Source: Terriglobia bacterium
GTDB lineage: Bacteria; Acidobacteriota; Terriglobia; 2-12-FULL-54-10
Reading direction: 5' to 3'
DNA: 64,000 bases
NCBI GenBank assembly: GCA_963666975.2
Contig: CAXVYR010000004.1
Location: 2,304,001 to 2,368,000 of the forward strand
The position numbers and the translations under genes are program-made. A model generated the notes under the pieces. The model searched no databases and was not told the origin of the DNA. It worked only from the letters and a program-made list of their open reading frames with translations. Shown here one piece after another: positions 1 through 64,000 of the stretch. The stretch's first letter is position 1. Each line of letters begins with the position of its first letter.

Positions 1-2107
1 CCTGCGCACCGAAGTGCTCGTCACCGCGTCGAGCACGCCGCTGCCGCTGGACGAGGTGGCCAAGGCTACAGACGTTGTGGACGGCAGCCAGATCAGCCGC
101 CGCGCGGAGTTTTCCCTTGCCGAAGCCATTCGGAACGTTCCCGGCGTGCGCGTGCAGCAGAACAGCGGGCCGGGCAGTCTCACATCCATCCAGACCCGTG
201 GCATGCGGAACCAAGACACCGCAGTGCTGATCGACGGGCTGCGCTTCCGGGACGCGGCCAGCATCGGAGGAGACGCGACGGCGTTTTTGGCGGATATGAT
301 GCTCCTCGATACAGACCGGATTGAAATCGTTCGCGGCTCGGGGGCGTCACTCTATGGCTCGAACGCCATGGGGGGCGTCGTCAACGTCGTCTCCGAACAG
401 GGCGGCGGAAAGACCCACGGGGAGATTTCGGTCGAGGGCGGCCAACTCGGCATGTTTCGGGGCGCGGCGCGTATCGGCGGCGGGATCGGCGATTTCGACA
501 GCTTTGTTTACAGCGCCGGGATCACGCATCTCAACGTCACCCAGGGAGTCGATGATTTTGATCCTTATCGCAATACCAGCGGCCAGGGATTCGCAAAGTA
601 CAATTTCACACCGAACGTTTCCTTGAGCGGCCGGGTCTGGGCCAGCGACGCCTTCGCAGCTCTGAACGAGAGCACCACGTTTACCGATGCAATTCTCGCC
701 AACCATCCCGCCGGCGGCGTGATCCCAGCCATCGGACTTTCTGATCAGGAACGAAAGCGCTTCGAGCGGGGCGAGCCGTTCAGTCCGGGGAACGCCACGT
801 TTATCCCTGCCTACAACGATCCGGACAATCACCGCGCGGCTTCCTTTTTCTCCGGGGCCGTTATTTTCAACCACAGGCTGGGCCCGAACAGCTCTTATGT
901 CATCACCTACCATGGCGTCGATACGAGCCGAGCCTTCCGCGACGGACCGGCGGGCCAGGGCCTGTTTGATCCCACCTTCTCGAATGAGAGCCTCTTCGAA
1001 GGCCGCGTCGACACAGTCCAGGCCAGAACCGACAACCGCATCGGGAAAGCGAATCTCGTGAGTGTCGGTTATGAGTTCGAGCGCGAGGAGCACGTCAACG
1101 TCACGACCGACGAGAATCCCGATCCCGTCCTGCGGCCCCTCAGCGGGATCGGGCTCAAACAGCGGAGCCACGCCCTCTTTGTGCAAGATCAAATCCGCCT
1201 GGCCGGCGGACGCTTGCAGATTGCTCTTTCGGGCCGCATCCAGTCGTTCGGTCTGGACACTCCCCGGTTTACCGGCAACGTGAATCCCTATGCAGATGTC
1301 AGTTTGGAATCGCCTCCTGCCGCCTATACCGGCGATGCCGCCATCGCCTACTTTTTTTCAACCACCGGAACCAAGCTCCGGGCGCATTTCGGCAACGCCT
1401 ACCGAGTTCCCTCCGCCTTCAACCGCTTTGGCGGGACCTTCTCTTCTTTTTCCAACTCCTTCAGCTTTTGGGGCGACCCGCGCTTGAGCCCGGAAAGGTC
1501 GGTCGCTTTCGACACAGGCATCGACCAATGGATGTTCAACTCGAAACTGCGGCTGAGCGGGACGCTGTTTTACACCAGCCTGCAAGAGATCATCCTGTTT
1601 GACTTTGGCGTCATTGACGCCTCGACAGACCCCTTTGGCCGTTTCGGGGGGTATCGCAACGGCGGCGGCGGACTGGCTCGCGGCGTGGAGTTCAGCCTCA
1701 CCGCCGCGCCGACATCCGCGACGAGTTTCAACTTCTCCTACACCTACACGAATGCTGACTCCCGCACGCCGACCGTGCCAGGGACGAATTTCTTCAAGGT
1801 CTTGGGCCAGTCGGACCACATGTTTACCTTTACGGCGACCCAGCGCGTGGGACGGCGCATCGATGTCGCTTTCGACCTGTTTGCCGTCAGCGACTACTCT
1901 CAGCGCTTTTTCGGGGCGGACGGACGCTTCGTCTTTGACGGGCCCGTGAAGGCGGACGTGGTCGCAAGCTACACCGTCCCGGTTGCGAATGGAAGTCAGA
2001 TGAAGTTCTATGGGAAGGTCGAAAACGTTTTTGATAATGACTACTTTGAGGGCGGCTTCAACGCGCCGGGCCTCTGGGCCGTCGGCGGAATGAAGTTCAC
2101 TTTCTAG
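1..2107 (+). CDS. TonB-dependent receptor, BtuB-like (5' end lies upstream of the window)
   Basis: Plug motifs (LIDG, RIEIVRGSGASLYGSNAMGGVVN), beta-barrel ending in C-terminal Phe (KFTF); next to an ABC transporter and cobQ. Confidence 0.9.
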   Translation, partial: LRTEVLVTASSTPLPLDEVAKATDVVDGSQISRRAEFSLAEAIRNVPGVRVQQNSGPGSLTSIQTRGMRNQDTAVLIDGLRFRDAASIGGDATAFLADMMLLDTDRIEIVRGSGASLYGSNAMGGVVNVVSEQGGGKTHGEISVEGGQLGMFRGAARIGGGIGDFDSFVYSAGITHLNVTQGVDDFDPYRNTSGQGFAKYNFTPNVSLSGRVWASDAFAALNESTTFTDAILANHPAGGVIPAIGLSDQERKRFERGEPFSPGNATFIPAYNDPDNHRAASFFSGAVIFNHRLGPNSSYVITYHGVDTSRAFRDGPAGQGLFDPTFSNESLFEGRVDTVQARTDNRIGKANLVSVGYEFEREEHVNVTTDENPDPVLRPLSGIGLKQRSHALFVQDQIRLAGGRLQIALSGRIQSFGLDTPRFTGNVNPYADVSLESPPAAYTGDAAIAYFFSTTGTKLRAHFGNAYRVPSAFNRFGGTFSSFSNSFSFWGDPRLSPERSVAFDTGIDQWMFNSKLRLSGTLFYTSLQEIILFDFGVIDASTDPFGRFGGYRNGGGGLARGVEFSLTAAPTSATSFNFSYTYTNADSRTPTVPGTNFFKVLGQSDHMFTFTATQRVGRRIDVAFDLFAVSDYSQRFFGADGRFVFDGPVKADVVASYTVPVANGSQMKFYGKVENVFDNDYFEGGFNAPGLWAVGGMKFTF

Positions 2108-2134
2108 AGGGCCGGCATTTCGGCAAAATTCCGC

Positions 2135-3142
2135 ATGAGCAATAGGAACCTCAATCCCTCCGCAAACACTAGCCGGGCGTGGCTGCTCGGTTTGATTACG
2201 GTAATCGCCTTCGCTGCGGCTGCGATTTCTGTGATCGGGGACTATGGCGGAAAGCTGCGGCTTGCCCCAGTTCGTCAGACGGCCCGGCGGGAACAAGCAA
2301 CGGGAAGGAGCGAGTTCCCTAGAACCGCGACCGACGCCAGCGACGCCGAGCTGATTCTTCCGGCGCCTCCGCAAAGGATCGCCTCGCAAGCGTTGGCGAC
2401 CGACCATCTTCTTTTTGCCACCGTGCCGCACGAGCGAATTGTCGCCGTCAGCCAGTTCGCCGCCGACTCCAGCTACAGCAATATCGCCAGCATCGTTCGC
2501 CATCTGCCTGTGAAGATTGCCTCCGACACGGAGTCGGTCTTGCGGTTAAGCCCGGACTTGTTTCTCGCATCCCACCGCGCCCGCGCTGACCACGTGGAGC
2601 TGCTTCGGGCGGCAGGCACGCCGGTTTTCCGGGTCAGGACTGTCTACGAGAACTTGGAACAAGTCAAAGAAGCCCTGCGATTGATCGGTTATTTGACCGG
2701 CGAGGACGAAGCCGCCGCCGTCAAAATTGACTGGCTGGAAGAGCAGGTCCGCGCCGCCCAAAGCCTGCGGCCCGCTGACGCGCCGAAGCTCCGCGTGCTG
2801 GTGCTCACGGCGTTTTCCTATAGCTACGGCAAAAGCTCCTTGCTCGGAGACATGATCGAAAAGCTCGGTGCAATCAACGTGGGCAGCGAGCAGGGCCTGG
2901 GCTCCTATGAAAAGATCGGCAGCGAGCAGGTCGCCGCATGGAACCCGGACTGGATCATTTCCGGAGCGAATCCCGGAGAAGAGAAAACGATCCGGCGCAG
3001 GCTGCTCGGCGACGCGGGCGTGGCCGCGACGACCGCAGGGAAAACAGGGCATGTGCTGGTGGTCGAGAACCGCTTCTTCGCCAGTATGTCGCACCATGCG
3101 GTGCATATGATGCGGCAGCTGGCTGAGGCCATGTACCCCTAG
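2135..3142 (+). CDS. ABC transporter periplasmic binding protein (BtuF/FecB-like)
   Basis: PPQRIAS and ESVLRLSPDL motifs of the Peripla_BP_2 family; operon context. Confidence 0.85.
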   Translation: MSNRNLNPSANTSRAWLLGLITVIAFAAAAISVIGDYGGKLRLAPVRQTARREQATGRSEFPRTATDASDAELILPAPPQRIASQALATDHLLFATVPHERIVAVSQFAADSSYSNIASIVRHLPVKIASDTESVLRLSPDLFLASHRARADHVELLRAAGTPVFRVRTVYENLEQVKEALRLIGYLTGEDEAAAVKIDWLEEQVRAAQSLRPADAPKLRVLVLTAFSYSYGKSSLLGDMIEKLGAINVGSEQGLGSYEKIGSEQVAAWNPDWIISGANPGEEKTIRRRLLGDAGVAATTAGKTGHVLVVENRFFASMSHHAVHMMRQLAEAMYP

Positions 3143-3218
3143 AGCAGGGAGGAGCCCGGGGAGGAGCACGGGCCGCCCTGCTTGCGCGGTGAACAGGGAA
3201 GGGAACAGGGTTCAGAAC

Positions 3219-4367
3219 ATGGATCAAATTGCTAAGGCTCGGGAGCGCCATGCTTTTTCCCCAAATGCTTTGTCCCCAAACATTGGGTCTCCAAAACCTG
3301 GGCCGTTTCACATCGTGGCCGGGCTCCGCCGGAAGGTGGCCCCGTACTTTATATTTATCTCCGCCGTTCTTGTTCTGAGCGCGGTTGCGGGCATCGCCAT
3401 CGGCAGCACACACATCGACTGGACGGTCATCCTGCGCGTTATAGCCGCGCGGCTGCTGCCGGAAGGGTGGATTGATCTCTCACGCGTCAGCGAGGCGGAA
3501 CAGGTGATTGTCTGGCTGATCCGCGTGCCGCGCGTGATTGTGGCCGCCGTCGCCGGAGCAGCGCTGGCCGTGGCTGGAGTCCAGATGCAGGGGCTGTTCC
3601 GCAACCCATTGGCGGAACCGAGCGTCGTCGGGGCCAGTTCGGGCGCGGCGCTCGGAGCCGTCATCGCCTTTGTGACGGCGCTGGCGACGCGGTCGGCGCT
3701 CTGGCTGCCGCTGTTTGCCTTCATCGGCGCATTGCTGGCGTTGTTTCTCGTCTACAGTTTTGCCACGCGCGCCGGGCGCACGCCGACCGCTACGCTTCTT
3801 CTGGCCGGAATCGCCTTGAGCGCGCTCATCGGCGCTATTTCCTCCCTGCTGATCTCGCTCAGCTTTGTCGACTGGGAGGTGGCGGGGAACATCATCTTCT
3901 GGATGATGGGCGGACTCGACAGCCGCACGTGGATCCACGTTTGGATCTCAGCGCCGTTTGTTGCCGCCGGTATTCTGGCCGCCTTGTGGTTCCATCGCGA
4001 TCTGGACATGCTGTTGGCGGGCGAGGAAACATCCGCCACGCTCGGCGTCGAGGTCGAAACGGCCAAGCGCATCATTTTGACCGCCGCTGCGCTGCTCACC
4101 GGCTCGGCCGTGGCCGTGAGCGGCGTCATCGGATTCGTCGGCCTCATTGTTCCCCATATGATTCGGCTCCTGCTCGGCCCCTCGCATCGCGTGTTGCTGC
4201 CGGCGAGCGCCCTGACGGGAGCAACCTTCCTGATCGCCTGCGATCTGATCGCACGGACGATCCATCCCCCCACGGAGATTCGCCTGGGAATCATCACGGC
4301 CGTGTTCGGCGCGCCCTTCTTTCTTTACCTGCTCCGGCAGCGGCGGAAGGAGATCGGTTACCTGTGA
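3219..4367 (+). CDS. FecCD/BtuC-family ABC permease
   Basis: QGLFRNPLAEP, GVIGFVGLIVPH and GAPFFLYLL motifs; start could also be GTG at 3189. Confidence 0.92.
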   Translation: MDQIAKARERHAFSPNALSPNIGSPKPGPFHIVAGLRRKVAPYFIFISAVLVLSAVAGIAIGSTHIDWTVILRVIAARLLPEGWIDLSRVSEAEQVIVWLIRVPRVIVAAVAGAALAVAGVQMQGLFRNPLAEPSVVGASSGAALGAVIAFVTALATRSALWLPLFAFIGALLALFLVYSFATRAGRTPTATLLLAGIALSALIGAISSLLISLSFVDWEVAGNIIFWMMGGLDSRTWIHVWISAPFVAAGILAALWFHRDLDMLLAGEETSATLGVEVETAKRIILTAAALLTGSAVAVSGVIGFVGLIVPHMIRLLLGPSHRVLLPASALTGATFLIACDLIARTIHPPTEIRLGIITAVFGAPFFLYLLRQRRKEIGYL

Positions 4368-5179
4368 ACCGTTTAGAGCTGCAACAGGCAGGGATAGCGA
4401 TGGAGGACGCCTGGCTCGTTCGTGGCGTTACGCTAGGGCTGGAGGCCGGCCGGTTGACGGCGCTCATCGGCATGAACGGCTCCGGGAAATCGACGATTCT
4501 TCGCCTGCTGGCCGGGCTGTGGCGTCCGACCGAAGGGCAGGCCCGGCTTGACGGCCAGCCACTCCACATGCTTTCCCGGCGCGAGATTGCGAAACAAGTG
4601 ACGTTCGTAGCCCAGGACGAGCGCCTCGATTTCGCCTTTACCGTCCAAGACGTGGTTGCCATGGGACGACACCCCCACCTGGGCCGTTTCAGCCGCGAGG
4701 GTCGTGAGGACCGCCAGGCGATCCATGACGCCCTGGAGTGCGCCGATGTTGCCCATCTCGCCGGGCGTTTTGCGAACGAACTCTCTGGCGGTGAGAAAAA
4801 GCGCGTTCTGCTGGCGAGAAGTTTGGCTACGCAGGCAGACATCATCCTGCTCGACGAGCCGACCTCCCACCTCGACGTGGAGCATGCGCTGGAGATACTT
4901 GAACTCTGCCGCAGGCTGTCGGAAGCGGGCAAGACGATTGCGATAGCCATCCACGACCTGAACGCCGTGAGCCGGTTCGCGGACCGTGTGGCCGTTGTTC
5001 ATCAGGGCCGGCTGCACTCGGTGGACGACTCGGCTCGGATACTTACGAGCGAAACCATCGAGAAAGTCTTTGGCGTCGAGGCCGAGCAGGCGCGAACGCC
5101 GAGCGGGGAGAGCGTTTTCATCTTTCATCGGCACATCTCATCGGCATCTGCCTCCGTCACCGCTAAACCGCCGAAGTGA
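4364..5179 (+). CDS. ABC transporter ATP-binding protein (BtuD/FepC-like)
   Basis: Walker A GMNGSGKS, LSGGE signature, LLDEPT; GTG start overlaps the permease stop (GTGA). Confidence 0.92.
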   Translation: MNRLELQQAGIAMEDAWLVRGVTLGLEAGRLTALIGMNGSGKSTILRLLAGLWRPTEGQARLDGQPLHMLSRREIAKQVTFVAQDERLDFAFTVQDVVAMGRHPHLGRFSREGREDRQAIHDALECADVAHLAGRFANELSGGEKKRVLLARSLATQADIILLDEPTSHLDVEHALEILELCRRLSEAGKTIAIAIHDLNAVSRFADRVAVVHQGRLHSVDDSARILTSETIEKVFGVEAEQARTPSGESVFIFHRHISSASASVTAKPPK

Positions 5180-5247
5180 AATAGCCATCGGGATGGCGTA
5201 ACGGAAAGCTGACGAGTTTTGGCAGGCGCCGACTCGGTTCTCCACAT

Positions 5248-6690
5248 ATGTCTGCGAAGCGAATCCTGATTGGAGGTACAGCCTCCCACGTTGGCAAAAG
5301 CTGGATGGCGACCGCCCTCTGCGCATGGCTGCGATGGCGCGGCGTTCGCGCAGCCCCGTTCAAGGCGCAGAATATGTCCAACAATTCCTACCCTTGCCCG
5401 GAAGGAGGCGAGATTGGCCGTGCCCAAGTTGCCCAGGCCGAGGCCTGCGGTCTGAAACCCTCGGTGGATATGAACCCGATTCTGCTCAAGCCCTCCGGTG
5501 AGACGGGATCACAGGCAGTCATCCAGGGAAAGGTTTGGAAGACGCTTTCGGCATGGGAGTATTATGAGCACCATGAGTTTCTGGCGTCGAAGGTGCAAGA
5601 ATCTTTTGACCGTCTCGCTTCCCGTTACGAGTTCATCGTGATCGAAGGGGCCGGAAGTCTGGCGGAGTTGAACCTCCGGCGGACCGACATCGTTAATATG
5701 GGCCTCGCCCGAAAGCTCCAGGCTCCGGTGCTGCTGGTTGCCGACATCGACCGCGGCGGCGTCTTTGCCGCTGTCTATGGCACGATCGCTTTGCTCGAAC
5801 CAGGCGAAGCCACGCTCCTGAAGGCTTTCGCCGTAAACCGGTTTCGCGGCGACCCGGCGCTGTTTGCATCCGGAGCCCGTCTGCTGGAGGCCAAGACCGG
5901 CAAACCCTGTCTCGGCGTTTTTCCATATGCCGGCGATATTCGGCTGGACGAAGAAGACAGTGTCGCGCTCGATTCTCCTGCATTCGATGCTCCAGCCCTC
6001 GGTTCCTCGAAGCAGGTTTCCCTCGATGCTCCGAGCGTCGCCATCGCCATCCTGCGCCTGCCTCGCGTCTCCAATCTCACCGACTTCCGGCTGCTGCGGT
6101 GGGCCGAATGGATTGATCGTCCATGTAAGCGCCAGTACGGCGTCGTCATCCTGCCGGGAACCAAGAACACGGTCTCCGATCTTGCCTGGATGCGCCGTCA
6201 CGGGCTCGACGGCTGGGTTCGGGAACAGCACGCGGGGGGCGCGTTGGTGATTGGAATCTGCGGCGGATATCAAATTCTGGGAGAGCGAATCGAGGACCCC
6301 CGGCAGGTGGAATCCGAACAGAAGAGTGTGCCCGGTTTAGGTCTTCTGCCCGTGGTGACCACACTGCGCGAGACCAAGACCACCGAGGCCGTGGAAGCCG
6401 TTACTGCGAAGGGAATCCGGTTCCGTGCATACGAGATTCATATGGGCGAGACGGAGAAGCTGTCACGGGCGGATTCGTTTGCATCCGTTGATGGACGACC
6501 GGAGGGGGCTCGCCGCGACCGGTGTGTTGGAACCTATCTGCACGGCGCTCTCGAAAACGAGGCTGTGGTCGAAGAACTCACAGGTTTCCGTCCGCCTCCG
6601 GCCCCCCCCAAGTCCCTAACCTATGAGCGGCTCGCCGATTGGTTTGAAGCTGCCGCTGACGTGGAATTTTTTGAAGAGACTTTCCTTTGA
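5248..6690 (+). CDS. cobQ: Cobyric acid synthase
   Basis: GTASHVGKS, PFKAQNMSNNS, MNPILLKP, GICGGYQILG and GTYLHG motifs. Confidence 0.95.
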   Translation: MSAKRILIGGTASHVGKSWMATALCAWLRWRGVRAAPFKAQNMSNNSYPCPEGGEIGRAQVAQAEACGLKPSVDMNPILLKPSGETGSQAVIQGKVWKTLSAWEYYEHHEFLASKVQESFDRLASRYEFIVIEGAGSLAELNLRRTDIVNMGLARKLQAPVLLVADIDRGGVFAAVYGTIALLEPGEATLLKAFAVNRFRGDPALFASGARLLEAKTGKPCLGVFPYAGDIRLDEEDSVALDSPAFDAPALGSSKQVSLDAPSVAIAILRLPRVSNLTDFRLLRWAEWIDRPCKRQYGVVILPGTKNTVSDLAWMRRHGLDGWVREQHAGGALVIGICGGYQILGERIEDPRQVESEQKSVPGLGLLPVVTTLRETKTTEAVEAVTAKGIRFRAYEIHMGETEKLSRADSFASVDGRPEGARRDRCVGTYLHGALENEAVVEELTGFRPPPAPPKSLTYERLADWFEAAADVEFFEETFL

Positions 6691-7235
6691 GAAAGAAGAC
6701 AGGAAGTCCTTGGGATCAGCAAAACAATCTGACAAAAAAGACCCTCCGATGAACTTGAGAGCAGCATCAACGAATACGAGCCCTGCACCATCATGTAAAC
6801 TGATTAGAAGCTCTTGTTCTGCCATTTTGTTCGTAAATTTAATCGGCGTTTTCATACCTTATGGCGACTTCAGCCATTTCGATCCTGGACTGAATCGGTC
6901 GCACGGTTCTCGGCTGAGGCAATGCCACGATGTATGGATATTTTACTGCGCCTGTTCCATTCCATGACGACCACACTCCGTTCCTATACTTTGCACACGG
7001 CTGGCCGTCGCCGGAAGCAATAATGCACGCCAGCACCATCTTAAAGACAAAAACACTCACGTTTCTTCCGTCCAAATCAAAATTGAACGGCATGGGGAAG
7101 CTGGCTCCATGGACCCGCAGAATTGACCATCGCGCCGGTAGCTTTCAATGCCGCTGTTAGGCTTTCACCTTCCTTTGAAACTATCGGCAAAAGAAATTTG
7201 GCCATGAGTTCCCATCCTGTAAAAAAATGAACCAT

Positions 7236-7511
7236 TAGACCGTTTTTGTGGATTGTATATCCCGTCAGGGCACGGCTTCAGCCGTGCCGAAACGATCTCC
7301 AGGCAAGTGCGCTTTAGCGCCTGAGGTGAGTCTCGAACCCTGCGTGTTTCAGCGATTTAACTTCGATCTCAGCGGCTGAAGCCGCTGTCGTGATCCGGGT
7401 GGCGGCACGGAAAGACACCCCAACATGCTGACAGCGGCGCGCTGGGGGCCCCGTCAAACCGTGCCCTGAGGAGAGCGTAATACGGGATACACAAACTCTG
7501 AAACAGGTCTA
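7236..7511. repeat. Composite REP/MITE-like element with nested inverted repeats
   Basis: Outer imperfect IR TAGACCGTTTTTGTGGATTGTATATCCCGT / ACGGGATACACAAACTCTGAAACAGGTCTA; inner TCAGGGCACGG / CCGTGCCCTGA; REP-like palindromes GGCACGGCTTCAGCCGTGCC and CAGCGGCTGAAGCCGCTG. Confidence 0.7.
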
Positions 7512-7532
7512 GCTGTACAAGCTTTTTTCCAG

Positions 7533-7772
7533 CTACAGTTTGAAAAGCTCGACGGCGTTTTCGCGAAGCAGTCTGTTCTTAGCTTCTTCCTTCAACCCGA
7601 GATGGTTGAGCTGCGACAAGCTTTTGTCCCAGGGCAACCCGTTGGTGCCCCATACGCATCGTTCTTGCCCCATGCGGCTCCCGATGAACTGAAGAATCTC
7701 AGGCTTCAGGTATTTAGGCATCCAGGCGTCTATGCCAAAGTAGATGTTGTCCCACTTATAACAGATGGAGAT
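7533..7772 (-). pseudogene. C-terminal remnant of an amidohydrolase_2-family protein, truncated by the IS
   Basis: Reads ISICYKWDNIYFGIDAWMPKYLKPE...WGTN...LLRENAVELFKL and stops exactly at the IS end (7773). Confidence 0.7.
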
Positions 7773-7845
7773 TGTACGTCGTCAGATAATGTTGGACACA
7801 GAGCATAAAAAGATAAGGTGGCGTTCAGGCTCCTCTGGGTTGATG

Positions 7846-8829
7846 TTAGGCTGCCCTTCTTTTGAAGTGCAACCGTTTTCTTAAGATCATAGTTTTCTCT
7901 TTGATGCGATCCCGTTTTTGCAGGATGGCACTGCCTTGGCCTGTAAAAACGTCATACGGTGTCAGGTTGTTCAGGCTTTCATGGTATCGGTTGGTGTTGT
8001 AGTGGTTGACGAAGGCATCGATCTGCCGCTCCAGCTCTTCTGGCAGGTAATAGTTGTTGAGCAGGATGCGGTCTTTCAGAGTTCGGTGCCAGCGTTCGAT
8101 CTTGCCCTGCGTCATGGGGTGATAGGGCTTGCCGCGAGTATGCGGCACGCTGTTTTCTGCCAGCCATGATTGCAGTTCGGAAGAGACGTAGCACGGCCCG
8201 TTGTCGCTCAGGAGGCGAGGTCTGTGCCGGGCGCCCACGCGGTCGAGGCCGGTGGCTTGCAAAGCATCCCGCAACGTGGCCGAGACGTCACTTGCGCTCA
8301 TGGTTTTGCACAGCCGCCAGGCGATGATATAGCGCGAGAAGTCGTCCAGCACCGTGGACAGGTAGAACCAGCCCCAACCGATGACTTTCAGGTAGGTGAA
8401 GTCGGTCTGCCAGAGCTGGTTGACCGCCGTGGTCGGGTTGGCGAACCGTTCCGCCGCTTTCAGGACAATAAAGGCTGGCGCGGTAATCAGGTCATGGCTT
8501 TTCAGGACGCGGTAAACCGTCGATTCAGAAAGGTAATACCGCCTTTCCTCGGTAAAACGCACCGCCAGCTCGCGTGACGACAGATCGGGCTCGGCCAGGG
8601 CTAACGTCACCAACTGCTGAGTTATCTCCTCCGGCACCTTGTTCCAGACAGGGCCAGGATCGGGTTTTTTGTCTTCCAGCCCATCAAAGCCTTCCGACAC
8701 ATAGCGGTCGTACCAGTTGTAAAACGTCGATCTGGGAATGCCAACCTGCTGCAGCGTCCGGCGCACCCCCAGGGCAGATTGCTCCACCGTGCAGATGATC
8801 TCCAGCTTCTCCGAGGCAGGGTATCTCAT
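7846..8829 (-). CDS. IS3-family transposase OrfB (DDE/rve domain)
   Basis: WQTDFTY, LSDNGPCY, GKIERWHRTLK. Confidence 0.92.
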   Translation of the reverse strand: MRYPASEKLEIICTVEQSALGVRRTLQQVGIPRSTFYNWYDRYVSEGFDGLEDKKPDPGPVWNKVPEEITQQLVTLALAEPDLSSRELAVRFTEERRYYLSESTVYRVLKSHDLITAPAFIVLKAAERFANPTTAVNQLWQTDFTYLKVIGWGWFYLSTVLDDFSRYIIAWRLCKTMSASDVSATLRDALQATGLDRVGARHRPRLLSDNGPCYVSSELQSWLAENSVPHTRGKPYHPMTQGKIERWHRTLKDRILLNNYYLPEELERQIDAFVNHYNTNRYHESLNNLTPYDVFTGQGSAILQKRDRIKEKTMILRKRLHFKRRAA

Positions 8830-9197
8830 GTATGTTCCTCCCCATCCCCGATCACGCTTTTTTTTAGCAGGCGATTTTCCAGCATAGCCTCGGCCAGGGC
8901 CTCTTTCAGCTGTACGGCCTGCTCCCGCAGAGTCTTGACTTCGCCACTGGTTGCCTCACGGTCTATGTCGCCCGCCAGCCGCTTGCGGCCAGCCTCCAGA
9001 AACTCCTTGCTCCAGCGGTAATACTGGTTCTGGTGCAGCCCCTCGCGGCGGCACAGCTCCGCGATGCTGTCCTCGCCGCGAAGTCCCTGCAATACAATGC
9101 GGATTTTGTCTTCCGGGCTGAACCTGCGCCGCGTCCTGCGTTTGATCTCCCGGACGGCCTTCTCGACCGCCCCCCTGTCGTCTTGTTTTTGTCTCAT
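8826..9197 (-). CDS. IS3-family transposase OrfA (HTH)
   Basis: RRRFSPEDKIRIVL...SIAELCRREG; CTAAAAAAAAGC -1 frameshift motif near its 3' end. Confidence 0.9.
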   Translation of the reverse strand: MRQKQDDRGAVEKAVREIKRRTRRRFSPEDKIRIVLQGLRGEDSIAELCRREGLHQNQYYRWSKEFLEAGRKRLAGDIDREATSGEVKTLREQAVQLKEALAEAMLENRLLKKSVIGDGEEHT

Positions 9198-9468
9198 CTT
9201 CGTTCCTTTCAGTCTCTACGATGAGCCAAAAACATCACCTTAACTATTACCCTCTACCTGTCCAACAAGCCCTGACGGGGCACAGTGACAAGGCAGGAGG
9301 CATAGGTCTTCTGGTGAGAGAAAGCTCAAAATGGACATTCCGGTGAATATGGCTTTTGGAGCATTGATCATCTTTCACCATGGATGCATACTGCCACTCA
9401 AGGCAAGTGCCGTCCAGCAAAGCGACGGCAGGAGGCACCGATAATGGGTAACCGAAGTGGAGGAAGTC

Positions 9469-10317
9469 ATGAACGAAGGTACCGCTGGATCAAGCCGAGG
9501 TGATCTCACACTAGTGATTGGTGGCACCGGCAAGACCGGCCGGCGTGTCGCCGAGCGGCTCGCGAGCCGAGGCCTGCCGACGCGGATAGCATCACGCACC
9601 GGCGACCCGCCTTTCGACTGGGGCGACCGGAGCACCTGGGGCCCCATGCTCGACGGGATCGCCGCCGCTTACATGACGTACGCCCCCGACCTGGCCATCC
9701 CCGGCGCGGCCGACGCCATTCGCGACTTCGCCGAGCTGGCCGAGCGTCGGGGGGTAAGGCGGCTGGTCCTCCTCTCGGGACGCGGGGAAGAGGAGGCACA
9801 GCGCTGCGAGCTCATCATCCAGCGTCGCGACATCGAGTGGACCATAGTTCGCGCGAGCTGGTTCTTTCAGAACTTCAGCGAGGGTCCGTTCCTCGACATG
9901 GTGCTTGCCGGCGAGATCGCGCTGCCGGCCGGCGACGTCCGGGAGCCGTTCCTCGACGCGGAGGACATCGCCGACGTCGCCGTGGCCGCGTTGACGGAGG
10001 ACGGTCACGCGGGCCAAGTCTACGAGCTGACCGGATCGCGGCTCCTCACGTTCGCCGAAGCGGTCGACGAGATCGCTTTGGCGACCGGACGCGAGATCCG
10101 ATACACCCAGGTGCCGCACGAGGCCTTCACGGCGGGGTTGGCCGAGCTTGGCCTCCCGGAGGACATCGCGTGGCTGATGGATTACTTGTTCTCTACTGTC
10201 CTCGACGGCCGCAACGCGCACCAGGAAGACGGCGTCCGTCGGGCGCTCGGTCGCGAGCCCGGGGACTTCGCCGACTATGCGCGCCGCACCGCCGCCACCG
10301 GCATCTGGGACGCATAG
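9469..10317 (+). CDS. NmrA-like NAD(P)H-binding protein
   Basis: LVIGGTGKTGRRV Rossmann motif, FDW, DAEDIADVA; RBS GGAGGAAG. Confidence 0.88.
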   Translation: MNEGTAGSSRGDLTLVIGGTGKTGRRVAERLASRGLPTRIASRTGDPPFDWGDRSTWGPMLDGIAAAYMTYAPDLAIPGAADAIRDFAELAERRGVRRLVLLSGRGEEEAQRCELIIQRRDIEWTIVRASWFFQNFSEGPFLDMVLAGEIALPAGDVREPFLDAEDIADVAVAALTEDGHAGQVYELTGSRLLTFAEAVDEIALATGREIRYTQVPHEAFTAGLAELGLPEDIAWLMDYLFSTVLDGRNAHQEDGVRRALGREPGDFADYARRTAATGIWDA

Positions 10318-10344
10318 CCATGACTTCGGAGGGAGGTTGGGGGA

Positions 10345-10821
10345 ATGGATCAGCTCATGCCCGTTGTCGGGACGATGGCCCTGCTCGGATCGGCTTTGGT
10401 GGGGGGCATCTTCTTCGCGTTCTCGAGCTTCGTGATGAAGGCCCTGTCGCGCCTACCGGCCGCCGAGGGCATCGCTGCGATGCAGTCGATCAACGTCGTC
10501 GTACTCAACCCGTCGTTTCTGGGAGCCTTCATCGGAACGGCCATCTTCTCGCTCGGCGCGGTAGTGCTCGCCGTCGTAGGCTGGGGTCGTCCCCCAACTC
10601 CCTTCCTCATCGGCGGGGCGACCTTCTACCTCGTGGGGACGTTCCTCGTCACCGCCTTGGGCAACGTCCCCTGGAACGACCAGCTGGCCGCGTTGTCCGT
10701 CAACGATGCCGGCGCCGCAGAGATGTGGGACCGCTACGTAGCCCGTTGGACCGCGTGGAACCACGTCCGGACGGTCGCCGCGATGGTTGCCGCGCTCCTG
10801 TACACCTTGGGCCTCATCTAA
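10345..10821 (+). CDS. DUF1772 / anthrone oxygenase-family membrane protein
   Basis: GIFFAFSSFVM, AMQSIN, NVPWND, WTAWNHVRT. Confidence 0.85.
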   Translation: MDQLMPVVGTMALLGSALVGGIFFAFSSFVMKALSRLPAAEGIAAMQSINVVVLNPSFLGAFIGTAIFSLGAVVLAVVGWGRPPTPFLIGGATFYLVGTFLVTALGNVPWNDQLAALSVNDAGAAEMWDRYVARWTAWNHVRTVAAMVAALLYTLGLI

Positions 10822-10835
10822 GGCGGTCGGTCGTA

Positions 10836-11252
10836 ATGTCGAGAGTACCCGACGTTGAGGAGCCCGATGTTTCGCTCGTGGGAGTGCTCTTCCGCGTGGT
10901 CCTACGGAAACTGGGGACGGTTCCGCAGCCGCTGCGCATTCACGCGCTGAGCCGGACCAGCCTGCGGGGATACGCGATGATGGAGGGGGCCCAAGAATCC
11001 GCGAAGTCGGCCCCACAGCATCTGAAGAAGCTGGCTCAGATTCGCGTTGCGACCCGAATCGGGTACCCGTTCTGAATCGACATCAACTCTGCCGGCGGCA
11101 GATAAGCCGGAGTGCCAATCGATCAGCTTCAGAAGATCGCGGACTACGCGAGGTCCTCGACCTTTTCGGATGACGAGAAGGCAGTCCTCCGACTGGCGGA
11201 CGCGATAGCGGGGACTCCAGCGGTTGTGCCTTCAGAGGTTTCCTCCTCCTGA
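10836..11252 (+). pseudogene. AhpD/carboxymuconolactone decarboxylase-like gene with in-frame TGA (probable Sec codon), now degraded
   Basis: RVATRIGYPF-TGA-IDINSAGGR-TAA-AGVPIDQLQKIADYARSSTFSDDEKAVLRLADAI; family-like sequence continues in frame past the TGA; SECIS-like hairpin at 11088-11102. Confidence 0.65.
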
Positions 11253-11455
11253 ATCCGGGATCGGCGCTGGAACACGAATAAAGGTTCACGCCGGAGGTCA
11301 ATAGAAGGTTACTTCTGCAATTTAAAATCGGAGATGCTGTCGAGGAATTCGGAACTCGTGAAAATCTTCCGGTCCCGGGGCGAGAGCGGTTCCCGTGACA
11401 GTGTAGAGTGGGGCAACAGGAAGCTAAGCCGTTTCCGCGTGCGCCAAGCCGAGGG

Positions 11456-11494
11456 GTTAGCAAGCGGACCCTTACACCAGTTTTTCAACAACCT
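11456..11494 (-). repeat. Partial copy of the MITE at 27741
   Basis: Reverse complement matches 27741-27779 with one mismatch. Confidence 0.8.
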
Positions 11495-11572
11495 CTTAGG
11501 AATGCTGGACTCTATTGCAATTTGAAGCGATAGCCTCTCTCTTTCGCTAGGGGAAGCGGGGCAGGAACGGTC

Positions 11573-12490
11573 CTAACGGCGCGGCGGGTTTTTTCCTTCC
11601 GGAGGCAGGGCGCGGTAGCGGCTGAATTCATGGTCGCCGGCTTTGCGACAACTGACCCACCGGTACCAGGGAGCTGTTTCAATAGAGAATCCGGCGCCTG
11701 CAATACTGCTGGGACGCATGGCAACACCTGGCCGGTCAACCGGCTCGGCACTCTCTTGTTCTCTGGGGATTCCGGGGCCGGCCTCTTGCGGGGCAACTGT
11801 CAGGAATTTTTCGTCCACCCACCCGCCCCGAACCAAGTGTCCGTAGAGCGTAGGACCCGCCTCGCACAGCAAGTACCGCACGCCGTGCTCCTTACGCAGC
11901 GTGCGCAGCAGCGATCCCAGGTCCACGGACCTCCCATAGCCAGATACCAAAACCTGCGTCTCGCCGGTATCGCCCAGGTTTCCGAAGCCCTCCGGGGTTG
12001 TGGCAATCAGCGTCTCCACATGCTCAGACCGGAACAAGCGGTAGTCGGCCAGCTTCAGGTTGCCGGAGCCGGTAACGAGGATGTTTCTCTGTTTGCCCCG
12101 GCCCAGCCGCTCGCGGCGCAGACGGAGCAACTCCGGGTCGGTGATGCGGAACACGGGACCTCCCGGGATGCCTCCGGAAAGCGTTTCCTGGATGAGCGAG
12201 CCCGCTCCGTAAAGGACCGCGTCGGCCTGCACCCGCAGCAGGTCCATCATCCAGCGGTCGTGGCGGCTTCGGGAGATCCACTCTCCTCCCGGCCGCTTCC
12301 CGCCAAAGGTAACCATGCCGTCGAGGCTCTGCACGAAGTTGGCGTAAACCCACGGACGGTCCGGGGGCGGGTCGGGAAAACCCAGGTTGCCTGCAAACCG
12401 GAGCAGGCCCGCGGGCAGCGCGGGATTCGGTTCGCTGGTGTCAAACAACACTTCAAAGGGATCCAGCCCTGGTGGCGCTTTGAATTCCAT
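11573..12490 (-). CDS. RibD C-terminal / dihydrofolate reductase-like protein
   Basis: RPWVYANFVQSLDG, LRVQADAVLYGAGS, LLCEAGPTL. Confidence 0.8.
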   Translation of the reverse strand: MEFKAPPGLDPFEVLFDTSEPNPALPAGLLRFAGNLGFPDPPPDRPWVYANFVQSLDGMVTFGGKRPGGEWISRSRHDRWMMDLLRVQADAVLYGAGSLIQETLSGGIPGGPVFRITDPELLRLRRERLGRGKQRNILVTGSGNLKLADYRLFRSEHVETLIATTPEGFGNLGDTGETQVLVSGYGRSVDLGSLLRTLRKEHGVRYLLCEAGPTLYGHLVRGGWVDEKFLTVAPQEAGPGIPREQESAEPVDRPGVAMRPSSIAGAGFSIETAPWYRWVSCRKAGDHEFSRYRALPPEGKNPPRR

Positions 12491-12788
12491 GGTAGATGCT
12501 GATGCTGATGCTGATGCTGCGGGCCGCAGTTTAACGAGTTGCAGTATAGAAGGGTTGCCGGTTCCAGACAAGAGTGTGTATGCCGTCCTAAAACGCTCTG
12601 CACGCAGACCACGCAGTGGCCGCAGTATTGACTTCTGCCCCCTTCACCACGAATCCAACTAGTTGTAATATAATGGGATTACCCTTCTTTTCCGGCTCCT
12701 GACGTCGGCACAAGAAAGGCCGGTACTGGCAGAAGGGCGCAGGTTTTGTAACGCAGTGAGCCGAGGGCGGCGAGTTGAGGATGGCCTC

Positions 12789-13880
12789 ATGCTGATGTTA
12801 AACAAGTTGAGAGAGATCGAGACGCGCTACGAGGAGTTGAACATCCAGCTCAGCACGCCGGAGATCATCGCCGACACTCAGCTCTACCAAAAGACCGCCA
12901 AGGCCCACAGTGAACTGGCCGCTATTGTGGACAAATTCCGCCAGTGGAAGGACCTGGAAAAGTCTCTCGCCGAGACTAAGGGAATGCTGGAAGAGGAAGA
13001 GTCGGAGCAGGACCCCGAGCTGCGCGCCCTGGCCGAAGAGGAATGGGTCACGCTCGAACGGAAGCGCGACCAGACCGAGGGCGAGATGAAGCTCTTGCTG
13101 GTTCCCAAAGACCCCAACGACGAGAAGAACGTGGTGCTCGAAATCCGCGCCGGGACGGGCGGCGATGAGGCCACGCTATTCGCGCAAGAAATATTCCGCA
13201 TGTACTGCCGCTACGCCGAATCGCAGCGCTGGCGAGTGGAGATGCTTTCCAGCAGCTACTCCGGCATCGGGGGCCTCAAGGAGGTCATCGCGATGATTGA
13301 GGGCAGCCACGTGTACAGCAAGATGAAGTACGAAAGCGGCGTGCACCGGGTGCAGCGAGTGCCTCAGACCGAGCAGCAGGGCCGCGTCCATACCTCGGCG
13401 GTGACGGTGGCCGTGCTGCCGGAAGCCAATGAGGTGGAAGTGGCGGTCGATCCCAAGGAAATCCGCATCGACACTTTCTGCTCCTCCGGCCCCGGAGGGC
13501 AGTCGGTGAACACCACTTACTCTGCCGTCCGCATCACCCACCAGCCGACCGGCTTGGTGGTCTCCTGCCAGGATGAGAAATCGCAGATCAAAAACAAGGC
13601 CAAGGCGATGAGGGTGCTGCGCAGCCGCTTGCTCGCCCTGGAGCAGGAAAAGCAGCACAACGCCCTGGCCCAGGAGCGCAAGGCCATGGTGGGGAGCGGC
13701 GACCGCAGCGAAAAGATCCGAACCTACAACTTCCCTCAGAACCGCCTCACCGACCACCGCATCGGGCTGACGCTTTATCAGCTCGACTCGGTAATGGAAG
13801 GCCGCCTGGAGCCGGTGGTGGAGCCTCTGGTCACTCACTACCAGGCCGAGAAGCTCAAGCAGGAGATGGTGACTGTGTGA
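12789..13880 (+). CDS. prfA: Peptide chain release factor 1
   Basis: GGQ motif (GPGGQSVN), PxT (PQT), [22 protein letters not shown]. Confidence 0.97.
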
Positions 13881-13886
13881 ACGGCA

Positions 13887-14018
13887 ATGAGAAAGCGCTA
13901 CGACTTTTCTAAAGCGAAACGCAACCCGTATTCCCGGCGGCTCAAGCAGCAGGCGACGATCCGGCTGGACAAGACTCGCGGGAATTTACGGCGTTCATTC
14001 TATATACCACGGGGCTAG
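13887..14018 (+). pseudogene. Truncated BrnA-like antitoxin (N-terminal fragment)
   Basis: MRKRYDFSKAKRNPYSRRLKQQATIRLD, then diverges and stops after 43 aa. Confidence 0.65.
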
Positions 14019-14069
14019 GCGCCTGTGCCGGGTCGATTGGCTCGCATGCCAATCCAGTACATTTTGCGT

Positions 14070-14291
14070 ATGAGTTCAGTCAACATCCAGGAAATCCTAA
14101 AACTGAGTGTGGCGGAACGGATCGAGATCGTCGAAGCCATCTGGGATAGCATCACGGCTTCGCCAGAGAGCCTGCCGGTTACTGCGGCCCAAAAACGGGA
14201 GTTGGATCGTCGGCTTGCGGAACACCGGACGAACCCCGAAGCGGGAGAAACCTGGGAAGAGATTCGAGACTCCCTGGACGAGAACCAGTGA
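14070..14291 (+). CDS. Addiction module antitoxin (TIGR02574-like)
   Basis: LSVAERIEIVEAIWDSI...QKRELDRRL...WEE. Confidence 0.88.
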   Translation: MSSVNIQEILKLSVAERIEIVEAIWDSITASPESLPVTAAQKRELDRRLAEHRTNPEAGETWEEIRDSLDENQ

Positions 14292-14584
14292 GGCTACGCC
14301 TCACCCCGCCAGCCGAAGCCGACGTCCGGGACATCCACACTTGGTACAGAGATCAAGGTGAAAGCTTGGCTCCGGAGTTCCGGCAGGCTCTCGACTCTTG
14401 CTTGAGCCGGGTCCGGCAAAACCCGCTGACATATCCCAGGGTTCACGGGGAAATCCGCCGGGCACTGCTGCAACGGTTTCCTTACTGCGTTTTCTACGTG
14501 GTCAGCGAGTCGGAGGTGGCAGTCATCGGGGTCCTGCACGGCCATCGTGATCCGAAGGTCTGGCAGTCTCGCCAAGACGCCTGA
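14288..14584 (+). CDS. RelE/ParE-family toxin
   Basis: AEADVRDIHTWY, RRALLQRFPYCVFY, VLHGHRDP; overlaps the antitoxin stop. Confidence 0.88.
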   Translation: MRLRLTPPAEADVRDIHTWYRDQGESLAPEFRQALDSCLSRVRQNPLTYPRVHGEIRRALLQRFPYCVFYVVSESEVAVIGVLHGHRDPKVWQSRQDA

Positions 14585-14717
14585 CAGCACACTACAGTGA
14601 CTGATAAGGCTTACATTGCAACGTTCTGGATATAATGAGCCGACTTTCGGAATTCCGCAGTGTGCGGTACGTTCGTAGGGGATAGCAAGAGGCGAGCAGC
14701 TTGACCGTTGAATTGCT

Positions 14718-15443
14718 ATGACGACTCGAAATGAACAACCATGGGCCTCTGGGCCAGGAGAGATTCTCCTACACGGGCTGAAACTGTTGACCGAGGATTC
14801 TGGCACGACTCGCCGCCTAGCTCTAATAGCCATCGACAATGCTGTTGAGCTTATCATCAAAACCTATTTGAGCTTACCTAAAAGGGTAACGGGCCTCTCC
14901 ATTCCACGTAAGCGTTTAGAGGAAATTTCCGAAAGCTTCCCTTCACTGCTTGATGAACTCGAAGGCTGTGCGCCGGACAAATTGCAAGGAGTTGATCTTG
15001 CATCTATTGAATGGTATCACCGAATACGAAATCAGTTATACCATCAGGGATTTGGGCTATCAGTCGAGCGTGAGAAAGTCGAGATTTACGCTGAGTTAGC
15101 CAATTCGCTTTTCAAGAATCTGTTCGGGACGAGTGTCATTGAGGATAGGAAAGAAGGAACAGAACTTTTGGGTCGTTTCATCCAACTCTGGCCTCGATTG
15201 GAAAGTGGCCTTGCAGATATTGCAAGCGACCACACACTAACTGCTGGCAGGCCAAGAACATTACTTGCTACCGTGAAGTTCCTTAGGGAAGGACATATCT
15301 TCCCGAAAGAAGAACTTGACGAGATTGAGAGGCTAAGAAAACTTCGTAACGAGGTGGTCCACGGAATGGTCGACTACAGGCAGGTTCTTGATGAAAAAAC
15401 TGTGGATAGAGTGGAGCAACTTGTTCATTCGCTTGAAGAGTAA
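14718..15443 (+). CDS. Putative tandem-HEPN protein
   Basis: Two RxxxxH motifs (RNQLYH, RNEVVH), each after a HEPN-like helix carrying an acidic residue (DNAVE; PRLE); more AT-rich than flanks. Confidence 0.65.
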   Translation: MTTRNEQPWASGPGEILLHGLKLLTEDSGTTRRLALIAIDNAVELIIKTYLSLPKRVTGLSIPRKRLEEISESFPSLLDELEGCAPDKLQGVDLASIEWYHRIRNQLYHQGFGLSVEREKVEIYAELANSLFKNLFGTSVIEDRKEGTELLGRFIQLWPRLESGLADIASDHTLTAGRPRTLLATVKFLREGHIFPKEELDEIERLRKLRNEVVHGMVDYRQVLDEKTVDRVEQLVHSLEE

Positions 15444-15474
15444 ACCGGAATTACACAGAGCTGAACGTCCTGCT

Positions 15475-15542
15475 GCTCAATAAATCTCTACAGCCCACAT
15501 CCGCTGAAGCCGGAGGCGATGTTGAGCTTGATGTCGTTATCA
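15475..15542 (+). other. Degenerate attC-like recombination site
   Basis: GCTCAAT...CTACAGCCCACATCCGC-GCGATGTTGAGCTT...GTTATCA resembles the R''-L''-L'-R' layout. Confidence 0.4.
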
Positions 15543-15627
15543 GGCGCGTACATTAACCAAAACTACAATACTCCGACGCCGCTTTCTCTCTCTGAACCAG
15601 ATACATTCTTGGGCTGAATGCCGGCTT

Positions 15628-16515
15628 ATGCAATTGAAAGACGCCTTGGCGCAGGGGATCGAGCTGCTCGAAAAGGGCCGCATCCCTTCGCCTCGCCTTA
15701 CCGCCGAAGTGTTGTTGATGCACGCGGTCCATTGTGACCGCGCCCACCTCCACGCTCATCCGGAGCGGGAACTCTCCGACAGCGAATGGGTTCACTATGG
15801 CCGCTATTTGAACGAGCGGCTCCAGGGCAAGCCCACCCAGTACATCACCGGCCGTCAGGAGTTCTGGGGGATGGAGTTTCTGGTGAACCCGTCGGTTCTC
15901 ATCCCCCGTCCCGAGACCGAGCATGTCGTAGAGGCTGCGCTGGAGCTGGCCCGCGCGCACTTCCCGCCGGGTGGTGACTGCCGCATCGCCGACGTCGGCA
16001 CCGGCTCCGGCTGCATCGCCGTGGCGCTCGCCAGCGAGCTGCCGCACGCCACGATCTATGCTCTGGAGCAGTCACCGGAGGCTCTGGAGACCGCGCGGCA
16101 GAACGCCCGGTGGCTGGGCGTGAAGAATCAGATCACCTTCTTGCAATCGGACCTGTTGGAAATTGATTCCGTCGAAGCGCTGCCGCAGCTTGAAATGGTG
16201 GCCTGCAACCCTCCTTATGTCGCCGAGCGCGACCAGAGCAAAGTGCAAGCGGAGGTGCGCAACTTTGAGCCTCACGCCGCCGTCTTTGCCGGAGAATCCG
16301 GCCAGGAAGCCTACCGCAAGCTGATTCCCCAGGCCACCCGAGCCCTGCGTTTGGGGGGCTATCTGGTGCTCGAACTGGGATATGATGCCGAAGAGCGGGT
16401 ACGCAACCTTTTGCCGTCCTCCGAGTGGGACGAGGTTCGCTCGTGGCCCGACTTGGCCGGCATTGTGCGGGTCGTCACCGCCCGGCGCAGGCCGAGGTCG
16501 TCGGCAGAGAAATAG
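15628..16515 (+). CDS. prmC: Release factor glutamine methyltransferase
   Basis: PTQYITG, LIPRPETE, DVGTGSGCIA, NPPY. Confidence 0.96.
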   Translation: MQLKDALAQGIELLEKGRIPSPRLTAEVLLMHAVHCDRAHLHAHPERELSDSEWVHYGRYLNERLQGKPTQYITGRQEFWGMEFLVNPSVLIPRPETEHVVEAALELARAHFPPGGDCRIADVGTGSGCIAVALASELPHATIYALEQSPEALETARQNARWLGVKNQITFLQSDLLEIDSVEALPQLEMVACNPPYVAERDQSKVQAEVRNFEPHAAVFAGESGQEAYRKLIPQATRALRLGGYLVLELGYDAEERVRNLLPSSEWDEVRSWPDLAGIVRVVTARRRPRSSAEK

Positions 16516-16545
16516 CAGGGAATCCGCAGGAGAATCCAGTTGTCA

Positions 16546-17898
16546 ATGTCCCCGGCCAACCACCACCCAGCCATCCTGCACGTGGACATGGATGCCTTCT
16601 TCGTCTCGGTGGAAGAGTTGTACGATTCTTCTCTCCGCGGGAAGCCCGTGATCGTCGGAGGGAAGCCCAACCAGCGGGGAGTGGTGGCTGCGGCTTCCTA
16701 CGCGGCGCGCCGTTTCGGCGTTCACTCCGCCATGCCGCTCACTCGGGCGGCGCGGCTCTGTCCGCAGGCGATTTTTCTTCCGGGCCGCCGCGAGCGATAC
16801 AGCGCGGCGTCGCGGCAGATTAAGGAGATATTTCAAAAATTCTCTCCTCGCGTGGAAATGGTATCTGTGGATGAGGCCTATTTGAATCTAACCGGAAGCG
16901 AGCGCCTGTTCGGCTCCCCGCTTCGCGCGGCGCATTTGCTCCACGAGGAAGTCGCCCGGAATGCCCGCCTGCCCTGCTCGATAGGAGTCTCCACCACGCG
17001 GCTGGTCTCCAAGGTTGCCTCCGCCCAAGCCAAACCGAACGGCGTCCTTTGGGTGATGCAAGGAACAGAGGCGGCCTTCCTGGCCCCGTTGCCGGTGGGA
17101 AAAATACCCGGCGTCGGCAAAGTCACCGAAAAACATCTGCGAGAGCTGGGCGTTCATCGCGTAGGCGACCTGGCGCGGCTGGGACGAGACACTCTGGAAT
17201 CCAAATTGGGCCGGTACGGAGCGGCATTGTTTGCTAAGTCGCAAGGGAACCAGGAACGCGAGGGAGTTTTGACCGGCGCGGAATGGGATGCAGGATGGGA
17301 CGCGGCGGATGAGAATGAAGATGAGGATGAGGATAATGACCGGGCCAAGAGCATCGGGCATGAGGAGACTTTTGGCGAAGACCTCGCGGACCCGGCTACG
17401 CTGGAGACCACGCTGGCTGATTTGTCGCAGAGGGTAGCGGCACGCTTGCGGCAACAGGGGCTTTATGCCCGCACCATCACCTTGAAGTTGCGATACGCCA
17501 GCTTCCAAACCCTCACCCGCGCTCAAACCTTGGCCGAGCCGACCAACCTGGACGGCAGTATCCTAGACACCGCTCGCCGCCTCTTCCAGCGGAACTGGAA
17601 CCGGAAACGAAAGGTGCGGTTGCTGGGGGTGCAGGCGAGCGGCCTCAGTGACCGTGCGGGCCAGGCGAATCTTTTAACCGCTTCTGCGGACCAGAAGTGG
17701 GGCCGCGCGCTGGCTGCGGCGGACAGTTTGCGGAACCGCTTCGGTTTCGCAAGCGTCCAGTTGGCGACTGCGCTGCCGTCGACCGCACTGTCTCCAGCCA
17801 ATGCCGAACAGCAACCGGAGGCCGCCCCCCGGAAGCCTCTAACCCGCAAGCAATCGGCTCGGAAGCCCTTAGCCCAGAACTATGCCCATGAGGATTAA
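16546..17898 (+). CDS. dinB: DNA polymerase IV
   Basis: ILHVDMDAFFVSVE, SYAARRFGVHSAMP, SVDEAYL, KPNG. Confidence 0.95.
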   Translation: MSPANHHPAILHVDMDAFFVSVEELYDSSLRGKPVIVGGKPNQRGVVAAASYAARRFGVHSAMPLTRAARLCPQAIFLPGRRERYSAASRQIKEIFQKFSPRVEMVSVDEAYLNLTGSERLFGSPLRAAHLLHEEVARNARLPCSIGVSTTRLVSKVASAQAKPNGVLWVMQGTEAAFLAPLPVGKIPGVGKVTEKHLRELGVHRVGDLARLGRDTLESKLGRYGAALFAKSQGNQEREGVLTGAEWDAGWDAADENEDEDEDNDRAKSIGHEETFGEDLADPATLETTLADLSQRVAARLRQQGLYARTITLKLRYASFQTLTRAQTLAEPTNLDGSILDTARRLFQRNWNRKRKVRLLGVQASGLSDRAGQANLLTASADQKWGRALAAADSLRNRFGFASVQLATALPSTALSPANAEQQPEAAPRKPLTRKQSARKPLAQNYAHED

Positions 17899-19243
17899 GC
17901 AATCAACGGCAGTCCCCCAGAACGCGGCCTCTGACGCCCGGCGATTGGCCGAGCGAGTAGCGCGCCAACTGCGAGACCAGGGTGATCAGGCTTATTTCGT
18001 GGGTGGGTGCGTGCGGGACATGCTGCGGGGAGTGGAGCCGAAAGATTACGACGTGGCGACCGACGCCCGGCCGGAGCAGGTATTGGATTTGTTTCCTCAT
18101 GCTCTGGCGGTGGGAGCGCAGTTCGGGGTGGTGATGGTAGTGGAGGGGAGTCATCAAGTGGAGGTGGCCACCTTCCGCAACGACGGCCTCTATAGCGATG
18201 GACGCCGCCCGGACGAGGTCAGCTTTTCCCGCGAGCCCCGCGAAGACGTACAGCGCCGCGACTTCACCATCAACGGGCTCCTGATGGACCCCGCCACCGG
18301 CGAAGTACTCGACTTCGTCGAAGGCAGGAAGGACATGGAGCGGCGTCTGGTCCGCGCCATCGGCGATCCGGAACGGCGCTTTGAGGAAGACAGGCTGCGG
18401 ATGCTGCGTGCCGTGCGCTTCGCCGCCTGCCTCGGCTACGAGATTGACCCGGAGACCTTCGCCGCTGTCAAACACATGAGCCCGAAGATCGCCGGGGTCA
18501 GCGCCGAGCGAGTGCGAGACGAGCTGCTCCGCATCCTGTGCGGGGGACACGCTCGCCGTGGCTTTGAACTGCTGGATGAAGCCGGGCTGCTCGAAAAACT
18601 CCTTCCGGAAATAACGGCGATGAAAGGCGTGGAGCAGCCTCCGCAGTACCATCCTGAAGGGGATGTTTGGATACACACGATGCTGATGCTGGAATCTCTA
18701 GAGGCCGGTTGCTCGCCCACGCTCGCCATGGGGGTGCTGCTGCACGACGTAGGCAAGCCGCCTACCTTCCGTGTAGCAGAAGACCGCATCCGGTTCGACC
18801 AGCATGTTTCCGTCGGGGCGCGAATGGCGGAGGTGATTTGCCGACGCCTGCGCCTCTCGCGAGAGCAGAGCGGGCAGGTCACGGCGCTGGTGGAGCACCA
18901 CCTGAAGTTTCGCGACGCGCCCCGCATGCGCGCCAGCACCTTGAAGCGGTTCTTGCGTCTGGAAAAATTCGAGGAGCATCTGGAGTTGCATCGCCTCGAT
19001 TGTCTTTCCAGCCACCGCAGCATGGACAGCCACGAATGGGCGCGCGCCAAACTGCGGGAGCTGCCTGCGGAGGCCCTCCGGCCCAGGCCGTTGGTCAACG
19101 GCGATGACCTGATCGAGATGGGTTACCCGCCCGGACCTCGGTTTAGGGAGATTCTCCAGACTGTCGAAACCGCCCAACTGGAGGAGCAAATCGTCTCCCG
19201 GGAGGCGGCATTGAAATTCGTGAAAGAGCAGTTTTCTCTGTGA
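17882..19243 (+). CDS. CCA tRNA nucleotidyltransferase with HD domain
   Basis: VGGCVRD, DYDVAT, RRDFTIN, EDRLRMLRAVRF, LLHDVGK. Confidence 0.9.
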   Translation: MPMRIKQSTAVPQNAASDARRLAERVARQLRDQGDQAYFVGGCVRDMLRGVEPKDYDVATDARPEQVLDLFPHALAVGAQFGVVMVVEGSHQVEVATFRNDGLYSDGRRPDEVSFSREPREDVQRRDFTINGLLMDPATGEVLDFVEGRKDMERRLVRAIGDPERRFEEDRLRMLRAVRFAACLGYEIDPETFAAVKHMSPKIAGVSAERVRDELLRILCGGHARRGFELLDEAGLLEKLLPEITAMKGVEQPPQYHPEGDVWIHTMLMLESLEAGCSPTLAMGVLLHDVGKPPTFRVAEDRIRFDQHVSVGARMAEVICRRLRLSREQSGQVTALVEHHLKFRDAPRMRASTLKRFLRLEKFEEHLELHRLDCLSSHRSMDSHEWARAKLRELPAEALRPRPLVNGDDLIEMGYPPGPRFREILQTVETAQLEEQIVSREAALKFVKEQFSL

Positions 19244-20847
19244 AGAATCCGCCACCCAGCAAGGTTCATGTTAAGGCCACCCCCGAGCAGGAGGCAGCCT
19301 CGCGTCTGGCGGAGTTTCGCAAGCTCCATGAGCGGGGAGCGCTCAATGCTGAAGTTACCGAAAAGTTCGCGACCGAAGCGGCTGCGGCTTTCTTGAGTCA
19401 ACCTCGCGAGCGAGACGCCTATCTCAAAGACGCCATCGCGCTGCTTGCTGAAATCTCGACGCTGGAAGAGCCATCCTTGGCGGAGCCCGGCCACCGTGCC
19501 ACCTTTCCATTGTTGGTGGAATACCTCAGCGATTCCTTCGATCCGCAGCAATGCCTTCTCTATGACCGTGCCTTTGCCCAGATGATTACCTTCTGCCGGA
19601 AGCTGCCCGCCGCAAAGGAACTGGATGCCGCCTTGCGGCAATTCGGCCTGAAAAGCGAGCGGGACCTGCTCGACCGCAAAGCCCGGATAAGAGAACGGAT
19701 GAGAGAGAGGTCGGGGGAAAATAAACCGCTTCTCGACACGGACGCGCAGCGGAAGGTCCGCAAGGTGCTGGTGCTCTCTCGCGTCACCTTGGGGGCCGAC
19801 GTGGCCGTAACCAGCGTCGTGTTGGAAAAGGCCAAGCGTGTTTTCCCACAAGCCGAACGGGTGTTGATCGGCTCCCTGAAGCTCGAGCAATTGTTCGGGG
19901 GCGACAGCACCCTCAGAATCCGCGACGTCCGGTACAAGACGAGCGGCGGCCTGCTGGACCGTCTGCTCGGCTGGCTTCCCGTGATCGGGGCGGTGGAGGA
20001 AGAAACACGGAACCTTGCCACGGAACAGTTCGTAGTGATTGACCCCGACTCCCGGCTATTGCAGCTCGGCCTGCTGCCGGTAGTTCGTCCTGCCGCTCAT
20101 GACGATTCGCGATACTTTTTCCTGGAGAGCCGCCTCTTTGGCGAGCCGGGCCAGGGCAGCATCAGCCGTATCACTCTTGGCTGGCTGAACGGAATTTTCG
20201 GCGGCGAGGACGAGATTTTTCCCGCCGTCGACCTCCGGGAAGCTGACCGCAGCCTCGGCCTGGATTTGTGCCGCAAGCTCCGGCAGAGTGGCTCGGGCTT
20301 CCTGGTAGCGGTCAGCTTCGGCGTAGGAGGAAATCAGAGCAAGCGCCTGCCGGATCCGTTTGAGGAGCAGCTATTGTCCCGCTTGCTCGATGACGGCTGC
20401 ACGGTGCTGCTGGACAAAGGGTTTGGTGAAGAGGAGCGCGACCGCGCCGGCCGCCTCGTGGAGCGTGTCCGGGCAGGCGGGCAAACAGTCATCGAGCTGA
20501 ATCAAAGCAGCGCCATTGCGGAATTGGCTGCCCGGGAGCTTCGCTGCCGGATGCTGACATGGCAGGGGGAAATCGGTTTTTTCAGCGCGTTGGTTGCGGG
20601 TTGCGATGAATATATTGGTTACGATTCGGCCGGCCAGCACATTGCGGCAGCTCTCGGGGTGCCGGCGCTCGATATTTTTACTGACTCTGCTTCGGAGGTT
20701 TTTCGGGAACGGTGGCGGCCCACAGGTCAAGGAATCGTACAGGTAGTGGCCGCCCCGCTCTTGCAGGAAAGTCCGGGCCCGATCCTTGAGAACGTAGTAT
20801 CCCTTCACGGGAAAATCAAATCCGGCGACATGAACACTGAGAAGTAA
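19240..20847 (+). CDS. Glycosyltransferase family 9 (heptosyltransferase-like)
   Basis: LSRVTLGAD and YIGYDSAGQHIAAALGVP motifs. Confidence 0.7.
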   Translation: MKNPPPSKVHVKATPEQEAASRLAEFRKLHERGALNAEVTEKFATEAAAAFLSQPRERDAYLKDAIALLAEISTLEEPSLAEPGHRATFPLLVEYLSDSFDPQQCLLYDRAFAQMITFCRKLPAAKELDAALRQFGLKSERDLLDRKARIRERMRERSGENKPLLDTDAQRKVRKVLVLSRVTLGADVAVTSVVLEKAKRVFPQAERVLIGSLKLEQLFGGDSTLRIRDVRYKTSGGLLDRLLGWLPVIGAVEEETRNLATEQFVVIDPDSRLLQLGLLPVVRPAAHDDSRYFFLESRLFGEPGQGSISRITLGWLNGIFGGEDEIFPAVDLREADRSLGLDLCRKLRQSGSGFLVAVSFGVGGNQSKRLPDPFEEQLLSRLLDDGCTVLLDKGFGEEERDRAGRLVERVRAGGQTVIELNQSSAIAELAARELRCRMLTWQGEIGFFSALVAGCDEYIGYDSAGQHIAAALGVPALDIFTDSASEVFRERWRPTGQGIVQVVAAPLLQESPGPILENVVSLHGKIKSGDMNTEK

Positions 20848-21065
20848 GCAAGCTGCGGCCTTACTTTACGGTCCGGCAAGGTGTGTTAGCAGGGAAACGG
20901 ACAAGAAGGAATGAGCAATAAATGGTCCCAGGTTTTTCCGCGGTCCCTAGTCCTTCGACTTGCCTTATGGAAGGCGAGTCGGGTGGCTTCCTGTCAAGTT
21001 CCACGAACTAACGCGTGAACTCCGCAGGGAAACCACCCGCCTAGGCGTTAGCTTTGGCGTTAGCT

Positions 21066-21713
21066 TTATAGATGCAAGTTGCCATGCATCGGAGCATGCG
21101 GCGAAAACATGCCGGGCTTGCCTCTTAAGGTGTCGGCGCCCGCCGGGCCTGGGAACCCATGTCCCCGTTGCTGCCGGAAACCACCGCGCCGTTGCGGCCC
21201 GAAACCGCCACGCCGTTGCCGGGGTCTCTCGATGAGTCCAAAGGCGGCCAGCGGTCCCCCCTGGGGAGCCAGCCTCACTGCCTCTTGAATTTGGGCAACC
21301 TTATCTTGCTGCGTCGCAGTTAATAGGGTCATTGCAGCCTCCCGGAAGGATGCTTCCAGGTCCTGCCTGACCTGCCGCACCTGCGCTTGCAGGCTTCGCT
21401 GCTGAATCAAAATGGAGCCGATCTGTCCGGGGTCCGGGCTGGTCGAGTTCAGCAACTCGTTCTTTTGCTGTTCCAATTGCCGGATTTGGCTCGTCCATTC
21501 GCGTATTTGGGTCCTCTGAGTCTCTGTTGTTTGGCGATGGGTTTGTCTCAGTTCCGCGAATTGCTGAACCTGTGCGTCAGTCAGCTCCAAGATCCTTTTG
21601 AGAGCCTCCACCGGTCTCCGTCGGCGGGGAGATGTGGAGTCATCCTGAGCCTGTGCAGAAATCGTGAGCAACAGCAAGCACGCCGCTACTATGGCAAACA
21701 ATTTGGTCTTCAT
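21066..21713 (-). CDS. Exported Spy/CpxP-like helical protein
   Basis: Signal peptide (…ISAQA), LELTDAQ and LLTATQ LTxxQ motifs. Confidence 0.7.
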   Translation of the reverse strand: MKTKLFAIVAACLLLLTISAQAQDDSTSPRRRRPVEALKRILELTDAQVQQFAELRQTHRQTTETQRTQIREWTSQIRQLEQQKNELLNSTSPDPGQIGSILIQQRSLQAQVRQVRQDLEASFREAAMTLLTATQQDKVAQIQEAVRLAPQGGPLAAFGLIERPRQRRGGFGPQRRGGFRQQRGHGFPGPAGADTLRGKPGMFSPHAPMHGNLHL

Positions 21714-21840
21714 TGGCAATCTCCTCAAATATCGTTTTATTTACTTTGCAAAAAATTCTTCAGGGCACCCCTCGCGACGGGGCGCCTCTTTTCGGGTTGA
21801 GACCCAATATGGGCTTCAGAATTGTAAACCCAGGTTCTCG

Positions 21841-22050
21841 CTAAAAGTTGCTGTTAGAATTGGCGGCTGGAATCACCATCGGTGCATAACCATCCAGTGC
21901 CGGCCACGCCGGTGCTTCCTCCATGGCCGGGGTCTCTGCCGGACGCTGGCAGCCCGCACCGAATAACCACAGAGCACCGGCGACGGCCAACAATAAACGT
22001 TTGCCAAAAGGCGTTCTGCCGGAGCCCAAAGTGATTTTCCAAGCTTCATG
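21841..22050 (-). pseudogene. N-terminal remnant of a lipoprotein (possibly cytochrome c peroxidase-like)
   Basis: LLLAVAGALWLFGAGC lipobox followed by WPALDGYAPMVIPAAN, then an early stop. Confidence 0.3.
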
Positions 22051-22234
22051 AATTCTCCATTTTCAATTTCCTCTTGAGTGTCTGATGGAACCTCTCCCCC
22101 CGCCAGTGCAGGACATTCTAAAATCACTCGCGGGTGAAATCTATGGCTTTGCAATGATTTAGTTTCGCAGCAGCCTGGTTCCCACTCGGCCTCTGGACCG
22201 GGAACTGATAAAATAGATTGTTTTTATGGGTTGA

Positions 22235-22249
22235 ATAAGTAATATTTAT
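22235..22249. promoter_or_regulatory. Putative LysR T-N11-A box
   Basis: ATAAGTAATATTTAT palindrome in the AT-rich region just upstream of the LysR gene. Confidence 0.4.
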
Positions 22250-22295
22250 CCATTAAAAACAGACCGGTGAGGAGAACAGGCCGGCCCCAGCTGGC

Positions 22296-23198
22296 ATGGA
22301 ACCTATGGATCTGGATCAGGTTACCGCTTTTCTGGAAGTGGCTCGCAAGCAGAGTTTCTCGCGGGCGGCGGAAAAGCTCTATCGCACGCAACCGGCCATC
22401 AGCGCGCAGATTCGGGCGCTGGAGACCGAGTGCGGGCAGAAACTGTTTGACCGGCTGGGGCGAAAAATTTTCCTTACCCCGGCGGGCAAGGTCCTGTTTG
22501 AATGCGGAGAACATCTGGTGACTCTGCACCGGGAAACCCTGCAACGGGTCCGCGAGGCCCACGGCGCGGCGGGCGGCACGCTGGTCGTAGGGGCCAACGA
22601 GGCCACCTGTTTGTATGTGCTTCCGCAGGTATTTGCCGAGTTCAAACGGAAATATCCGCAGGTGGCAATCAGTATCTATCGCAATTTCAGCCAGAAGATT
22701 CTGCTAAAAATGGCAGAGAGCCAGATCGACGTAGGAATTGTCACTCTCCCGGTGGCGCAGAGCAACTTGAAGGTAATCCCCATCTTTGAAGATGAGTTGC
22801 AAGTCGTGGTTCCTGCGGGACACCGGCTGGCGAAGCGGGCCTCGGTGAAACGGGAGGACTTGGTGGAGGAGCAGTTGATCTTCCCGAAAGGCGGCCATAC
22901 CCGCGAGTTGCTGGAGAAAATCTTCCGTAAGCAGCGCAGCCGTTTGCAGATCTCCATGGAGCTGGCCAGCGTGGAGAGCATCAAGAAGTTCGTCGGCGCG
23001 GGGCTGGGGATCTCATTGATCAGCCGCTCCTATGCCGAGATGGAAACCAAATCGAACATCTTGAAACTGATCCCGCTCCAGGGCCCCAAGCTGGTGCGGC
23101 GGCTGGGCTTGGTCTACCGCATCGACCGCCATCTTTCCCACGCGGCGCAGGCGTTTGCGGAGATCGTACACTCCCGCAACTCAAAAGCTTCTTCGTAA
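22296..23198 (+). CDS. LysR-family transcriptional regulator
   Basis: SFSRAAEKLYRTQPAISAQIRALE HTH plus substrate-binding domain. Confidence 0.95.
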   Translation: MEPMDLDQVTAFLEVARKQSFSRAAEKLYRTQPAISAQIRALETECGQKLFDRLGRKIFLTPAGKVLFECGEHLVTLHRETLQRVREAHGAAGGTLVVGANEATCLYVLPQVFAEFKRKYPQVAISIYRNFSQKILLKMAESQIDVGIVTLPVAQSNLKVIPIFEDELQVVVPAGHRLAKRASVKREDLVEEQLIFPKGGHTRELLEKIFRKQRSRLQISMELASVESIKKFVGAGLGISLISRSYAEMETKSNILKLIPLQGPKLVRRLGLVYRIDRHLSHAAQAFAEIVHSRNSKASS

Positions 23199-23353
23199 GA
23201 CCGCGGCACATGCAGTTGGCAATCCGCCGCTGGGCATCTCCTGAGGACGCTGGCTTACCTGCGCTGCCTATAAAACCCGGCAACTTCCCATGTTCCGTTA
23301 TCCAAATTAGGCCAGTTCCAGAGTTGGTGTGAAATGCGTTGCTGATGAATCCA

Positions 23354-23405
23354 TCCGAGCCGCGACCGTGAGGGAGCGGACAAATGACGTTTTTCAACAA
23401 TCTGC
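23354..23405 (+). repeat. Partial copy (right end) of the MITE at 27741
   Basis: TCCGAGCCGCGACCGTGAGGGAGCGGACAAATGACGTTTTTCAACAA matches 27820-27890 without its internal insert. Confidence 0.7.
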
Positions 23406-25030
23406 TAAAGAGCCGGTTGCCGCTGGTGCCAATCGGTGGCCGATTCGTAGGCGTAGGCCAGGGCCAGCACCACCGCATCCTGAAACGGCTTGCCGGATAT
23501 CTGGAGTCCGATGGGCAATCCCGGCGGCGCAGTCGAAAAACCCGCTGGCACCGAGATAGCGGGAAACCCTAGCATATTGAACTCTGCACGAAAAGTAATG
23601 GCAGGGTTCGCCGTTTCCCCGGCGGGAGCCGGCATGGTGGGGGTCAGAAATGCGTCCAGGGGTTCATAAAGCTGGAGCATCTCCCGGATGAAGACCTTGC
23701 GGACCTGCTGGGCGCGAAGGTATTGGGCGGCGGTCAGCAGCGAACCGGCCTCGACGGTGGTCCGCACCCGCGACACGGGCGCTCCCGCGGGGTTGTCTGC
23801 TCCGTACAGGCCGACCCGGGTCAGCAGATACTGCCGGTGGTAGGTGGCGGCATCGCTGATACGGATAATACGCTGCGCGTCGGAAGCGACGTGGATGCTC
23901 GGCGGCAGGACCACTTCCCGGACTTCGGCTCCGAGATCTTCCATCACCTGGACGGCGCGGCGAAACGCGCTCAGGGTATCGGGGTGGAAGTCCGCGAGAA
24001 CCGTGGAGGACGGAATGGCTAGCTGCATCCCCCGAACATTTCTTCGCAGCAGGGCGGGGTAGTCGGGAACAGGCACGCGCGCGCTGTCGCGGTCATTGGG
24101 ATCGTATCCGGCGATGACTTTCAGGAGGATGGCGCAGTCCTCCACGCGCTTGGCCATCGGTCCCAGATGGTCGAGCGTCCAGCTAATGGGAACCACACCG
24201 TAGCGGCTGACCACGCCGAAGGTGGGTTTGTGTCCCACCACGCCGCAGGTGCTGGCAGGATTGCGAATGGAACCGGAGGTGTCGCCTCCGGTCGCGCCCA
24301 AAAGGAATGAGGCGGCCAGGGCGGCGCCGGAGCCGCCGCTGGAGCCCCCCGCGTTGCGGGACAGATCCCACGGGTTGTTCGTGCCCGCGGTAAATCCGCC
24401 GAAAGAGAACTCCGGCAGATTTGTCTTCCCGATCACGATGGCCCCGGCTTCTTTCAAGCGGCGGACGATAGTAGCGTCGAAGTCCGGGACAAAGTTTCGG
24501 AGCACCGCCGTCGCGGCCGTGGTCCGGATGCCGCGCGTGTAAAAGGTGTCCTTGAACCCCACTGGAATTCCGTGGAGCGGTCCCCGGTATCTTCCCTGCT
24601 GGATTTCCTGCTCGGCCCTGCGGGAGGCCTCCAGAGCCTCGTCGGCGGCCACCGTGATAAATGCCCCGACCTTGGGTTCCAGCGCCGCAATGCGGTCGAG
24701 CACGGCCTGGGTCAGCTCGACCGGCGAGAGTTGCTTTTGGCGAATCCGGGCGGCTGCTTCCACCAGGGTGAGCGACGGCAGGTCGATGTCCTGAGAACCG
24801 CTGCCCGTTGCAGGAGCCTGCGCAGATGTCAGAGAGGAAGCCGCTGAGGGAGAAGCCTTGGCCAGGGGCGAAAGCGTCAGGCCGGCAACGGCAGCCGCTG
24901 AAATCTCCAGAAAGCCGCGACGCGTCGTCTTCGATTGTTTTACTTCGGCTGCTTTTAAGCCGGATTGTTTTACGCCGGGTGTATTCGTCTCGGGAAGTTT
25001 TACGGAAGGTTTCCCGCGAGGCTGTTTCAC
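23405..25030 (-). CDS. Amidase signature family enzyme with Tat-like leader
   Basis: GFKD, GGSSGGS and GGDTSGSIRNP (Lys-cisSer-Ser triad); TRRGFLEISAAAVAG…AKA; start uncertain (25030 or 25066). Confidence 0.9.
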   Translation of the reverse strand: MKQPRGKPSVKLPETNTPGVKQSGLKAAEVKQSKTTRRGFLEISAAAVAGLTLSPLAKASPSAASSLTSAQAPATGSGSQDIDLPSLTLVEAAARIRQKQLSPVELTQAVLDRIAALEPKVGAFITVAADEALEASRRAEQEIQQGRYRGPLHGIPVGFKDTFYTRGIRTTAATAVLRNFVPDFDATIVRRLKEAGAIVIGKTNLPEFSFGGFTAGTNNPWDLSRNAGGSSGGSGAALAASFLLGATGGDTSGSIRNPASTCGVVGHKPTFGVVSRYGVVPISWTLDHLGPMAKRVEDCAILLKVIAGYDPNDRDSARVPVPDYPALLRRNVRGMQLAIPSSTVLADFHPDTLSAFRRAVQVMEDLGAEVREVVLPPSIHVASDAQRIIRISDAATYHRQYLLTRVGLYGADNPAGAPVSRVRTTVEAGSLLTAAQYLRAQQVRKVFIREMLQLYEPLDAFLTPTMPAPAGETANPAITFRAEFNMLGFPAISVPAGFSTAPPGLPIGLQISGKPFQDAVVLALAYAYESATDWHQRQPAL

Positions 25031-25034
25031 GGCG

Positions 25035-25265
25035 TCACCTCCTCTCCGGCGGCTGTCCTTGCGCATCCTCTTGAGTGAGAGAGAAGATCGTAGCCGGCGC
25101 CGCCTCCCTGTCCAATGGAAAGGCGTTCAGGCGCGCCATCGATTCCAAAAAGACTTTGTATTGCTCCAGGACGATCTCCAGCCGGTTTTCCGGGATGTTC
25201 AGCCCGTTGGCCAGCGCCAGGGACCGGATCAATTCCGTCGTCACTTGATTCGGATCTGCTTGCAT
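25035..25265 (-). CDS. Small GatC/AtzG-like amidase partner
   Basis: 76 aa, LIRSLALANGLNIPENRL…EAAPATIF, directly upstream of the amidase; RBS GGAGGAG. Confidence 0.6.
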   Translation of the reverse strand: MQADPNQVTTELIRSLALANGLNIPENRLEIVLEQYKVFLESMARLNAFPLDREAAPATIFSLTQEDAQGQPPERR

Positions 25266-25657
25266 AGTCTCCTCCGTGAAAACTGTTTCCCCGCCGGGGG
25301 GGCAAAATGGAATCAATTCTGCCGAACGCGTCTGACGCCGAATGCGTTGCACATTTCGTCTTACAATGCGTCTTACAGTGCGTCTGGCAAGGACCCTGTC
25401 GCGAGGTATTCTACACCTGATTTTCCGCTGCTGTATCCGCGAAGGTTATCTTTTCCCGGTCAACCGCAGGAAAGCGGGATGGAGAGAACAGAAGGAAGAG
25501 AAAGAGTCTTGTGGGAAACGTTCCTTTCGGAGCGTAAAACTTTCCGGAAGCAGTTCTGTGCGGGGATGATTGAAAGAAGGTCTGCGGGTTAGTGCCCGAG
25601 TTCGTGCTTAAGTTAGGCCCAGGTCAGGTCCAAGCGAGTCTATGCCGCTCGGGAGAA

Positions 25658-25903
25658 CTATCCTCTTGGGGATAACGAGCCGGCAGCCGCGCCCATCGCC
25701 TTGATTTCCTTTGGCTCTCCCCGCAGGAACTTCATTTTTTCCCAGCTATACGGGAACTCTTTGCCGCAATCGAGGCACACAATGTAGGTTGCCCGCGGCA
25801 CACCCGATTGTTGTCCCCCGGCCGCCGTCTCCCGCCGGGGCGTAATCGGAAAGCCGGTATTACGATGAGTACAGCCGAACAGATAATCCATCCACACGCT
25901 CAT
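25658..25903 (-). CDS. Small Cys/His-containing hypothetical protein
   Basis: LFGCTH…FPIT…TYIVCLDCGKEFPYSW. Confidence 0.65.
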   Translation of the reverse strand: MSVWMDYLFGCTHRNTGFPITPRRETAAGGQQSGVPRATYIVCLDCGKEFPYSWEKMKFLRGEPKEIKAMGAAAGSLSPRG

Positions 25904-26187
25904 GGTTCTTGAACCTCGATGCTTGCCAACTCGCTATTTACTGCTGGATGCTTGGGCCACAGCGTGCCGCTTGCCCGCCGTTGCTTTCTGTTTTAGAGCC
26001 TGCCTGTTTTTGCTCCTGTACGATTTGATGCTCGTATGGGGGGCAAAGATTCACCGTTCTACTCTTCGTCACGATATTGCGATTCTACTATCAAAAGAAT
26101 CTAATCGTGTTCCGTCCGGGCGATTTTCCGGCAGTTACTGAATGAGTTCATGGTTTCTTGCAGGCGGGATGGAAGACGCGTCACGAA

Positions 26188-26439
26188 TTAATCACGGCCG
26201 GGCGGATCCTGCTCCATGCGCTTGCGGATCGCTTCCTGGAGCTTGTCGTGGAGGCCTTCGGGGAGGGGATAGGGTTCAGACCCCCGGAAAATCTGAATGG
26301 TTTTCCGGGTCGTATCGAGAACCACCCAACAGTTGGGACAATCCTTCAGGTGTTGTTCCAACTCCTGGCGAAGCTCCGCAGCCACTTCATTGTCCAGGTA
26401 GTTGGAAAGTTCGGCCAAAACTTCGCTGCACGTTAACAA
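26188..26439 (-). CDS. Zinc-binding anti-sigma factor (zf-HC2)
   Basis: C…LSNYLD…HLKDCPNC (HxxxCxxC); overlaps the sigma factor stop. Confidence 0.9.
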   Translation of the reverse strand: MLTCSEVLAELSNYLDNEVAAELRQELEQHLKDCPNCWVVLDTTRKTIQIFRGSEPYPLPEGLHDKLQEAIRKRMEQDPPGRD

Positions 26440-27050
26440 GAGAGTTTCCCTCGCTGGAAGTATCGGTTTATTTCTTCCCGCAGTTGCAGCCGGGCGCGCA
26501 GCAGACGCGATTTTACCGCCGAAACCGACAGGTTCAATGCCTCGGCTGTTTCTGTCGTTGAAAGCTGCTCCATATCCCGCAGGATGAACACGGTCCGGAA
26601 CGGCGCCGGGAGCGAATTCACCGCCCGTTCCAAAATTTCATGCAGTTCCTGTTGTGCGTATTGCTGCTCCGGGTTATTCCCCCAATCGCTGATCTCCCGG
26701 GGGACAAAGCCTGCTTCGGTTTCCACGGGATCGTCGAGCGAAACCGACGCGGCGACCTTTCGCTTCCGCAGCTTCATCAGCGATTCATTGACCGCAATCC
26801 GCACCAGCCATGTGTAGAACCGGGAATTTCCTTCAAACTGCGAGAGGTGTGAGTACGCCTTCAGGAATGTCTCTTGCAAGGCGTCCTCGGCGTCTTCCCG
26901 ATTCCGGGTGATGTGCTGCGTCAGCCGGAAGATCTTTCGGTCATGCCGGTTGACCAGCTCGCCGAAGGCTTCCACGCTGCCTTCTTTGGCCTGGTAGACC
27001 AACTCTGCATCATCAAGGATTCGCGCGTTCTGAGGCTCGGCCATTGCCAT
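26433..27050 (-). CDS. ECF sigma-70 factor
   Basis: DAEDALQETFLKAY, FYTWLVRIAVN, AVKSRLLRAR. Confidence 0.93.
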   Translation of the reverse strand: MAMAEPQNARILDDAELVYQAKEGSVEAFGELVNRHDRKIFRLTQHITRNREDAEDALQETFLKAYSHLSQFEGNSRFYTWLVRIAVNESLMKLRKRKVAASVSLDDPVETEAGFVPREISDWGNNPEQQYAQQELHEILERAVNSLPAPFRTVFILRDMEQLSTTETAEALNLSVSAVKSRLLRARLQLREEINRYFQRGKLSC

Positions 27051-27330
27051 CTCAACTGCAATTGTAAAAGGATTTCGCCCGCTTTCCCTGAAGTTCATTT
27101 TGCCCGTTCTGCCGGCGAATTGCAACACGCCGGAAGAGCACACACGCCTTCCAAGACAGGCGGCTGGCGGAGAAAGTGAACCGGACGGAGGGATGAAGAT
27201 GTAAGAATGAAAGATGCAAATGTAGTCGAAGCTGTTTCTTCCGTTCTCGTCTTTTTGAGTGACAGGATTTGTGACAAGGGGTAACATCCCCCCGTGAAAA
27301 GCTGAGATGCCGCGTTAGAGGGATATCCCT

Positions 27331-27655
27331 ATGCCCTGGTTTAGATTTTGTGGACTGGTGGTCTTTCTCTACCTTTCCTCCTTCCTCGCAATTTCTTATT
27401 CCCCAGCGCAGAACCTCATCACCGCAGGGGCAGGCGATCCGCTGTCGGCCACGATGGCGGCACCGAGCGTAACGATTGACGGCGTTCCGGCCGACGGTGA
27501 TATTCTTCTCCGGGCTGGCGCCGGGCTTTGTGGGGCTCTATCAGGTGGACGTGCAGGTTCCCCAGGATGTCTCCCCCCGGCACGGCGGTCCCCCCCCTGT
27601 GATGCTCACCATCAGCGGCGTCCCCTCCAATGCCGTGACTATTGCGGTCCAGTAG
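27331..27655 (+). pseudogene. Internally deleted and frameshifted gene: signal peptide fused to a TIGR03437-type C-terminal domain
   Basis: PSVTIDGVPA / FSGLAPGFVGLYQVDVQVP…LTISGVPSNAVTIAVQ* read across a frameshift. Confidence 0.65.
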
Positions 27656-27740
27656 CACGTGACCATCATATTAACAACCACATTAACAACCGAATTAACA
27701 ATCACCATAGCGCCCAAACAACCTCACCACTCTTTCTAGC

Positions 27741-27893
27741 AGGTTGTTGAAAAACTGGTGTATGGGTCCGCTTGCTAACGCGCGCGGCTCGGTATGTGCA
27801 GCCAAATCAGCACGCCGATTCCGAGCCGCGAGAGCCTGCCCCGAGCGAAGTCGAAGGGTGAGGGAGCGGGTAAATGGTGTTTTTCAACAACCT
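27741..27893. mobile_element. MITE with 15-bp perfect terminal inverted repeats and internal REP-like hairpins
   Basis: AGGTTGTTGAAAAAC … GTTTTTCAACAACCT; partial copies at 11456 and 23354. Confidence 0.75.
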
Positions 27894-27913
27894 CCTCGGC
27901 GAGCCTTGCCTCG

Positions 27914-29404
27914 CTATTGCGGATAGCGAAAGACTACCTGTAATTCCTCTCTCCAATTTTCATTGAGTCCGACGCGAACGGTTTCGACGGAAGAGGAGAA
28001 GTAGCGGAGAATGGTTTCACAGGTGGAATGAAACTGCAGAGCGGGGCTCACCAACAGTAAAAGCGGGGGTTGCGAGCTGACGCCCCGGACGCGAAAGGCT
28101 CCCTGGCGCTCAAATTTCCCGCGCTGCAAATGCCGGCAAACTCTCATCCAGTAATCCAGCGCCTGTAAAGGCAGATGGATGTCCTCAGAAACCTTCAGTT
28201 CCACCACAACCAGACGCCCTTGCGAATTCACCGCCAGCAAGTCAATCAACCCGCGCTCCGTTCCGGAAGCAGCGGGCACCTGCGCATAGGTTTCCACCGA
28301 GGTTAGATCATGTCCCAGGATGGCGATCTGCTGCGCCAGCAGGGTTTGCATCCACCTCTCCGGCTGGAGCCGGAAGAAGGGATGCAATGGGTCTTCCGGT
28401 CGGCCTTGGCGATAACGGAGGATTTTTGCCACCAACTCTTGCATTTCACTCCATGTGCGTTCCTCCAGCATGGTTTCCGAGCGTCCCACCCCAAAGACCA
28501 CCCCTGCTGGCGTTGATCTGGCAAAGGAAAGTCCCCGCACAGCCAGCACGGAGTGGCCGTCGCGGCCGGGGTGTTCCTCAATTGCCGTGCTCAAAGCTTT
28601 GATTTGTTCGATCCACTTCTCAAAGGCGTGCGGGAGTGGCGGCGGTTCCGCCGACGGCCTGAGACTGGTCGTCAAATTACCCACGTCAGCCGGATCGCAG
28701 CGGCGGACCTCCTCTGCAGTTTCGTAGACTTCCCAGCGGGCCCGCTTGGAGTCCATCCATGCCAGCCGTTCCAGTGTTGACTGGGCTCTTTCGGGCGGCA
28801 CAAAAACTTTTAGTCCTTCGATTACGAGAGCCGGGTTTCGTCGCCGCAGCCAATCGAGCCAAATGAGCCCGTAGGTCAGGATTCCCTCTGCGGCGGAAGA
28901 GTCCTCCTGCTCTCCCGATCCGATTACCGCCCAGGCCTGCTGCCCTCGCGTGAGGAGCCCGCGGGTGTAGCGGCCGGAGAAGGAATGCTTCAGGTCGGTC
29001 TCGGAAGTAAGTTTTTCGACCTTCCAATCAGGAAAAAGCTGGGCCAAGAATCGCCGCAGCCTCTGGCCATAACGGGAGCGCTCGCTCCTCCGGTCCAGTT
29101 GTGCCGGCCCTGCGCGGGACTCCGCCAGAATCAGCGTGCCGGGCGGTCCCTTTGCGAACTTCTGAAACTGAAGCTCCATTCGGCTGGCAGTTTCCTTCTT
29201 GATGCGGGTGATTTGGCGGACGAGGTTGGTTTGATCGTTCCAAACGTGGCACAGCAGCTTGTTGTACTCCGTAGTAAGCGAATAGTGACTTGCGGAAAGA
29301 TCGATTACCTCGCGGCCGGGCTCGGTCAGGACGGAGTGGTGCAGTCCCAGCAGAAACAGTTCAATCTTTTCTTTTAGGGCTTCCAGTGAACCGCTCGGCT
29401 GCAT
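27914..29404 (-). CDS. Hypothetical protein with C-terminal PD-(D/E)xK nuclease-like domain
   Basis: PERWMQ…IDLLAVNSQGRLVVVELK…LQALDY. Confidence 0.65.
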   Translation of the reverse strand: MQPSGSLEALKEKIELFLLGLHHSVLTEPGREVIDLSASHYSLTTEYNKLLCHVWNDQTNLVRQITRIKKETASRMELQFQKFAKGPPGTLILAESRAGPAQLDRRSERSRYGQRLRRFLAQLFPDWKVEKLTSETDLKHSFSGRYTRGLLTRGQQAWAVIGSGEQEDSSAAEGILTYGLIWLDWLRRRNPALVIEGLKVFVPPERAQSTLERLAWMDSKRARWEVYETAEEVRRCDPADVGNLTTSLRPSAEPPPLPHAFEKWIEQIKALSTAIEEHPGRDGHSVLAVRGLSFARSTPAGVVFGVGRSETMLEERTWSEMQELVAKILRYRQGRPEDPLHPFFRLQPERWMQTLLAQQIAILGHDLTSVETYAQVPAASGTERGLIDLLAVNSQGRLVVVELKVSEDIHLPLQALDYWMRVCRHLQRGKFERQGAFRVRGVSSQPPLLLLVSPALQFHSTCETILRYFSSSVETVRVGLNENWREELQVVFRYPQ

Positions 29405-29591
29405 GGAGGGTAATTATAGCCCTCCCGGCCTCCGGCAAACAGTAAATGGCAGATACGGGGGTTAGGCGGGAATGGCAGTTTGTTGGCCGGGCCGTCCTGC
29501 TCCCAACCGCAAAACGACTCCCAGCCTCCGATTTTGATTTGGCGGTTGTCCGGCACGCATAGGATAGGCAGGTTCTCCTTATTTCATGGAG

Positions 29592-31010
29592 TGTTGTTAG
29601 CAAGTTAAAATGTCCGGTATTGGTAGCAAGTGAAATGTCCGGTTTCATGATTCTGCCGAAAGCGGTTTGGCGCTGACCGAAGGAGCCCGCAGGGCGACTG
29701 AGGTTAGTGCCGAATGGTGTCGTCGGGAAGCCCCGGGGCTCCGCCGCCGACCACCGCACCGGATCGCCACTCCCTCGGAGGAGTAGCGACCCACTGTGTG
29801 CGGTCCATAGCCAATGCTCAACGTCCCATCCAGGTGTTCATAGACGGTCACCCGGCAGCCCGCCAGAGTCCCGCGCCAAGGAGTTTTCTCGATCTGGAGG
29901 AGGCGGTTCTCCAGACTGACCGTATTGTCCCGATTCACCACCCGTTCGTGCTGGATCGAGAAGATTCGCTCTAACTCCCGCCTGGCTGACGGCAAAAAGG
30001 CGCTGCCCGGTTGGGCGGTCGGCACGGCAAAGCGCCGGTTGAACTCCCCGATATAGCCCTCCCGCAGGAAGCGATTCGCTGCCTCGACCGTGATGATTCC
30101 CCGCAGGCGCAACTCTTGTGGCAGCCGCCCTTGCCAGGTCCCGAAGTTTCGCTCGCCACGTCCCCGCGCCTGTGGCGAATAGGCCGGGATCATCTGAATG
30201 CCCAGCTCCCGCAGCGCACGGCCCACCTGGGTCAGCCGTTGCCGATCCACCGGCTCGCCCGCCTTCCGGGTCAGGAAGAAATGACTGGCCCGGTCGCTAT
30301 AAAGGGCGCAAAAGACCCCCTGTTGCTCGACCACCTCCCGCAGGGCAGCCAGCACCGTCCGCGTCGATTCCTGCTCCACCAGTTGCGCATAGTAAATCTC
30401 GCTGGTGGCATCATCCAGAACCACCAGCAGGTCATACCAGCGATCATCGACAAACCACCGATGCTGGCTCCCATCCAGATGCAGCAGCATCCCCGGCAAC
30501 GGCCGCCGGGGCCGCCGCTGGCGGTGCACGCCCCGCTTCCGCCTCTTGTTTACCAACCCCGCCCCCTGCAACGCCAGCTTCACCCACGTATAGCTCAGCC
30601 GGAGGCCGTGCTCCTCCCGCAGCTTCTCGTGAAAGTGCCGCACGTTGAAGTCAAAGTACTTCTCTTGATACAGCCCCAGCACCTTCTCCACCGTCCTCAG
30701 GGGTACCCGCCGCGGGCTCGGCTTTCCCCGCCGCCGGTCAAACAGCCCGTCGTAGCCGTACTGCTCGTACCGGCTGCTCCACCGCCGCATCTGCCGGTCG
30801 CTGATCCCGATGATCTCGGCTGCCTGCCACCAGTTGATCCGCTTCCCTATCGCTCGCAAGATTACTTCTTGTATCTTCATTGCCCGCTCCACGGCGGCCC
30901 TCGGGTATGACTCCATCTCCACCTCCTGGATAGATGGTCTTACCCCAGACCGCCTTCAAAGCGGACACTTCACTTGCTATTTCCACCGGACATATCATGT
31001 GCTAACGACA
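29592..31010 (-). mobile_element. IS1202-family (ISNCY) insertion sequence with 16-bp target duplication
   Basis: Ends TGTTGTTAGCA / TGCTAACGACA with repeated subterminal motifs; TCCTTATTTCATGGAG duplicated at 29576-29591 and 31011-31026. Confidence 0.88.
29645..30922 (-). CDS. DDE transposase (IS1202/ISNCY type)
   Basis: LLHLDGSQHRW, LDDATS, LYSDRASHF, SPQARGRGER…QGRL. Confidence 0.92.
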   Translation of the reverse strand: MEMESYPRAAVERAMKIQEVILRAIGKRINWWQAAEIIGISDRQMRRWSSRYEQYGYDGLFDRRRGKPSPRRVPLRTVEKVLGLYQEKYFDFNVRHFHEKLREEHGLRLSYTWVKLALQGAGLVNKRRKRGVHRQRRPRRPLPGMLLHLDGSQHRWFVDDRWYDLLVVLDDATSEIYYAQLVEQESTRTVLAALREVVEQQGVFCALYSDRASHFFLTRKAGEPVDRQRLTQVGRALRELGIQMIPAYSPQARGRGERNFGTWQGRLPQELRLRGIITVEAANRFLREGYIGEFNRRFAVPTAQPGSAFLPSARRELERIFSIQHERVVNRDNTVSLENRLLQIEKTPWRGTLAGCRVTVYEHLDGTLSIGYGPHTVGRYSSEGVAIRCGGRRRSPGASRRHHSALTSVALRAPSVSAKPLSAES

Positions 31011-31026
31011 TCCTTATTTCATGGAG

Positions 31027-31055
31027 TTGAATTTTGGGGACCCCGATGCTAACAT
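31027..31055 (+). promoter_or_regulatory. Sigma70-type promoter for the YtxH gene
   Basis: TTGAAT-N17-TAACAT with extended TG, directly after the IS target duplication. Confidence 0.5.
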
Positions 31056-31085
31056 CACAATCAGAGAAGGTCTGAGGAGGTTCCG

Positions 31086-31403
31086 ATGGACGACAACGGA
31101 GGAGCGAGATTTTTTTACTTTCTCACTGGCGTGGGAATCGGAGCCCTGATTGGGGTTTTATTCGCCCCGAGTTCAGGAGTGCAAACAAGGGAAGTGATTG
31201 CCAGCAAAGCGGAGGAAGGCCGCGACTATGTGTTGCGGAAGGGCCGCGAGGCGAGGGATCAAGCGACCGGATACGTCGAGCGCGGGAAAGAAGTGATGAC
31301 CGAACAGCGCGACCACTTGGCCGCCGCCGTCGATGCAGGGAAACAGGCCTATCACAGCGAAGCCCCGCCCAGAAACGCTCCGGACCAGGGGAGCCCGGCA
31401 TAG
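31086..31403 (+). CDS. YtxH-like protein
   Basis: FLTGVGIGALIGVLFAPSSGVQTRE. Confidence 0.85.
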   Translation: MDDNGGARFFYFLTGVGIGALIGVLFAPSSGVQTREVIASKAEEGRDYVLRKGREARDQATGYVERGKEVMTEQRDHLAAAVDAGKQAYHSEAPPRNAPDQGSPA

Positions 31404-31483
31404 AGTGCATACGGATTACAGCTTGGGCGGCTCTGTGACGAAAGCAAGAGGCTGCCTTTTGCTCTAAGGGGAGGACTATTCGG

Positions 31484-31999
31484 ATGAATGTTGCAATGGA
31501 GGACATGCTCCCGGTTCTGACTATCATCATTGCCGTCGCGCTGCTGGTGCAAATGGGAGTTCTGGTGGCGCTGCTGGTGGCCCTTCGGAGTTGGTCCAAG
31601 CGCACGGAAACTTTCGTGGAGCGCGTGGACCGCAACATTGAGCCCGTGCTGCAGGCAACGCGCGAATTAGTGGCTGACGGCAAGGCGAAGCTCAATGCAA
31701 TTTCCACCAACCTGACCGAGATCAGCGATCTGACCAAGAACCAAATCGTCCAGCTGGACGGAATCGTAACGGATGCATCCGACCGCGCCCGTTTGCAACT
31801 CGCCCGCCTGGATCAGCTGGCCTCCGACACGGTGGGCCGCATGGAGGAGACCATGCAAGTGATCCAGCGCAGCATTCTGACGCCGGTCCGGGAAATATCG
31901 GCCGTATTGGCGGGAGTGCGTAGCGCCCTGGATTTCCTCTTCCGCCGCGACAAGGCGGGTGTAGAGCGAGATGCTCAGGACGAAGAGCTTTTCATTTAA
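31484..31999 (+). CDS. DUF948-like membrane-anchored coiled-coil protein
   Basis: N-terminal TM helix, heptad-rich body, next to YtxH. Confidence 0.6.
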   Translation: MNVAMEDMLPVLTIIIAVALLVQMGVLVALLVALRSWSKRTETFVERVDRNIEPVLQATRELVADGKAKLNAISTNLTEISDLTKNQIVQLDGIVTDASDRARLQLARLDQLASDTVGRMEETMQVIQRSILTPVREISAVLAGVRSALDFLFRRDKAGVERDAQDEELFI

Positions 32000-32125
32000 C
32001 TGTCTTTCAGGCAGATGTCTTTGGGCATCTGATTTTCAGACGACTCCCCAAAAGGAAAGCCTGCTTCCCAGCGGGTCCGCCAGGTAGTTTTTCCCCTTCG
32101 GGTTGAAAAAACGGGTTGAAAAGAA

Positions 32126-32914
32126 GTGTCACCAGAGGCTGCCGACTTTCCCGCCGATTCTCCCGCCGATTCTCCCATAGAGGAACCCGTCAGCCTCTGT
32201 TCCCGGGGAGAAGACTGCGCCATTCTGTTTGCAAAATACCCGGTCCCGGGACGAGTCAAAACCCGCCTGTCTCCTCATTTAACCCCTGAACAAGCCTGCC
32301 GGCTCCACTGCGCTTCCACCAGCGACGTGGCGGAGTTGTTGTCCCATGCGCTGCCTCAAGCTCGGAAATGGATCTTCTGGAGCGAGCGTCCGCCGGTAGA
32401 AAAGGACGCGGAAAAGGACAAGGGCGGCGAGGTTCGTGTGCCCTCCGAATTCCGCTGCGGGGTCCAGGAAGGCGGGAATTTAGGGGAGCGGATGGGCGCC
32501 GCGTTTGCCCGCGCTTTGGCCTCCGGGGCGCGAGGCGTAGTGCTGTTCGGCAGTGACAGCCCGACGCTGCCCGCCATAACCGTGCAGCGGGCCTTTGACG
32601 CCTTGCTGGATTGTGATCTCGTCCTGGGCCCCACCGAAGACGGAGGTTACTATCTGATGGGGTGCCGCCGTTTCGATGAGCAGTTGTTCCGGAATGTCGA
32701 GTGGAGCACGCGGCGGACATACGAGCAGACCATGGCCAACGCGCAGCGGCTCGATTACCGTGTCCGTGTGCTCGAAAGCTGGTTTGACCTGGATCAATGG
32801 AGCGATGTGGAGCGGCTGATAGCTGACGCGCGCCGGGGCCGCTCGCTGCCCGCCCACATGGCGGCTTTCCTGAAGCAACTGGAGACCGCAGGCAGTTCGG
32901 AGGAACCGTGTTGA
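32126..32914 (+). CDS. TIGR04282/DUF2064 glycosyltransferase-like protein
   Basis: FAKYPVPGRVKTRL, QEGGNLGERM, GSDSPTL, LGPTEDGGYYLMG. Confidence 0.88.
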   Translation: MSPEAADFPADSPADSPIEEPVSLCSRGEDCAILFAKYPVPGRVKTRLSPHLTPEQACRLHCASTSDVAELLSHALPQARKWIFWSERPPVEKDAEKDKGGEVRVPSEFRCGVQEGGNLGERMGAAFARALASGARGVVLFGSDSPTLPAITVQRAFDALLDCDLVLGPTEDGGYYLMGCRRFDEQLFRNVEWSTRRTYEQTMANAQRLDYRVRVLESWFDLDQWSDVERLIADARRGRSLPAHMAAFLKQLETAGSSEEPC

Positions 32915-32926
32915 ATTCTCCGCCAT

Positions 32927-33553
32927 TCACCGTTTTTCGCAGACAGCAAACCCGTCCCGCACGGGCAGGATCGTAGCGAACAGGTCGGGCGAGGAGTAGA
33001 TCAGCCGGTTGAACTCCGCGATGCCCCGCGTGGCTTCATCGCCGGGCGGCTCGGTGACGCGCCCGCTCCACAATACATTGTCCGCCAGGAACAACCCGCC
33101 GCTACGAATCCGCGGCACCGCCTTGTGGAATACCTCGGGGTAATCCTTCTTCTCCACGTCGTTAAAAATAATATCGAAGATGCCCGGAGTCTGGTCCAGT
33201 AGCTCCAGCGCGTTCCCCTGCAAAATCCGAATCCTGTCCAGAACTCCGGCGCGCTGGAAAAACTGCCTGGCCTGTTCCGCATTGGCCGGGTCGCTGTCGG
33301 TGTAATAGATAACGCAACCTGCCCGCGCAGCCCTGGCGATCCAGATCGTCGAGTATCCGATGGCCGAGCCCATCTCGAAGACCACCTTGGCCCCCGCGAG
33401 CCGGACCAACTGATGCAGGATGCGGCCCACCACGGGCCCGATGATGGGAATGCGGCGCTCCCGCGCCAGCGCCTCCATCTCCTCGAGCACCGGGTCACGG
33501 GCTGGCAATAGCTCCTGCAAATATCGGTTCACGGCCGGGTCTGTAATATCCAT
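32927..33553 (-). CDS. SAM-dependent O-methyltransferase
   Basis: EMGSAIGYSTIW, DIIFNDVEK, ADNVLWSG. Confidence 0.9.
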   Translation of the reverse strand: MDITDPAVNRYLQELLPARDPVLEEMEALARERRIPIIGPVVGRILHQLVRLAGAKVVFEMGSAIGYSTIWIARAARAGCVIYYTDSDPANAEQARQFFQRAGVLDRIRILQGNALELLDQTPGIFDIIFNDVEKKDYPEVFHKAVPRIRSGGLFLADNVLWSGRVTEPPGDEATRGIAEFNRLIYSSPDLFATILPVRDGFAVCEKR

Positions 33554-33654
33554 ATGCGCCACCTTGAAGAGAATCCGTTTTCTTTCCTCTTGCCATACAG
33601 CCGGAGTGGAGCGGAAAACCACAAGGGACTCTGTAACCCAGTGAATGAGGCGCC

Positions 33655-34035
33655 TCAGGCGCGGTTGCGTTCCGTGCTGGAATCTGGAACTTCAACCGTG
33701 ATCTCGCTCCGTGCCGCCTTGCTCAAGACCACGGCGCGGCAGGCGAGACGGGAGTGCAGCGAGAGGTTGCTGGTTCTGTACAGGCGGTCTTCCTCGTCCT
33801 TCTCCATCGGGGACAAGCAGTCGTCATCTTTCTTTACGATCACGTGGCAGGTGATGCAGGCGCAGATGCCCTCGCAGGAGTGACGGAGATCGACCCCGTA
33901 GTTCAGTGCGATATCGAGAATGGATTCCGCTTTGCCCTCGTTTTGGTAAGCCAGAGTGTCGGCTTCATACTCGACGGTGGTATTAGAAGGCAGGAAGATT
34001 AGCTTTGGCATAACAGGGGGCCTATTTGGGGACAT
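33655..34035 (-). CDS. fdx: ISC-type 2Fe-2S ferredoxin
   Basis: CEGICACITCH and SRLAC. Confidence 0.85.
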   Translation of the reverse strand: MSPNRPPVMPKLIFLPSNTTVEYEADTLAYQNEGKAESILDIALNYGVDLRHSCEGICACITCHVIVKKDDDCLSPMEKDEEDRLYRTSNLSLHSRLACRAVVLSKAARSEITVEVPDSSTERNRA

Positions 34036-34107
34036 CGCAGGAGCGCATCCGGGCGATAGCTTCCATATCTTCCGCGGACTTTCCTTTCCGTATTTTCGTC
34101 CGGTGAA

Positions 34108-35304
34108 TCATCCTCCTGGCTGCTTTCCGGAGTTGCTCCCGTGGTACAGGGGAGAAAGTTCCCGCAGGCGGTTCACAGCCTCCACCACGCGGTCCTTCAC
34201 GTAGTCCACCTCTTCCTCCGTATTGAAACGGCCCAGCCCAAAACGGACGGAGGATTGGATCAGGTCCTCTCTGATCCCCAGCGCCTTCAGGACATAGCTC
34301 GGCTCCACCGCCGCTGAAGTGCAGGCCGAGCCGGTGGAGAGGGCGACATCGCTGACGCCCATCAACAGGGATTCGGATTCCACACAGGCAAAGCTCAGGT
34401 TCAGGTTGTGAGGCAGCCGCTTGGTTTCGTGTCCGTTGAGATAGACTTCATCGAGTTCCGCCAGAATGCCGTCCTTCAGCCGGTCCCGCAGTTTTTGCAA
34501 ACGTTTAGAATCGGCGTCCATCTGCCCGGCGCAAATCCGGCAGGCCTCGCCCAGGCCCACAATTCCCGGCACGTTCAGGGTGCCGGAGCGCATGCCGCGC
34601 TCGTGGCCGCCGCCCTCGATCATCGGTGGCAGCGCCACACGGGGATTTTTCCGCCGTACGTAGAGACCTCCAATCCCCTTCGGCCCGTACATCTTGTGGG
34701 CGGTAAACGACAGCAGGTCAATGTTCATCTTCTCTACGTCCACCGGCACATGGCCCACCGCTTGCGTGGCATCCGTGTGGAACAGGACTCCGTTTTCCCG
34801 GGCCATGCGGCCGATGTCCGCCACGGGATGAATCGTGCCGATTTCATTGTTGGCGAGCATGACGGTGATCAAAACGGTCTGGGCGCTGATTGCCCGCCGC
34901 ACCTCGTCCGGGTCCAGCAGCCCGTCGCGGTCCACCGGGAGGTAAGTGACACGGAAGCCGGAGCGTTCCATCCGCTTGCAGGTGTCGAGCACCGCTTTGT
35001 GCTCGGTGGCAACCGTGATGATGTGATTGCCGCGCTCGCGGTGCATCTCCGCCACTCCTTGGATGGCCAGATTGTCGGACTCGGTGGCGCCGGAAGTAAA
35101 AATGATCTCTTTGGGGTGGGCGCCGATCAGTTGAGCCGTTTCTTTCCTAGCCTGCTCGACTGCTGCTTCCGCCTCCCATCCAAAGGAATGCTTGCGGCTG
35201 GCTGCGTTGCCGAATTTCTGGAGGAAATAAGGCGTCATTGCCTCAAAGACCCGCGGGTCCACGGGAGTCGTGGCGTGATGGTCCATATAGATCGGCAGCT
35301 TCAT
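34108..35304 (-). CDS. iscS: Cysteine desulfurase
   Basis: [30 protein letters not shown]. Confidence 0.93.
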
Positions 35305-35318
35305 CCGGGCACGTGCTC

Positions 35319-35951
35319 CTAGGGGCGATCCTTCAGTTTGGAAGACTCACGGTAAAGCGGGCCTTGGCGCGCCTGTTCCGGACTCCTCATCTCCATTTCG
35401 CTGATCTTCCATGCAAATAGCCGCCACAACCGGCGCGTGTAGAGAAACCCTGCGGTGCTGAGCAAAATAAGAAGTGTCAGCGGAAACGCGCAGGCACGCA
35501 GCAGGGTGTGGGAAACATCATCCAGGTTTTCACCCCACCGGATGGCGAGAAAGCGGCGCAGAGCCTGCAAGTTTCCCCAGTCCAGCCAGAAGAAGTCAGC
35601 GTTCTCGTTGACTACCAAAACCTTGGCAGGGAGCAGCAGCACACCCAGCATTTTCCAGCGCCACAGAATGGGCTCCCCCGTGCACAGAATCACCAGGATT
35701 TTCCATGCATTTTTTCGGAGCGAAAACAGCAAGCGCAACTTGCTCCAGCCGGAGGGATAATCCGTGACTCGGTATACGCTGGCAAACGCTCCGGGCGGCG
35801 GAGCAGGATGACAGGTGCACAGATGATACCGCGCGTTTGGAAAGATTTTGATAATGCTCTCCAAGGCGCGCCGTTGAACATCCGGCGAGCCGCTCTCGAT
35901 CACGAGGATATCTGCGGCTTGGGGCACCTTCCGTCTAAAAAAATACTTCAT
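35319..35951 (-). CDS. Hypothetical membrane-associated protein
   Basis: Co-oriented ORF with hydrophobic segments; no family recognised. Confidence 0.6.
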
Positions 35952-35985
35952 CGCTGGCGGGGACCGTGTCCCTTCCCGTTTTTTC

Positions 35986-36201
35986 TCAGTAGTAGTCAGA
36001 GCAAGACAGAAAGTAGCCGCAGCGGAGGCAAGCCAGCTTGCATTGCCGCCCGGTTAGCTTTGCCGAGCAATTGGGACAATATTCCAAAGGCACGCTGGCT
36101 GGTTCCCGGCTCCTCAGCGGCTGAGCATGCCCCGCACCCTCGGGCCGGGCCGGTTGCGGGTCGTCCCTCAGGCTGGGAGATGGCTTCTTTCCTGCATCCA
36201 T
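35986..36201 (-). CDS. Small zinc-ribbon protein
   Basis: CPNC…CKLACLRCGYFLSCSDYY. Confidence 0.6.
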   Translation of the reverse strand: MDAGKKPSPSLRDDPQPARPEGAGHAQPLRSREPASVPLEYCPNCSAKLTGRQCKLACLRCGYFLSCSDYY

Positions 36202-36316
36202 CGGAAGAATTATAAACGCTCCACTGGGAAGGCTTCAACCGGGTTCGCCAGAAGACCGGTCTCCTCCAGTCTCTGTTGTTGCCGCCGACCCTTTCTGCCA
36301 GCCGCCGGGTCACTTG

Positions 36317-37105
36317 CTAGAGGTCGGGCTCGGCCTTCTGCGACTCCTGCAGAGGGGCTTCCGGGCGCAGGTAGCGTTTCGTCAGCCCCTCCTGCAAGAG
36401 TTTGAGGGCCGTTTCGGGGTCGTCGGCAAACTGAAACAGATCCATGTCGCTTGCGCTGATGGTTCCGTGTCGAACCAGGGCCTCGAAGTTGATTACCTCG
36501 TTCCAGAACTCGGAGCCGTAGAGCAGAATGATGAGCCTCTTGTTCATCTTCTGAGTTTGGACAAGCGTCAGGACCTCCATCATCTCATCCAGCGTTCCGA
36601 ATCCGCCGGGGAAAAAGACCACGGCTTTGGCCAGGTAAGCAAACCAGAACTTGCGCATGAAGAAGTAATGGAATTGGAAGGAAAGCTCCGGTGTGATGTA
36701 GGGATTCGGGTACTGCTCGAATGGCAGTCCGATATTCAAGCCGACCGTCTTCCCGTTTGCATCCTGGGCCCCTAGATTTCCTGCCTCCATGATTCCCGGT
36801 CCCCCGCCGGTACAGACGACAAAGCGGCGGTTGGGGTCCTTCAGTTGGTCAGACCACTCGGTAACCATCCGCGCCAGAGTCCGCGCCTCGCGATAGTAGC
36901 GACCGAGAGAGTCTTTTTCCTCAATGCGGGCTGAGCCGAAGAAAACAACCGTATCCCGAATCCTCTCCCGGCGAAAGTGGGAGAAGGGCTCCAAGAACTC
37001 CGAAAGAATGCGCAATACCCGCGCGTCGGGACTATCCAAAAATCGTTCGTTCTTGTAAGCCACTGGCCGGTGATGGCCAGGCGGTGGATGATCACTCATA
37101 CTCAT
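36317..37105 (-). CDS. LOG-family protein
   Basis: TGGGPGIMEA, FHYFFMRKFWF, PGGFGTLDE. Confidence 0.92.
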   Translation of the reverse strand: MSMSDHPPPGHHRPVAYKNERFLDSPDARVLRILSEFLEPFSHFRRERIRDTVVFFGSARIEEKDSLGRYYREARTLARMVTEWSDQLKDPNRRFVVCTGGGPGIMEAGNLGAQDANGKTVGLNIGLPFEQYPNPYITPELSFQFHYFFMRKFWFAYLAKAVVFFPGGFGTLDEMMEVLTLVQTQKMNKRLIILLYGSEFWNEVINFEALVRHGTISASDMDLFQFADDPETALKLLQEGLTKRYLRPEAPLQESQKAEPDL

Positions 37106-37145
37106 AATGATGCTCCCAGAATTTTTGCCAGAAAGGAAAATAAGA

Positions 37146-38486
37146 TCAGGGAAATTCCTCTTTCAGGCGAGAAGATGATTTAGCTGGAAACCATGGGGGG
37201 TTTTCCTGTAGCAGACGAAACTTGGAGCTTGTCCCGTCCGGCTCTGCGGCGTGCCCGTCCGTCTCTGCAGCGTGAATGACAATCGGCATCGGGACGGTGT
37301 TGCCGTCCTGGTCTCTCACGTCCACGGCTTCGGAGGAAAGAGGCATGATCTTCATGGTCCTATCCTCTATTTCGACCAGCAAGAAATGGGATTGCGGCGC
37401 CCAGCCGGCGATGTATGCATCTTGCATTTTGCCGCGAATATCGTTCCGGCGCAACATGCCTCCAGCGCCGGTGATTACGTAACGGGCGTTGCCGGTCTTT
37501 ATGTTCCGCTCACTGAACTGAAAATTATGCTCATGGCCGTTGAAGACCACCTGCACGCCGGTTTGGCGAGACAAATCGACCAGAGGGCGCAGGGAATCGA
37601 GACTCGCCCCGTGTCCCGGTCCTGCATTAAACGGCGGGTGATGGTAGTAGGCAATCTTCCATGTCGCTTTGGCGGCGGCCAAGGCTTGCCGCAGCCATTG
37701 CATTTGACTGCCGTGCAATGCTTTTTCGGTTGTGTCGAGGGCGAAGAATTCGGCCAACCCTCCGAAGGAAAATGCGTAGTAGCGCGCCGGTTCCAGGGCA
37801 GGGAAAAAGTTGTCCAGGTATGCGCCCAGATCGCCTGCTGATTCCGATCCCTTGCTGTCGTGATTTCCAAGCGTCGGGTAAAAGGGAATATTTCGCAGAA
37901 GGCGTTCGTAAGGCTGGAAGAATTTCCGTTCCCAATGGCTGTCCTTGTCGCCGCTTCGGGTTGGGATCAAACCCAGTATTCGGTCGGCATAGATATTGTC
38001 GCCGGTCGTTAATACGAAGCGAACCGGATTGTCAGAGCGGTTTCGCGGCTCGAACTCCTTCCACATCGCCTCTGCAATTGCATATTGGGGGGGCTTGCCC
38101 GTGCCGTAGTCGCCGATCACAAAAAAAGCCAGCTTCCGGGATTTGTCCGGATAAGTTCGCACCGTGCCACCGCCGATCCTTTGCTTTCCGAGCGTGGCTT
38201 CGTATGGGTACTCCGTGTCCGGACGGAGGCCGTCCACGACAACCCAGTTCCGCTCGGAGACGATCTGTCGGTTCCCCACTTTTACGGTGACTTTTCCGAG
38301 AGAGACCGAACCTCGGCCGATGGTGTTGCCGCTGCCTTCGGTTTTCCCCCAGGCAAGCAGCACGGAATTGGTTTCGATCCGCCCTACGTAGGTGTATATC
38401 TTCTGCGCATGGGCTGGAAAGGATAACAGCAGGAGAACAGAGAACATCCACAGCGGTCCCGTCCGTAACACTCGAACATGGCTCAC
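37146..38486 (-). CDS. Exported metallophosphoesterase (purple acid phosphatase-like)
   Basis: Signal peptide ending AHA; IGDYG, GDNIY, LGNHD, HHPP and GHEH motifs; GTG start after AGGAG. Confidence 0.88.
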   Translation of the reverse strand: MSHVRVLRTGPLWMFSVLLLLSFPAHAQKIYTYVGRIETNSVLLAWGKTEGSGNTIGRGSVSLGKVTVKVGNRQIVSERNWVVVDGLRPDTEYPYEATLGKQRIGGGTVRTYPDKSRKLAFFVIGDYGTGKPPQYAIAEAMWKEFEPRNRSDNPVRFVLTTGDNIYADRILGLIPTRSGDKDSHWERKFFQPYERLLRNIPFYPTLGNHDSKGSESAGDLGAYLDNFFPALEPARYYAFSFGGLAEFFALDTTEKALHGSQMQWLRQALAAAKATWKIAYYHHPPFNAGPGHGASLDSLRPLVDLSRQTGVQVVFNGHEHNFQFSERNIKTGNARYVITGAGGMLRRNDIRGKMQDAYIAGWAPQSHFLLVEIEDRTMKIMPLSSEAVDVRDQDGNTVPMPIVIHAAETDGHAAEPDGTSSKFRLLQENPPWFPAKSSSRLKEEFP

Positions 38487-38496
38487 GGTAGCTCTC

Positions 38497-40170
38497 CTAC
38501 CAAGCGCGGTCAATTCCCACCACCTCCACGCGGTCCGGCCTTTTGCGAAGATAGACGGTGATCCTCTTTTGGGGGTCCACCACCCCCTGAATGTCGACGG
38601 CGAAGTATTCCCCGTCGGCCGATTCCAAGAGCCGGCTCGGCAGGCGAAAGGATGTTTTGCCGACGATGGACGTCTTTGCTTCCGTGTCAATTGCGGCATT
38701 CCTGTCGAGATCATTGTCGAATCGCGACCACCGGACAACATAGTCCCGCGAAGGAACCAGACGATGCTTGACGGCAAGGTCTTCAAAGACCAACTGTCCC
38801 TCTGTAACGGCAAATCGATCCAGCGGCAGTATTTTGGCGAGGAAAGCTTTTCCGATTTTGTCACGGCGCTCGATCAAACGATCAACAATCCATTCCTCGG
38901 CCTCCGGGTTGCTATATTGTCCCGTCTTCACGATGGCGCGAATCTGCGAGTCGCTGAAAGCCATCACCTGCTTGGCGGCCCAGAAGGCGTCGTCCGGGAG
39001 GCGGTTGACGAACGCCGGATTGGGATATTCGGCCACCCAACCCGCCGCGTCAAACGTCTCCGATTCGAAGCGCCCCACGGAGGGTAGGTCAGGAAACTTA
39101 GCTCGGGCCCATCGGGGCACAACCAGACCAAAGGTAAAGAACTGGATGGCGGCCGGCTTCCAGGCGAACACATACTCATGCCCGGACCTCGGAGTGTTCG
39201 GGCCGTTGCTGGCGCTTCCCAGGGTGGAGCCGAAGTCGATTAGATGATGCTCGACGTAAGAAAGGCCGTTTTCCCTCACCAGCATATCGAGCGTATTAAT
39301 GGACCGGGAATCGTCGTGGCCGAGCCAGGCGCAAAAAACACTGAGGCCGCGCAGGTCCCGCCGGTGCTCGTGAGGAACAATATCGTTGGGATCGTCCTTC
39401 CTCGTGCCGTGATACCGAAAAGGGCCCACGGGCCTGCCGGAAAGAATCAGACTTGCCACCCCCCGGTACTTCCCCTCTTCGTCGTGGGGAACTTTGAGAA
39501 GAATTTCAGTGACGTCCCGCTCCTCCATCTCCCGTTCATCGCCCACCGGGTCACGAAGCAGCACATCGTCGTCCAGCACGAGTTGCTCCCGGTTGAAAAA
39601 CACCAGGTAGTTCTCCGGCACATGGTATCCCAAGGCGTAGAAAAACTTCGACGAGATCACGTCGGCTGCCGTGGCGATTTCCGGATAATTTAGAGGGTCG
39701 AACTTCAGAATGTAGATGCGGCCTTGGGAATCGAGGATCGTAAAGCCCGGGGTAATTCCTTCCGCCTTGGCGGCAACCACCCGCCAGGGCCCCTCCAAGG
39801 ACGGCGCATTCTCATCGCCGGGACCCCGAACCAGCTCTTCCGTCGTCATCGGGTTCTGGTAATGACGGTTCGTGTACCAACTGCTGTCGGGCGCCTCTCC
39901 CAGGGTGTTGACCGCCTGTGCCGGAATCAGCTTGGTTTTTGTATGCCGTTCTCCGGGTTGGGACAACGTGTTGTAAAAAAAATCGTAGTAGTCGCTCAGC
40001 TTGCGGCTCAACACATTTTCCACGTTCATCGGGGGCGGCACTTTTGTGATGGGATCGTCCTCATAAAACTTTTGCGCGCTGAGGTTCAGTGGCAGCAGCA
40101 GCAAAAGAAGTGTGATTCTCAGGAACTGGCCGCTGAGAAGCGATTGCGAAGTCATGCGGTGTCCATTCAT
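38497..40170 (-). CDS. Exported hypothetical protein with atypical protein-kinase-like motifs
   Basis: Signal peptide (LLLLLLPLNLSA); KAEGITPG, YILKFD, LGYHVP, HDDSRSIN, LIDFGS. Confidence 0.6.
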   Translation of the reverse strand: MNGHRMTSQSLLSGQFLRITLLLLLLPLNLSAQKFYEDDPITKVPPPMNVENVLSRKLSDYYDFFYNTLSQPGERHTKTKLIPAQAVNTLGEAPDSSWYTNRHYQNPMTTEELVRGPGDENAPSLEGPWRVVAAKAEGITPGFTILDSQGRIYILKFDPLNYPEIATAADVISSKFFYALGYHVPENYLVFFNREQLVLDDDVLLRDPVGDEREMEERDVTEILLKVPHDEEGKYRGVASLILSGRPVGPFRYHGTRKDDPNDIVPHEHRRDLRGLSVFCAWLGHDDSRSINTLDMLVRENGLSYVEHHLIDFGSTLGSASNGPNTPRSGHEYVFAWKPAAIQFFTFGLVVPRWARAKFPDLPSVGRFESETFDAAGWVAEYPNPAFVNRLPDDAFWAAKQVMAFSDSQIRAIVKTGQYSNPEAEEWIVDRLIERRDKIGKAFLAKILPLDRFAVTEGQLVFEDLAVKHRLVPSRDYVVRWSRFDNDLDRNAAIDTEAKTSIVGKTSFRLPSRLLESADGEYFAVDIQGVVDPQKRITVYLRKRPDRVEVVGIDRAW

Positions 40171-40195
40171 TAAGAAATCGACTCTGTGCATAGGC

Positions 40196-41294
40196 CTACC
40201 AAGTGCGATCCATCCCGACGACTTCCACACGATCGGGCTTTTTGCGAAGATAAACCGTTACCGTCTTTTTCGGGTCGCTGCCATGAATCTCAGCGGCGAA
40301 ATAATTGCCAGGCGCTGATTCCAGAAGTTGTTTTGGCAAGCGAAAGGTTGTTTCGTCGGCAATTCGCGTCTTTTGTTCCGTATCGTTGTCGAATCGCGAC
40401 CACTGGACCGCATAGTCCCGCGGGGAGATCAGACGGTGCTTGACGGCAAGGTCCTCAAACTCCAGCAGATCGCTTGTCACCTGAAAGCGATCCAGAGGCA
40501 AGACCTTTTGAAAGTAAGTCCTCCCGATCTTGTCTCTGCGGGCAATGAGGTGGGATGTGAGCCCATCCTCGGCAGCCGGGTCACTGTAGTCGGCCGTTTG
40601 GACAAGGGCCCGAATCTGTCCGTCCGTAAAAGCCATCACCTGCTTGGCGGCCCAGAACGTGTCTCCGGGCAGCCGGTTTTCAAAAGCGGGAATCGGGTAG
40701 TTGGTCTTCCACTTCTCTGGCTCGAAAAGCTGCGATTCGAAGTTGCCCAGCGACGGGAGCTTGGGATAGCGCGCCCTGGCCCAGCGAGGCACATAGAAGC
40801 CGAGGGTGAAAGCTTGCAAGGCGGACGACTTCCAGGCAAATAGATACTCATTGCCCGCCCGAGGACTTTTCGCCGTGAAGCTGTCGCTGCCCAGGCTCGC
40901 GCCAAAATCGAGCAGAAAGTGCTTGACATAACGGATGCCGTTTTCTTCCACCAACGTGTCGAGCGAGTTGAGCGACTTTGCGTCATTATGTCCCAGCCAG
41001 GCAAAGAAAACGAACAGACCTCGCAGGTCGCGGCGATGTTCGTGCGGCACTACATCGTTCGGATCGTCGCGACGGGTGCCGTAGTAGCGGAAAGGTCCCA
41101 GGATCTTGCCGCTCAGATACAGGCTGGCCACCGCACGGTATCCCTTATCAGAGTCGCGCGGCACACGCAGAAGAATTTCCCCGATATCCCGATCGTTCAT
41201 CTTCCGGTGTTTGCCGTCCGCATCCGTGAGGGTGGCATCGGGCGCCACTACGAGCTGTTGCCGCTTGAAATACACGACGTAGTTCTCCGGCATT
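40196..41294 (-). pseudogene. Tandem paralogue of the kinase-like protein, 5'-truncated by IS3
   Basis: High similarity to 38497-40170 (PHEHRRDLRGL, HNDAKSLN, LLDFGAS); starts at PENY right at the IS end. Confidence 0.8.
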
Positions 41295-42816
41295 TGTACG
41301 TCGTCAGATAATGTTGGACACAGAGCATAAAAAGATAAGGTGGCGTTCAGGCTCCTCTGGGTTGATGTTAGGCTGCCCTTCTTTTGAAGTGCAACCGTTT
41401 TCTTAAGATCATAGTTTTCTCTTTGATGCGATCCCGTTTTTGCAGGATGGCACTGCCTTGGCCTGTAAAAACGTCATACGGTGTCAGGTTGTTCAGGCTT
41501 TCATGGTATCGGTTGGTGTTGTAGTGGTTGACGAAGGCATCGATCTGCCGCTCCAGCTCTTCTGGCAGGTAATAGTTGTTGAGCAGGATGCGGTCTTTCA
41601 GAGTTCGGTGCCAGCGTTCGATCTTGCCCTGCGTCATGGGGTGATAGGGCTTGCCGCGAGTATGCGGCACGCTGTTTTCTGCCAGCCATGATTGCAGTTC
41701 GGAAGAGACGTAGCACGGCCCGTTGTCGCTCAGGAGGCGAGGTCTGTGCCGGGCGCCCACGCGGTCGAGGCCGGTGGCTTGCAAAGCATCCCGCAACGTG
41801 GCCGAGACGTCACTTGCGCTCATGGTTTTGCACAGCCGCCAGGCGATGATATAGCGCGAGAAGTCGTCCAGCACCGTGGACAGGTAGAACCAGCCCCAAC
41901 CGATGACTTTCAGGTAGGTGAAGTCGGTCTGCCAGAGCTGGTTGACCGCCGTGGTCGGGTTGGCGAACCGTTCCGCCGCTTTCAGGACAATAAAGGCTGG
42001 CGCGGTAATCAGGTCATGGCTTTTCAGGACGCGGTAAACCGTCGATTCAGAAAGGTAATACCGCCTTTCCTCGGTAAAACGCACCGCCAGCTCGCGTGAC
42101 GACAGATCGGGCTCGGCCAGGGCTAACGTCACCAACTGCTGAGTTATCTCCTCCGGCACCTTGTTCCAGACAGGGCCAGGATCGGGTTTTTTGTCTTCCA
42201 GCCCATCAAAGCCTTCCGACACATAGCGGTCGTACCAGTTGTAAAACGTCGATCTGGGAATGCCAACCTGCTGCAGCGTCCGGCGCACCCCCAGGGCAGA
42301 TTGCTCCACCGTGCAGATGATCTCCAGCTTCTCCGAGGCAGGGTATCTCATGTATGTTCCTCCCCATCCCCGATCACGCATGGTGGTGGCTTTTTTTAGC
42401 AGGCGATTTTCCAGCATAGCCTCGGCCAGGGCCTCTTTCAGCTGTACGGCCTGCTCCCGCAGAGTCTTGACTTCGCCACTGGTTGCCTCACGGTCTATGT
42501 CGCCCGCCAGCCGCTTGCGGCCAGCCTCCAGAAACTCCTTGCTCCAGCGGTAATACTGGTTCTGGTGCAGCCCCTCGCGGCGGCACAGCTCCGCGATGCT
42601 GTCCTCGCCGCGAAGTCCCTGCAATACAATGCGGATTTTGTCTTCCGGGCTGAACCTGCGCCGCGTCCTGCGTTTGATCTCCCGGACGGCCTTCTCGACC
42701 GCCCCCCTGTCGTCTTGTTTTTGTCTCATCTTCGTTCCTTTCAGTCTCTACGATGAGCCAAAAACATCACCTTAACTATTACCCTCTACCTGTCCAACAA
42801 GCCCTGACGGGGCACA
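41295..42816 (-). mobile_element. IS3-family insertion sequence, copy 2 (1522 bp)
   Basis: Same IRs and sequence as 7773-9284 apart from a net +10 nt at the frameshift site. Confidence 0.92.
41368..42729 (-). CDS. In-frame fused OrfAB transposase
   Basis: LLKKATTMRDRGWGGTYMRYP joins OrfA and OrfB without frameshifting. Confidence 0.75.
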   Translation of the reverse strand: MRQKQDDRGAVEKAVREIKRRTRRRFSPEDKIRIVLQGLRGEDSIAELCRREGLHQNQYYRWSKEFLEAGRKRLAGDIDREATSGEVKTLREQAVQLKEALAEAMLENRLLKKATTMRDRGWGGTYMRYPASEKLEIICTVEQSALGVRRTLQQVGIPRSTFYNWYDRYVSEGFDGLEDKKPDPGPVWNKVPEEITQQLVTLALAEPDLSSRELAVRFTEERRYYLSESTVYRVLKSHDLITAPAFIVLKAAERFANPTTAVNQLWQTDFTYLKVIGWGWFYLSTVLDDFSRYIIAWRLCKTMSASDVSATLRDALQATGLDRVGARHRPRLLSDNGPCYVSSELQSWLAENSVPHTRGKPYHPMTQGKIERWHRTLKDRILLNNYYLPEELERQIDAFVNHYNTNRYHESLNNLTPYDVFTGQGSAILQKRDRIKEKTMILRKRLHFKRRAA

Positions 42817-42960
42817 AGCGACTTTTCCACCATCCGGTGGTTGTCCCTTTTTACCGTTGTCGTTGTCGTGGTATGGATTTATGCGGCCCGTTACGCGGGG
42901 CGCCACTTCCATAAAATGACACAGTCGAAGGTTGGTTCCGCAACCAAGGTCACCGTCTGA
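42817..42960 (+). pseudogene. C-terminal remnant of a membrane transporter (possibly Npt/TLC-like)
   Basis: SDFSTIRWLSLFTVVVVVVWIYAARYAGRHFHKM…* starts in frame exactly at the IS end. Confidence 0.45.
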
Positions 42961-43255
42961 CCTATATTGGCCCGTTTGCCGGGAAATCCCGGGTCGGGCG
43001 AAAGTCCTTCAGGCGATTTTGCTGATCTTCCTGCCGGGCGGTTAGCGCCTTTTCTCAATCTTTTGTCCTCCCTGCGTTGTCGCGTTGGCGTCAGGAACTT
43101 GCCAAAGCAGTGGGGTTAAGAATAGCTCGCAACGGGCACGCGGCCGCTTCGAGGCGCAGATGTCGTCCCCGCATTTTGCCCGTTGTCTCAAGCAGTGGGG
43201 GCTTGAACAACCGGCTTTATTCCTATATGACGGTATTGTAGAGGGAGGAGAATCT

Positions 43256-44692
43256 ATGAGGCGCAAGATATATCTGTTCGTCTTCGTCCTGACGCTTGTT
43301 GTCTGCCTTTTGCCTAACCGTGACCTTCTAGGTCAATCTCCGTCAAAGAAAGAACCAGCAAGTGACCTGATGAAGTTGAGCACCTCGCTCCAGGCCTTGT
43401 CGGAACGGGTCAGCCCGGCGGTGGTGCAGATTTTCACGACGGGCTTTGCCCCAGTCCAGGATGTTGTGGGGGCCAGCACAGGGCTGGTTTCCACCCAACG
43501 CAGCAGCGGCTCCGGGGTCCTGGTTGACCCGGATGGGTATATCGTCACCAACGCTCATGTGGTCGAAGGCGCCCGGCGAGTGCAAGTCTTGCTGGCGGTT
43601 TCACCTGATGAGAGAGCCCAGTGGCGCTCCATTCTAAAGCCTCGCGGGAAGATGGTTCCTGCCCATATCGTAGGAATCGATCGAGAGACCGATCTCGCCG
43701 TACTGAAGGTTGAACAAAAGGGGCTGGCGGCGCTCGAACTGGGGAATTCCGACCGGGTACGGCAGGGCCAGTTGGTGCTGGCGTTCGGCAGTCCTCTCGG
43801 GTTGGAGAATTCGGTGAGCTTGGGCGTGGTGAGCTCCGTGGCGCGCCAACTTCGCCCCGAGGATCCGATGATCTATATCCAAACAGATGCCACCATCAAT
43901 CCCGGGAACAGCGGCGGACCCCTGGTGGACACCGAGGGTCGCGTGATTGGGATTAACACATTCATCGTGTCGCAGTCCGGCGGCAGCGAAGGAATTGGCT
44001 TCGCAGCGCCCAGCAATATTGTCCGTAACGTTTTCAGGCAGATCCGAAGGACCGGACGGGTTCGCCGCGGCGAGATAGGGTTGGCGACCCAAAGCGTGAC
44101 GCCGACGCTCGCAGCCGCCTTGGGGCTCACGCAGGACTGGGGTGTGATCGTTCGAGATGTGTTTCCCGGCGGACCGGCCTATGCGGCTGGAGTCGAGATC
44201 GCAGACCTGATCCTGACTTTGGATGGCAAAGTCATGGAGAATGCGCGTCAGTTTGAGGTGAATCTCTACCAGCGTTCCATTGGCGACGCGGTGACCCTGG
44301 AGGTGCTTCGCGGTTCGCAAAAGCTCACGAAGATCGTTACGTTATGGGAGCGCGCCAACGACCCCGACCTTTTTGCGGACATGGTCAGCCGCGAGACAAA
44401 CCTCATTTCAAAGCTTGGTATTCTGGGCGCCGAGCTGGACGACCGGATCATCGAAATGCTCCCGCCGCTGCGGGAATCCTCCGGCATTTTGGTTGCAGCA
44501 CGGGCCGCGCAGGCCCCCTCTCAGGGCGAAGGATTTCTGCCGGGTGACGTGATTCATTCGATCAACGGGGCGCCGATCCGGAACCTCGCCGGACTCAGAG
44601 CCGCAGTGGACGGCCTCCAGATCGGCGACCCGGCAGTTATCCAAATCGAGCGGCAGGGTCAATTCCTGTTCCTTGCCTTCGAGATCGAATAG
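43256..44692 (+). CDS. HtrA/DegP-family serine protease with two PDZ domains
   Basis: TNAHVV, DLAVLK, INPGNSGGPL; signal peptide; RBS GGAGGAG. Confidence 0.93.
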   Translation: MRRKIYLFVFVLTLVVCLLPNRDLLGQSPSKKEPASDLMKLSTSLQALSERVSPAVVQIFTTGFAPVQDVVGASTGLVSTQRSSGSGVLVDPDGYIVTNAHVVEGARRVQVLLAVSPDERAQWRSILKPRGKMVPAHIVGIDRETDLAVLKVEQKGLAALELGNSDRVRQGQLVLAFGSPLGLENSVSLGVVSSVARQLRPEDPMIYIQTDATINPGNSGGPLVDTEGRVIGINTFIVSQSGGSEGIGFAAPSNIVRNVFRQIRRTGRVRRGEIGLATQSVTPTLAAALGLTQDWGVIVRDVFPGGPAYAAGVEIADLILTLDGKVMENARQFEVNLYQRSIGDAVTLEVLRGSQKLTKIVTLWERANDPDLFADMVSRETNLISKLGILGAELDDRIIEMLPPLRESSGILVAARAAQAPSQGEGFLPGDVIHSINGAPIRNLAGLRAAVDGLQIGDPAVIQIERQGQFLFLAFEIE

Positions 44693-44727
44693 GAATCGGA
44701 AGCCGGGAACTCAGCCGGGCTCAGCCC

Positions 44728-47097
44728 TCACTTGAGTCCACTTGGTTGCTGGCTGTCTCCAAACTTCTTCCTCAACTCGGTGAGGTTCAGTTCAATAGAC
44801 TGGTGGGAGCGCATCAGGGTAGCCAGGATTTCTTCGCGGGAGCGCGTCTCTCGCTTTTTCTTGCGGCGGTCTTCCAGGAAGGGCCACAGCCGCTCGCGGA
44901 TCGGCGGGGGCAGGATGCTTTCCAGGTATTCCAGGGCAGTTCCCCGGAGGTGCTCGTCGGTGGTGTGCAATCCCCGGAAGGCGATTTGGAGAGGCTCTTT
45001 GGGCAGAACCAGCGAGAGAATCGTAAAGACGTGTTCCAGGCTCCGATTCGCGCGGTCCCTCAGGAAGTCGTCTATAAAGGGCGAATCCTCCAGACCATCC
45101 TCCGGGTCCAGGAGCCGATGGCTTCCCCAGACCTTCTTGCCGACGGTTACTTCCCGCTTCACGGCCTCGAAGACCGGCTCCGGGTCGATGCGAATTTCCG
45201 GGTTTCTGTCCCGAACCGATGCCAGCGCGCAGCCGCATTGAAAGCGGACCTCAAACCGCTTGTCGGCCAGGCCCAGCAAAAGCCCGTCGGCCACCCGCTG
45301 GGAAGCGGTGACAGAAAGCACCTTCGGGATGCGCCGACGGATGGCGAATTCCTGGCCCGGGTCGAGTAGCGCATCCACCAACTGCCCCGTCATGTGAGGG
45401 GCTGCCCGGCGCAGAGCCAGCAAGGCGTCGTCGGAGACCTCGTCCCACGCGAGCAGGGGAATGACGTGTGAAAACAGGAGCGGGTCGAGAAGTTCCTCCG
45501 CGCGCAGAGCCTTCCGAACACGGTCCGCGTCTGCCGAGCGGAAAGCCGCAATCCGCTCGACAACCGGGTCCTGAGGGGTCGGAGCCGCTTTTCCCTGCTT
45601 CTTCGATGCCATGTCGCGAGATAGGCCGAGGGACGGAACGTCGGATTCTGACTTGTGGATCAAGAGGTCCCTGCGCTGCGTTTTCTCGCTGGGGAGAGGC
45701 TGGGAAGAGGGGAGCGCCGGGAGGTCGCCGCTCAGATGCAGGGCTCCGAGGGTTTGCAAAATCGTGGAGCGGGTGGTGCTGTCCTCTGCCTCGGAAATGT
45801 CCAGTTCGACCTTCCGGTTCAGCAAATTCTTCTCGAGCGAAACGATGTAGCCACGGTTCAAGCGGCTGGCCACCAGGAGACCCAGGAACGCAAGGACAAT
45901 CGACAGGACCAGGATGGCGGAGTGCGCTACGGCCGGTCCGAGCAGCAGCATCAATCGGATGAGGCCGCCGCCGAGAGCGTCTCCCAGGCGGTCAAATCCC
46001 ACATCGACCATAGTTTTGGTTGCGCGCTTTTCCTGGGCGGGGATCGGCGTATAGAGAATTTCGTACCCGGAACGGAAAAGGGAGCTGCGAACCACCGACT
46101 CCGCGCCCCGGGCGATCCCGGCGCTGCCGAGACCCGGCGCAATCAGCGCTCCTACTCCTCCCGCAGCCACGATGAAGGGAAGAGTCCCCACCGTTTTCGC
46201 GAGGCCCAGCTTTTCCAGCGCGCGGCGGCTGAGAGAGGTCTGAATAAAGAAGGTGAGCAGGCTGGCGGCGCTGTAGAAGACGGCAAAGAAGCGCATCAGG
46301 CTCTCCCCGCCCCCAAAGGTTGCGGCGGCTTGAGCCTTGAAGACGTAGTCAATACCGGCGCCGCTCACCGTCGCCAGCAGCACCAGCACGGCCAGGTTGC
46401 GCAGGTAAGGAGCTTCTCTGAGGATATGGAAGACCGACCGGCCGCGTGCAGGAGCGGAGTCGCCGCTCGAATCTTTTTTTTCCGGCGGCTGCCCTGCCGG
46501 CTTCCCCGCCGGAGGGCCAGCCACGTCTTGCAGCGGCCTCAGCCCGCGGACCGCCCAGGCGCAAAACAGATGGAGGGCGGCCATCATGGGAAGCATGGTC
46601 GCGACCGAGAAAGTCGCCCCCACGCGTTCGGCCAGAAGGCCGCCGGCGAGTCCTCCGAGAGTGGCTCCGCCGGCAATCCTTCCGATTCGTTTCTTGGCTG
46701 TCCTGGGATCGAACCGCTCGTTCACCATCGACCAGAACCCCGAGATCAGCACGGCGCCGATACCGGCCATGTGGAGATAGACCACAACCGCGCCTGCTCG
46801 CGGACTTTGGTGCACCAGTCCCCACTCGCCCAGCAGCAACAATCCGCTGACCGCAAAAGCGCGGGGAACCAGTTTGGCCGGGGTGAGCGCGGGCATCGCA
46901 CGGGAGGCTGCGAGCACCACGACAATGGAGAAAAAAGATGCCCCGATCAGCATCAGGGGCAGGGAGGTCACGTCAAAATTGGAAAGGAAAAGAGCGTCGC
47001 GGGTCGCCTTCCCTCCTACCTGGTGGGCGATCATGGCGGCAGCGCTCAGCATGGCGGCGGAGGCAGCCGCATCGGTTTCCGAGCGCCTGGACATCAC
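44728..47097 (-). CDS. Npt1/Npt2 (TLC ATP/ADP translocase)-like MFS protein with C-terminal HEAT-like repeats
   Basis: GKATRDALFL, FWSMVNERFDPRTAKK, EILYTPIP…KRATKTMVDVGFDRLGD; helical C-terminal domain. Confidence 0.7.
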   Translation of the reverse strand: MMSRRSETDAAASAAMLSAAAMIAHQVGGKATRDALFLSNFDVTSLPLMLIGASFFSIVVVLAASRAMPALTPAKLVPRAFAVSGLLLLGEWGLVHQSPRAGAVVVYLHMAGIGAVLISGFWSMVNERFDPRTAKKRIGRIAGGATLGGLAGGLLAERVGATFSVATMLPMMAALHLFCAWAVRGLRPLQDVAGPPAGKPAGQPPEKKDSSGDSAPARGRSVFHILREAPYLRNLAVLVLLATVSGAGIDYVFKAQAAATFGGGESLMRFFAVFYSAASLLTFFIQTSLSRRALEKLGLAKTVGTLPFIVAAGGVGALIAPGLGSAGIARGAESVVRSSLFRSGYEILYTPIPAQEKRATKTMVDVGFDRLGDALGGGLIRLMLLLGPAVAHSAILVLSIVLAFLGLLVASRLNRGYIVSLEKNLLNRKVELDISEAEDSTTRSTILQTLGALHLSGDLPALPSSQPLPSEKTQRRDLLIHKSESDVPSLGLSRDMASKKQGKAAPTPQDPVVERIAAFRSADADRVRKALRAEELLDPLLFSHVIPLLAWDEVSDDALLALRRAAPHMTGQLVDALLDPGQEFAIRRRIPKVLSVTASQRVADGLLLGLADKRFEVRFQCGCALASVRDRNPEIRIDPEPVFEAVKREVTVGKKVWGSHRLLDPEDGLEDSPFIDDFLRDRANRSLEHVFTILSLVLPKEPLQIAFRGLHTTDEHLRGTALEYLESILPPPIRERLWPFLEDRRKKKRETRSREEILATLMRSHQSIELNLTELRKKFGDSQQPSGLK

Positions 47098-47102
47098 TCT
47101 GG

Positions 47103-48807
47103 CTACGTCTCCCTTTCCGTGACCAGATCAGCCTGTGGACGAGCTTCCGGAGACGGCATGTGGGTGCGCCACCAGCGCTCGGCGCGCTCCGGGCTCCAAG
47201 TTTCGGCTATCTCGCAAGCAGCCAGCCGCCGGGAGAGTTCCAGCGCGCTTTGCGGCCGCTTGTCAGGCTCCTTTTCCAGGCAGGAGAGGATGACTTGTTC
47301 CAGGGACGCGGGAATGTCGACCTCAGTACGTTCCGACGGCGGGATGGGAGGGGTTTGGAGGTGTGCCAGCAGCATGGCCATAGGAGTGCTTCCTTCGAAC
47401 ACTAGCTGTCCTGTCAACAGCCAGTAGCCGACGCATCCCAGGGCGTAGATGTCCCAGGCGGCATGTAGGCCGGCGTGCCCGTTGTGGTTCCCTCCACGGT
47501 GAGCCGGGTTTGAGCTTCTTCCGATTGCAGTCCGCGCATCGATCCCCAAGGCCATTTCAGGCGGCATGTAGGCCGGCGTGCCCGTTGTGGTTCCCTCCAC
47601 GGTGAGCCGGGTTTGAGCTTCTTCCGATTGCATGTCATCCTTCACAAAATCAAGCACCTTGATGAAATCATAATCCAGGCCCAAGCGGCACGCGAAAATG
47701 TTCTTGGGGTTGATGTCGCGATGAATCAAGCCGTTGCTGTGTGCCTCGGCCAACGAGTCGCAGGCTTGCTGGAGAAAGTAGATGACCCGCTCGGGCGGCA
47801 GAGGACCGAAACGCTCCACCAGCGCATCCAGATCGAGTCCGTCCAAAAGCTCCATCACGTAGTAGAAGCATCCGTCATCGGCGGTGCCAAAATCGTACAC
47901 CGCAACCGTATGGGGAGAATGGAGCGCGGCGGTAGCCTGCACCTCCCGCTCGAAACGGCGCGCCACAGTGCCCGCCCGTTTATCCTTCATCATACAGATA
48001 TCGGATCGAATCATTTTGAGAGCTGACGTGCGCGCCAGCATGCGATGCTGCGCCCGCCAGACCTCTCCCATGCCGCCGCTCCCGAGCGGGTCGAGCAGTT
48101 ATGTAACTCCCCATCTCCCGCGCCTTGCTGACGTCGCACCCCAGCCGGTAGATGAAGCGAGACAACAGCATCGCCCCCGCGGCAAACCAGAAGTTCGGGA
48201 AGAAAAGACCCAGCCACACGCCGGGCTCCGGAACAGGGCTTTGGTGGAACAAAATCGACACCCACAACCCGACAGGACCCATTGCGGCGGAGCTCAGGGC
48301 CGCCAGATGTGTCTTTCCAAACGTGCCGGGCACGACCAGGACGAAGAACGCGATCCAAACAACAACCGAGGAGATGCCTCGCGCCGGCAGGTCCGGAGAA
48401 AACGGCATTGAGAATTCGACCAAAGCGATCCAGAAAGCACCGACGACTTCAAAGAGGAGGCCGATGTCCAGCATCAAACGGTCCGGCAGCTTCCGGCTCC
48501 ACGCCAGCGCGCAGACAACCGAACCAGTAACAATGGCGCCAATCAGGCCGATGTCGGCAAGAGGAAAAAGCGCCGGAAACAGGTAGTGCTCGGGAATGCC
48601 TTCGGGATGGCCGCTGTAATGGCCAACAAGGCGAAGAGCGATATGGGACGCCACGTAAACAAGCGCGAGCCACCCCAATCGGTTGACCGCCTTTTCCACC
48701 ATATCGGGCGGCAGATCATAGCAATGGATCGTGCTCCGGTTTGACCCGGTTGGCTGCGGGGTTTCCGCCCGTGTGACCTGCGCGGGTTGGTTTTCTGGCT
48801 GCTGCAT
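47103..48807 (-). pseudogene. Membrane Ser/Thr (Hanks-type) protein kinase with several lesions
   Basis: GGMGEV, ALK, HRDIN, GTPAYM; frameshift near 48080-48100, DFG reduced to DFV, internal 75-bp duplication. Confidence 0.75.
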
Positions 48808-49119
48808 CGGAACCTGTTGTAGCGGGACCTGTCGTATCGGAACCTAATATTAAGCCATGAACAGCGTCATGTAAATGCAAGTTGCCGCTGCTCGGCAGAT
48901 AGAGACAAAAACTCATGATATTAGATTCCGCTCTGCCGGGATCGGTTCATCTTTCTGCCCATCTTCTCTGTGGCAGGCCGCCGCGCCGTGCGATAATTGC
49001 TGCCGTTCCAAATAAGCGGCGCGCTGGAAACCGGCGCGCGCAAATGGACCTTTCCGCTGGCCGGGAGTTCCCCATTCCCGGCTGCTGCGGGCGATGGAAG
49101 GAACGGAAGGAAAACCAGG

Positions 49120-51426
49120 ATGCTATTGGCGGTTGCAGTCCTTTCCGGTTTTGTGATGGCGCTCGCTGCGCCGTGGCTGCACCGGATCGCGCGGAAGACT
49201 TCCGGGTGGGTGCTCGCGCTGTTTCCTTTGGCTCTGACGGTCTATTTCGCCGGCCAGATCAGCGGGGTGGCGGCGGGCGAGGTTTTAGCGGTCAGCGCCG
49301 ATTGGGTTCCCAGCCTCGGCATTGCTCTCTCGTTCAGCCTGGACGGACTGAGCCTGCTGTTCGCGCTGCTGATCAGCGGCATTGGCGCGCTGGTGGTGGT
49401 CTACGCCGGCGGGTATCTGGCAGGGCACGCTCACCTGGGCCGCTTCTACGCCTTCCTGTTGATGTTCCTGGCCTCCATGCTGGGGCTGGTTCTCGCAAAT
49501 AACGTGATCACGCTGTTCGTATTTTGGGAGCTGACCAGCGTAAGTTCCTATCTGTTGATCGGCTTTGAACACGAGCGGGAGGCGGCGCGGCATGCGGCTC
49601 TGCAGGCGCTGCTGGTGACGGGGCTCGGCGGGCTGGCGCTGCTGGCCGGGCTGCTTTTGCTGGGGCAAGCCGGAGGGAGCCTGGAACTCTCCGAGTTACT
49701 GACCCGCGGCGAAGCAATCCGGGCGCATCCCTTTTACGCGCCGATTCTGCTGCTGATCCTGGCCGGCGCTTTCACCAAGTCGGCCCAGTTTCCGTTCCAC
49801 TTCTGGCTGCCGAGCGCGATGGAAGCGCCCACGCCGGTCAGCGCCTACCTGCATTCGGCGACCATGGTCAAGGCCGGAGTTTACTTGCTGGCGCGGCTCA
49901 GCCCGGCGCTGGGGGGGACAGAGCTTTGGTTTTATATCGTCACCGCCGCCGGAGCCGCCACGATGCTGACGGGTGCATACCTGGCCTTTCAGCAAAGTGA
50001 CATGAAGCGAATCCTGGCCTATTCCACAATGAGCGCGCTGGGAATGATGGTGCTGCTGCTGGGGATCGGCACGGAGCGGGCCGTGAAGGCGGCTATCGTT
50101 TCGATACTGGTTCACGCGTTGTACAAGGGCGCGCTGTTTCTGGTTGCTGGAGCGGTGGATCACGAGACCGGCACGAGAGATGTAGGCCGGCTCGGCGGAC
50201 TGCGGCACGCCATGCCTATCACGGCGGCGGCGGCGGCCCTGGCCGCGCTCTCCATGGCTGGGCTTCCGCCTCTGTTTGGCTTCATCGGCAAGGAGATGGT
50301 CTATGAGGCGGTATACGAATCGCCAATCACTGCTGCTCTTTTGACCGGCGTGGTTGTCTTGTCGAGCATGTTCCTTCTGGCCGTGGCCGGCGTCGCAGGA
50401 TTGCGGCCCTTTTTCGGAAAACAGACCTCCACGCCTAAACACCCTCACGAAGCGCCGCTAAGTTTATGGCTCGGGCCATCCTTGCTGGCGGGACTGGGTT
50501 TGCTCAGCGGGCTGTTTCCAGGCGCCGCCGGATGGCTTGTTTCGCCCGCTGTCGCAGCCTCCTGGGGGAAATCCGCCGGCGTCGAGTTGGCGCTGTTTCA
50601 TGGATGGAGTCCCGTTTTGCTTCTCAGCGCGGTTACCGTTGCCGGAGGGCTCGGCCTCTTTGCCGTCCGGGGTGCATGCCGGCGGGTTGCGTCCCATCTC
50701 GCTGGTGTTTCTCGGTGGGGGGCCACGCGTGGGTATGAACTGGCGCTCGATGGCGTCAACGGGCTGGCTCGGGCGCAGACCCGCTTCCTGCAGAGTGGCT
50801 ACCTGCGGTACTACTTGCTGACGATCATCGCGACGACGCTGGGGCTGGCCGCCTACACGTTGCTGAGCCGGGCCGGGCTGCCCGTTCCGCAGGGCAGCTT
50901 GCAGGTTCCCTTATACCAAGCGGTCCTGGCGGGGTTGATCCTGCTGGCAGCCCTGGCGGCGGTGCTCTCGCAGTCGCGTTTGGGCGCGGTGGCTGCGCTG
51001 GGCGTCGTCGGGTACAGCGTCGCTTTAATCTTTGTCTTGTTCGGCGCGCCGGACCTGGCGATGACGCAATTCCTGGTGGAGACGCTGACCGTCATTCTGC
51101 TGGTGCTGGTGCTGTATCACCTGCCGCGTTTCGCTACTCTTTCGACCAGGCGCGAGCGGATTCGGGACGCGGCGGTGGCGCTGCTGGCCGGAGGGTTGAT
51201 GACGGCGCTCGTATTGGCTGCTACCGCGATCCAACCCCAGCACGAAGTCTCCGCCTATATGGCCGGCAACAGCGCGGTACTGGCGCACGGGCGCAACGTG
51301 GTCAATGTCATCCTGGTGGATTTTCGCGGGCTCGACACGTTGGGCGAGATCACGGTGCTGGCCGTGGCCGGCATCGGAGTGTACTCGCTGCTCAAGCTGC
51401 GAATCCGGAAAGGAGAACGGCCGTGA
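49120..51426 (+). CDS. mrpA: Mrp Na+/H+ antiporter subunit A
   Basis: [47 protein letters not shown]. Confidence 0.95.
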
Positions 51427-51836
51427 GTTCCTTGATCCTGCGCACGGCCACGCGTCTCCTGAAGCCGTTGATGCTGTTTTTTTCTGTTTTCGTGCTGCTG
51501 CGCGGCCATAACGAGCCCGGCGGCGGTTTCGCAGGCGGGCTGATGGCGGCGGCGGCCTTTGCTCTCTATACCATCACCTTTGACGTGTCCTCGGCGCGCT
51601 CTGCGCTGCGGATTGACCCGCACAACCTTGTCGGAGCGGGACTGCTGCTGGCTGCCATCAGCGGCGGCATTTCCCTCCTGCAAGGACAGCCCTTTCTGAC
51701 CGGGCAATGGATTGCCTTGCCTGTGCCCGGCGTCGGGGAGGTGGCTCTGGGCACGGCCTTGCTATTCGATACCGGCGTCTACATGGTGGTGCTGGGCGTA
51801 ACCTTGCTGATTATCTGGTCGCTCGCGGAGGAGTGA
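51423..51836 (+). CDS. mrpB: Mrp antiporter subunit B
   Basis: [21 protein letters not shown]. Confidence 0.93.
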
Positions 51837-51837
51837 C

Positions 51838-52185
51838 ATGAACACCTGGATGGCATTCGTCATCGGCGGCCTCTATGCCGCCGGTTTGTACATGATGATG
51901 CGGCGCAGCATCGTGAAACTTATTATCGGCCTGTCGCTGCTGAGCCATGCGGCGAACCTGCTGATCTTCACGGTTGGCGGGCTCACGCGCGGGCGGCCTC
52001 CTCTGATCGCGGCCGGGGAAACCAGCTTGCAGGTTCCTTTCGCAGATCCGATTCCCCAGGCGCTGGTTTTGACGGCAATCGTCATCAGCTTTGGAGTCCT
52101 GGCGTTCGCGCTGGTCCTGGTGCATCGCACCCACCAGACGGCCGGCACGGACGACCTCGACAAATTGAAGGCAACCGACACATGA
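51838..52185 (+). CDS. mrpC: Mrp antiporter subunit C
   Basis: [17 protein letters not shown]. Confidence 0.93.
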
Positions 52186-53705
52186 ACGTGTTGTTGGTGC
52201 TCCCCATTTTAATTCCCTTGGTGACGGCAGCCGTCTCGTTGCTGGCCTGGAGGCACCCGCGCTGGCAACGCCGGCTGGGCGTTTGCGGAGCGGCTGCGTT
52301 GCTGGCGGCCGGCTTGGTGCTGCTGGAAAGTGTCCGGAACGGCGGTATCCAGACAGCCCAGATGGGAGACTGGCCTGCTCCTTTCGGCATCACTCTGGTT
52401 GCCGACCTGTTTTCCGCGATCATGGTCGTGATGGCCGGGTTGGTGGGTTTCGCGGTGGTCGTGTACTCTACCGCCACCGTGGATCACCGGCGGGAATCGT
52501 TCGGGTACTACCCGCTGCTGCACATCCTGCTGATGGGCGTCTGCGGCGCCTTCCTGACCGGCGACATTTTCAACCTCTATGTATGGTTTGAAGTCATGCT
52601 GATCGCCTCCTTTGTGCTGCTGGCGCTGGGCGGGGAGCAGGAACAGTTGGAAGGCGCCTTCAAGTACGTCACGCTCAACCTGATGTCGTCGGCGTTGTTT
52701 CTGGCGGCGGTGGGAATCCTCTACGGCGTGGCGGGCACGCTGAACATGGCCGACCTCGCCCGGAAGCTGCCCCAGGTGGAGCAATCCGGCTTGGTGACGA
52801 CGCTGGCGATGCTGTTCCTGGTGGCGTTCGGCATCAAGGCGGCTGCCTTCCCCCTGTTTTTTTGGCTTCCGGCTTCCTATCATACTCCGCCGGTTGCGGT
52901 ATCGGCCCTCTTCGCGGGCCTTCTGACCAAAGTCGGCGTGTACGCGCTGATTCGCGTCTTCACGCTGCTGTTTACACAGGAGGTATCCTATACGCACACG
53001 CTGATCCTGGCCGTGGCCGGCCTGACGATGGTGACGGGTGTTTTGGGGGCGATGGCGCAAAATGAATTCCGGCGTATTTTGTCGTTCCACATCGTCAGCC
53101 AGATCGGATATATGTTGATGGGTTTGGGACTGTTCACGGTAGCGGGCCTGGCTGGCTCGATCTTCTACATCATGCATCACATCATTGTAAAAACGAATTT
53201 GTTCCTGATTAGCGGTGTGGCGAATCATTTCAGGGGCACGTACCAGTTGAAGGATCTGGGAGGACTTTACCGTGCCTACCCCGGCCTGGCTATATTGTTC
53301 CTGATCCCGGCGCTGTCGCTGGCCGGTGTCCCGCCGCTGTCTGGATTTTTTGCGAAGCTGTCGCTGCTCCAGGCCGGATTGGCGACCGGACAGTACGCCA
53401 TTGTTGCCACGGCGTTAGGCGTCAGCTTGCTCACTTTGTTTTCCATGACCAAGATCTGGGCGGAAGTCTTTTGGAAACCTGCGGCCGGAACGGGAACGCC
53501 GCAGGATCCGTCCGAGCCTCATCCGCCCAAACATGAATCGCCCAAATGGAGCTTCTCTTTGTTCGTGCCCGTGGTCGTATTAGCGGTTTTGACGCTGACC
53601 ATCGGGCTGGCCGCCGAGCCGTTCGTCGGCCTTGCGATCCAAGCTGCCCATCAATTGATGAATCCGGCCGGCTACATCGAGGCTGTTCTGGGAGGCCGAC
53701 CGTGA
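52182..53705 (+). CDS. mrpD: Mrp antiporter subunit D
   Basis: [26 protein letters not shown]. Confidence 0.95.
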
Positions 53706-54175
53706 GCGCGTTTCTGTGGAACCTCCTGCTGGCGATTATCTGGGTTGCCTTGACGGAGCAATTCACTCCGGGGAACCTGATAGTTGGTTTTGGATTAGGT
53801 TACCTGATTTTAACTTTTACCCAGCCTATCTTAGGGAAGTCGAACTATTTCCCCAAGGTGCGCCAGGTTCTCGGATTTGCGCTCTATTTCCTGTGGGAAC
53901 TTGTTTTGGCGAACCTCCGGGTGGCTTACGATGTGGTGACGCCGACTCACCATATGCAGCCGGGGGTGATTGCGGTCCCGCTCGACGCAAAAACCGACGC
54001 AGAGATCACCACGCTGGCCAATTTCATCACGCTCACGCCCGGCACTCTCAGCCTGGACGTATCGGAGGATCGCAAGGTGCTGTATATCCACGCCATGTAC
54101 ATTCATGACCGCGAAGCGCTCCGGCGCGAAATTAAAAGCGGGTTGGAGCGGCGGGTTTTAGAGGTGATGCGATGA
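53702..54175 (+). CDS. mrpE: Mrp antiporter subunit E
   Basis: [17 protein letters not shown]; GTG start overlaps the mrpD stop. Confidence 0.92.
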
Positions 54176-54459
54176 CCCCCAGCGAGATGGGACCGCTTTC
54201 GTCCGCGATTCGTGTGGCGTGGGTCATGCTGAGCGCGGGACTCGTGCTGGCTTTTTTTCGCCTGGTACGGGGCCCCAGTCTGCCGGACCGCGTCGTCGCA
54301 CTGGACCTGACAGCGACCCTGGTGGTGGGAATGATTGCCGTGGATGCCATTGCCAGCCGCCAGCCGGTGATCCTGGACGCTGCCATCGTCGTTTCCTTGG
54401 TCGCCTTTGTAGGCACGGTGGCCTTTGCCCATTACGTGGAAAAGAGAGGATCGGAATGA
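54172..54459 (+). CDS. mrpF: Mrp antiporter subunit F
   Basis: [16 protein letters not shown]. Confidence 0.92.
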
Positions 54460-54896
54460 AGGAATGGATTTCAGCCGGCCTGCTGATCATCGGCGTAACC
54501 TTTATGCTGCTGGCCGCCATTGGCATCGTTCGCATGCCGGACCTGTTTACACGAATGCAGACGGCCACCAAGGGAGGCAGCCTGGGCATTGTCTGCACAT
54601 TCCTTTCTGTGGCGGTTTACTTTGGAGAGTTTGCCATCACCGCGCGGTCTCTCCTGATTATTGCTTTTTTTTTCTTGACTGCGCCGGTGGCGGCCCACAT
54701 GATTGCGCGGGCGGCGTATTTCGTGGGCTACCAGCTTTGGGAGGAGACAGTGACCGACGAGTTGCGCGGCCACTACGATCTGCACACTCACGCTTTGGAC
54801 AGCGGCACCTATGAGGTCGTTGTGCGGAAGCCGAAGACCGGGTTGCCGGACTCCGGCGCAGCGAGCGGTGAAAAAGCGAGTGCTGAAAAAGAGTAA
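54456..54896 (+). CDS. mrpG: Mrp antiporter subunit G
   Basis: [22 protein letters not shown]. Confidence 0.92.
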
Positions 54897-55533
54897 AGAG
54901 TATGGAGCGCGCGTATTGAGCATAAGTGCGGAGCGAAACGCGCGAAATGACTGACGTTCGAGCCATGAGCAAGCTCTTCGGGAATGGGCCGCGGCTTTCC
55001 GGGAAGCTGCTGGGAATTCTGGCAATCGCTCTTATCCTTCTTATCCTTAATCCTTGCCGCCCAGGGCGGCGGGCTTGCAGGAAACTCGCGTTGGCCGAGT
55101 CCAGACAGCCCTCATTCCTGCGCTGGAGTTTTCCCGCATCGCTATCGCTCGCGGTTTCTCCAAGCAGGAGGAATTCTTTTTCTTGGACAACTTCACCAGT
55201 GGGCCATGTCACTTCCTGGCCAGCGAGGACGACTACGACTTTCTGCGGGATCAGCTTCCGGTAGCGAGCCTTCGGTCATCGCAAGTCCACCTTGTTGCAG
55301 AAAATGACCGGTTTTCTCAATGACAATGACTTATGATCAGGGGCGTTATCCCAATTACTGGGCGCTGGTCACCACGCACTACATTGGCGGCAACGGGCCC
55401 TGAACATCAGACTGCGGCTGCGGGCAAAACCCGGGCAGTGATGGGCATCTCCGAGTGAATGGAACACAAGTAACATTAAACATTGAACATTGGTTTTTGA
55501 AAGCCTATCTGTACTATGCTGAAAGCAAGAGAC

Positions 55534-55572
55534 GGGCGGTTAGCTCAGTTGGTTAGAGCACCTGCCTTACAA
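55534..55572 (+). tRNA. 5' half of tRNA-Val(TAC), broken at the end of the anticodon loop (probable att site)
   Basis: GGGCGGT TA GCTC AGTTGGTTA GAGC A CCTGC CTTACAA, followed by non-tRNA sequence instead of GCAGG and the T-arm. Confidence 0.8.
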
Positions 55573-55798
55573 ATTGGTGTTCCCATCCCACACTGTTGAT
55601 TTTATTGAGCATTCATTAGCTTCTACGCACGTTTTCACCCCCACTATCCTGCGTATTGAACGGTATTCTGAACGGAAAAATTTATCCGAGGTGAGCGTGC
55701 AGGCGTAAGCTTCCACCCTGCCTGAGAGCTTCTTCCAGGTTCCCGCTGGGGGATAGGGCTGCTGCAATTTGGGAGTGTCCTAATTGTGTGTTGCTGGG

Positions 55799-56521
55799 TT
55801 ATGTGTCCCGAATTATCCCGAGTTTTCTTGGGTCGGCGCTAAAACACTGGGGGGTACAGATATTTTCTAGTAGCAAAAAGGCCGAGTCGAGGCCGTAGCG
55901 GGTGCGGGCGGGTAGCGGTTTCTCGCTGCGGAACAAAGCATACGCGCAGAAATCTGCGAGTTGGATGAATTGTGAGGTTGCCGAATCCCTGAAAACGGGG
56001 TCCTCGATGATCCTATCAAGGGGGATATTTCGCGTCGTGCCCCCTTCTGGCCATGCACCGAAGCGACTGGGTATCGGATTGTACACCCCCATTCTGCGAA
56101 TCAGTGAGGTATAGTCCTTTCCTTCATCGGAAATCAGGATCGTTTGGCTACTCCAAGATTTCATCGTGATATTGATCCGGTTCATCATTCGCTCGAACAC
56201 ACGAGCCTCGTTGGCTTTTGAGGCTGCAACAGCATTGAAAAGGCTCGCTCCGGGAAGCTCGGCGACAAATGATAGGGTTTCTTTGAAGATTCTACATCGG
56301 GTGCCCTTAAAAACTGGTTTGGGTGCGATTCTCCCTCGACCGGCAACAAAATCCGTAGCGTGAAATTCCACGGTAACAAATATGACCTCTTTCGCCTTTA
56401 AGGCCCGCCGAAAAGTCTTAATCGCCTCAAGTGCGCTTTTCCACTCCGTAGCCGGGATCGCCAGGACGGAGTAAATCCGAATGTCCTCGTCCCCAGAATC
56501 GTCAATGTAACATATATGCAT
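55799..56521 (-). CDS. DUF3800-family protein (RNase H-like fold)
   Basis: YIDDSG at the N-terminus, EFHA, IQLADFCAY. Confidence 0.82.
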   Translation of the reverse strand: MHICYIDDSGDEDIRIYSVLAIPATEWKSALEAIKTFRRALKAKEVIFVTVEFHATDFVAGRGRIAPKPVFKGTRCRIFKETLSFVAELPGASLFNAVAASKANEARVFERMMNRINITMKSWSSQTILISDEGKDYTSLIRRMGVYNPIPSRFGAWPEGGTTRNIPLDRIIEDPVFRDSATSQFIQLADFCAYALFRSEKPLPARTRYGLDSAFLLLENICTPQCFSADPRKLGIIRDT

Positions 56522-56833
56522 TGACTTCCCCTGCCGACAGGTTTAATCTGAAGGTGCTTGGCTGGCCCTTTCCTATTAAGGGGATCGGAATCCGGCCTTG
56601 CTCCACCGGTTTGCCCAGGGGCGCTCCTGGGTTCTTAGAACACAAGGCACTCTTCAATAGACCATACATGATCGGTGATTCCTGCTTCCATTGCTGGAGT
56701 CAATCGAATTGATTTGTGCACCCGGCAGAAATTGTACCACGCAAAATATAGGGCTAAGGCCGCCTTCAGGCTCCCCGGATAGTCCCCTCAGATCACCCCC
56801 ACCGCAATCAGGAACACCACCACCTGGAAGCTA

Positions 56834-56977
56834 GACCCCCCCTGGACAATTAATTGCCAAGCCCTCCGCTCCAGAACAGAGCCAGCCCACCGCGTCCTGT
56901 ACCCGGGAATCAGTTTCACACCCCTAGGCTCTGATGTAGACTCTCACTGTTACTGGTACAAAAAATCGGTCTGGTCA
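56834..56977. repeat. Diverged ~145-bp repeat, copy A
   Basis: Aligns with 63562-63710 (GCCCTCCGCTCCAGA, CCCACCGC.TCCTGTACC, GGAATCAGTTTCA, ATCGGTCTGGTCA). Confidence 0.8.
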
Positions 56978-58364
56978 CTGTCGCCGCGGGAGCGATACTC
57001 AGCACCTTCAGCCGGTACAGAAGCGCCTTATAGCTGATATTGAGCAGCTTGGCTGCCTCCTTGCGATTCCAGTTGGTTTGATTCAACGCTCGGTGTATGG
57101 CCTCGGCCTCGGCCTTCCTCTTCAAGTCGTTGACTTTTTCCGTAAAGGAAATCTCCGAATCGGACGATTGCCCTGCAATGGCCCGGCTCATGTTCTTCTG
57201 AAACCGGCTCTGGGTGGCATTTTCCAGCTCTTCGGCCACTAAATCGCACCCATCGAGAACCAGATAGCGGCGGATCAGATTTTCCAGCTCACGGATGTTT
57301 CCCGGCCAATCATACTGGCACATGGCGGACAGCAGCCGCGGAGAAGGCATCATATCCGGACGGCCGTATTTGGCGCCGTACTTCTCGACGAAGTGGGAGA
57401 TCAATACCTGCAGTTCGTCCATGCGCTCCCGCAGCGGCAGCACGCGGATGTTCACCACATTAAGACGGTAGTACAGGTCTTCCCGGAAAGAGCCCGACGC
57501 CAGAACCTCTCCCAGATTGGCGTTGGTCGCCGCCAGCACGCGCACGTTCACATTCACCGTCGATTTGCCGCCCAAACGGCTGTACTGGTTGTCTTGCAGG
57601 ACCTGGAGCAACTTTGCTTGCAGGGCCGGCGACATCTCCGAGATTTCATCCAGGAAGATGGTCCCATTGTCGGCCATCTCAAATTTCCCGGGCTTGGAAG
57701 TGAAGGCCCCCGTGAAGGCCCCTCGCTCATAGCCGAACATCTCACTCTCCAGCAAATCTGTAGGCAGAGCCGCGCAGTTGATTTTCACGAACGGCTTGCC
57801 CCGGCGGTCCGAGGACTCATGGATGGCCCGTGCGACCACCTCTTTCCCCACTCCGCTCTCTCCGTGGATGAGGACCGGCACGTCCGTGTGCGCGATCTGA
57901 GAAATGGTCTGCTGAATCTTCAGCATCTGCGGATTCAGCGCGATAAACTGCGGCTGATTCTGCAAATTTTTTGGGGCGGCGTGTGGAGCATCGTTGGCCA
58001 CCAAACGGCTTACATAACTTTGGAGCTTGCCCTCCTCGAACGGTTTCACCAGGTAGTCGGAGGCTCCGCTCTGCATGGCTTCCACGACCACTTCCGGCGA
58101 GCTGAGACAACTGAGAACCAGCACCGGCACCTTCTCGTGCGACTGCCGCAGCCGGCGCAGAGTTTCCATGCCGCCGAGGCCCGGCATCAGCAGGTCCAAG
58201 ATCACCAGCGAGGGACAGGGCTTTTCGCTCAGCCTGCGGAGCACCTTCTCGCCGTTGTCCACCGTCTCCACGCCATGACCTTCCATCTTCAGAGAAATGT
58301 CGATCAGGTGTCGAATTTCCGCGTCATCATCTGCTACGAGTATTTGTGTGTTTATCGCGTTCAT
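56916..58364 (-). CDS. Sigma54-dependent response regulator (NtrC/AtoC family)
   Basis: REC domain (ADDD, LDLLMP, KP), GESGVGKE, GAFTGA, Fis-type HTH. Confidence 0.93.
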   Translation of the reverse strand: MNAINTQILVADDDAEIRHLIDISLKMEGHGVETVDNGEKVLRRLSEKPCPSLVILDLLMPGLGGMETLRRLRQSHEKVPVLVLSCLSSPEVVVEAMQSGASDYLVKPFEEGKLQSYVSRLVANDAPHAAPKNLQNQPQFIALNPQMLKIQQTISQIAHTDVPVLIHGESGVGKEVVARAIHESSDRRGKPFVKINCAALPTDLLESEMFGYERGAFTGAFTSKPGKFEMADNGTIFLDEISEMSPALQAKLLQVLQDNQYSRLGGKSTVNVNVRVLAATNANLGEVLASGSFREDLYYRLNVVNIRVLPLRERMDELQVLISHFVEKYGAKYGRPDMMPSPRLLSAMCQYDWPGNIRELENLIRRYLVLDGCDLVAEELENATQSRFQKNMSRAIAGQSSDSEISFTEKVNDLKRKAEAEAIHRALNQTNWNRKEAAKLLNISYKALLYRLKVLSIAPAATVTRPIFCTSNSESLHQSLGV

Positions 58365-58816
58365 GAAATTTTGTCCTGTCTTTAGAGGGAAGTAGGAATT
58401 AAAACCGTAAATGCGCTGCCTTGGCCCTGTCTGTTTTCCGCCCAAATATTTCTTTCGTGCGCCATCACAGCCTTGCGGGCTACGGCGAGACCTAAAGCAA
58501 AACCTTTGCGATTGAAATTCACCAAACAAGATGTACTATGCGGTCCAATCGATTTTGGGACAATGAAGGGAAGGACACAATTTCACTGGGACCTTCTTCT
58601 CAGTGCAGAAATCAAGCTGCGGGCCGAGCACCTTATCTTTGTCACAAAACGGAAATACTCTTCCGCTTCCCACTATTGGGTCCCGAAGGACTTGCAGTGT
58701 TTTCAACGTCCTAGCACCCCGGTTGTTTTGGTCCTGCAACTGCTGCGAATATTGGAGAGAGCGGAACCCTGTTCGACAGCTAAGGCCCCCATGAAGCTAC
58801 GGAGAGGAACTTTTTT

Positions 58817-60265
58817 GAGGGTGTCCCATACATAGTTGAAGGTTGAACGGCGGTTCGGCCCGAATCGAATAGAATCGGGCCAAGCCTAAATCCTATAGAA
58901 GGAGAACCGCCGAATGAAGGGAAAATATCACGTTTTGGAACTGGGTTCCAAGGGAGCCGAAGAAACCATCCAGAAGTTTTGCCAAACCAACGGACAGATG
59001 CTGTTGCCGGTGGTGGATCTGATCACGGAGGCGCGTCTGGCGGTGGATGAGGTGATTGATCGGGCCGGGCGAGGTTTGATTGAAACGATTCTGAGCATGA
59101 GCGCAGAGCAAATCGCGGGGCCAAAGAGTCCCGGGAAGGCGAGCGGAGAGGTGCGCTGGCATGGCCGGCAATTGGGGAGGGTGAAACTGGCCGATCGCCA
59201 GCTGCGGGTGGAGCGGCCCCGGCTGCGCCGGAAGGGCGGAGGGGAAGAAGCGGTGCCGGCCTACGAAGCGCTGCGGAAAAGCGAGAAGACGGGCGAGGAG
59301 ATGTTCGAGGCACTGTTGAAAGGGGTTTCGACGCGGAACTACCGCGAGGTGATCCCGGAGATGGCCAACAGCGCTGGGGTGTCGAAGTCTCAGGTGAGCC
59401 GGGAAGCGGCCGAGCAAGGAGCGCGGCGGCTGGAAGAACTGTTGGCGCGGCGCTGGGAGGAGGTCGAGATTCTGGTGATTTACCTGGACGGAATGCGGTT
59501 CGGCTCCCACCACGTCATCAGCGCCGTGGGCGTGGACATCGAGGGCCGCAAGCATGTGCTGGGGATTCAACTGGGCGCGACCGAAAACGCCGCTGCGGTG
59601 AAAGACCTTCTCACCCGCCTGCGCCAGCAAGGTTTGCGCACGGATCAGCGCTATCTGTTTGTGATCGACGGCGCCAAAGCGCTCCGCGCGGGGATCGAGG
59701 AAGTATTCGGCAGCAATCAGCTGGTGCAGCGTTGCCGTACTCATAAGCTGCGCAACGTGGCTGAGCGGTTACCAAAGGGCGACAAAATGCTGGCGAATCA
59801 GGTGCGGTCGCTGATGCGCGCCGCCTGGCGATTGCCCCAAGCCGAGGAAGGCATCGTGCGCATAAAAAAGCTCGCTGGGATGATCGAGTGCGATCATCCG
59901 GCAGCAGCCGCCAGCTTGCGCGAAGGGTTGGAGGAGACCTTTACGATCAATCGAGCCGACGTTCCTCCCAGCCTCCACCGCTGCCTGGCAACCACGAACC
60001 TCATCGAGAGCCCGCAGTCGGGCGTGCGGAAAAAGACTGGCAATGTTTGCCGCTGGCGCGACGGCGAGATGACGTTGCGCTGGGTGGCAGGAGCGTTTCT
60101 GCTGACCGAGAAGAATTTCCGGAAGATCATGGGTTATCACGATCTCTGGGCTTTGGCATCGATTCTCGGCCGAAGTCCAAACGCTGCTTCCTCTCACAAG
60201 GAGGAAGTGGCGTAATATGAACTCAACCCGCCGTCCCAACCTGCAACTGAGTTTGGGACACCTTC
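58817..60265 (+). mobile_element. IS256-family insertion sequence
   Basis: IRs GAGGGTGTCCCA… / …TGGGACACCTTC; 8-bp target duplication ACTTTTTT at 58809-58816 and 60266-60273. Confidence 0.92.
58914..60215 (+). CDS. IS256 (Mutator-type) transposase
   Basis: GVSTR, YLDG, VIDGAKAL, QRCRTHK, TTNLIES. Confidence 0.93.
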   Translation: MKGKYHVLELGSKGAEETIQKFCQTNGQMLLPVVDLITEARLAVDEVIDRAGRGLIETILSMSAEQIAGPKSPGKASGEVRWHGRQLGRVKLADRQLRVERPRLRRKGGGEEAVPAYEALRKSEKTGEEMFEALLKGVSTRNYREVIPEMANSAGVSKSQVSREAAEQGARRLEELLARRWEEVEILVIYLDGMRFGSHHVISAVGVDIEGRKHVLGIQLGATENAAAVKDLLTRLRQQGLRTDQRYLFVIDGAKALRAGIEEVFGSNQLVQRCRTHKLRNVAERLPKGDKMLANQVRSLMRAAWRLPQAEEGIVRIKKLAGMIECDHPAAAASLREGLEETFTINRADVPPSLHRCLATTNLIESPQSGVRKKTGNVCRWRDGEMTLRWVAGAFLLTEKNFRKIMGYHDLWALASILGRSPNAASSHKEEVA

Positions 60266-60378
60266 ACTTTTTTCACTACCACTGCACTGCTGTTCCATCC
60301 TTGGGATTGGCTTTCTCGGGCTCCACAAAACGGTGAAGGAAGTTTATGGCCATCGTATCCATTGCGATTAGGTTGTAT

Positions 60379-60394
60379 TGGACATGCGCTTGCT
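60379..60394 (+). promoter_or_regulatory. Putative sigma54 -24/-12 promoter
   Basis: TGGACATGCGCTTGCT gives GG-N10-GC, upstream of the PEP-CTERM gene. Confidence 0.5.
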
Positions 60395-60487
60395 TGTAGG
60401 AAATACAAATTGACGGGCTCAGGTTGAAAAACTGGAGTTACGAGCTTTGTGACTCTTACAAAATTGAACAATATAGGAGATGTGAGT

Positions 60488-61164
60488 ATGTTCCACCGAA
60501 TGAGAAATGTAGTTTTGGCATGTCTGCTGGCTTTCGGACTGTGCTCTGTTACAGAAGCGGTGGCCGATCCCATCCTATCAGTGGATGATGCCGTATTCGG
60601 TATCGATTCCATTACCCGAGACCCGAACTCTGGACTTGACTGGCTCGATCTAACTTTCACTGCTGGCAGGTCATTCAATGATATCAATTCTCAGTTAGGT
60701 CTAGGTGGCGAATTTGAGGGATTTCACCACGCATCAGGTGCCGACGTGTTCACTTTGTTCACAAATGCAGGTATTTCTGACATCAACAGTGTAATTTGAA
60801 TTCTGCCAATTCGGCCCCAGTTTTGGGGTTACTGGATTTATGGGGAACTCTTCAGGATACAACTAACATTAAAAAATCGCAAATGATGGTTGCAGACCAC
60901 TCGGGAGATTCGGGAACTGGACGATTCGTAGGGTCATTACTATGGATTGACGACCCTTCGGGTGGGGGCGCATTGGCACGAATCAAAGGCCCTACAGGGA
61001 GCTCGACGAGCGTGGATGAATTCCATCCCCATATTGCCCACGCGTTGATACGTGGTGATGGTGTTCCACCGCCAATCCCAGAACCAGCCACTCTCCTCCT
61101 TCTCGGCTCCGGCCTGGCAGGACTGGCGGGGTTTGGAAGGAAGAGGTTTTCCAGAAAGACGTGA
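60488..61164 (+). pseudogene. PEP-CTERM protein with one frameshift near 60795
   Basis: Signal peptide; TRDPNSGLDWLDL; C-terminal IPEPATLLLLGSGLAGLAGFGRKRF. Confidence 0.8.
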
Positions 61165-61795
61165 AGCCTCTTGTGGATTCGGCATCAACCGCCCAATCTT
61201 CTCCAGAAACCACGCCTTTACACCCCTCCAGATTTCACGGAGAGGCCCCTACTTCTAGGTTTTTTGCCATTCTCTCGGACATCCTATACCTGAGTACCCC
61301 CGGAACCAAAGAGGGCCTGAAATCTAGGAGTGTGAAAAAAATATGGGGAGGGGGTGGAATTGCGAATCAGCCTAACCTGACTATAGTATTCTTCACAGCC
61401 TTCATTAAACGATTCCGAATTGCTTGTACATGATTCCCCTCAGCTCTCTTTCTTGATTTCAGGGAAATGCTTCTCGATCTTCGCGAGAAGGATGAGATTT
61501 GGTGAGATGCATTTGGGTATGGTGAGATGCATTTGGGTATCTTGAATGTTCGGCCGTCCTTGGAGCTCAACTCGATGAACGTATCGAATTGGTCGGCTTT
61601 CTTTGTGTGGACAGAAGCGAGATCAGTCCATTTCAGTTCTGCTCCTGAGATAGTGATGCCTTCATCGGACAGTTCCACAGAGAACGCAAACCACCGAAAA
61701 AGTGGAATGAACTTCCAAACAGCCCATCCTGCCAAACCGAGGAGAATGAGCGGCCCCCACTCACTTACCTCGAAGGGGAAGGGTATATAGGGGGA

Positions 61796-63125
61796 CACTG
61801 CTGTCCGGTTAAAACTCGAACAGAATCAACTGGTTGGGATTTCTGACTAAATCGTCTGGGGAGCCCGATGCTTCCAAGGCCTGTAAAATGGGCACTTTCT
61901 CGAAAAGAGTAACACTGAGAATCTGTAAAATTTGGTAAAGGCTGGCTTCCAAAGCGAGACGCTTCCGGACAATGGCCACGAGTACATAGATCGAAACGGC
62001 GATCCAGATTTGAGTCTTCACTGCGTTTTGGCTGGTGCCATAGAATGCCTTGATTCGCAGGTGCTGCTTGATCCATTTGAAGAACAGTTCCACCTGCCAG
62101 CGGCACTTGTAGATTTGAGCGATAGTGAGTGCGGGTAGCACGAAATTGTTGGTAAGAAACTTCAGGCGCTTGTTTGTTTCTGCATCGAAGTACGTAACGC
62201 GCCGTAGCGGATCGGGGTATGCCCTGGCCGAGGCGTTCCCGGTCAGGATCACGGTATGATCGGATCGCAAGCCGCTGGTTCTGTCTGCTGGATGAGAATA
62301 GCGGCGTTGGAGCAAGACGTTCTCTTTCGTCCGCACGACGAAAAATGCGGAGCAGAGTGTGAAGACAAAGAGTCGCTCGAAGTCGATGTAGCCGCGATCC
62401 ATCACGTAGAACGCGCCCGCTTCCGGAACGATCTCGTCGAGGATGTTGACATCGTGCACGGCACCGGCCGTGACGCGGAGAAACGTGGGGATGTTGCCCT
62501 GCAGGTCCAGCAGCGTATGCAGTTTGACGGCAGCCTTGTGTTGGCGGAATCGTGCCCACGGAAACAGCGAGAGGCAGAGGTCGATGGTGGTGGAGTCCAG
62601 CGCGTACAGGCTCTGATCCAGATCGACGCCGATCGGATCGCGCGCATACAAAGGCCGTGCGATGCCGATCAACACCTGGGCGAAGTCCGCGTAGATGCGC
62701 CAGTCGTGCGACTCGTTGGCATCGGCCAGTGTCGAGCGCGCCACGTTGCCGCGCAATCCGATGTGGTAGAGTTTGCTGGTCATGGAACGCAGACACGCCT
62801 CGATGTCGCGGAGACTCTCGCGGTAAGTCAACTGAGCGAACGCCATCGCCAGAAACTGGTCCCAGCAAGAAAAGCTTCGCAGGTGATCGTCGCCACGGTA
62901 GCGCGTGACGCATTTGTGAAACTCGTACGAGGGCACGTGATCCATAAGCTGAGCGAAAACGGTGCGACCGATGTTCATGCACTCTTCTGTCGCCTACCCC
63001 AGTCTTTACGTTCAAAGCCATTTTTCGCCCTCGCGGATTTCAAATCGAAAAATGCTCCAATGCCCGTAACCTTTTGCTCTCATGAGACTTGTTGGCTGTT
63101 CTGAAATTTTAGCCGGACAGCAGTG
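61796..63125 (-). mobile_element. IS4-family insertion sequence
   Basis: IRs CACTGCTGTCCGGTTAAAA / TTTTAGCCGGACAGCAGTG; 9-bp target duplication ATAGGGGGA. Confidence 0.92.
61809..62978 (-). CDS. IS4-family transposase (DUF4372 + DDE)
   Basis: ALDSTTIDL, VMDRGY, YKCRWQVELFFKWIKQHL. Confidence 0.93.
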   Translation of the reverse strand: MNIGRTVFAQLMDHVPSYEFHKCVTRYRGDDHLRSFSCWDQFLAMAFAQLTYRESLRDIEACLRSMTSKLYHIGLRGNVARSTLADANESHDWRIYADFAQVLIGIARPLYARDPIGVDLDQSLYALDSTTIDLCLSLFPWARFRQHKAAVKLHTLLDLQGNIPTFLRVTAGAVHDVNILDEIVPEAGAFYVMDRGYIDFERLFVFTLCSAFFVVRTKENVLLQRRYSHPADRTSGLRSDHTVILTGNASARAYPDPLRRVTYFDAETNKRLKFLTNNFVLPALTIAQIYKCRWQVELFFKWIKQHLRIKAFYGTSQNAVKTQIWIAVSIYVLVAIVRKRLALEASLYQILQILSVTLFEKVPILQALEASGSPDDLVRNPNQLILFEF

Positions 63126-63561
63126 ATAGGGGGAATATAGTGCCCACACTCCGATGCCGAAAAAGGCTAGCGGAGCTAAGACCCGTAACACGAGCAACAA
63201 GCGAAAGAATGGGTGGATTTGGAACTTGTCTACGGCCATTTGCGAAAACCTTGTATGCGCAGAATCATACACCCGGAATCTGGGGGTGTGAAAAAAAATC
63301 GGGGTCGTGGATTTTGGGATTGAGAAAAAAGAAACTATCCAGGAAGACGTAACAACCCGAAGGAGACCGTCGAGCTTAACAATCAGCCGTCTACAATCGC
63401 GCCCTCAATCATCTGTTTGTAGTGACTGTAGTGGGTATATAGGGAGAGTATATGAGGAGGACTCCGGCCAACTCCTCTCCGCCTTTTCCTCTCATACCCC
63501 CTCACAAGTCACTACACCCACTACAGGGTCTGCGGAGACGGCCATTCCCGCCAGACCGGCT

Positions 63562-63710
63562 GACCCCCTTGGACAATTGCTACGCCCTCCGCTCCAGAGC
63601 AGACCATCCCACCGCATCCTGTACCCCGGAATCAGTTTCATACCGGCTGACCCAATTGCAGGCCGTGATGTACATTCGCACACTGGTGGTACAAGATATC
63701 GGTCTGGTCA
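63562..63710. repeat. Diverged ~145-bp repeat, copy B
   Basis: Aligns with 56834-56977. Confidence 0.8.
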
Positions 63711-63738
63711 GTCACCGAGTCATGCGACAATACTCCGC

Positions 63739-64000
63739 ATGATTATCCGTAATGCCGCTTCCACGGCTGTGTTCAGTCGCGAAAAAATGGGTAAGGCCAC
63801 TCTGGCCTCAACCGATCTCCTGTTTGCAGGCCTCAATGCGTTCGAGCCAGGGCACGAGCACCGGCTGCACACACACAAAGGGCAGGATAAGTTCTATCTC
63901 GTGCTCGAAGGAGAGGGTGAGGTGACAGTAGGGACCCAACGGTCACGCATTAAACCTGGCGATTTTGTGTTAGCGCGTTCCGGGGAAGAACACGGTTTGC
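63739..64000 (+). CDS. Cupin-domain protein (3' end beyond the window)
   Basis: FSREKMGK…GLNAFEPGHEHRLHTHKGQDKFYLVLEGEG…GEEHG; absent from the ORF track because it has no stop in the window. Confidence 0.8.
   Translation, partial: MIIRNAASTAVFSREKMGKATLASTDLLFAGLNAFEPGHEHRLHTHKGQDKFYLVLEGEGEVTVGTQRSRIKPGDFVLARSGEEHGL

Follow-up and report, generated by a model that had tools for sequence, protein, structure and literature searches.

The region between positions 37146 and 48807 of the 64,000-nt window, the whole stretch analysed from contig CAXVYR010000004.1 of a Terriglobia bacterium, is best read as an envelope gene cluster that acidobacteria conserve, here in a copy eroded by an insertion sequence (IS) and partly deleted; its products would carry out phosphotransfer in the periplasm, and we put the chances of this joint account at about even. 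The conserved cluster combines exported kinase-shaped proteins, exported phosphatases and ATP/ADP-translocase-like (NTT) transporters, a composition suggesting that ATP-fed phosphorylation outside the cytoplasm may occur in some bacteria. All the elements that an earlier note had described in this DNA were found at or near the positions it gave. Its reading, in which a translocase feeds ATP to an extracytoplasmic kinase and phosphatase, is partly supported by comparative evidence: the fold, the export-like N-termini and the gene linkage bear it out, but an Omp85 partner had been missed and the copy is eroded. We looked into the three findings that it had named as fatal to this reading, and found a predicted kinase fold, signal-peptide-like N-termini and homologues co-located with phosphoesterase and translocase genes. 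The KL fold, its conserved residues, the export signals (by a heuristic check), the gene linkage and the deletion are the established part. The mapped features are as follows.

37146-38486, minus strand: exported, purple-acid-phosphatase-like metallophosphoesterase (MPE; PF00149, 59.6 bits against a cut-off of 21.5)
38497-40170, minus strand: KL1, intact kinase-fold protein with a signal peptide, of an unnamed family (557 aa)
40196-41293, minus strand: KL2, truncated KL1 paralogue (365 aa)
41294-42817, minus strand: IS3-family insertion sequence (rve and HTH_Tnp_1 domains)
42820-42960, plus strand: remnant of tlcS, a short NTT/TLC transporter gene (last 46 codons and stop)
43085-44692, plus strand: HtrA/DegP-type periplasmic serine protease (Trypsin_2, 1.3e-37; PDZ_2, 4.5e-23)
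44728-47097, minus strand: intact NTT-HEAT transporter, a TLC-like 12-TM-type domain with a C-terminal repeat domain
47103-48807, minus strand: disrupted membrane Ser/Thr kinase (Pkinase, PF00069, 1.6e-25)

Erosion of the window copy

Of the cluster genes, only KL1, MPE and NTT-HEAT are intact in the window, and those for KL2, the short NTT and the Ser/Thr kinase are each disrupted. The IS3 element, which encodes a fused 453-aa transposase (41368-42729) and ends in 27-nt imperfect inverted repeats, occurs in 31 full-length copies in the window genome, with a read depth of 350-1150 over the IS compared with 6-10 over its flanks. No target duplication was seen in the flanks inspected. The element is not mentioned in the earlier note. 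KL2 is truncated because of it: the paralogue, 63% identical to KL1 residues 183-557, is missing its first approximately 182 codons (signal peptide and N-lobe), the cut falls exactly at the IS end, and the KL2 ATG at 41293 abuts the inverted repeat. Together the IS and an adjacent deletion took a barrel gene and these KL2 codons, and of the short NTT they left only 46 codons.

Sequencing run X3 contains an allele without this deletion. In a contig from this run, the missing N-terminal coding part of KL2 stands where the IS sits in the window, and on the tlcS side an X3 contig continues for 2091 nt without IS sequence. Locus L088 has the gene order and orientation of the window, and there the barrel, the two KL genes and the short NTT are all undamaged. 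Window KL1 belongs to a six-member clade (99% support) whose other five members all have an upstream barrel gene, four of them with MPE and four with a divergent short NTT. No barrel homologue was found in the window genome (98.88% complete), so KL1 would act there without the barrel or not at all, and the system in this genome is probably no longer complete.

The transporter with HEAT-like repeats held up on closer analysis. NTT-HEAT matches, along its entire length, a custom NTT-HEAT profile (E 1.8e-252) and PF03219 only in part (30.5 bits, cut-off 21), its score against NCBIfam TIGR00769 (33.6 bits) lies far under the 387.2 cut-off, and L088 carries an orthologue at the same position (59% identical). 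The stretch taken for the remnant of a second transporter (given as 42817-42960) matches positions 429-457 of a custom 458-position short-NTT profile weakly (7.5 bits), and its assignment as a short NTT is supported by synteny, since tlcS occupies this position, in this orientation, in the nearest relatives and L088. Short NTT matches solved ADP,ATP carriers (E 6.8e-10 and 2.1e-8), with motifs common to both in the alignment and, judged from sequence, belongs among the true NTT relatives. The membrane Ser/Thr kinase noted nearby is present but not intact: its N-terminal membrane part (47980-48807) and kinase part (47103-48071) lie in different frames, which form a single frame in L088. A 75-nt perfect direct repeat with copies 103 nt apart adds approximately 23 aberrant residues, and the DFG motif reads DF-V. 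This gene is a conserved neighbour of the NTT-HEAT gene. HtrA, located inside the window cluster, does not count among its conserved members: tblastn detected it in three of 78 KL loci, at orthologue level in only one (49.6% identity).

KL is an exported family with a predicted kinase fold

KL is a large family (3313 representative clusters), yet the KL1 sequence had no match in Pfam, NCBIfam or PDB and could be assigned to no characterised kinase family. The AF2 model of KL1 is of high confidence (pLDDT 92.2, pTM 0.91), and the Foldseek matches listed for it at E <= 0.001 are kinases throughout, including Fam20C (1.9e-5). VIA-align gave the best structural match to CtkA (Z 15.1, 231 aligned, rmsd 4.2, 15% identity), followed by Fam20C (Z 14.1, 260 aligned), PI4KII (Z 13.0) and HipA/HipT toxin kinases (Z 10-12). 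We are confident that the modelled fold is that of a kinase, nearest to CtkA, Fam20 and PI4KII, to which KL adds a wrap at the N-terminus and a beta domain at the C-terminus.

The kinase-like motifs seen in the two minus-strand paralogues are conserved across 45 diverse family members, five canonical positions being kept in 84-96% of them: K156 in 38, E164 in 40, D287 in 40, N292 in 41 and D312 (DFG) in 43. They are reported as kept in both window paralogues, KL2 spanning KL1 residues 183-557 only. A few members are without K156, D287 or N292, and thus some may be pseudokinases. The signal peptide proposed for the intact paralogue is likewise a family trait. KL1 begins with a hydrophobic stretch directly ahead of a conserved F-Y-x-D-D-P motif, a heuristic check found hydrophobic N-termini in 45/45 members, and seven distant members have a lipobox-like Cys.

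The phosphatase that follows KL1 also matched its description as a signal-peptide metallophosphoesterase 10 bp downstream. MPE starts either at a GTG (38486), 10 nt past the KL1 stop, or at an ATG (38447), and has a hydrophobic N-terminal stretch that closes with the residues AHA. By the purple acid phosphatase consensus, five blocks of metal-ligand motifs can be recognised in the translated sequence. MPE matches solved purple acid phosphatases at E 6e-13 to 1e-7, with the score for the PAP N-terminal domain below threshold.

The core partner of KL is an Omp85 barrel

The core partner of KL is absent from the model in the earlier note, its gene being deleted in the window. A gene for a small Omp85 outer-membrane barrel lies directly upstream of KL in 76/78 genome loci, the two others having no upstream DNA at all, and is present in 56/57 metagenome loci with upstream room. 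The barrel protein matches PF01103 (E 1.2e-13) and no POTRA family, and has only approximately 85 residues between signal peptide and barrel domain. Prediction of the KL-barrel complex, using the barrel of metagenome relative L147, scored 0.87, compared with 0.00 for the best of three controls. This mark was reached by 116/157 solved complexes and 2/215 mismatched pairs, counts that hold only roughly for a prediction made from custom alignments. The runs had at least 95% of contacts in common, with a partner pLDDT of at least 88. The predicted interface takes in KL 256-264, which holds a D260/N262/D263 motif invariant in 45/45 members. KL is thus predicted to dock, folded, on the periplasmic face of the barrel.

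Linkage of exported kinase folds with NTT and phosphatase genes

Phosphoesterase and NTT genes are found near KL much more often than expected by chance. Among the 78 genome loci, an NTT gene is present in 34, MPE in 17 and PAP2 in 16; either phosphatase is found in 33 and any of the three in 45, leaving 33 with none within about 8 kb. KL is directly followed by a short NTT in 12 loci, by MPE in 11 and by PAP2 in nine, and by none of the three kinds of gene in 44. An NTT gene is present in 17/22 metagenome loci 8 kb or longer. Start and stop codons of neighbouring reading frames overlap in KL loci, the linkage takes several orientations and involves either the short or the long form of NTT, and the non-homologous MPE and PAP2 alternate downstream of KL. 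On the KL tree the arrangement changed repeatedly: at least 19 times for NTT, with 13 changes for MPE and 10 for PAP2. Cytoplasmic regulators of the cluster vary, being either the membrane Ser/Thr kinase or cNMP-binding and His-kinase genes.

Across 251 genomes, which are related rather than independent, most loci coming from one order-level group (Bryobacterales-like), NTT occurs in 40/45 KL-positive and 64/206 KL-negative genomes; five KL-positive genomes gave no NTT match. A second signal-peptide family, c11, has a Fam20-like fold (Z 18.7 to Hydra Fam20, 233 aligned) and is unrelated to KL in sequence. NTT is present in 55/55 c11-positive genomes, spanning 45 genera and including the only two NTT-positive genomes of the window's own class, compared with 49/196 c11-negative genomes. 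In at least 18/55 genomes c11 and an NTT gene are no more than 4 kb apart, and in two of six KL-negative short-NTT loci c11 is adjacent to or fused with an exported metallophosphoesterase; in L166 the phosphoesterase and c11 are fused. From these comparisons c11 appears to be an independent replicate of the linkage between exported kinase folds and NTT. Neither KL nor c11 is found in 36/104 NTT-positive genomes, indicating that NTT function extends beyond these two families.

Proposed mechanism and alternatives

In the explanation we favour, which taken whole could go either way, KL would be a Sec-exported periplasmic phosphotransferase anchored at the outer membrane by the Omp85 barrel. An inner-membrane NTT would supply it by swapping cytoplasmic ATP for periplasmic ADP, and an exported phosphatase (MPE or membrane PAP2) would undo its modification of an envelope protein, glycan or lipid. 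Within this scheme, we infer that ATP is exported, that KL transfers phosphate, that the phosphatase acts as eraser, and what kind of target is modified.

KL could instead have a kinase fold without ATP-dependent kinase activity, as a pseudokinase scaffold or with another nucleotide chemistry or donor, and the NTT-like proteins could carry cargo other than ATP/ADP. Kinase folds that perform AMPylation or glutamylation are known precedents, the docking motif is more invariant than the catalytic residues, and 4-7 of 45 members carry other residues in place of K156, D287 and N292. In addition, window NTT-HEAT is a weak TLC match, and characterised NTT substrates extend beyond ATP to NAD and SAM (PMC5381601). 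We nonetheless consider this unlikely, given the retention of the five canonical positions in most members and given that the alternating phosphatases downstream of KL and the L166 fusion point to phosphate chemistry.

Somewhat less likely still is that the parts are functionally uncoupled, with an independent KL-barrel pair and with the adjacency of NTT, phosphatase and Ser/Thr kinase genes reflecting inherited gene order in one lineage. The recurrence of the linkage in varied orientations and NTT forms with at least 19 changes, the overlapping frames and the co-occurrence of the sequence-unrelated c11 with NTT in every c11-positive genome argue against it, although the loci are mostly from Bryobacterales-like genomes, 33/78 have no NTT, MPE or PAP2, NTT is present in 64 KL-negative genomes, and NTT-HEAT and the Ser/Thr kinase form a separate unit. 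The least probable alternative, which we regard as very doubtful, takes KL and Omp85 as a pair resembling two-partner secretion, with KL a secreted CtkA-like exo-kinase or toxin and the NTT and phosphatase genes functionally unrelated neighbours. In type Vb systems the Omp85 gene likewise lies directly upstream of the exported partner, and the secreted CtkA and the HipA/HipT toxin kinases are among the structural matches of KL. But the barrel has no POTRA match and a short pre-barrel region, KL matches no TPS domain, and the complex model sets folded KL in the periplasm via its most invariant motif. Seven distant members are lipoprotein-like, and this reading leaves unexplained why NTT and phosphatase genes are repeatedly in operonic linkage with KL.

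Relation to known systems

The periplasmic phosphotransferase we propose shares features with several systems. CtkA of Helicobacter pylori, structurally closest to the KL core, is also a kinase that a bacterium sends out of its cytoplasm; it is not known to have an Omp85 partner or to be linked with NTT or phosphatase genes. KL has double its length and, by the complex prediction, would remain docked on the periplasmic side. In type Vb/Vd secretion (TpsB/TpsA, PlpD), too, the genes for an Omp85-family barrel and for the exported protein that it handles lie side by side, but the KL pair has no POTRA or TPS matches and the model docks a folded partner, with no threading. The ER ATP/ADP exchanger AXER/SLC35B1 feeds luminal kinases and chaperones. 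The proposed NTT role resembles it by analogy only, as an exchanger bringing ATP to an extracytosolic compartment, AXER being eukaryotic and of an unrelated transporter family.

NTT-HEAT belongs to the widespread, uncharacterised NTT-HEAT fusion clade (Major et al. 2017, PMC5381601), and the NTT-HEAT and cNMP-binding arrangement of relatives is as described there. The part of that paper available to us discusses uptake, not export, and mentions no link to exported kinase-like proteins or phosphatases, with which the NTT genes cluster here.

The Fam20C/Fam20B secretory-pathway kinases are on the same branch of the kinase-like fold as KL and c11, and like KL have signal peptides. They act in an extracytosolic compartment that needs an ATP supply, a likeness that for KL is a prediction. 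Unlike Fam20, KL is bacterial, carries the additional terminal wrap and beta domain, and has an Omp85 barrel as its partner; it has no detectable sequence similarity to Fam20, and PF06702 is unmatched. MPE resembles in sequence and metal-ligand motif blocks the purple acid phosphatases (mammalian TRAP/ACP5, plant PAPs), which are extracytoplasmic phosphomonoesterases, but differs in being bacterial and in its sub-threshold PAP N-terminal domain. TRAP acts on osteopontin phosphorylated by Fam20C, a parallel for the MPE/KL pair.

Gene organization of the region

The gene content described in the earlier note proved accurate, and the minus-strand paralogues, the metallophosphoesterase (MPE), the transporter and the Ser/Thr kinase were all found in the region, which is laid out as follows.

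48807-47103, minus strand: membrane Ser/Thr kinase gene (Pkinase 90.5 bits)
47097-44728, minus strand: TLC-like nucleotide transporter (NTT) with a long C-terminal domain (NTT-HEAT)
43085-44692, plus strand: HtrA/DegP protease
42820-42960, plus strand: 46-codon gene end, apparent remnant of a short-form NTT
42817-41294, minus strand: IS3-family element (transposase 42729-41368)
41293-40196, minus strand: KL2, 365-aa ORF
40170-38497, minus strand: KL1, 557-aa ORF
38486-37146, minus strand: putative MPE (PF00149, 59.6 bits)
37105-36317, minus strand: LOG/TIGR00730 gene

KL1 and KL2, members of a family that we call KL, are its only copies in the 4.23 Mb genome (98.88% complete), and KL2 aligns with residues 183-557 of KL1 at 63% identity. 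Two neighboring genes were rejected as members of the system. The LOG/TIGR00730 gene at 36317-37105 is present in 0/78 loci of KL relatives, and HtrA has a match in three of the 78, one alone at orthologue level. The HtrA/DegP gene (43085-44692) lies between the short NTT remnant and the NTT-HEAT gene; it is missing from that place in the related metagenome contig L088 and is rare in other loci. Further mobile-element genes, a Mutator-family transposase at 58914-60215 and an HTH_32-type transposase-like ORF at 29645-30922, fit a genome rich in mobile DNA.

A large family of predicted exported kinase-fold proteins

Neither Pfam (also at E <= 10) nor NCBIfam held a family matching KL1, and a search of PDB sequences found nothing with KL1 alone or with a profile built from 45 sequences. 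Among 8000 candidates scored in the KL search, 5511 proteins matched at E <= 0.001, and every named protein among them is called "hypothetical". At 50% identity the family comprises 3313 representative clusters. A Protein Atlas search with KL returned "hypothetical protein" clusters only; the nearest named clusters (Fam20C 0.81; HipA_2, PI3_PI4 and CotH 0.79 each) fell below lead level and were set aside.

The kinase fold that had been suspected from motifs was borne out by structure prediction. An AlphaFold2 model of KL1, built on an alignment of 45 diverse members, reached a pLDDT of 92.2 and a pTM of 0.91, and a Foldseek search of the PDB with this model gave 17 matches at E <= 0.001. All among the matches listed are kinases, led by the Golgi casein kinase Fam20C (1.9e-5). 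VIA-align against KL1 gave Z scores of 15.1 for CtkA (231 residues aligned, rmsd 4.2), 14.1 for Fam20C (260 aligned), 13.0 for PI4KII and 10-12 for HipT/HipA. KL1 is thus predicted to adopt a bilobal kinase fold of the Fam20/PI4KII/CtkA/HipA branch of the protein-kinase-like superfamily. Five canonical kinase positions are conserved in both window paralogues as well as across the 45 members, their roles being assigned by order relative to predicted strands and helices rather than by superposition: the beta3 Lys K156 (38/45), the alphaC Glu E164 (40/45), the Asp-x4-Asn pair D287 (40/45) and N292 (41/45), and the DFG Asp D312 (43/45). The Fam20 family profile PF06702 did not match KL1, even at E <= 10, and KL is classed as a candidate functional analogue of Fam20, not as belonging to that family.

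Export of KL, also proposed earlier, is supported by a hydropathy heuristic applied to N-termini in place of SignalP, with a hydrophobic stretch at the start of all 45 members. This stretch directly precedes an F-Y-x-D-D-P motif in 29 of 30 motif carriers, the exception being a truncated gene call. Some members carry C-terminal extensions of about 420 aa or longer (P0133; P0135, 969 aa; P0210, 1158 aa; and L079:276-3296); the ~420-aa extensions of P0133, P0135 and L079 matched neither Pfam nor the locus-built profiles.

An outer-membrane barrel as predicted KL partner

We collected 78 genome loci around KL relatives (591 pattern matches, 543 of them encoding a relative, best 80 of 543 kept) and annotated them with profiles made from genes of those loci. 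In 76 of the 78, the gene immediately preceding KL, with the same orientation, encodes a protein of about 430 aa, and the two loci that lack this gene have no upstream DNA. The protein matches the Omp85 superfamily domain (E 1.2e-13), and the barrel and KL frames often overlap. Apparent barrel-KL fusions in two loci (L065, L080) were rejected as overlapping open frames. Metagenome data gave 79 further, independent loci; 57 of these had enough sequence upstream of KL, and the barrel gene was present in 56. The gene is absent from the window, and neither a single-protein search nor a 52-sequence profile (E <= 1e-3) revealed a homologue in the 98.88%-complete genome.

We predicted the complex of KL1 with the barrel from locus L147, whose KL is 88% identical to KL1. 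The pair scored 0.87, compared with 0.00 for the best of three controls. This mark was attained by 116 of 157 solved complexes and by 2 of 215 mismatched pairs, counts that apply approximately because the prediction used our own alignments. The runs shared at least 95% of contacts, with partner pLDDT of at least 88. On the barrel side, the predicted interface consists of the N-terminal ~45 residues and two periplasmic turns; KL contributes its conserved N-terminus and the segments 326-367 and 256-264. Segment 256-264 contains a D260/N262/D263 motif that is invariant in 45/45 members, exceeding the catalytic residues in conservation. The model supports binding between KL and the barrel, and the invariant partner of KL is this outer-membrane protein, on which KL is predicted to sit. 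Two-partner (type Vb) secretion was also considered: Pfam gave no POTRA match for the barrel protein and no TPS match for KL, and the ~85 residues before the barrel leave room for at most one POTRA domain.

Seven distant KL members (P0152, P0178, P0186, P0189, P0223, P0234 and P0260) lack the F-Y-x-D-D-P motif and instead show a lipobox-like Cys. They carry lipoprotein-type signal peptides where, in the model, the F-Y-x-D-D-P N-terminus of KL1 touches the barrel, and may be differently anchored.

Linkage of KL with transporter and phosphatase genes

Linkage was counted in the 78 genome loci over about 8 kb either side of KL; downstream DNA was shorter than 1.5 kb in eight of them. As the earlier note had anticipated, KL homologues are linked to phosphoesterase and NTT genes, at least one of NTT, MPE and the membrane phosphatase PAP2 being present in 45 loci.

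Table. Genes linked to KL in 78 genome loci (in locus; immediately downstream of KL)
Any NTT/TLC: 34/78 in locus
Short NTT form: 20/78; 12/78
NTT-HEAT form: 24/78; 2/78
MPE: 17/78; 11/78
PAP2: 16/78; 9/78
At least one of NTT, MPE, PAP2: 45/78 in locus
No NTT, MPE or PAP2: 44/78 immediately downstream

Metagenome loci 8 kb or longer numbered 22, and 17 of them likewise had an NTT gene. Arrangements vary: the linked gene may lie downstream with frame overlap, divergently upstream, or convergently as an NTT-HEAT plus Ser/Thr kinase pair. On a FastTree phylogeny of KL we counted at least 19 changes for NTT, 13 for MPE and 10 for PAP2. An even phylum sample of 251 genomes included 45 that were KL-positive, from 35 of its 164 genera. 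NTT genes were found in 40/45 KL-positive versus 64/206 KL-negative genomes, a cross-tabulation made by hand in which both tallies include the unpublished genome G048 and kinship of genomes is ignored, so that no probability is attached.

Within the window's own class, KL was found in 0/22 sampled genomes (subsets f2 0/1, f3 0/20, f4 0/1), and the closest KL relatives carry the labels Bryobacterales or Terriglobia; for these reasons the cluster may have been acquired horizontally by the window's lineage.

Transporters and phosphatases

The product of 44728-47097 matches PF03219 with 30.5 bits (cut-off 21) over profile positions 409-476 of 491 only, scores 33.6 against TIGR00769 (cut-off 387.2), and matches an NTT-HEAT profile built in this analysis at E 1.8e-252. 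HEAT families gave no match to this protein at E <= 10. On the L029 orthologue, HEAT_2 scored 20.2 bits, under its cut-off of 27.7, and the related type in L058 matched at E 1.8e-22. In the published account (PMC5381601), NTT-HEAT fusions are described as widespread, and the NTT and NTT-HEAT transporters of free-living bacteria as functionally uncharacterised.

In alignment, the short NTT of L029 shares motifs with solved ADP,ATP carriers, which it matches at E 6.8e-10 and 2.1e-8, and it is a genuine relative of those carriers. The 42820-42960 remnant corresponds weakly (7.5 bits) to positions 429-457 of the short NTT profile, its last helix. It has the place and orientation of the short NTT in the nearest relatives and L088, and we assign it as the C-terminal end of a short NTT gene. 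Elsewhere in the genome there is a second short NTT-like gene (G000 C3:1153743-1155179), sitting among NAD kinase and aldo-keto reductase genes, and a PAP2 gene (C3:1089012-1090097) that is apparently split into two ORFs. Both lie among unrelated genes and were rejected as parts of the cluster.

Besides its PF00149 match, the product of 37146-38486 matches purple acid phosphatase structures (E 6e-13), and the motif blocks of the metal-ligand consensus are visible in its translation. We class it as a putative purple-acid-phosphatase-like metallophosphoesterase. The N-terminal domain of such enzymes (PF16656) was found at E 0.12 in the window protein and at 23.7 bits, under the cut-off of 30, in the L045 orthologue.

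A second family of predicted exported kinase-like proteins

Six of the 78 KL loci contain a gene of about 280 aa with a signal peptide, here called c11. It scored 25.6 bits against PI3_PI4_kinase, slightly under the threshold of 27.1. An AlphaFold2 model built from five sequences only (pLDDT 81) was searched against 48,161 representative chains, giving Hydra Fam20 (Z 18.7, 233/277 residues aligned), Fam20C (17.9), PI4KII (17.3) and CtkA (15.1). KL and c11 have these structural neighbors in common. A direct hhalign comparison of the two was not significant (probability 4.5%, a single 28-column stretch at the catalytic loop).

c11 is present in 55 of the 251 genomes, and an NTT gene was found in 55/55 c11-positive versus 49/196 c11-negative genomes. 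In the window's own class, NTT genes occur in only two genomes; these same two are the ones that have c11, and in both the c11 and NTT genes are neighbors. Among the matches listed, a c11 match lies within 4 kb of an NTT match in at least 18 of the 55 genomes. KL or c11 accompanies NTT in 68 of the 104 NTT-positive genomes, leaving 36 with neither.

We also took six KL-negative loci around short NTT genes, and two of them contain c11 together with exported metallophosphoesterases. L162 has c11 and then a PPP-like phosphoesterase gene, with an NTT-HEAT-cNMP gene as neighbor. The short NTT of L166 directly follows a gene for a 619-aa fusion protein that has a signal peptide and joins a phosphoesterase domain to a c11 domain. 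No kinase-like or phosphatase gene was seen in L163, L164, L165 and L167, the remaining four. Genes related to c11 outside the window are at L045:8998-9831, L162:11083-11979 and L166:8189-10048 and 4908-6197; the window's genome has no copy. As an independent gene family, c11 supports the idea of a nucleotide supply for exported kinase/phosphatase pairs.

A candidate system for phosphorylation in the periplasm

The earlier note had proposed that a nucleotide translocase supplies an exported kinase/phosphatase pair. This proposal came through the fold, signal-peptide and co-location tests that it named, but it needs correcting on three counts: the barrel partner, the erosion of the local copy, and the ancestral nature of the NTT-HEAT and KL adjacency. 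In the extended scheme, inner-membrane translocases of the NTT type would swap cytoplasmic ATP for periplasmic ADP. The exported ATP would feed Fam20-like kinases, namely KL docked on its dedicated Omp85 barrel and the minimal c11, and dedicated exported phosphatases would act as erasers. We put forward tentatively, as a reading we think somewhat more apt to fail than to hold, that some Gram-negative bacteria phosphorylate in the periplasm with NTT-exported ATP, at least two sequence-unrelated exported Fam20-like kinase families and exported erasers. Because the phosphatase types alternate (soluble PAP-like, membrane PAP2 and, with c11, PPP-like), the substrate could be protein, glycan or lipid.

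To our knowledge, the periplasm is treated as ATP-free and known envelope modifications rely on other donors. A literature search, to which ~1.7 million PMC articles and subscription journals were external, found no paper on the KL or c11 families or on exported kinases fed by or linked to NTT, in agreement with the earlier view that the composition has no described counterpart. Each part comes from a known superfamily; the combination and its implied physiology match no described bacterial system. The cluster offers a concrete candidate, open to experimental test, for energised extracytoplasmic phosphorylation. If true, the scheme would overturn the working assumption that the periplasm contains no ATP, and the widespread NTT and NTT-HEAT proteins of free-living bacteria would gain a function. 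The analysis also defines two large unnamed bacterial families of predicted Fam20-like proteins and a new kind of predicted Omp85 partnership. Experiments are feasible, since the KL carrier Paludibaculum fermentans (L059), with the gene order barrel-KL-PAP2, is a named strain.

Erosion of the window copy

The order in metagenome contig L088 is Ser/Thr kinase, NTT-HEAT, short NTT (opposite strand), barrel, KL, KL and MPE. Its proteins are 57-68% identical to those of the window, and order and orientation match the window's minus strand. KL1 falls within a clade of six (99% support); a barrel gene lies directly upstream in 5/5 other members, of which four have MPE directly downstream and four a divergent short NTT. 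The adjacency of NTT-HEAT and KL in the window is ancestral synteny and nothing peculiar to it.

An IS3-family insertion sequence at 41294-42817, recognized by its HTH and DDE (rve) transposase, terminal inverted repeats and multiple copies, takes up the space that would otherwise hold the beginning of the short NTT gene, the whole barrel gene and the initial ~182 codons of KL2. The earlier note had reported the truncated paralogue correctly but left unmentioned the IS element that explains it. No target-site duplication was found at the two IS flanks, which is consistent with an adjacent deletion. Genome-wide, the IS has 31 full-length copies (96.8-100% identity) and many fragments, and the window shows the candidate system in the course of dismantling by IS expansion. 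Unlike others, the copy at this locus carries a 10-base addition near 42380-42390 that joins both transposase frames into a 453-aa ORF; the copy at 7772-9284 keeps orfA and orfB separate.

Public sequencing runs carry both alleles. In run X1, contigs with unique flanks reach 28 and 30 nt into the IS, slightly under our bridging bar of 31 nt. Run X3 belongs to another study; over the compared stretches (40066-41292 and 42817-47400) its flanks do not otherwise differ from the window. Past 41292, an X3 contig continues with 203 unmatched letters and then 233 that match the KL1 N-terminal coding region with 34 differences, which we read as an intact KL2. A second X3 contig extends 2091 nt past the short NTT remnant without IS sequence. 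Since both the IS allele (X1) and the undeleted allele (X3) occur in public runs, the deletion is recent and polymorphic.

The Ser/Thr kinase gene at 47103-48807 is probably a pseudogene. Its two parts are in different frames, compared with a single frame in L088, and the window gene has no intact Hanks-type kinase domain in one frame. Within the window gene, 75 nt are perfectly repeated in direct orientation (47455-47529 and 47558-47632). The copies lie 103 nt apart and bring in ~23 aberrant residues. The DFG motif reads DF-V, with the Gly lost.

Contigs from RNA run X15 cover the IS and 43903-44106 only, leaving KL1, MPE and NTT-HEAT uncovered. The sole non-IS contig (43903-44106) falls within the HtrA/DegP gene. 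One run containing the window stretch is labelled sponge metagenome.
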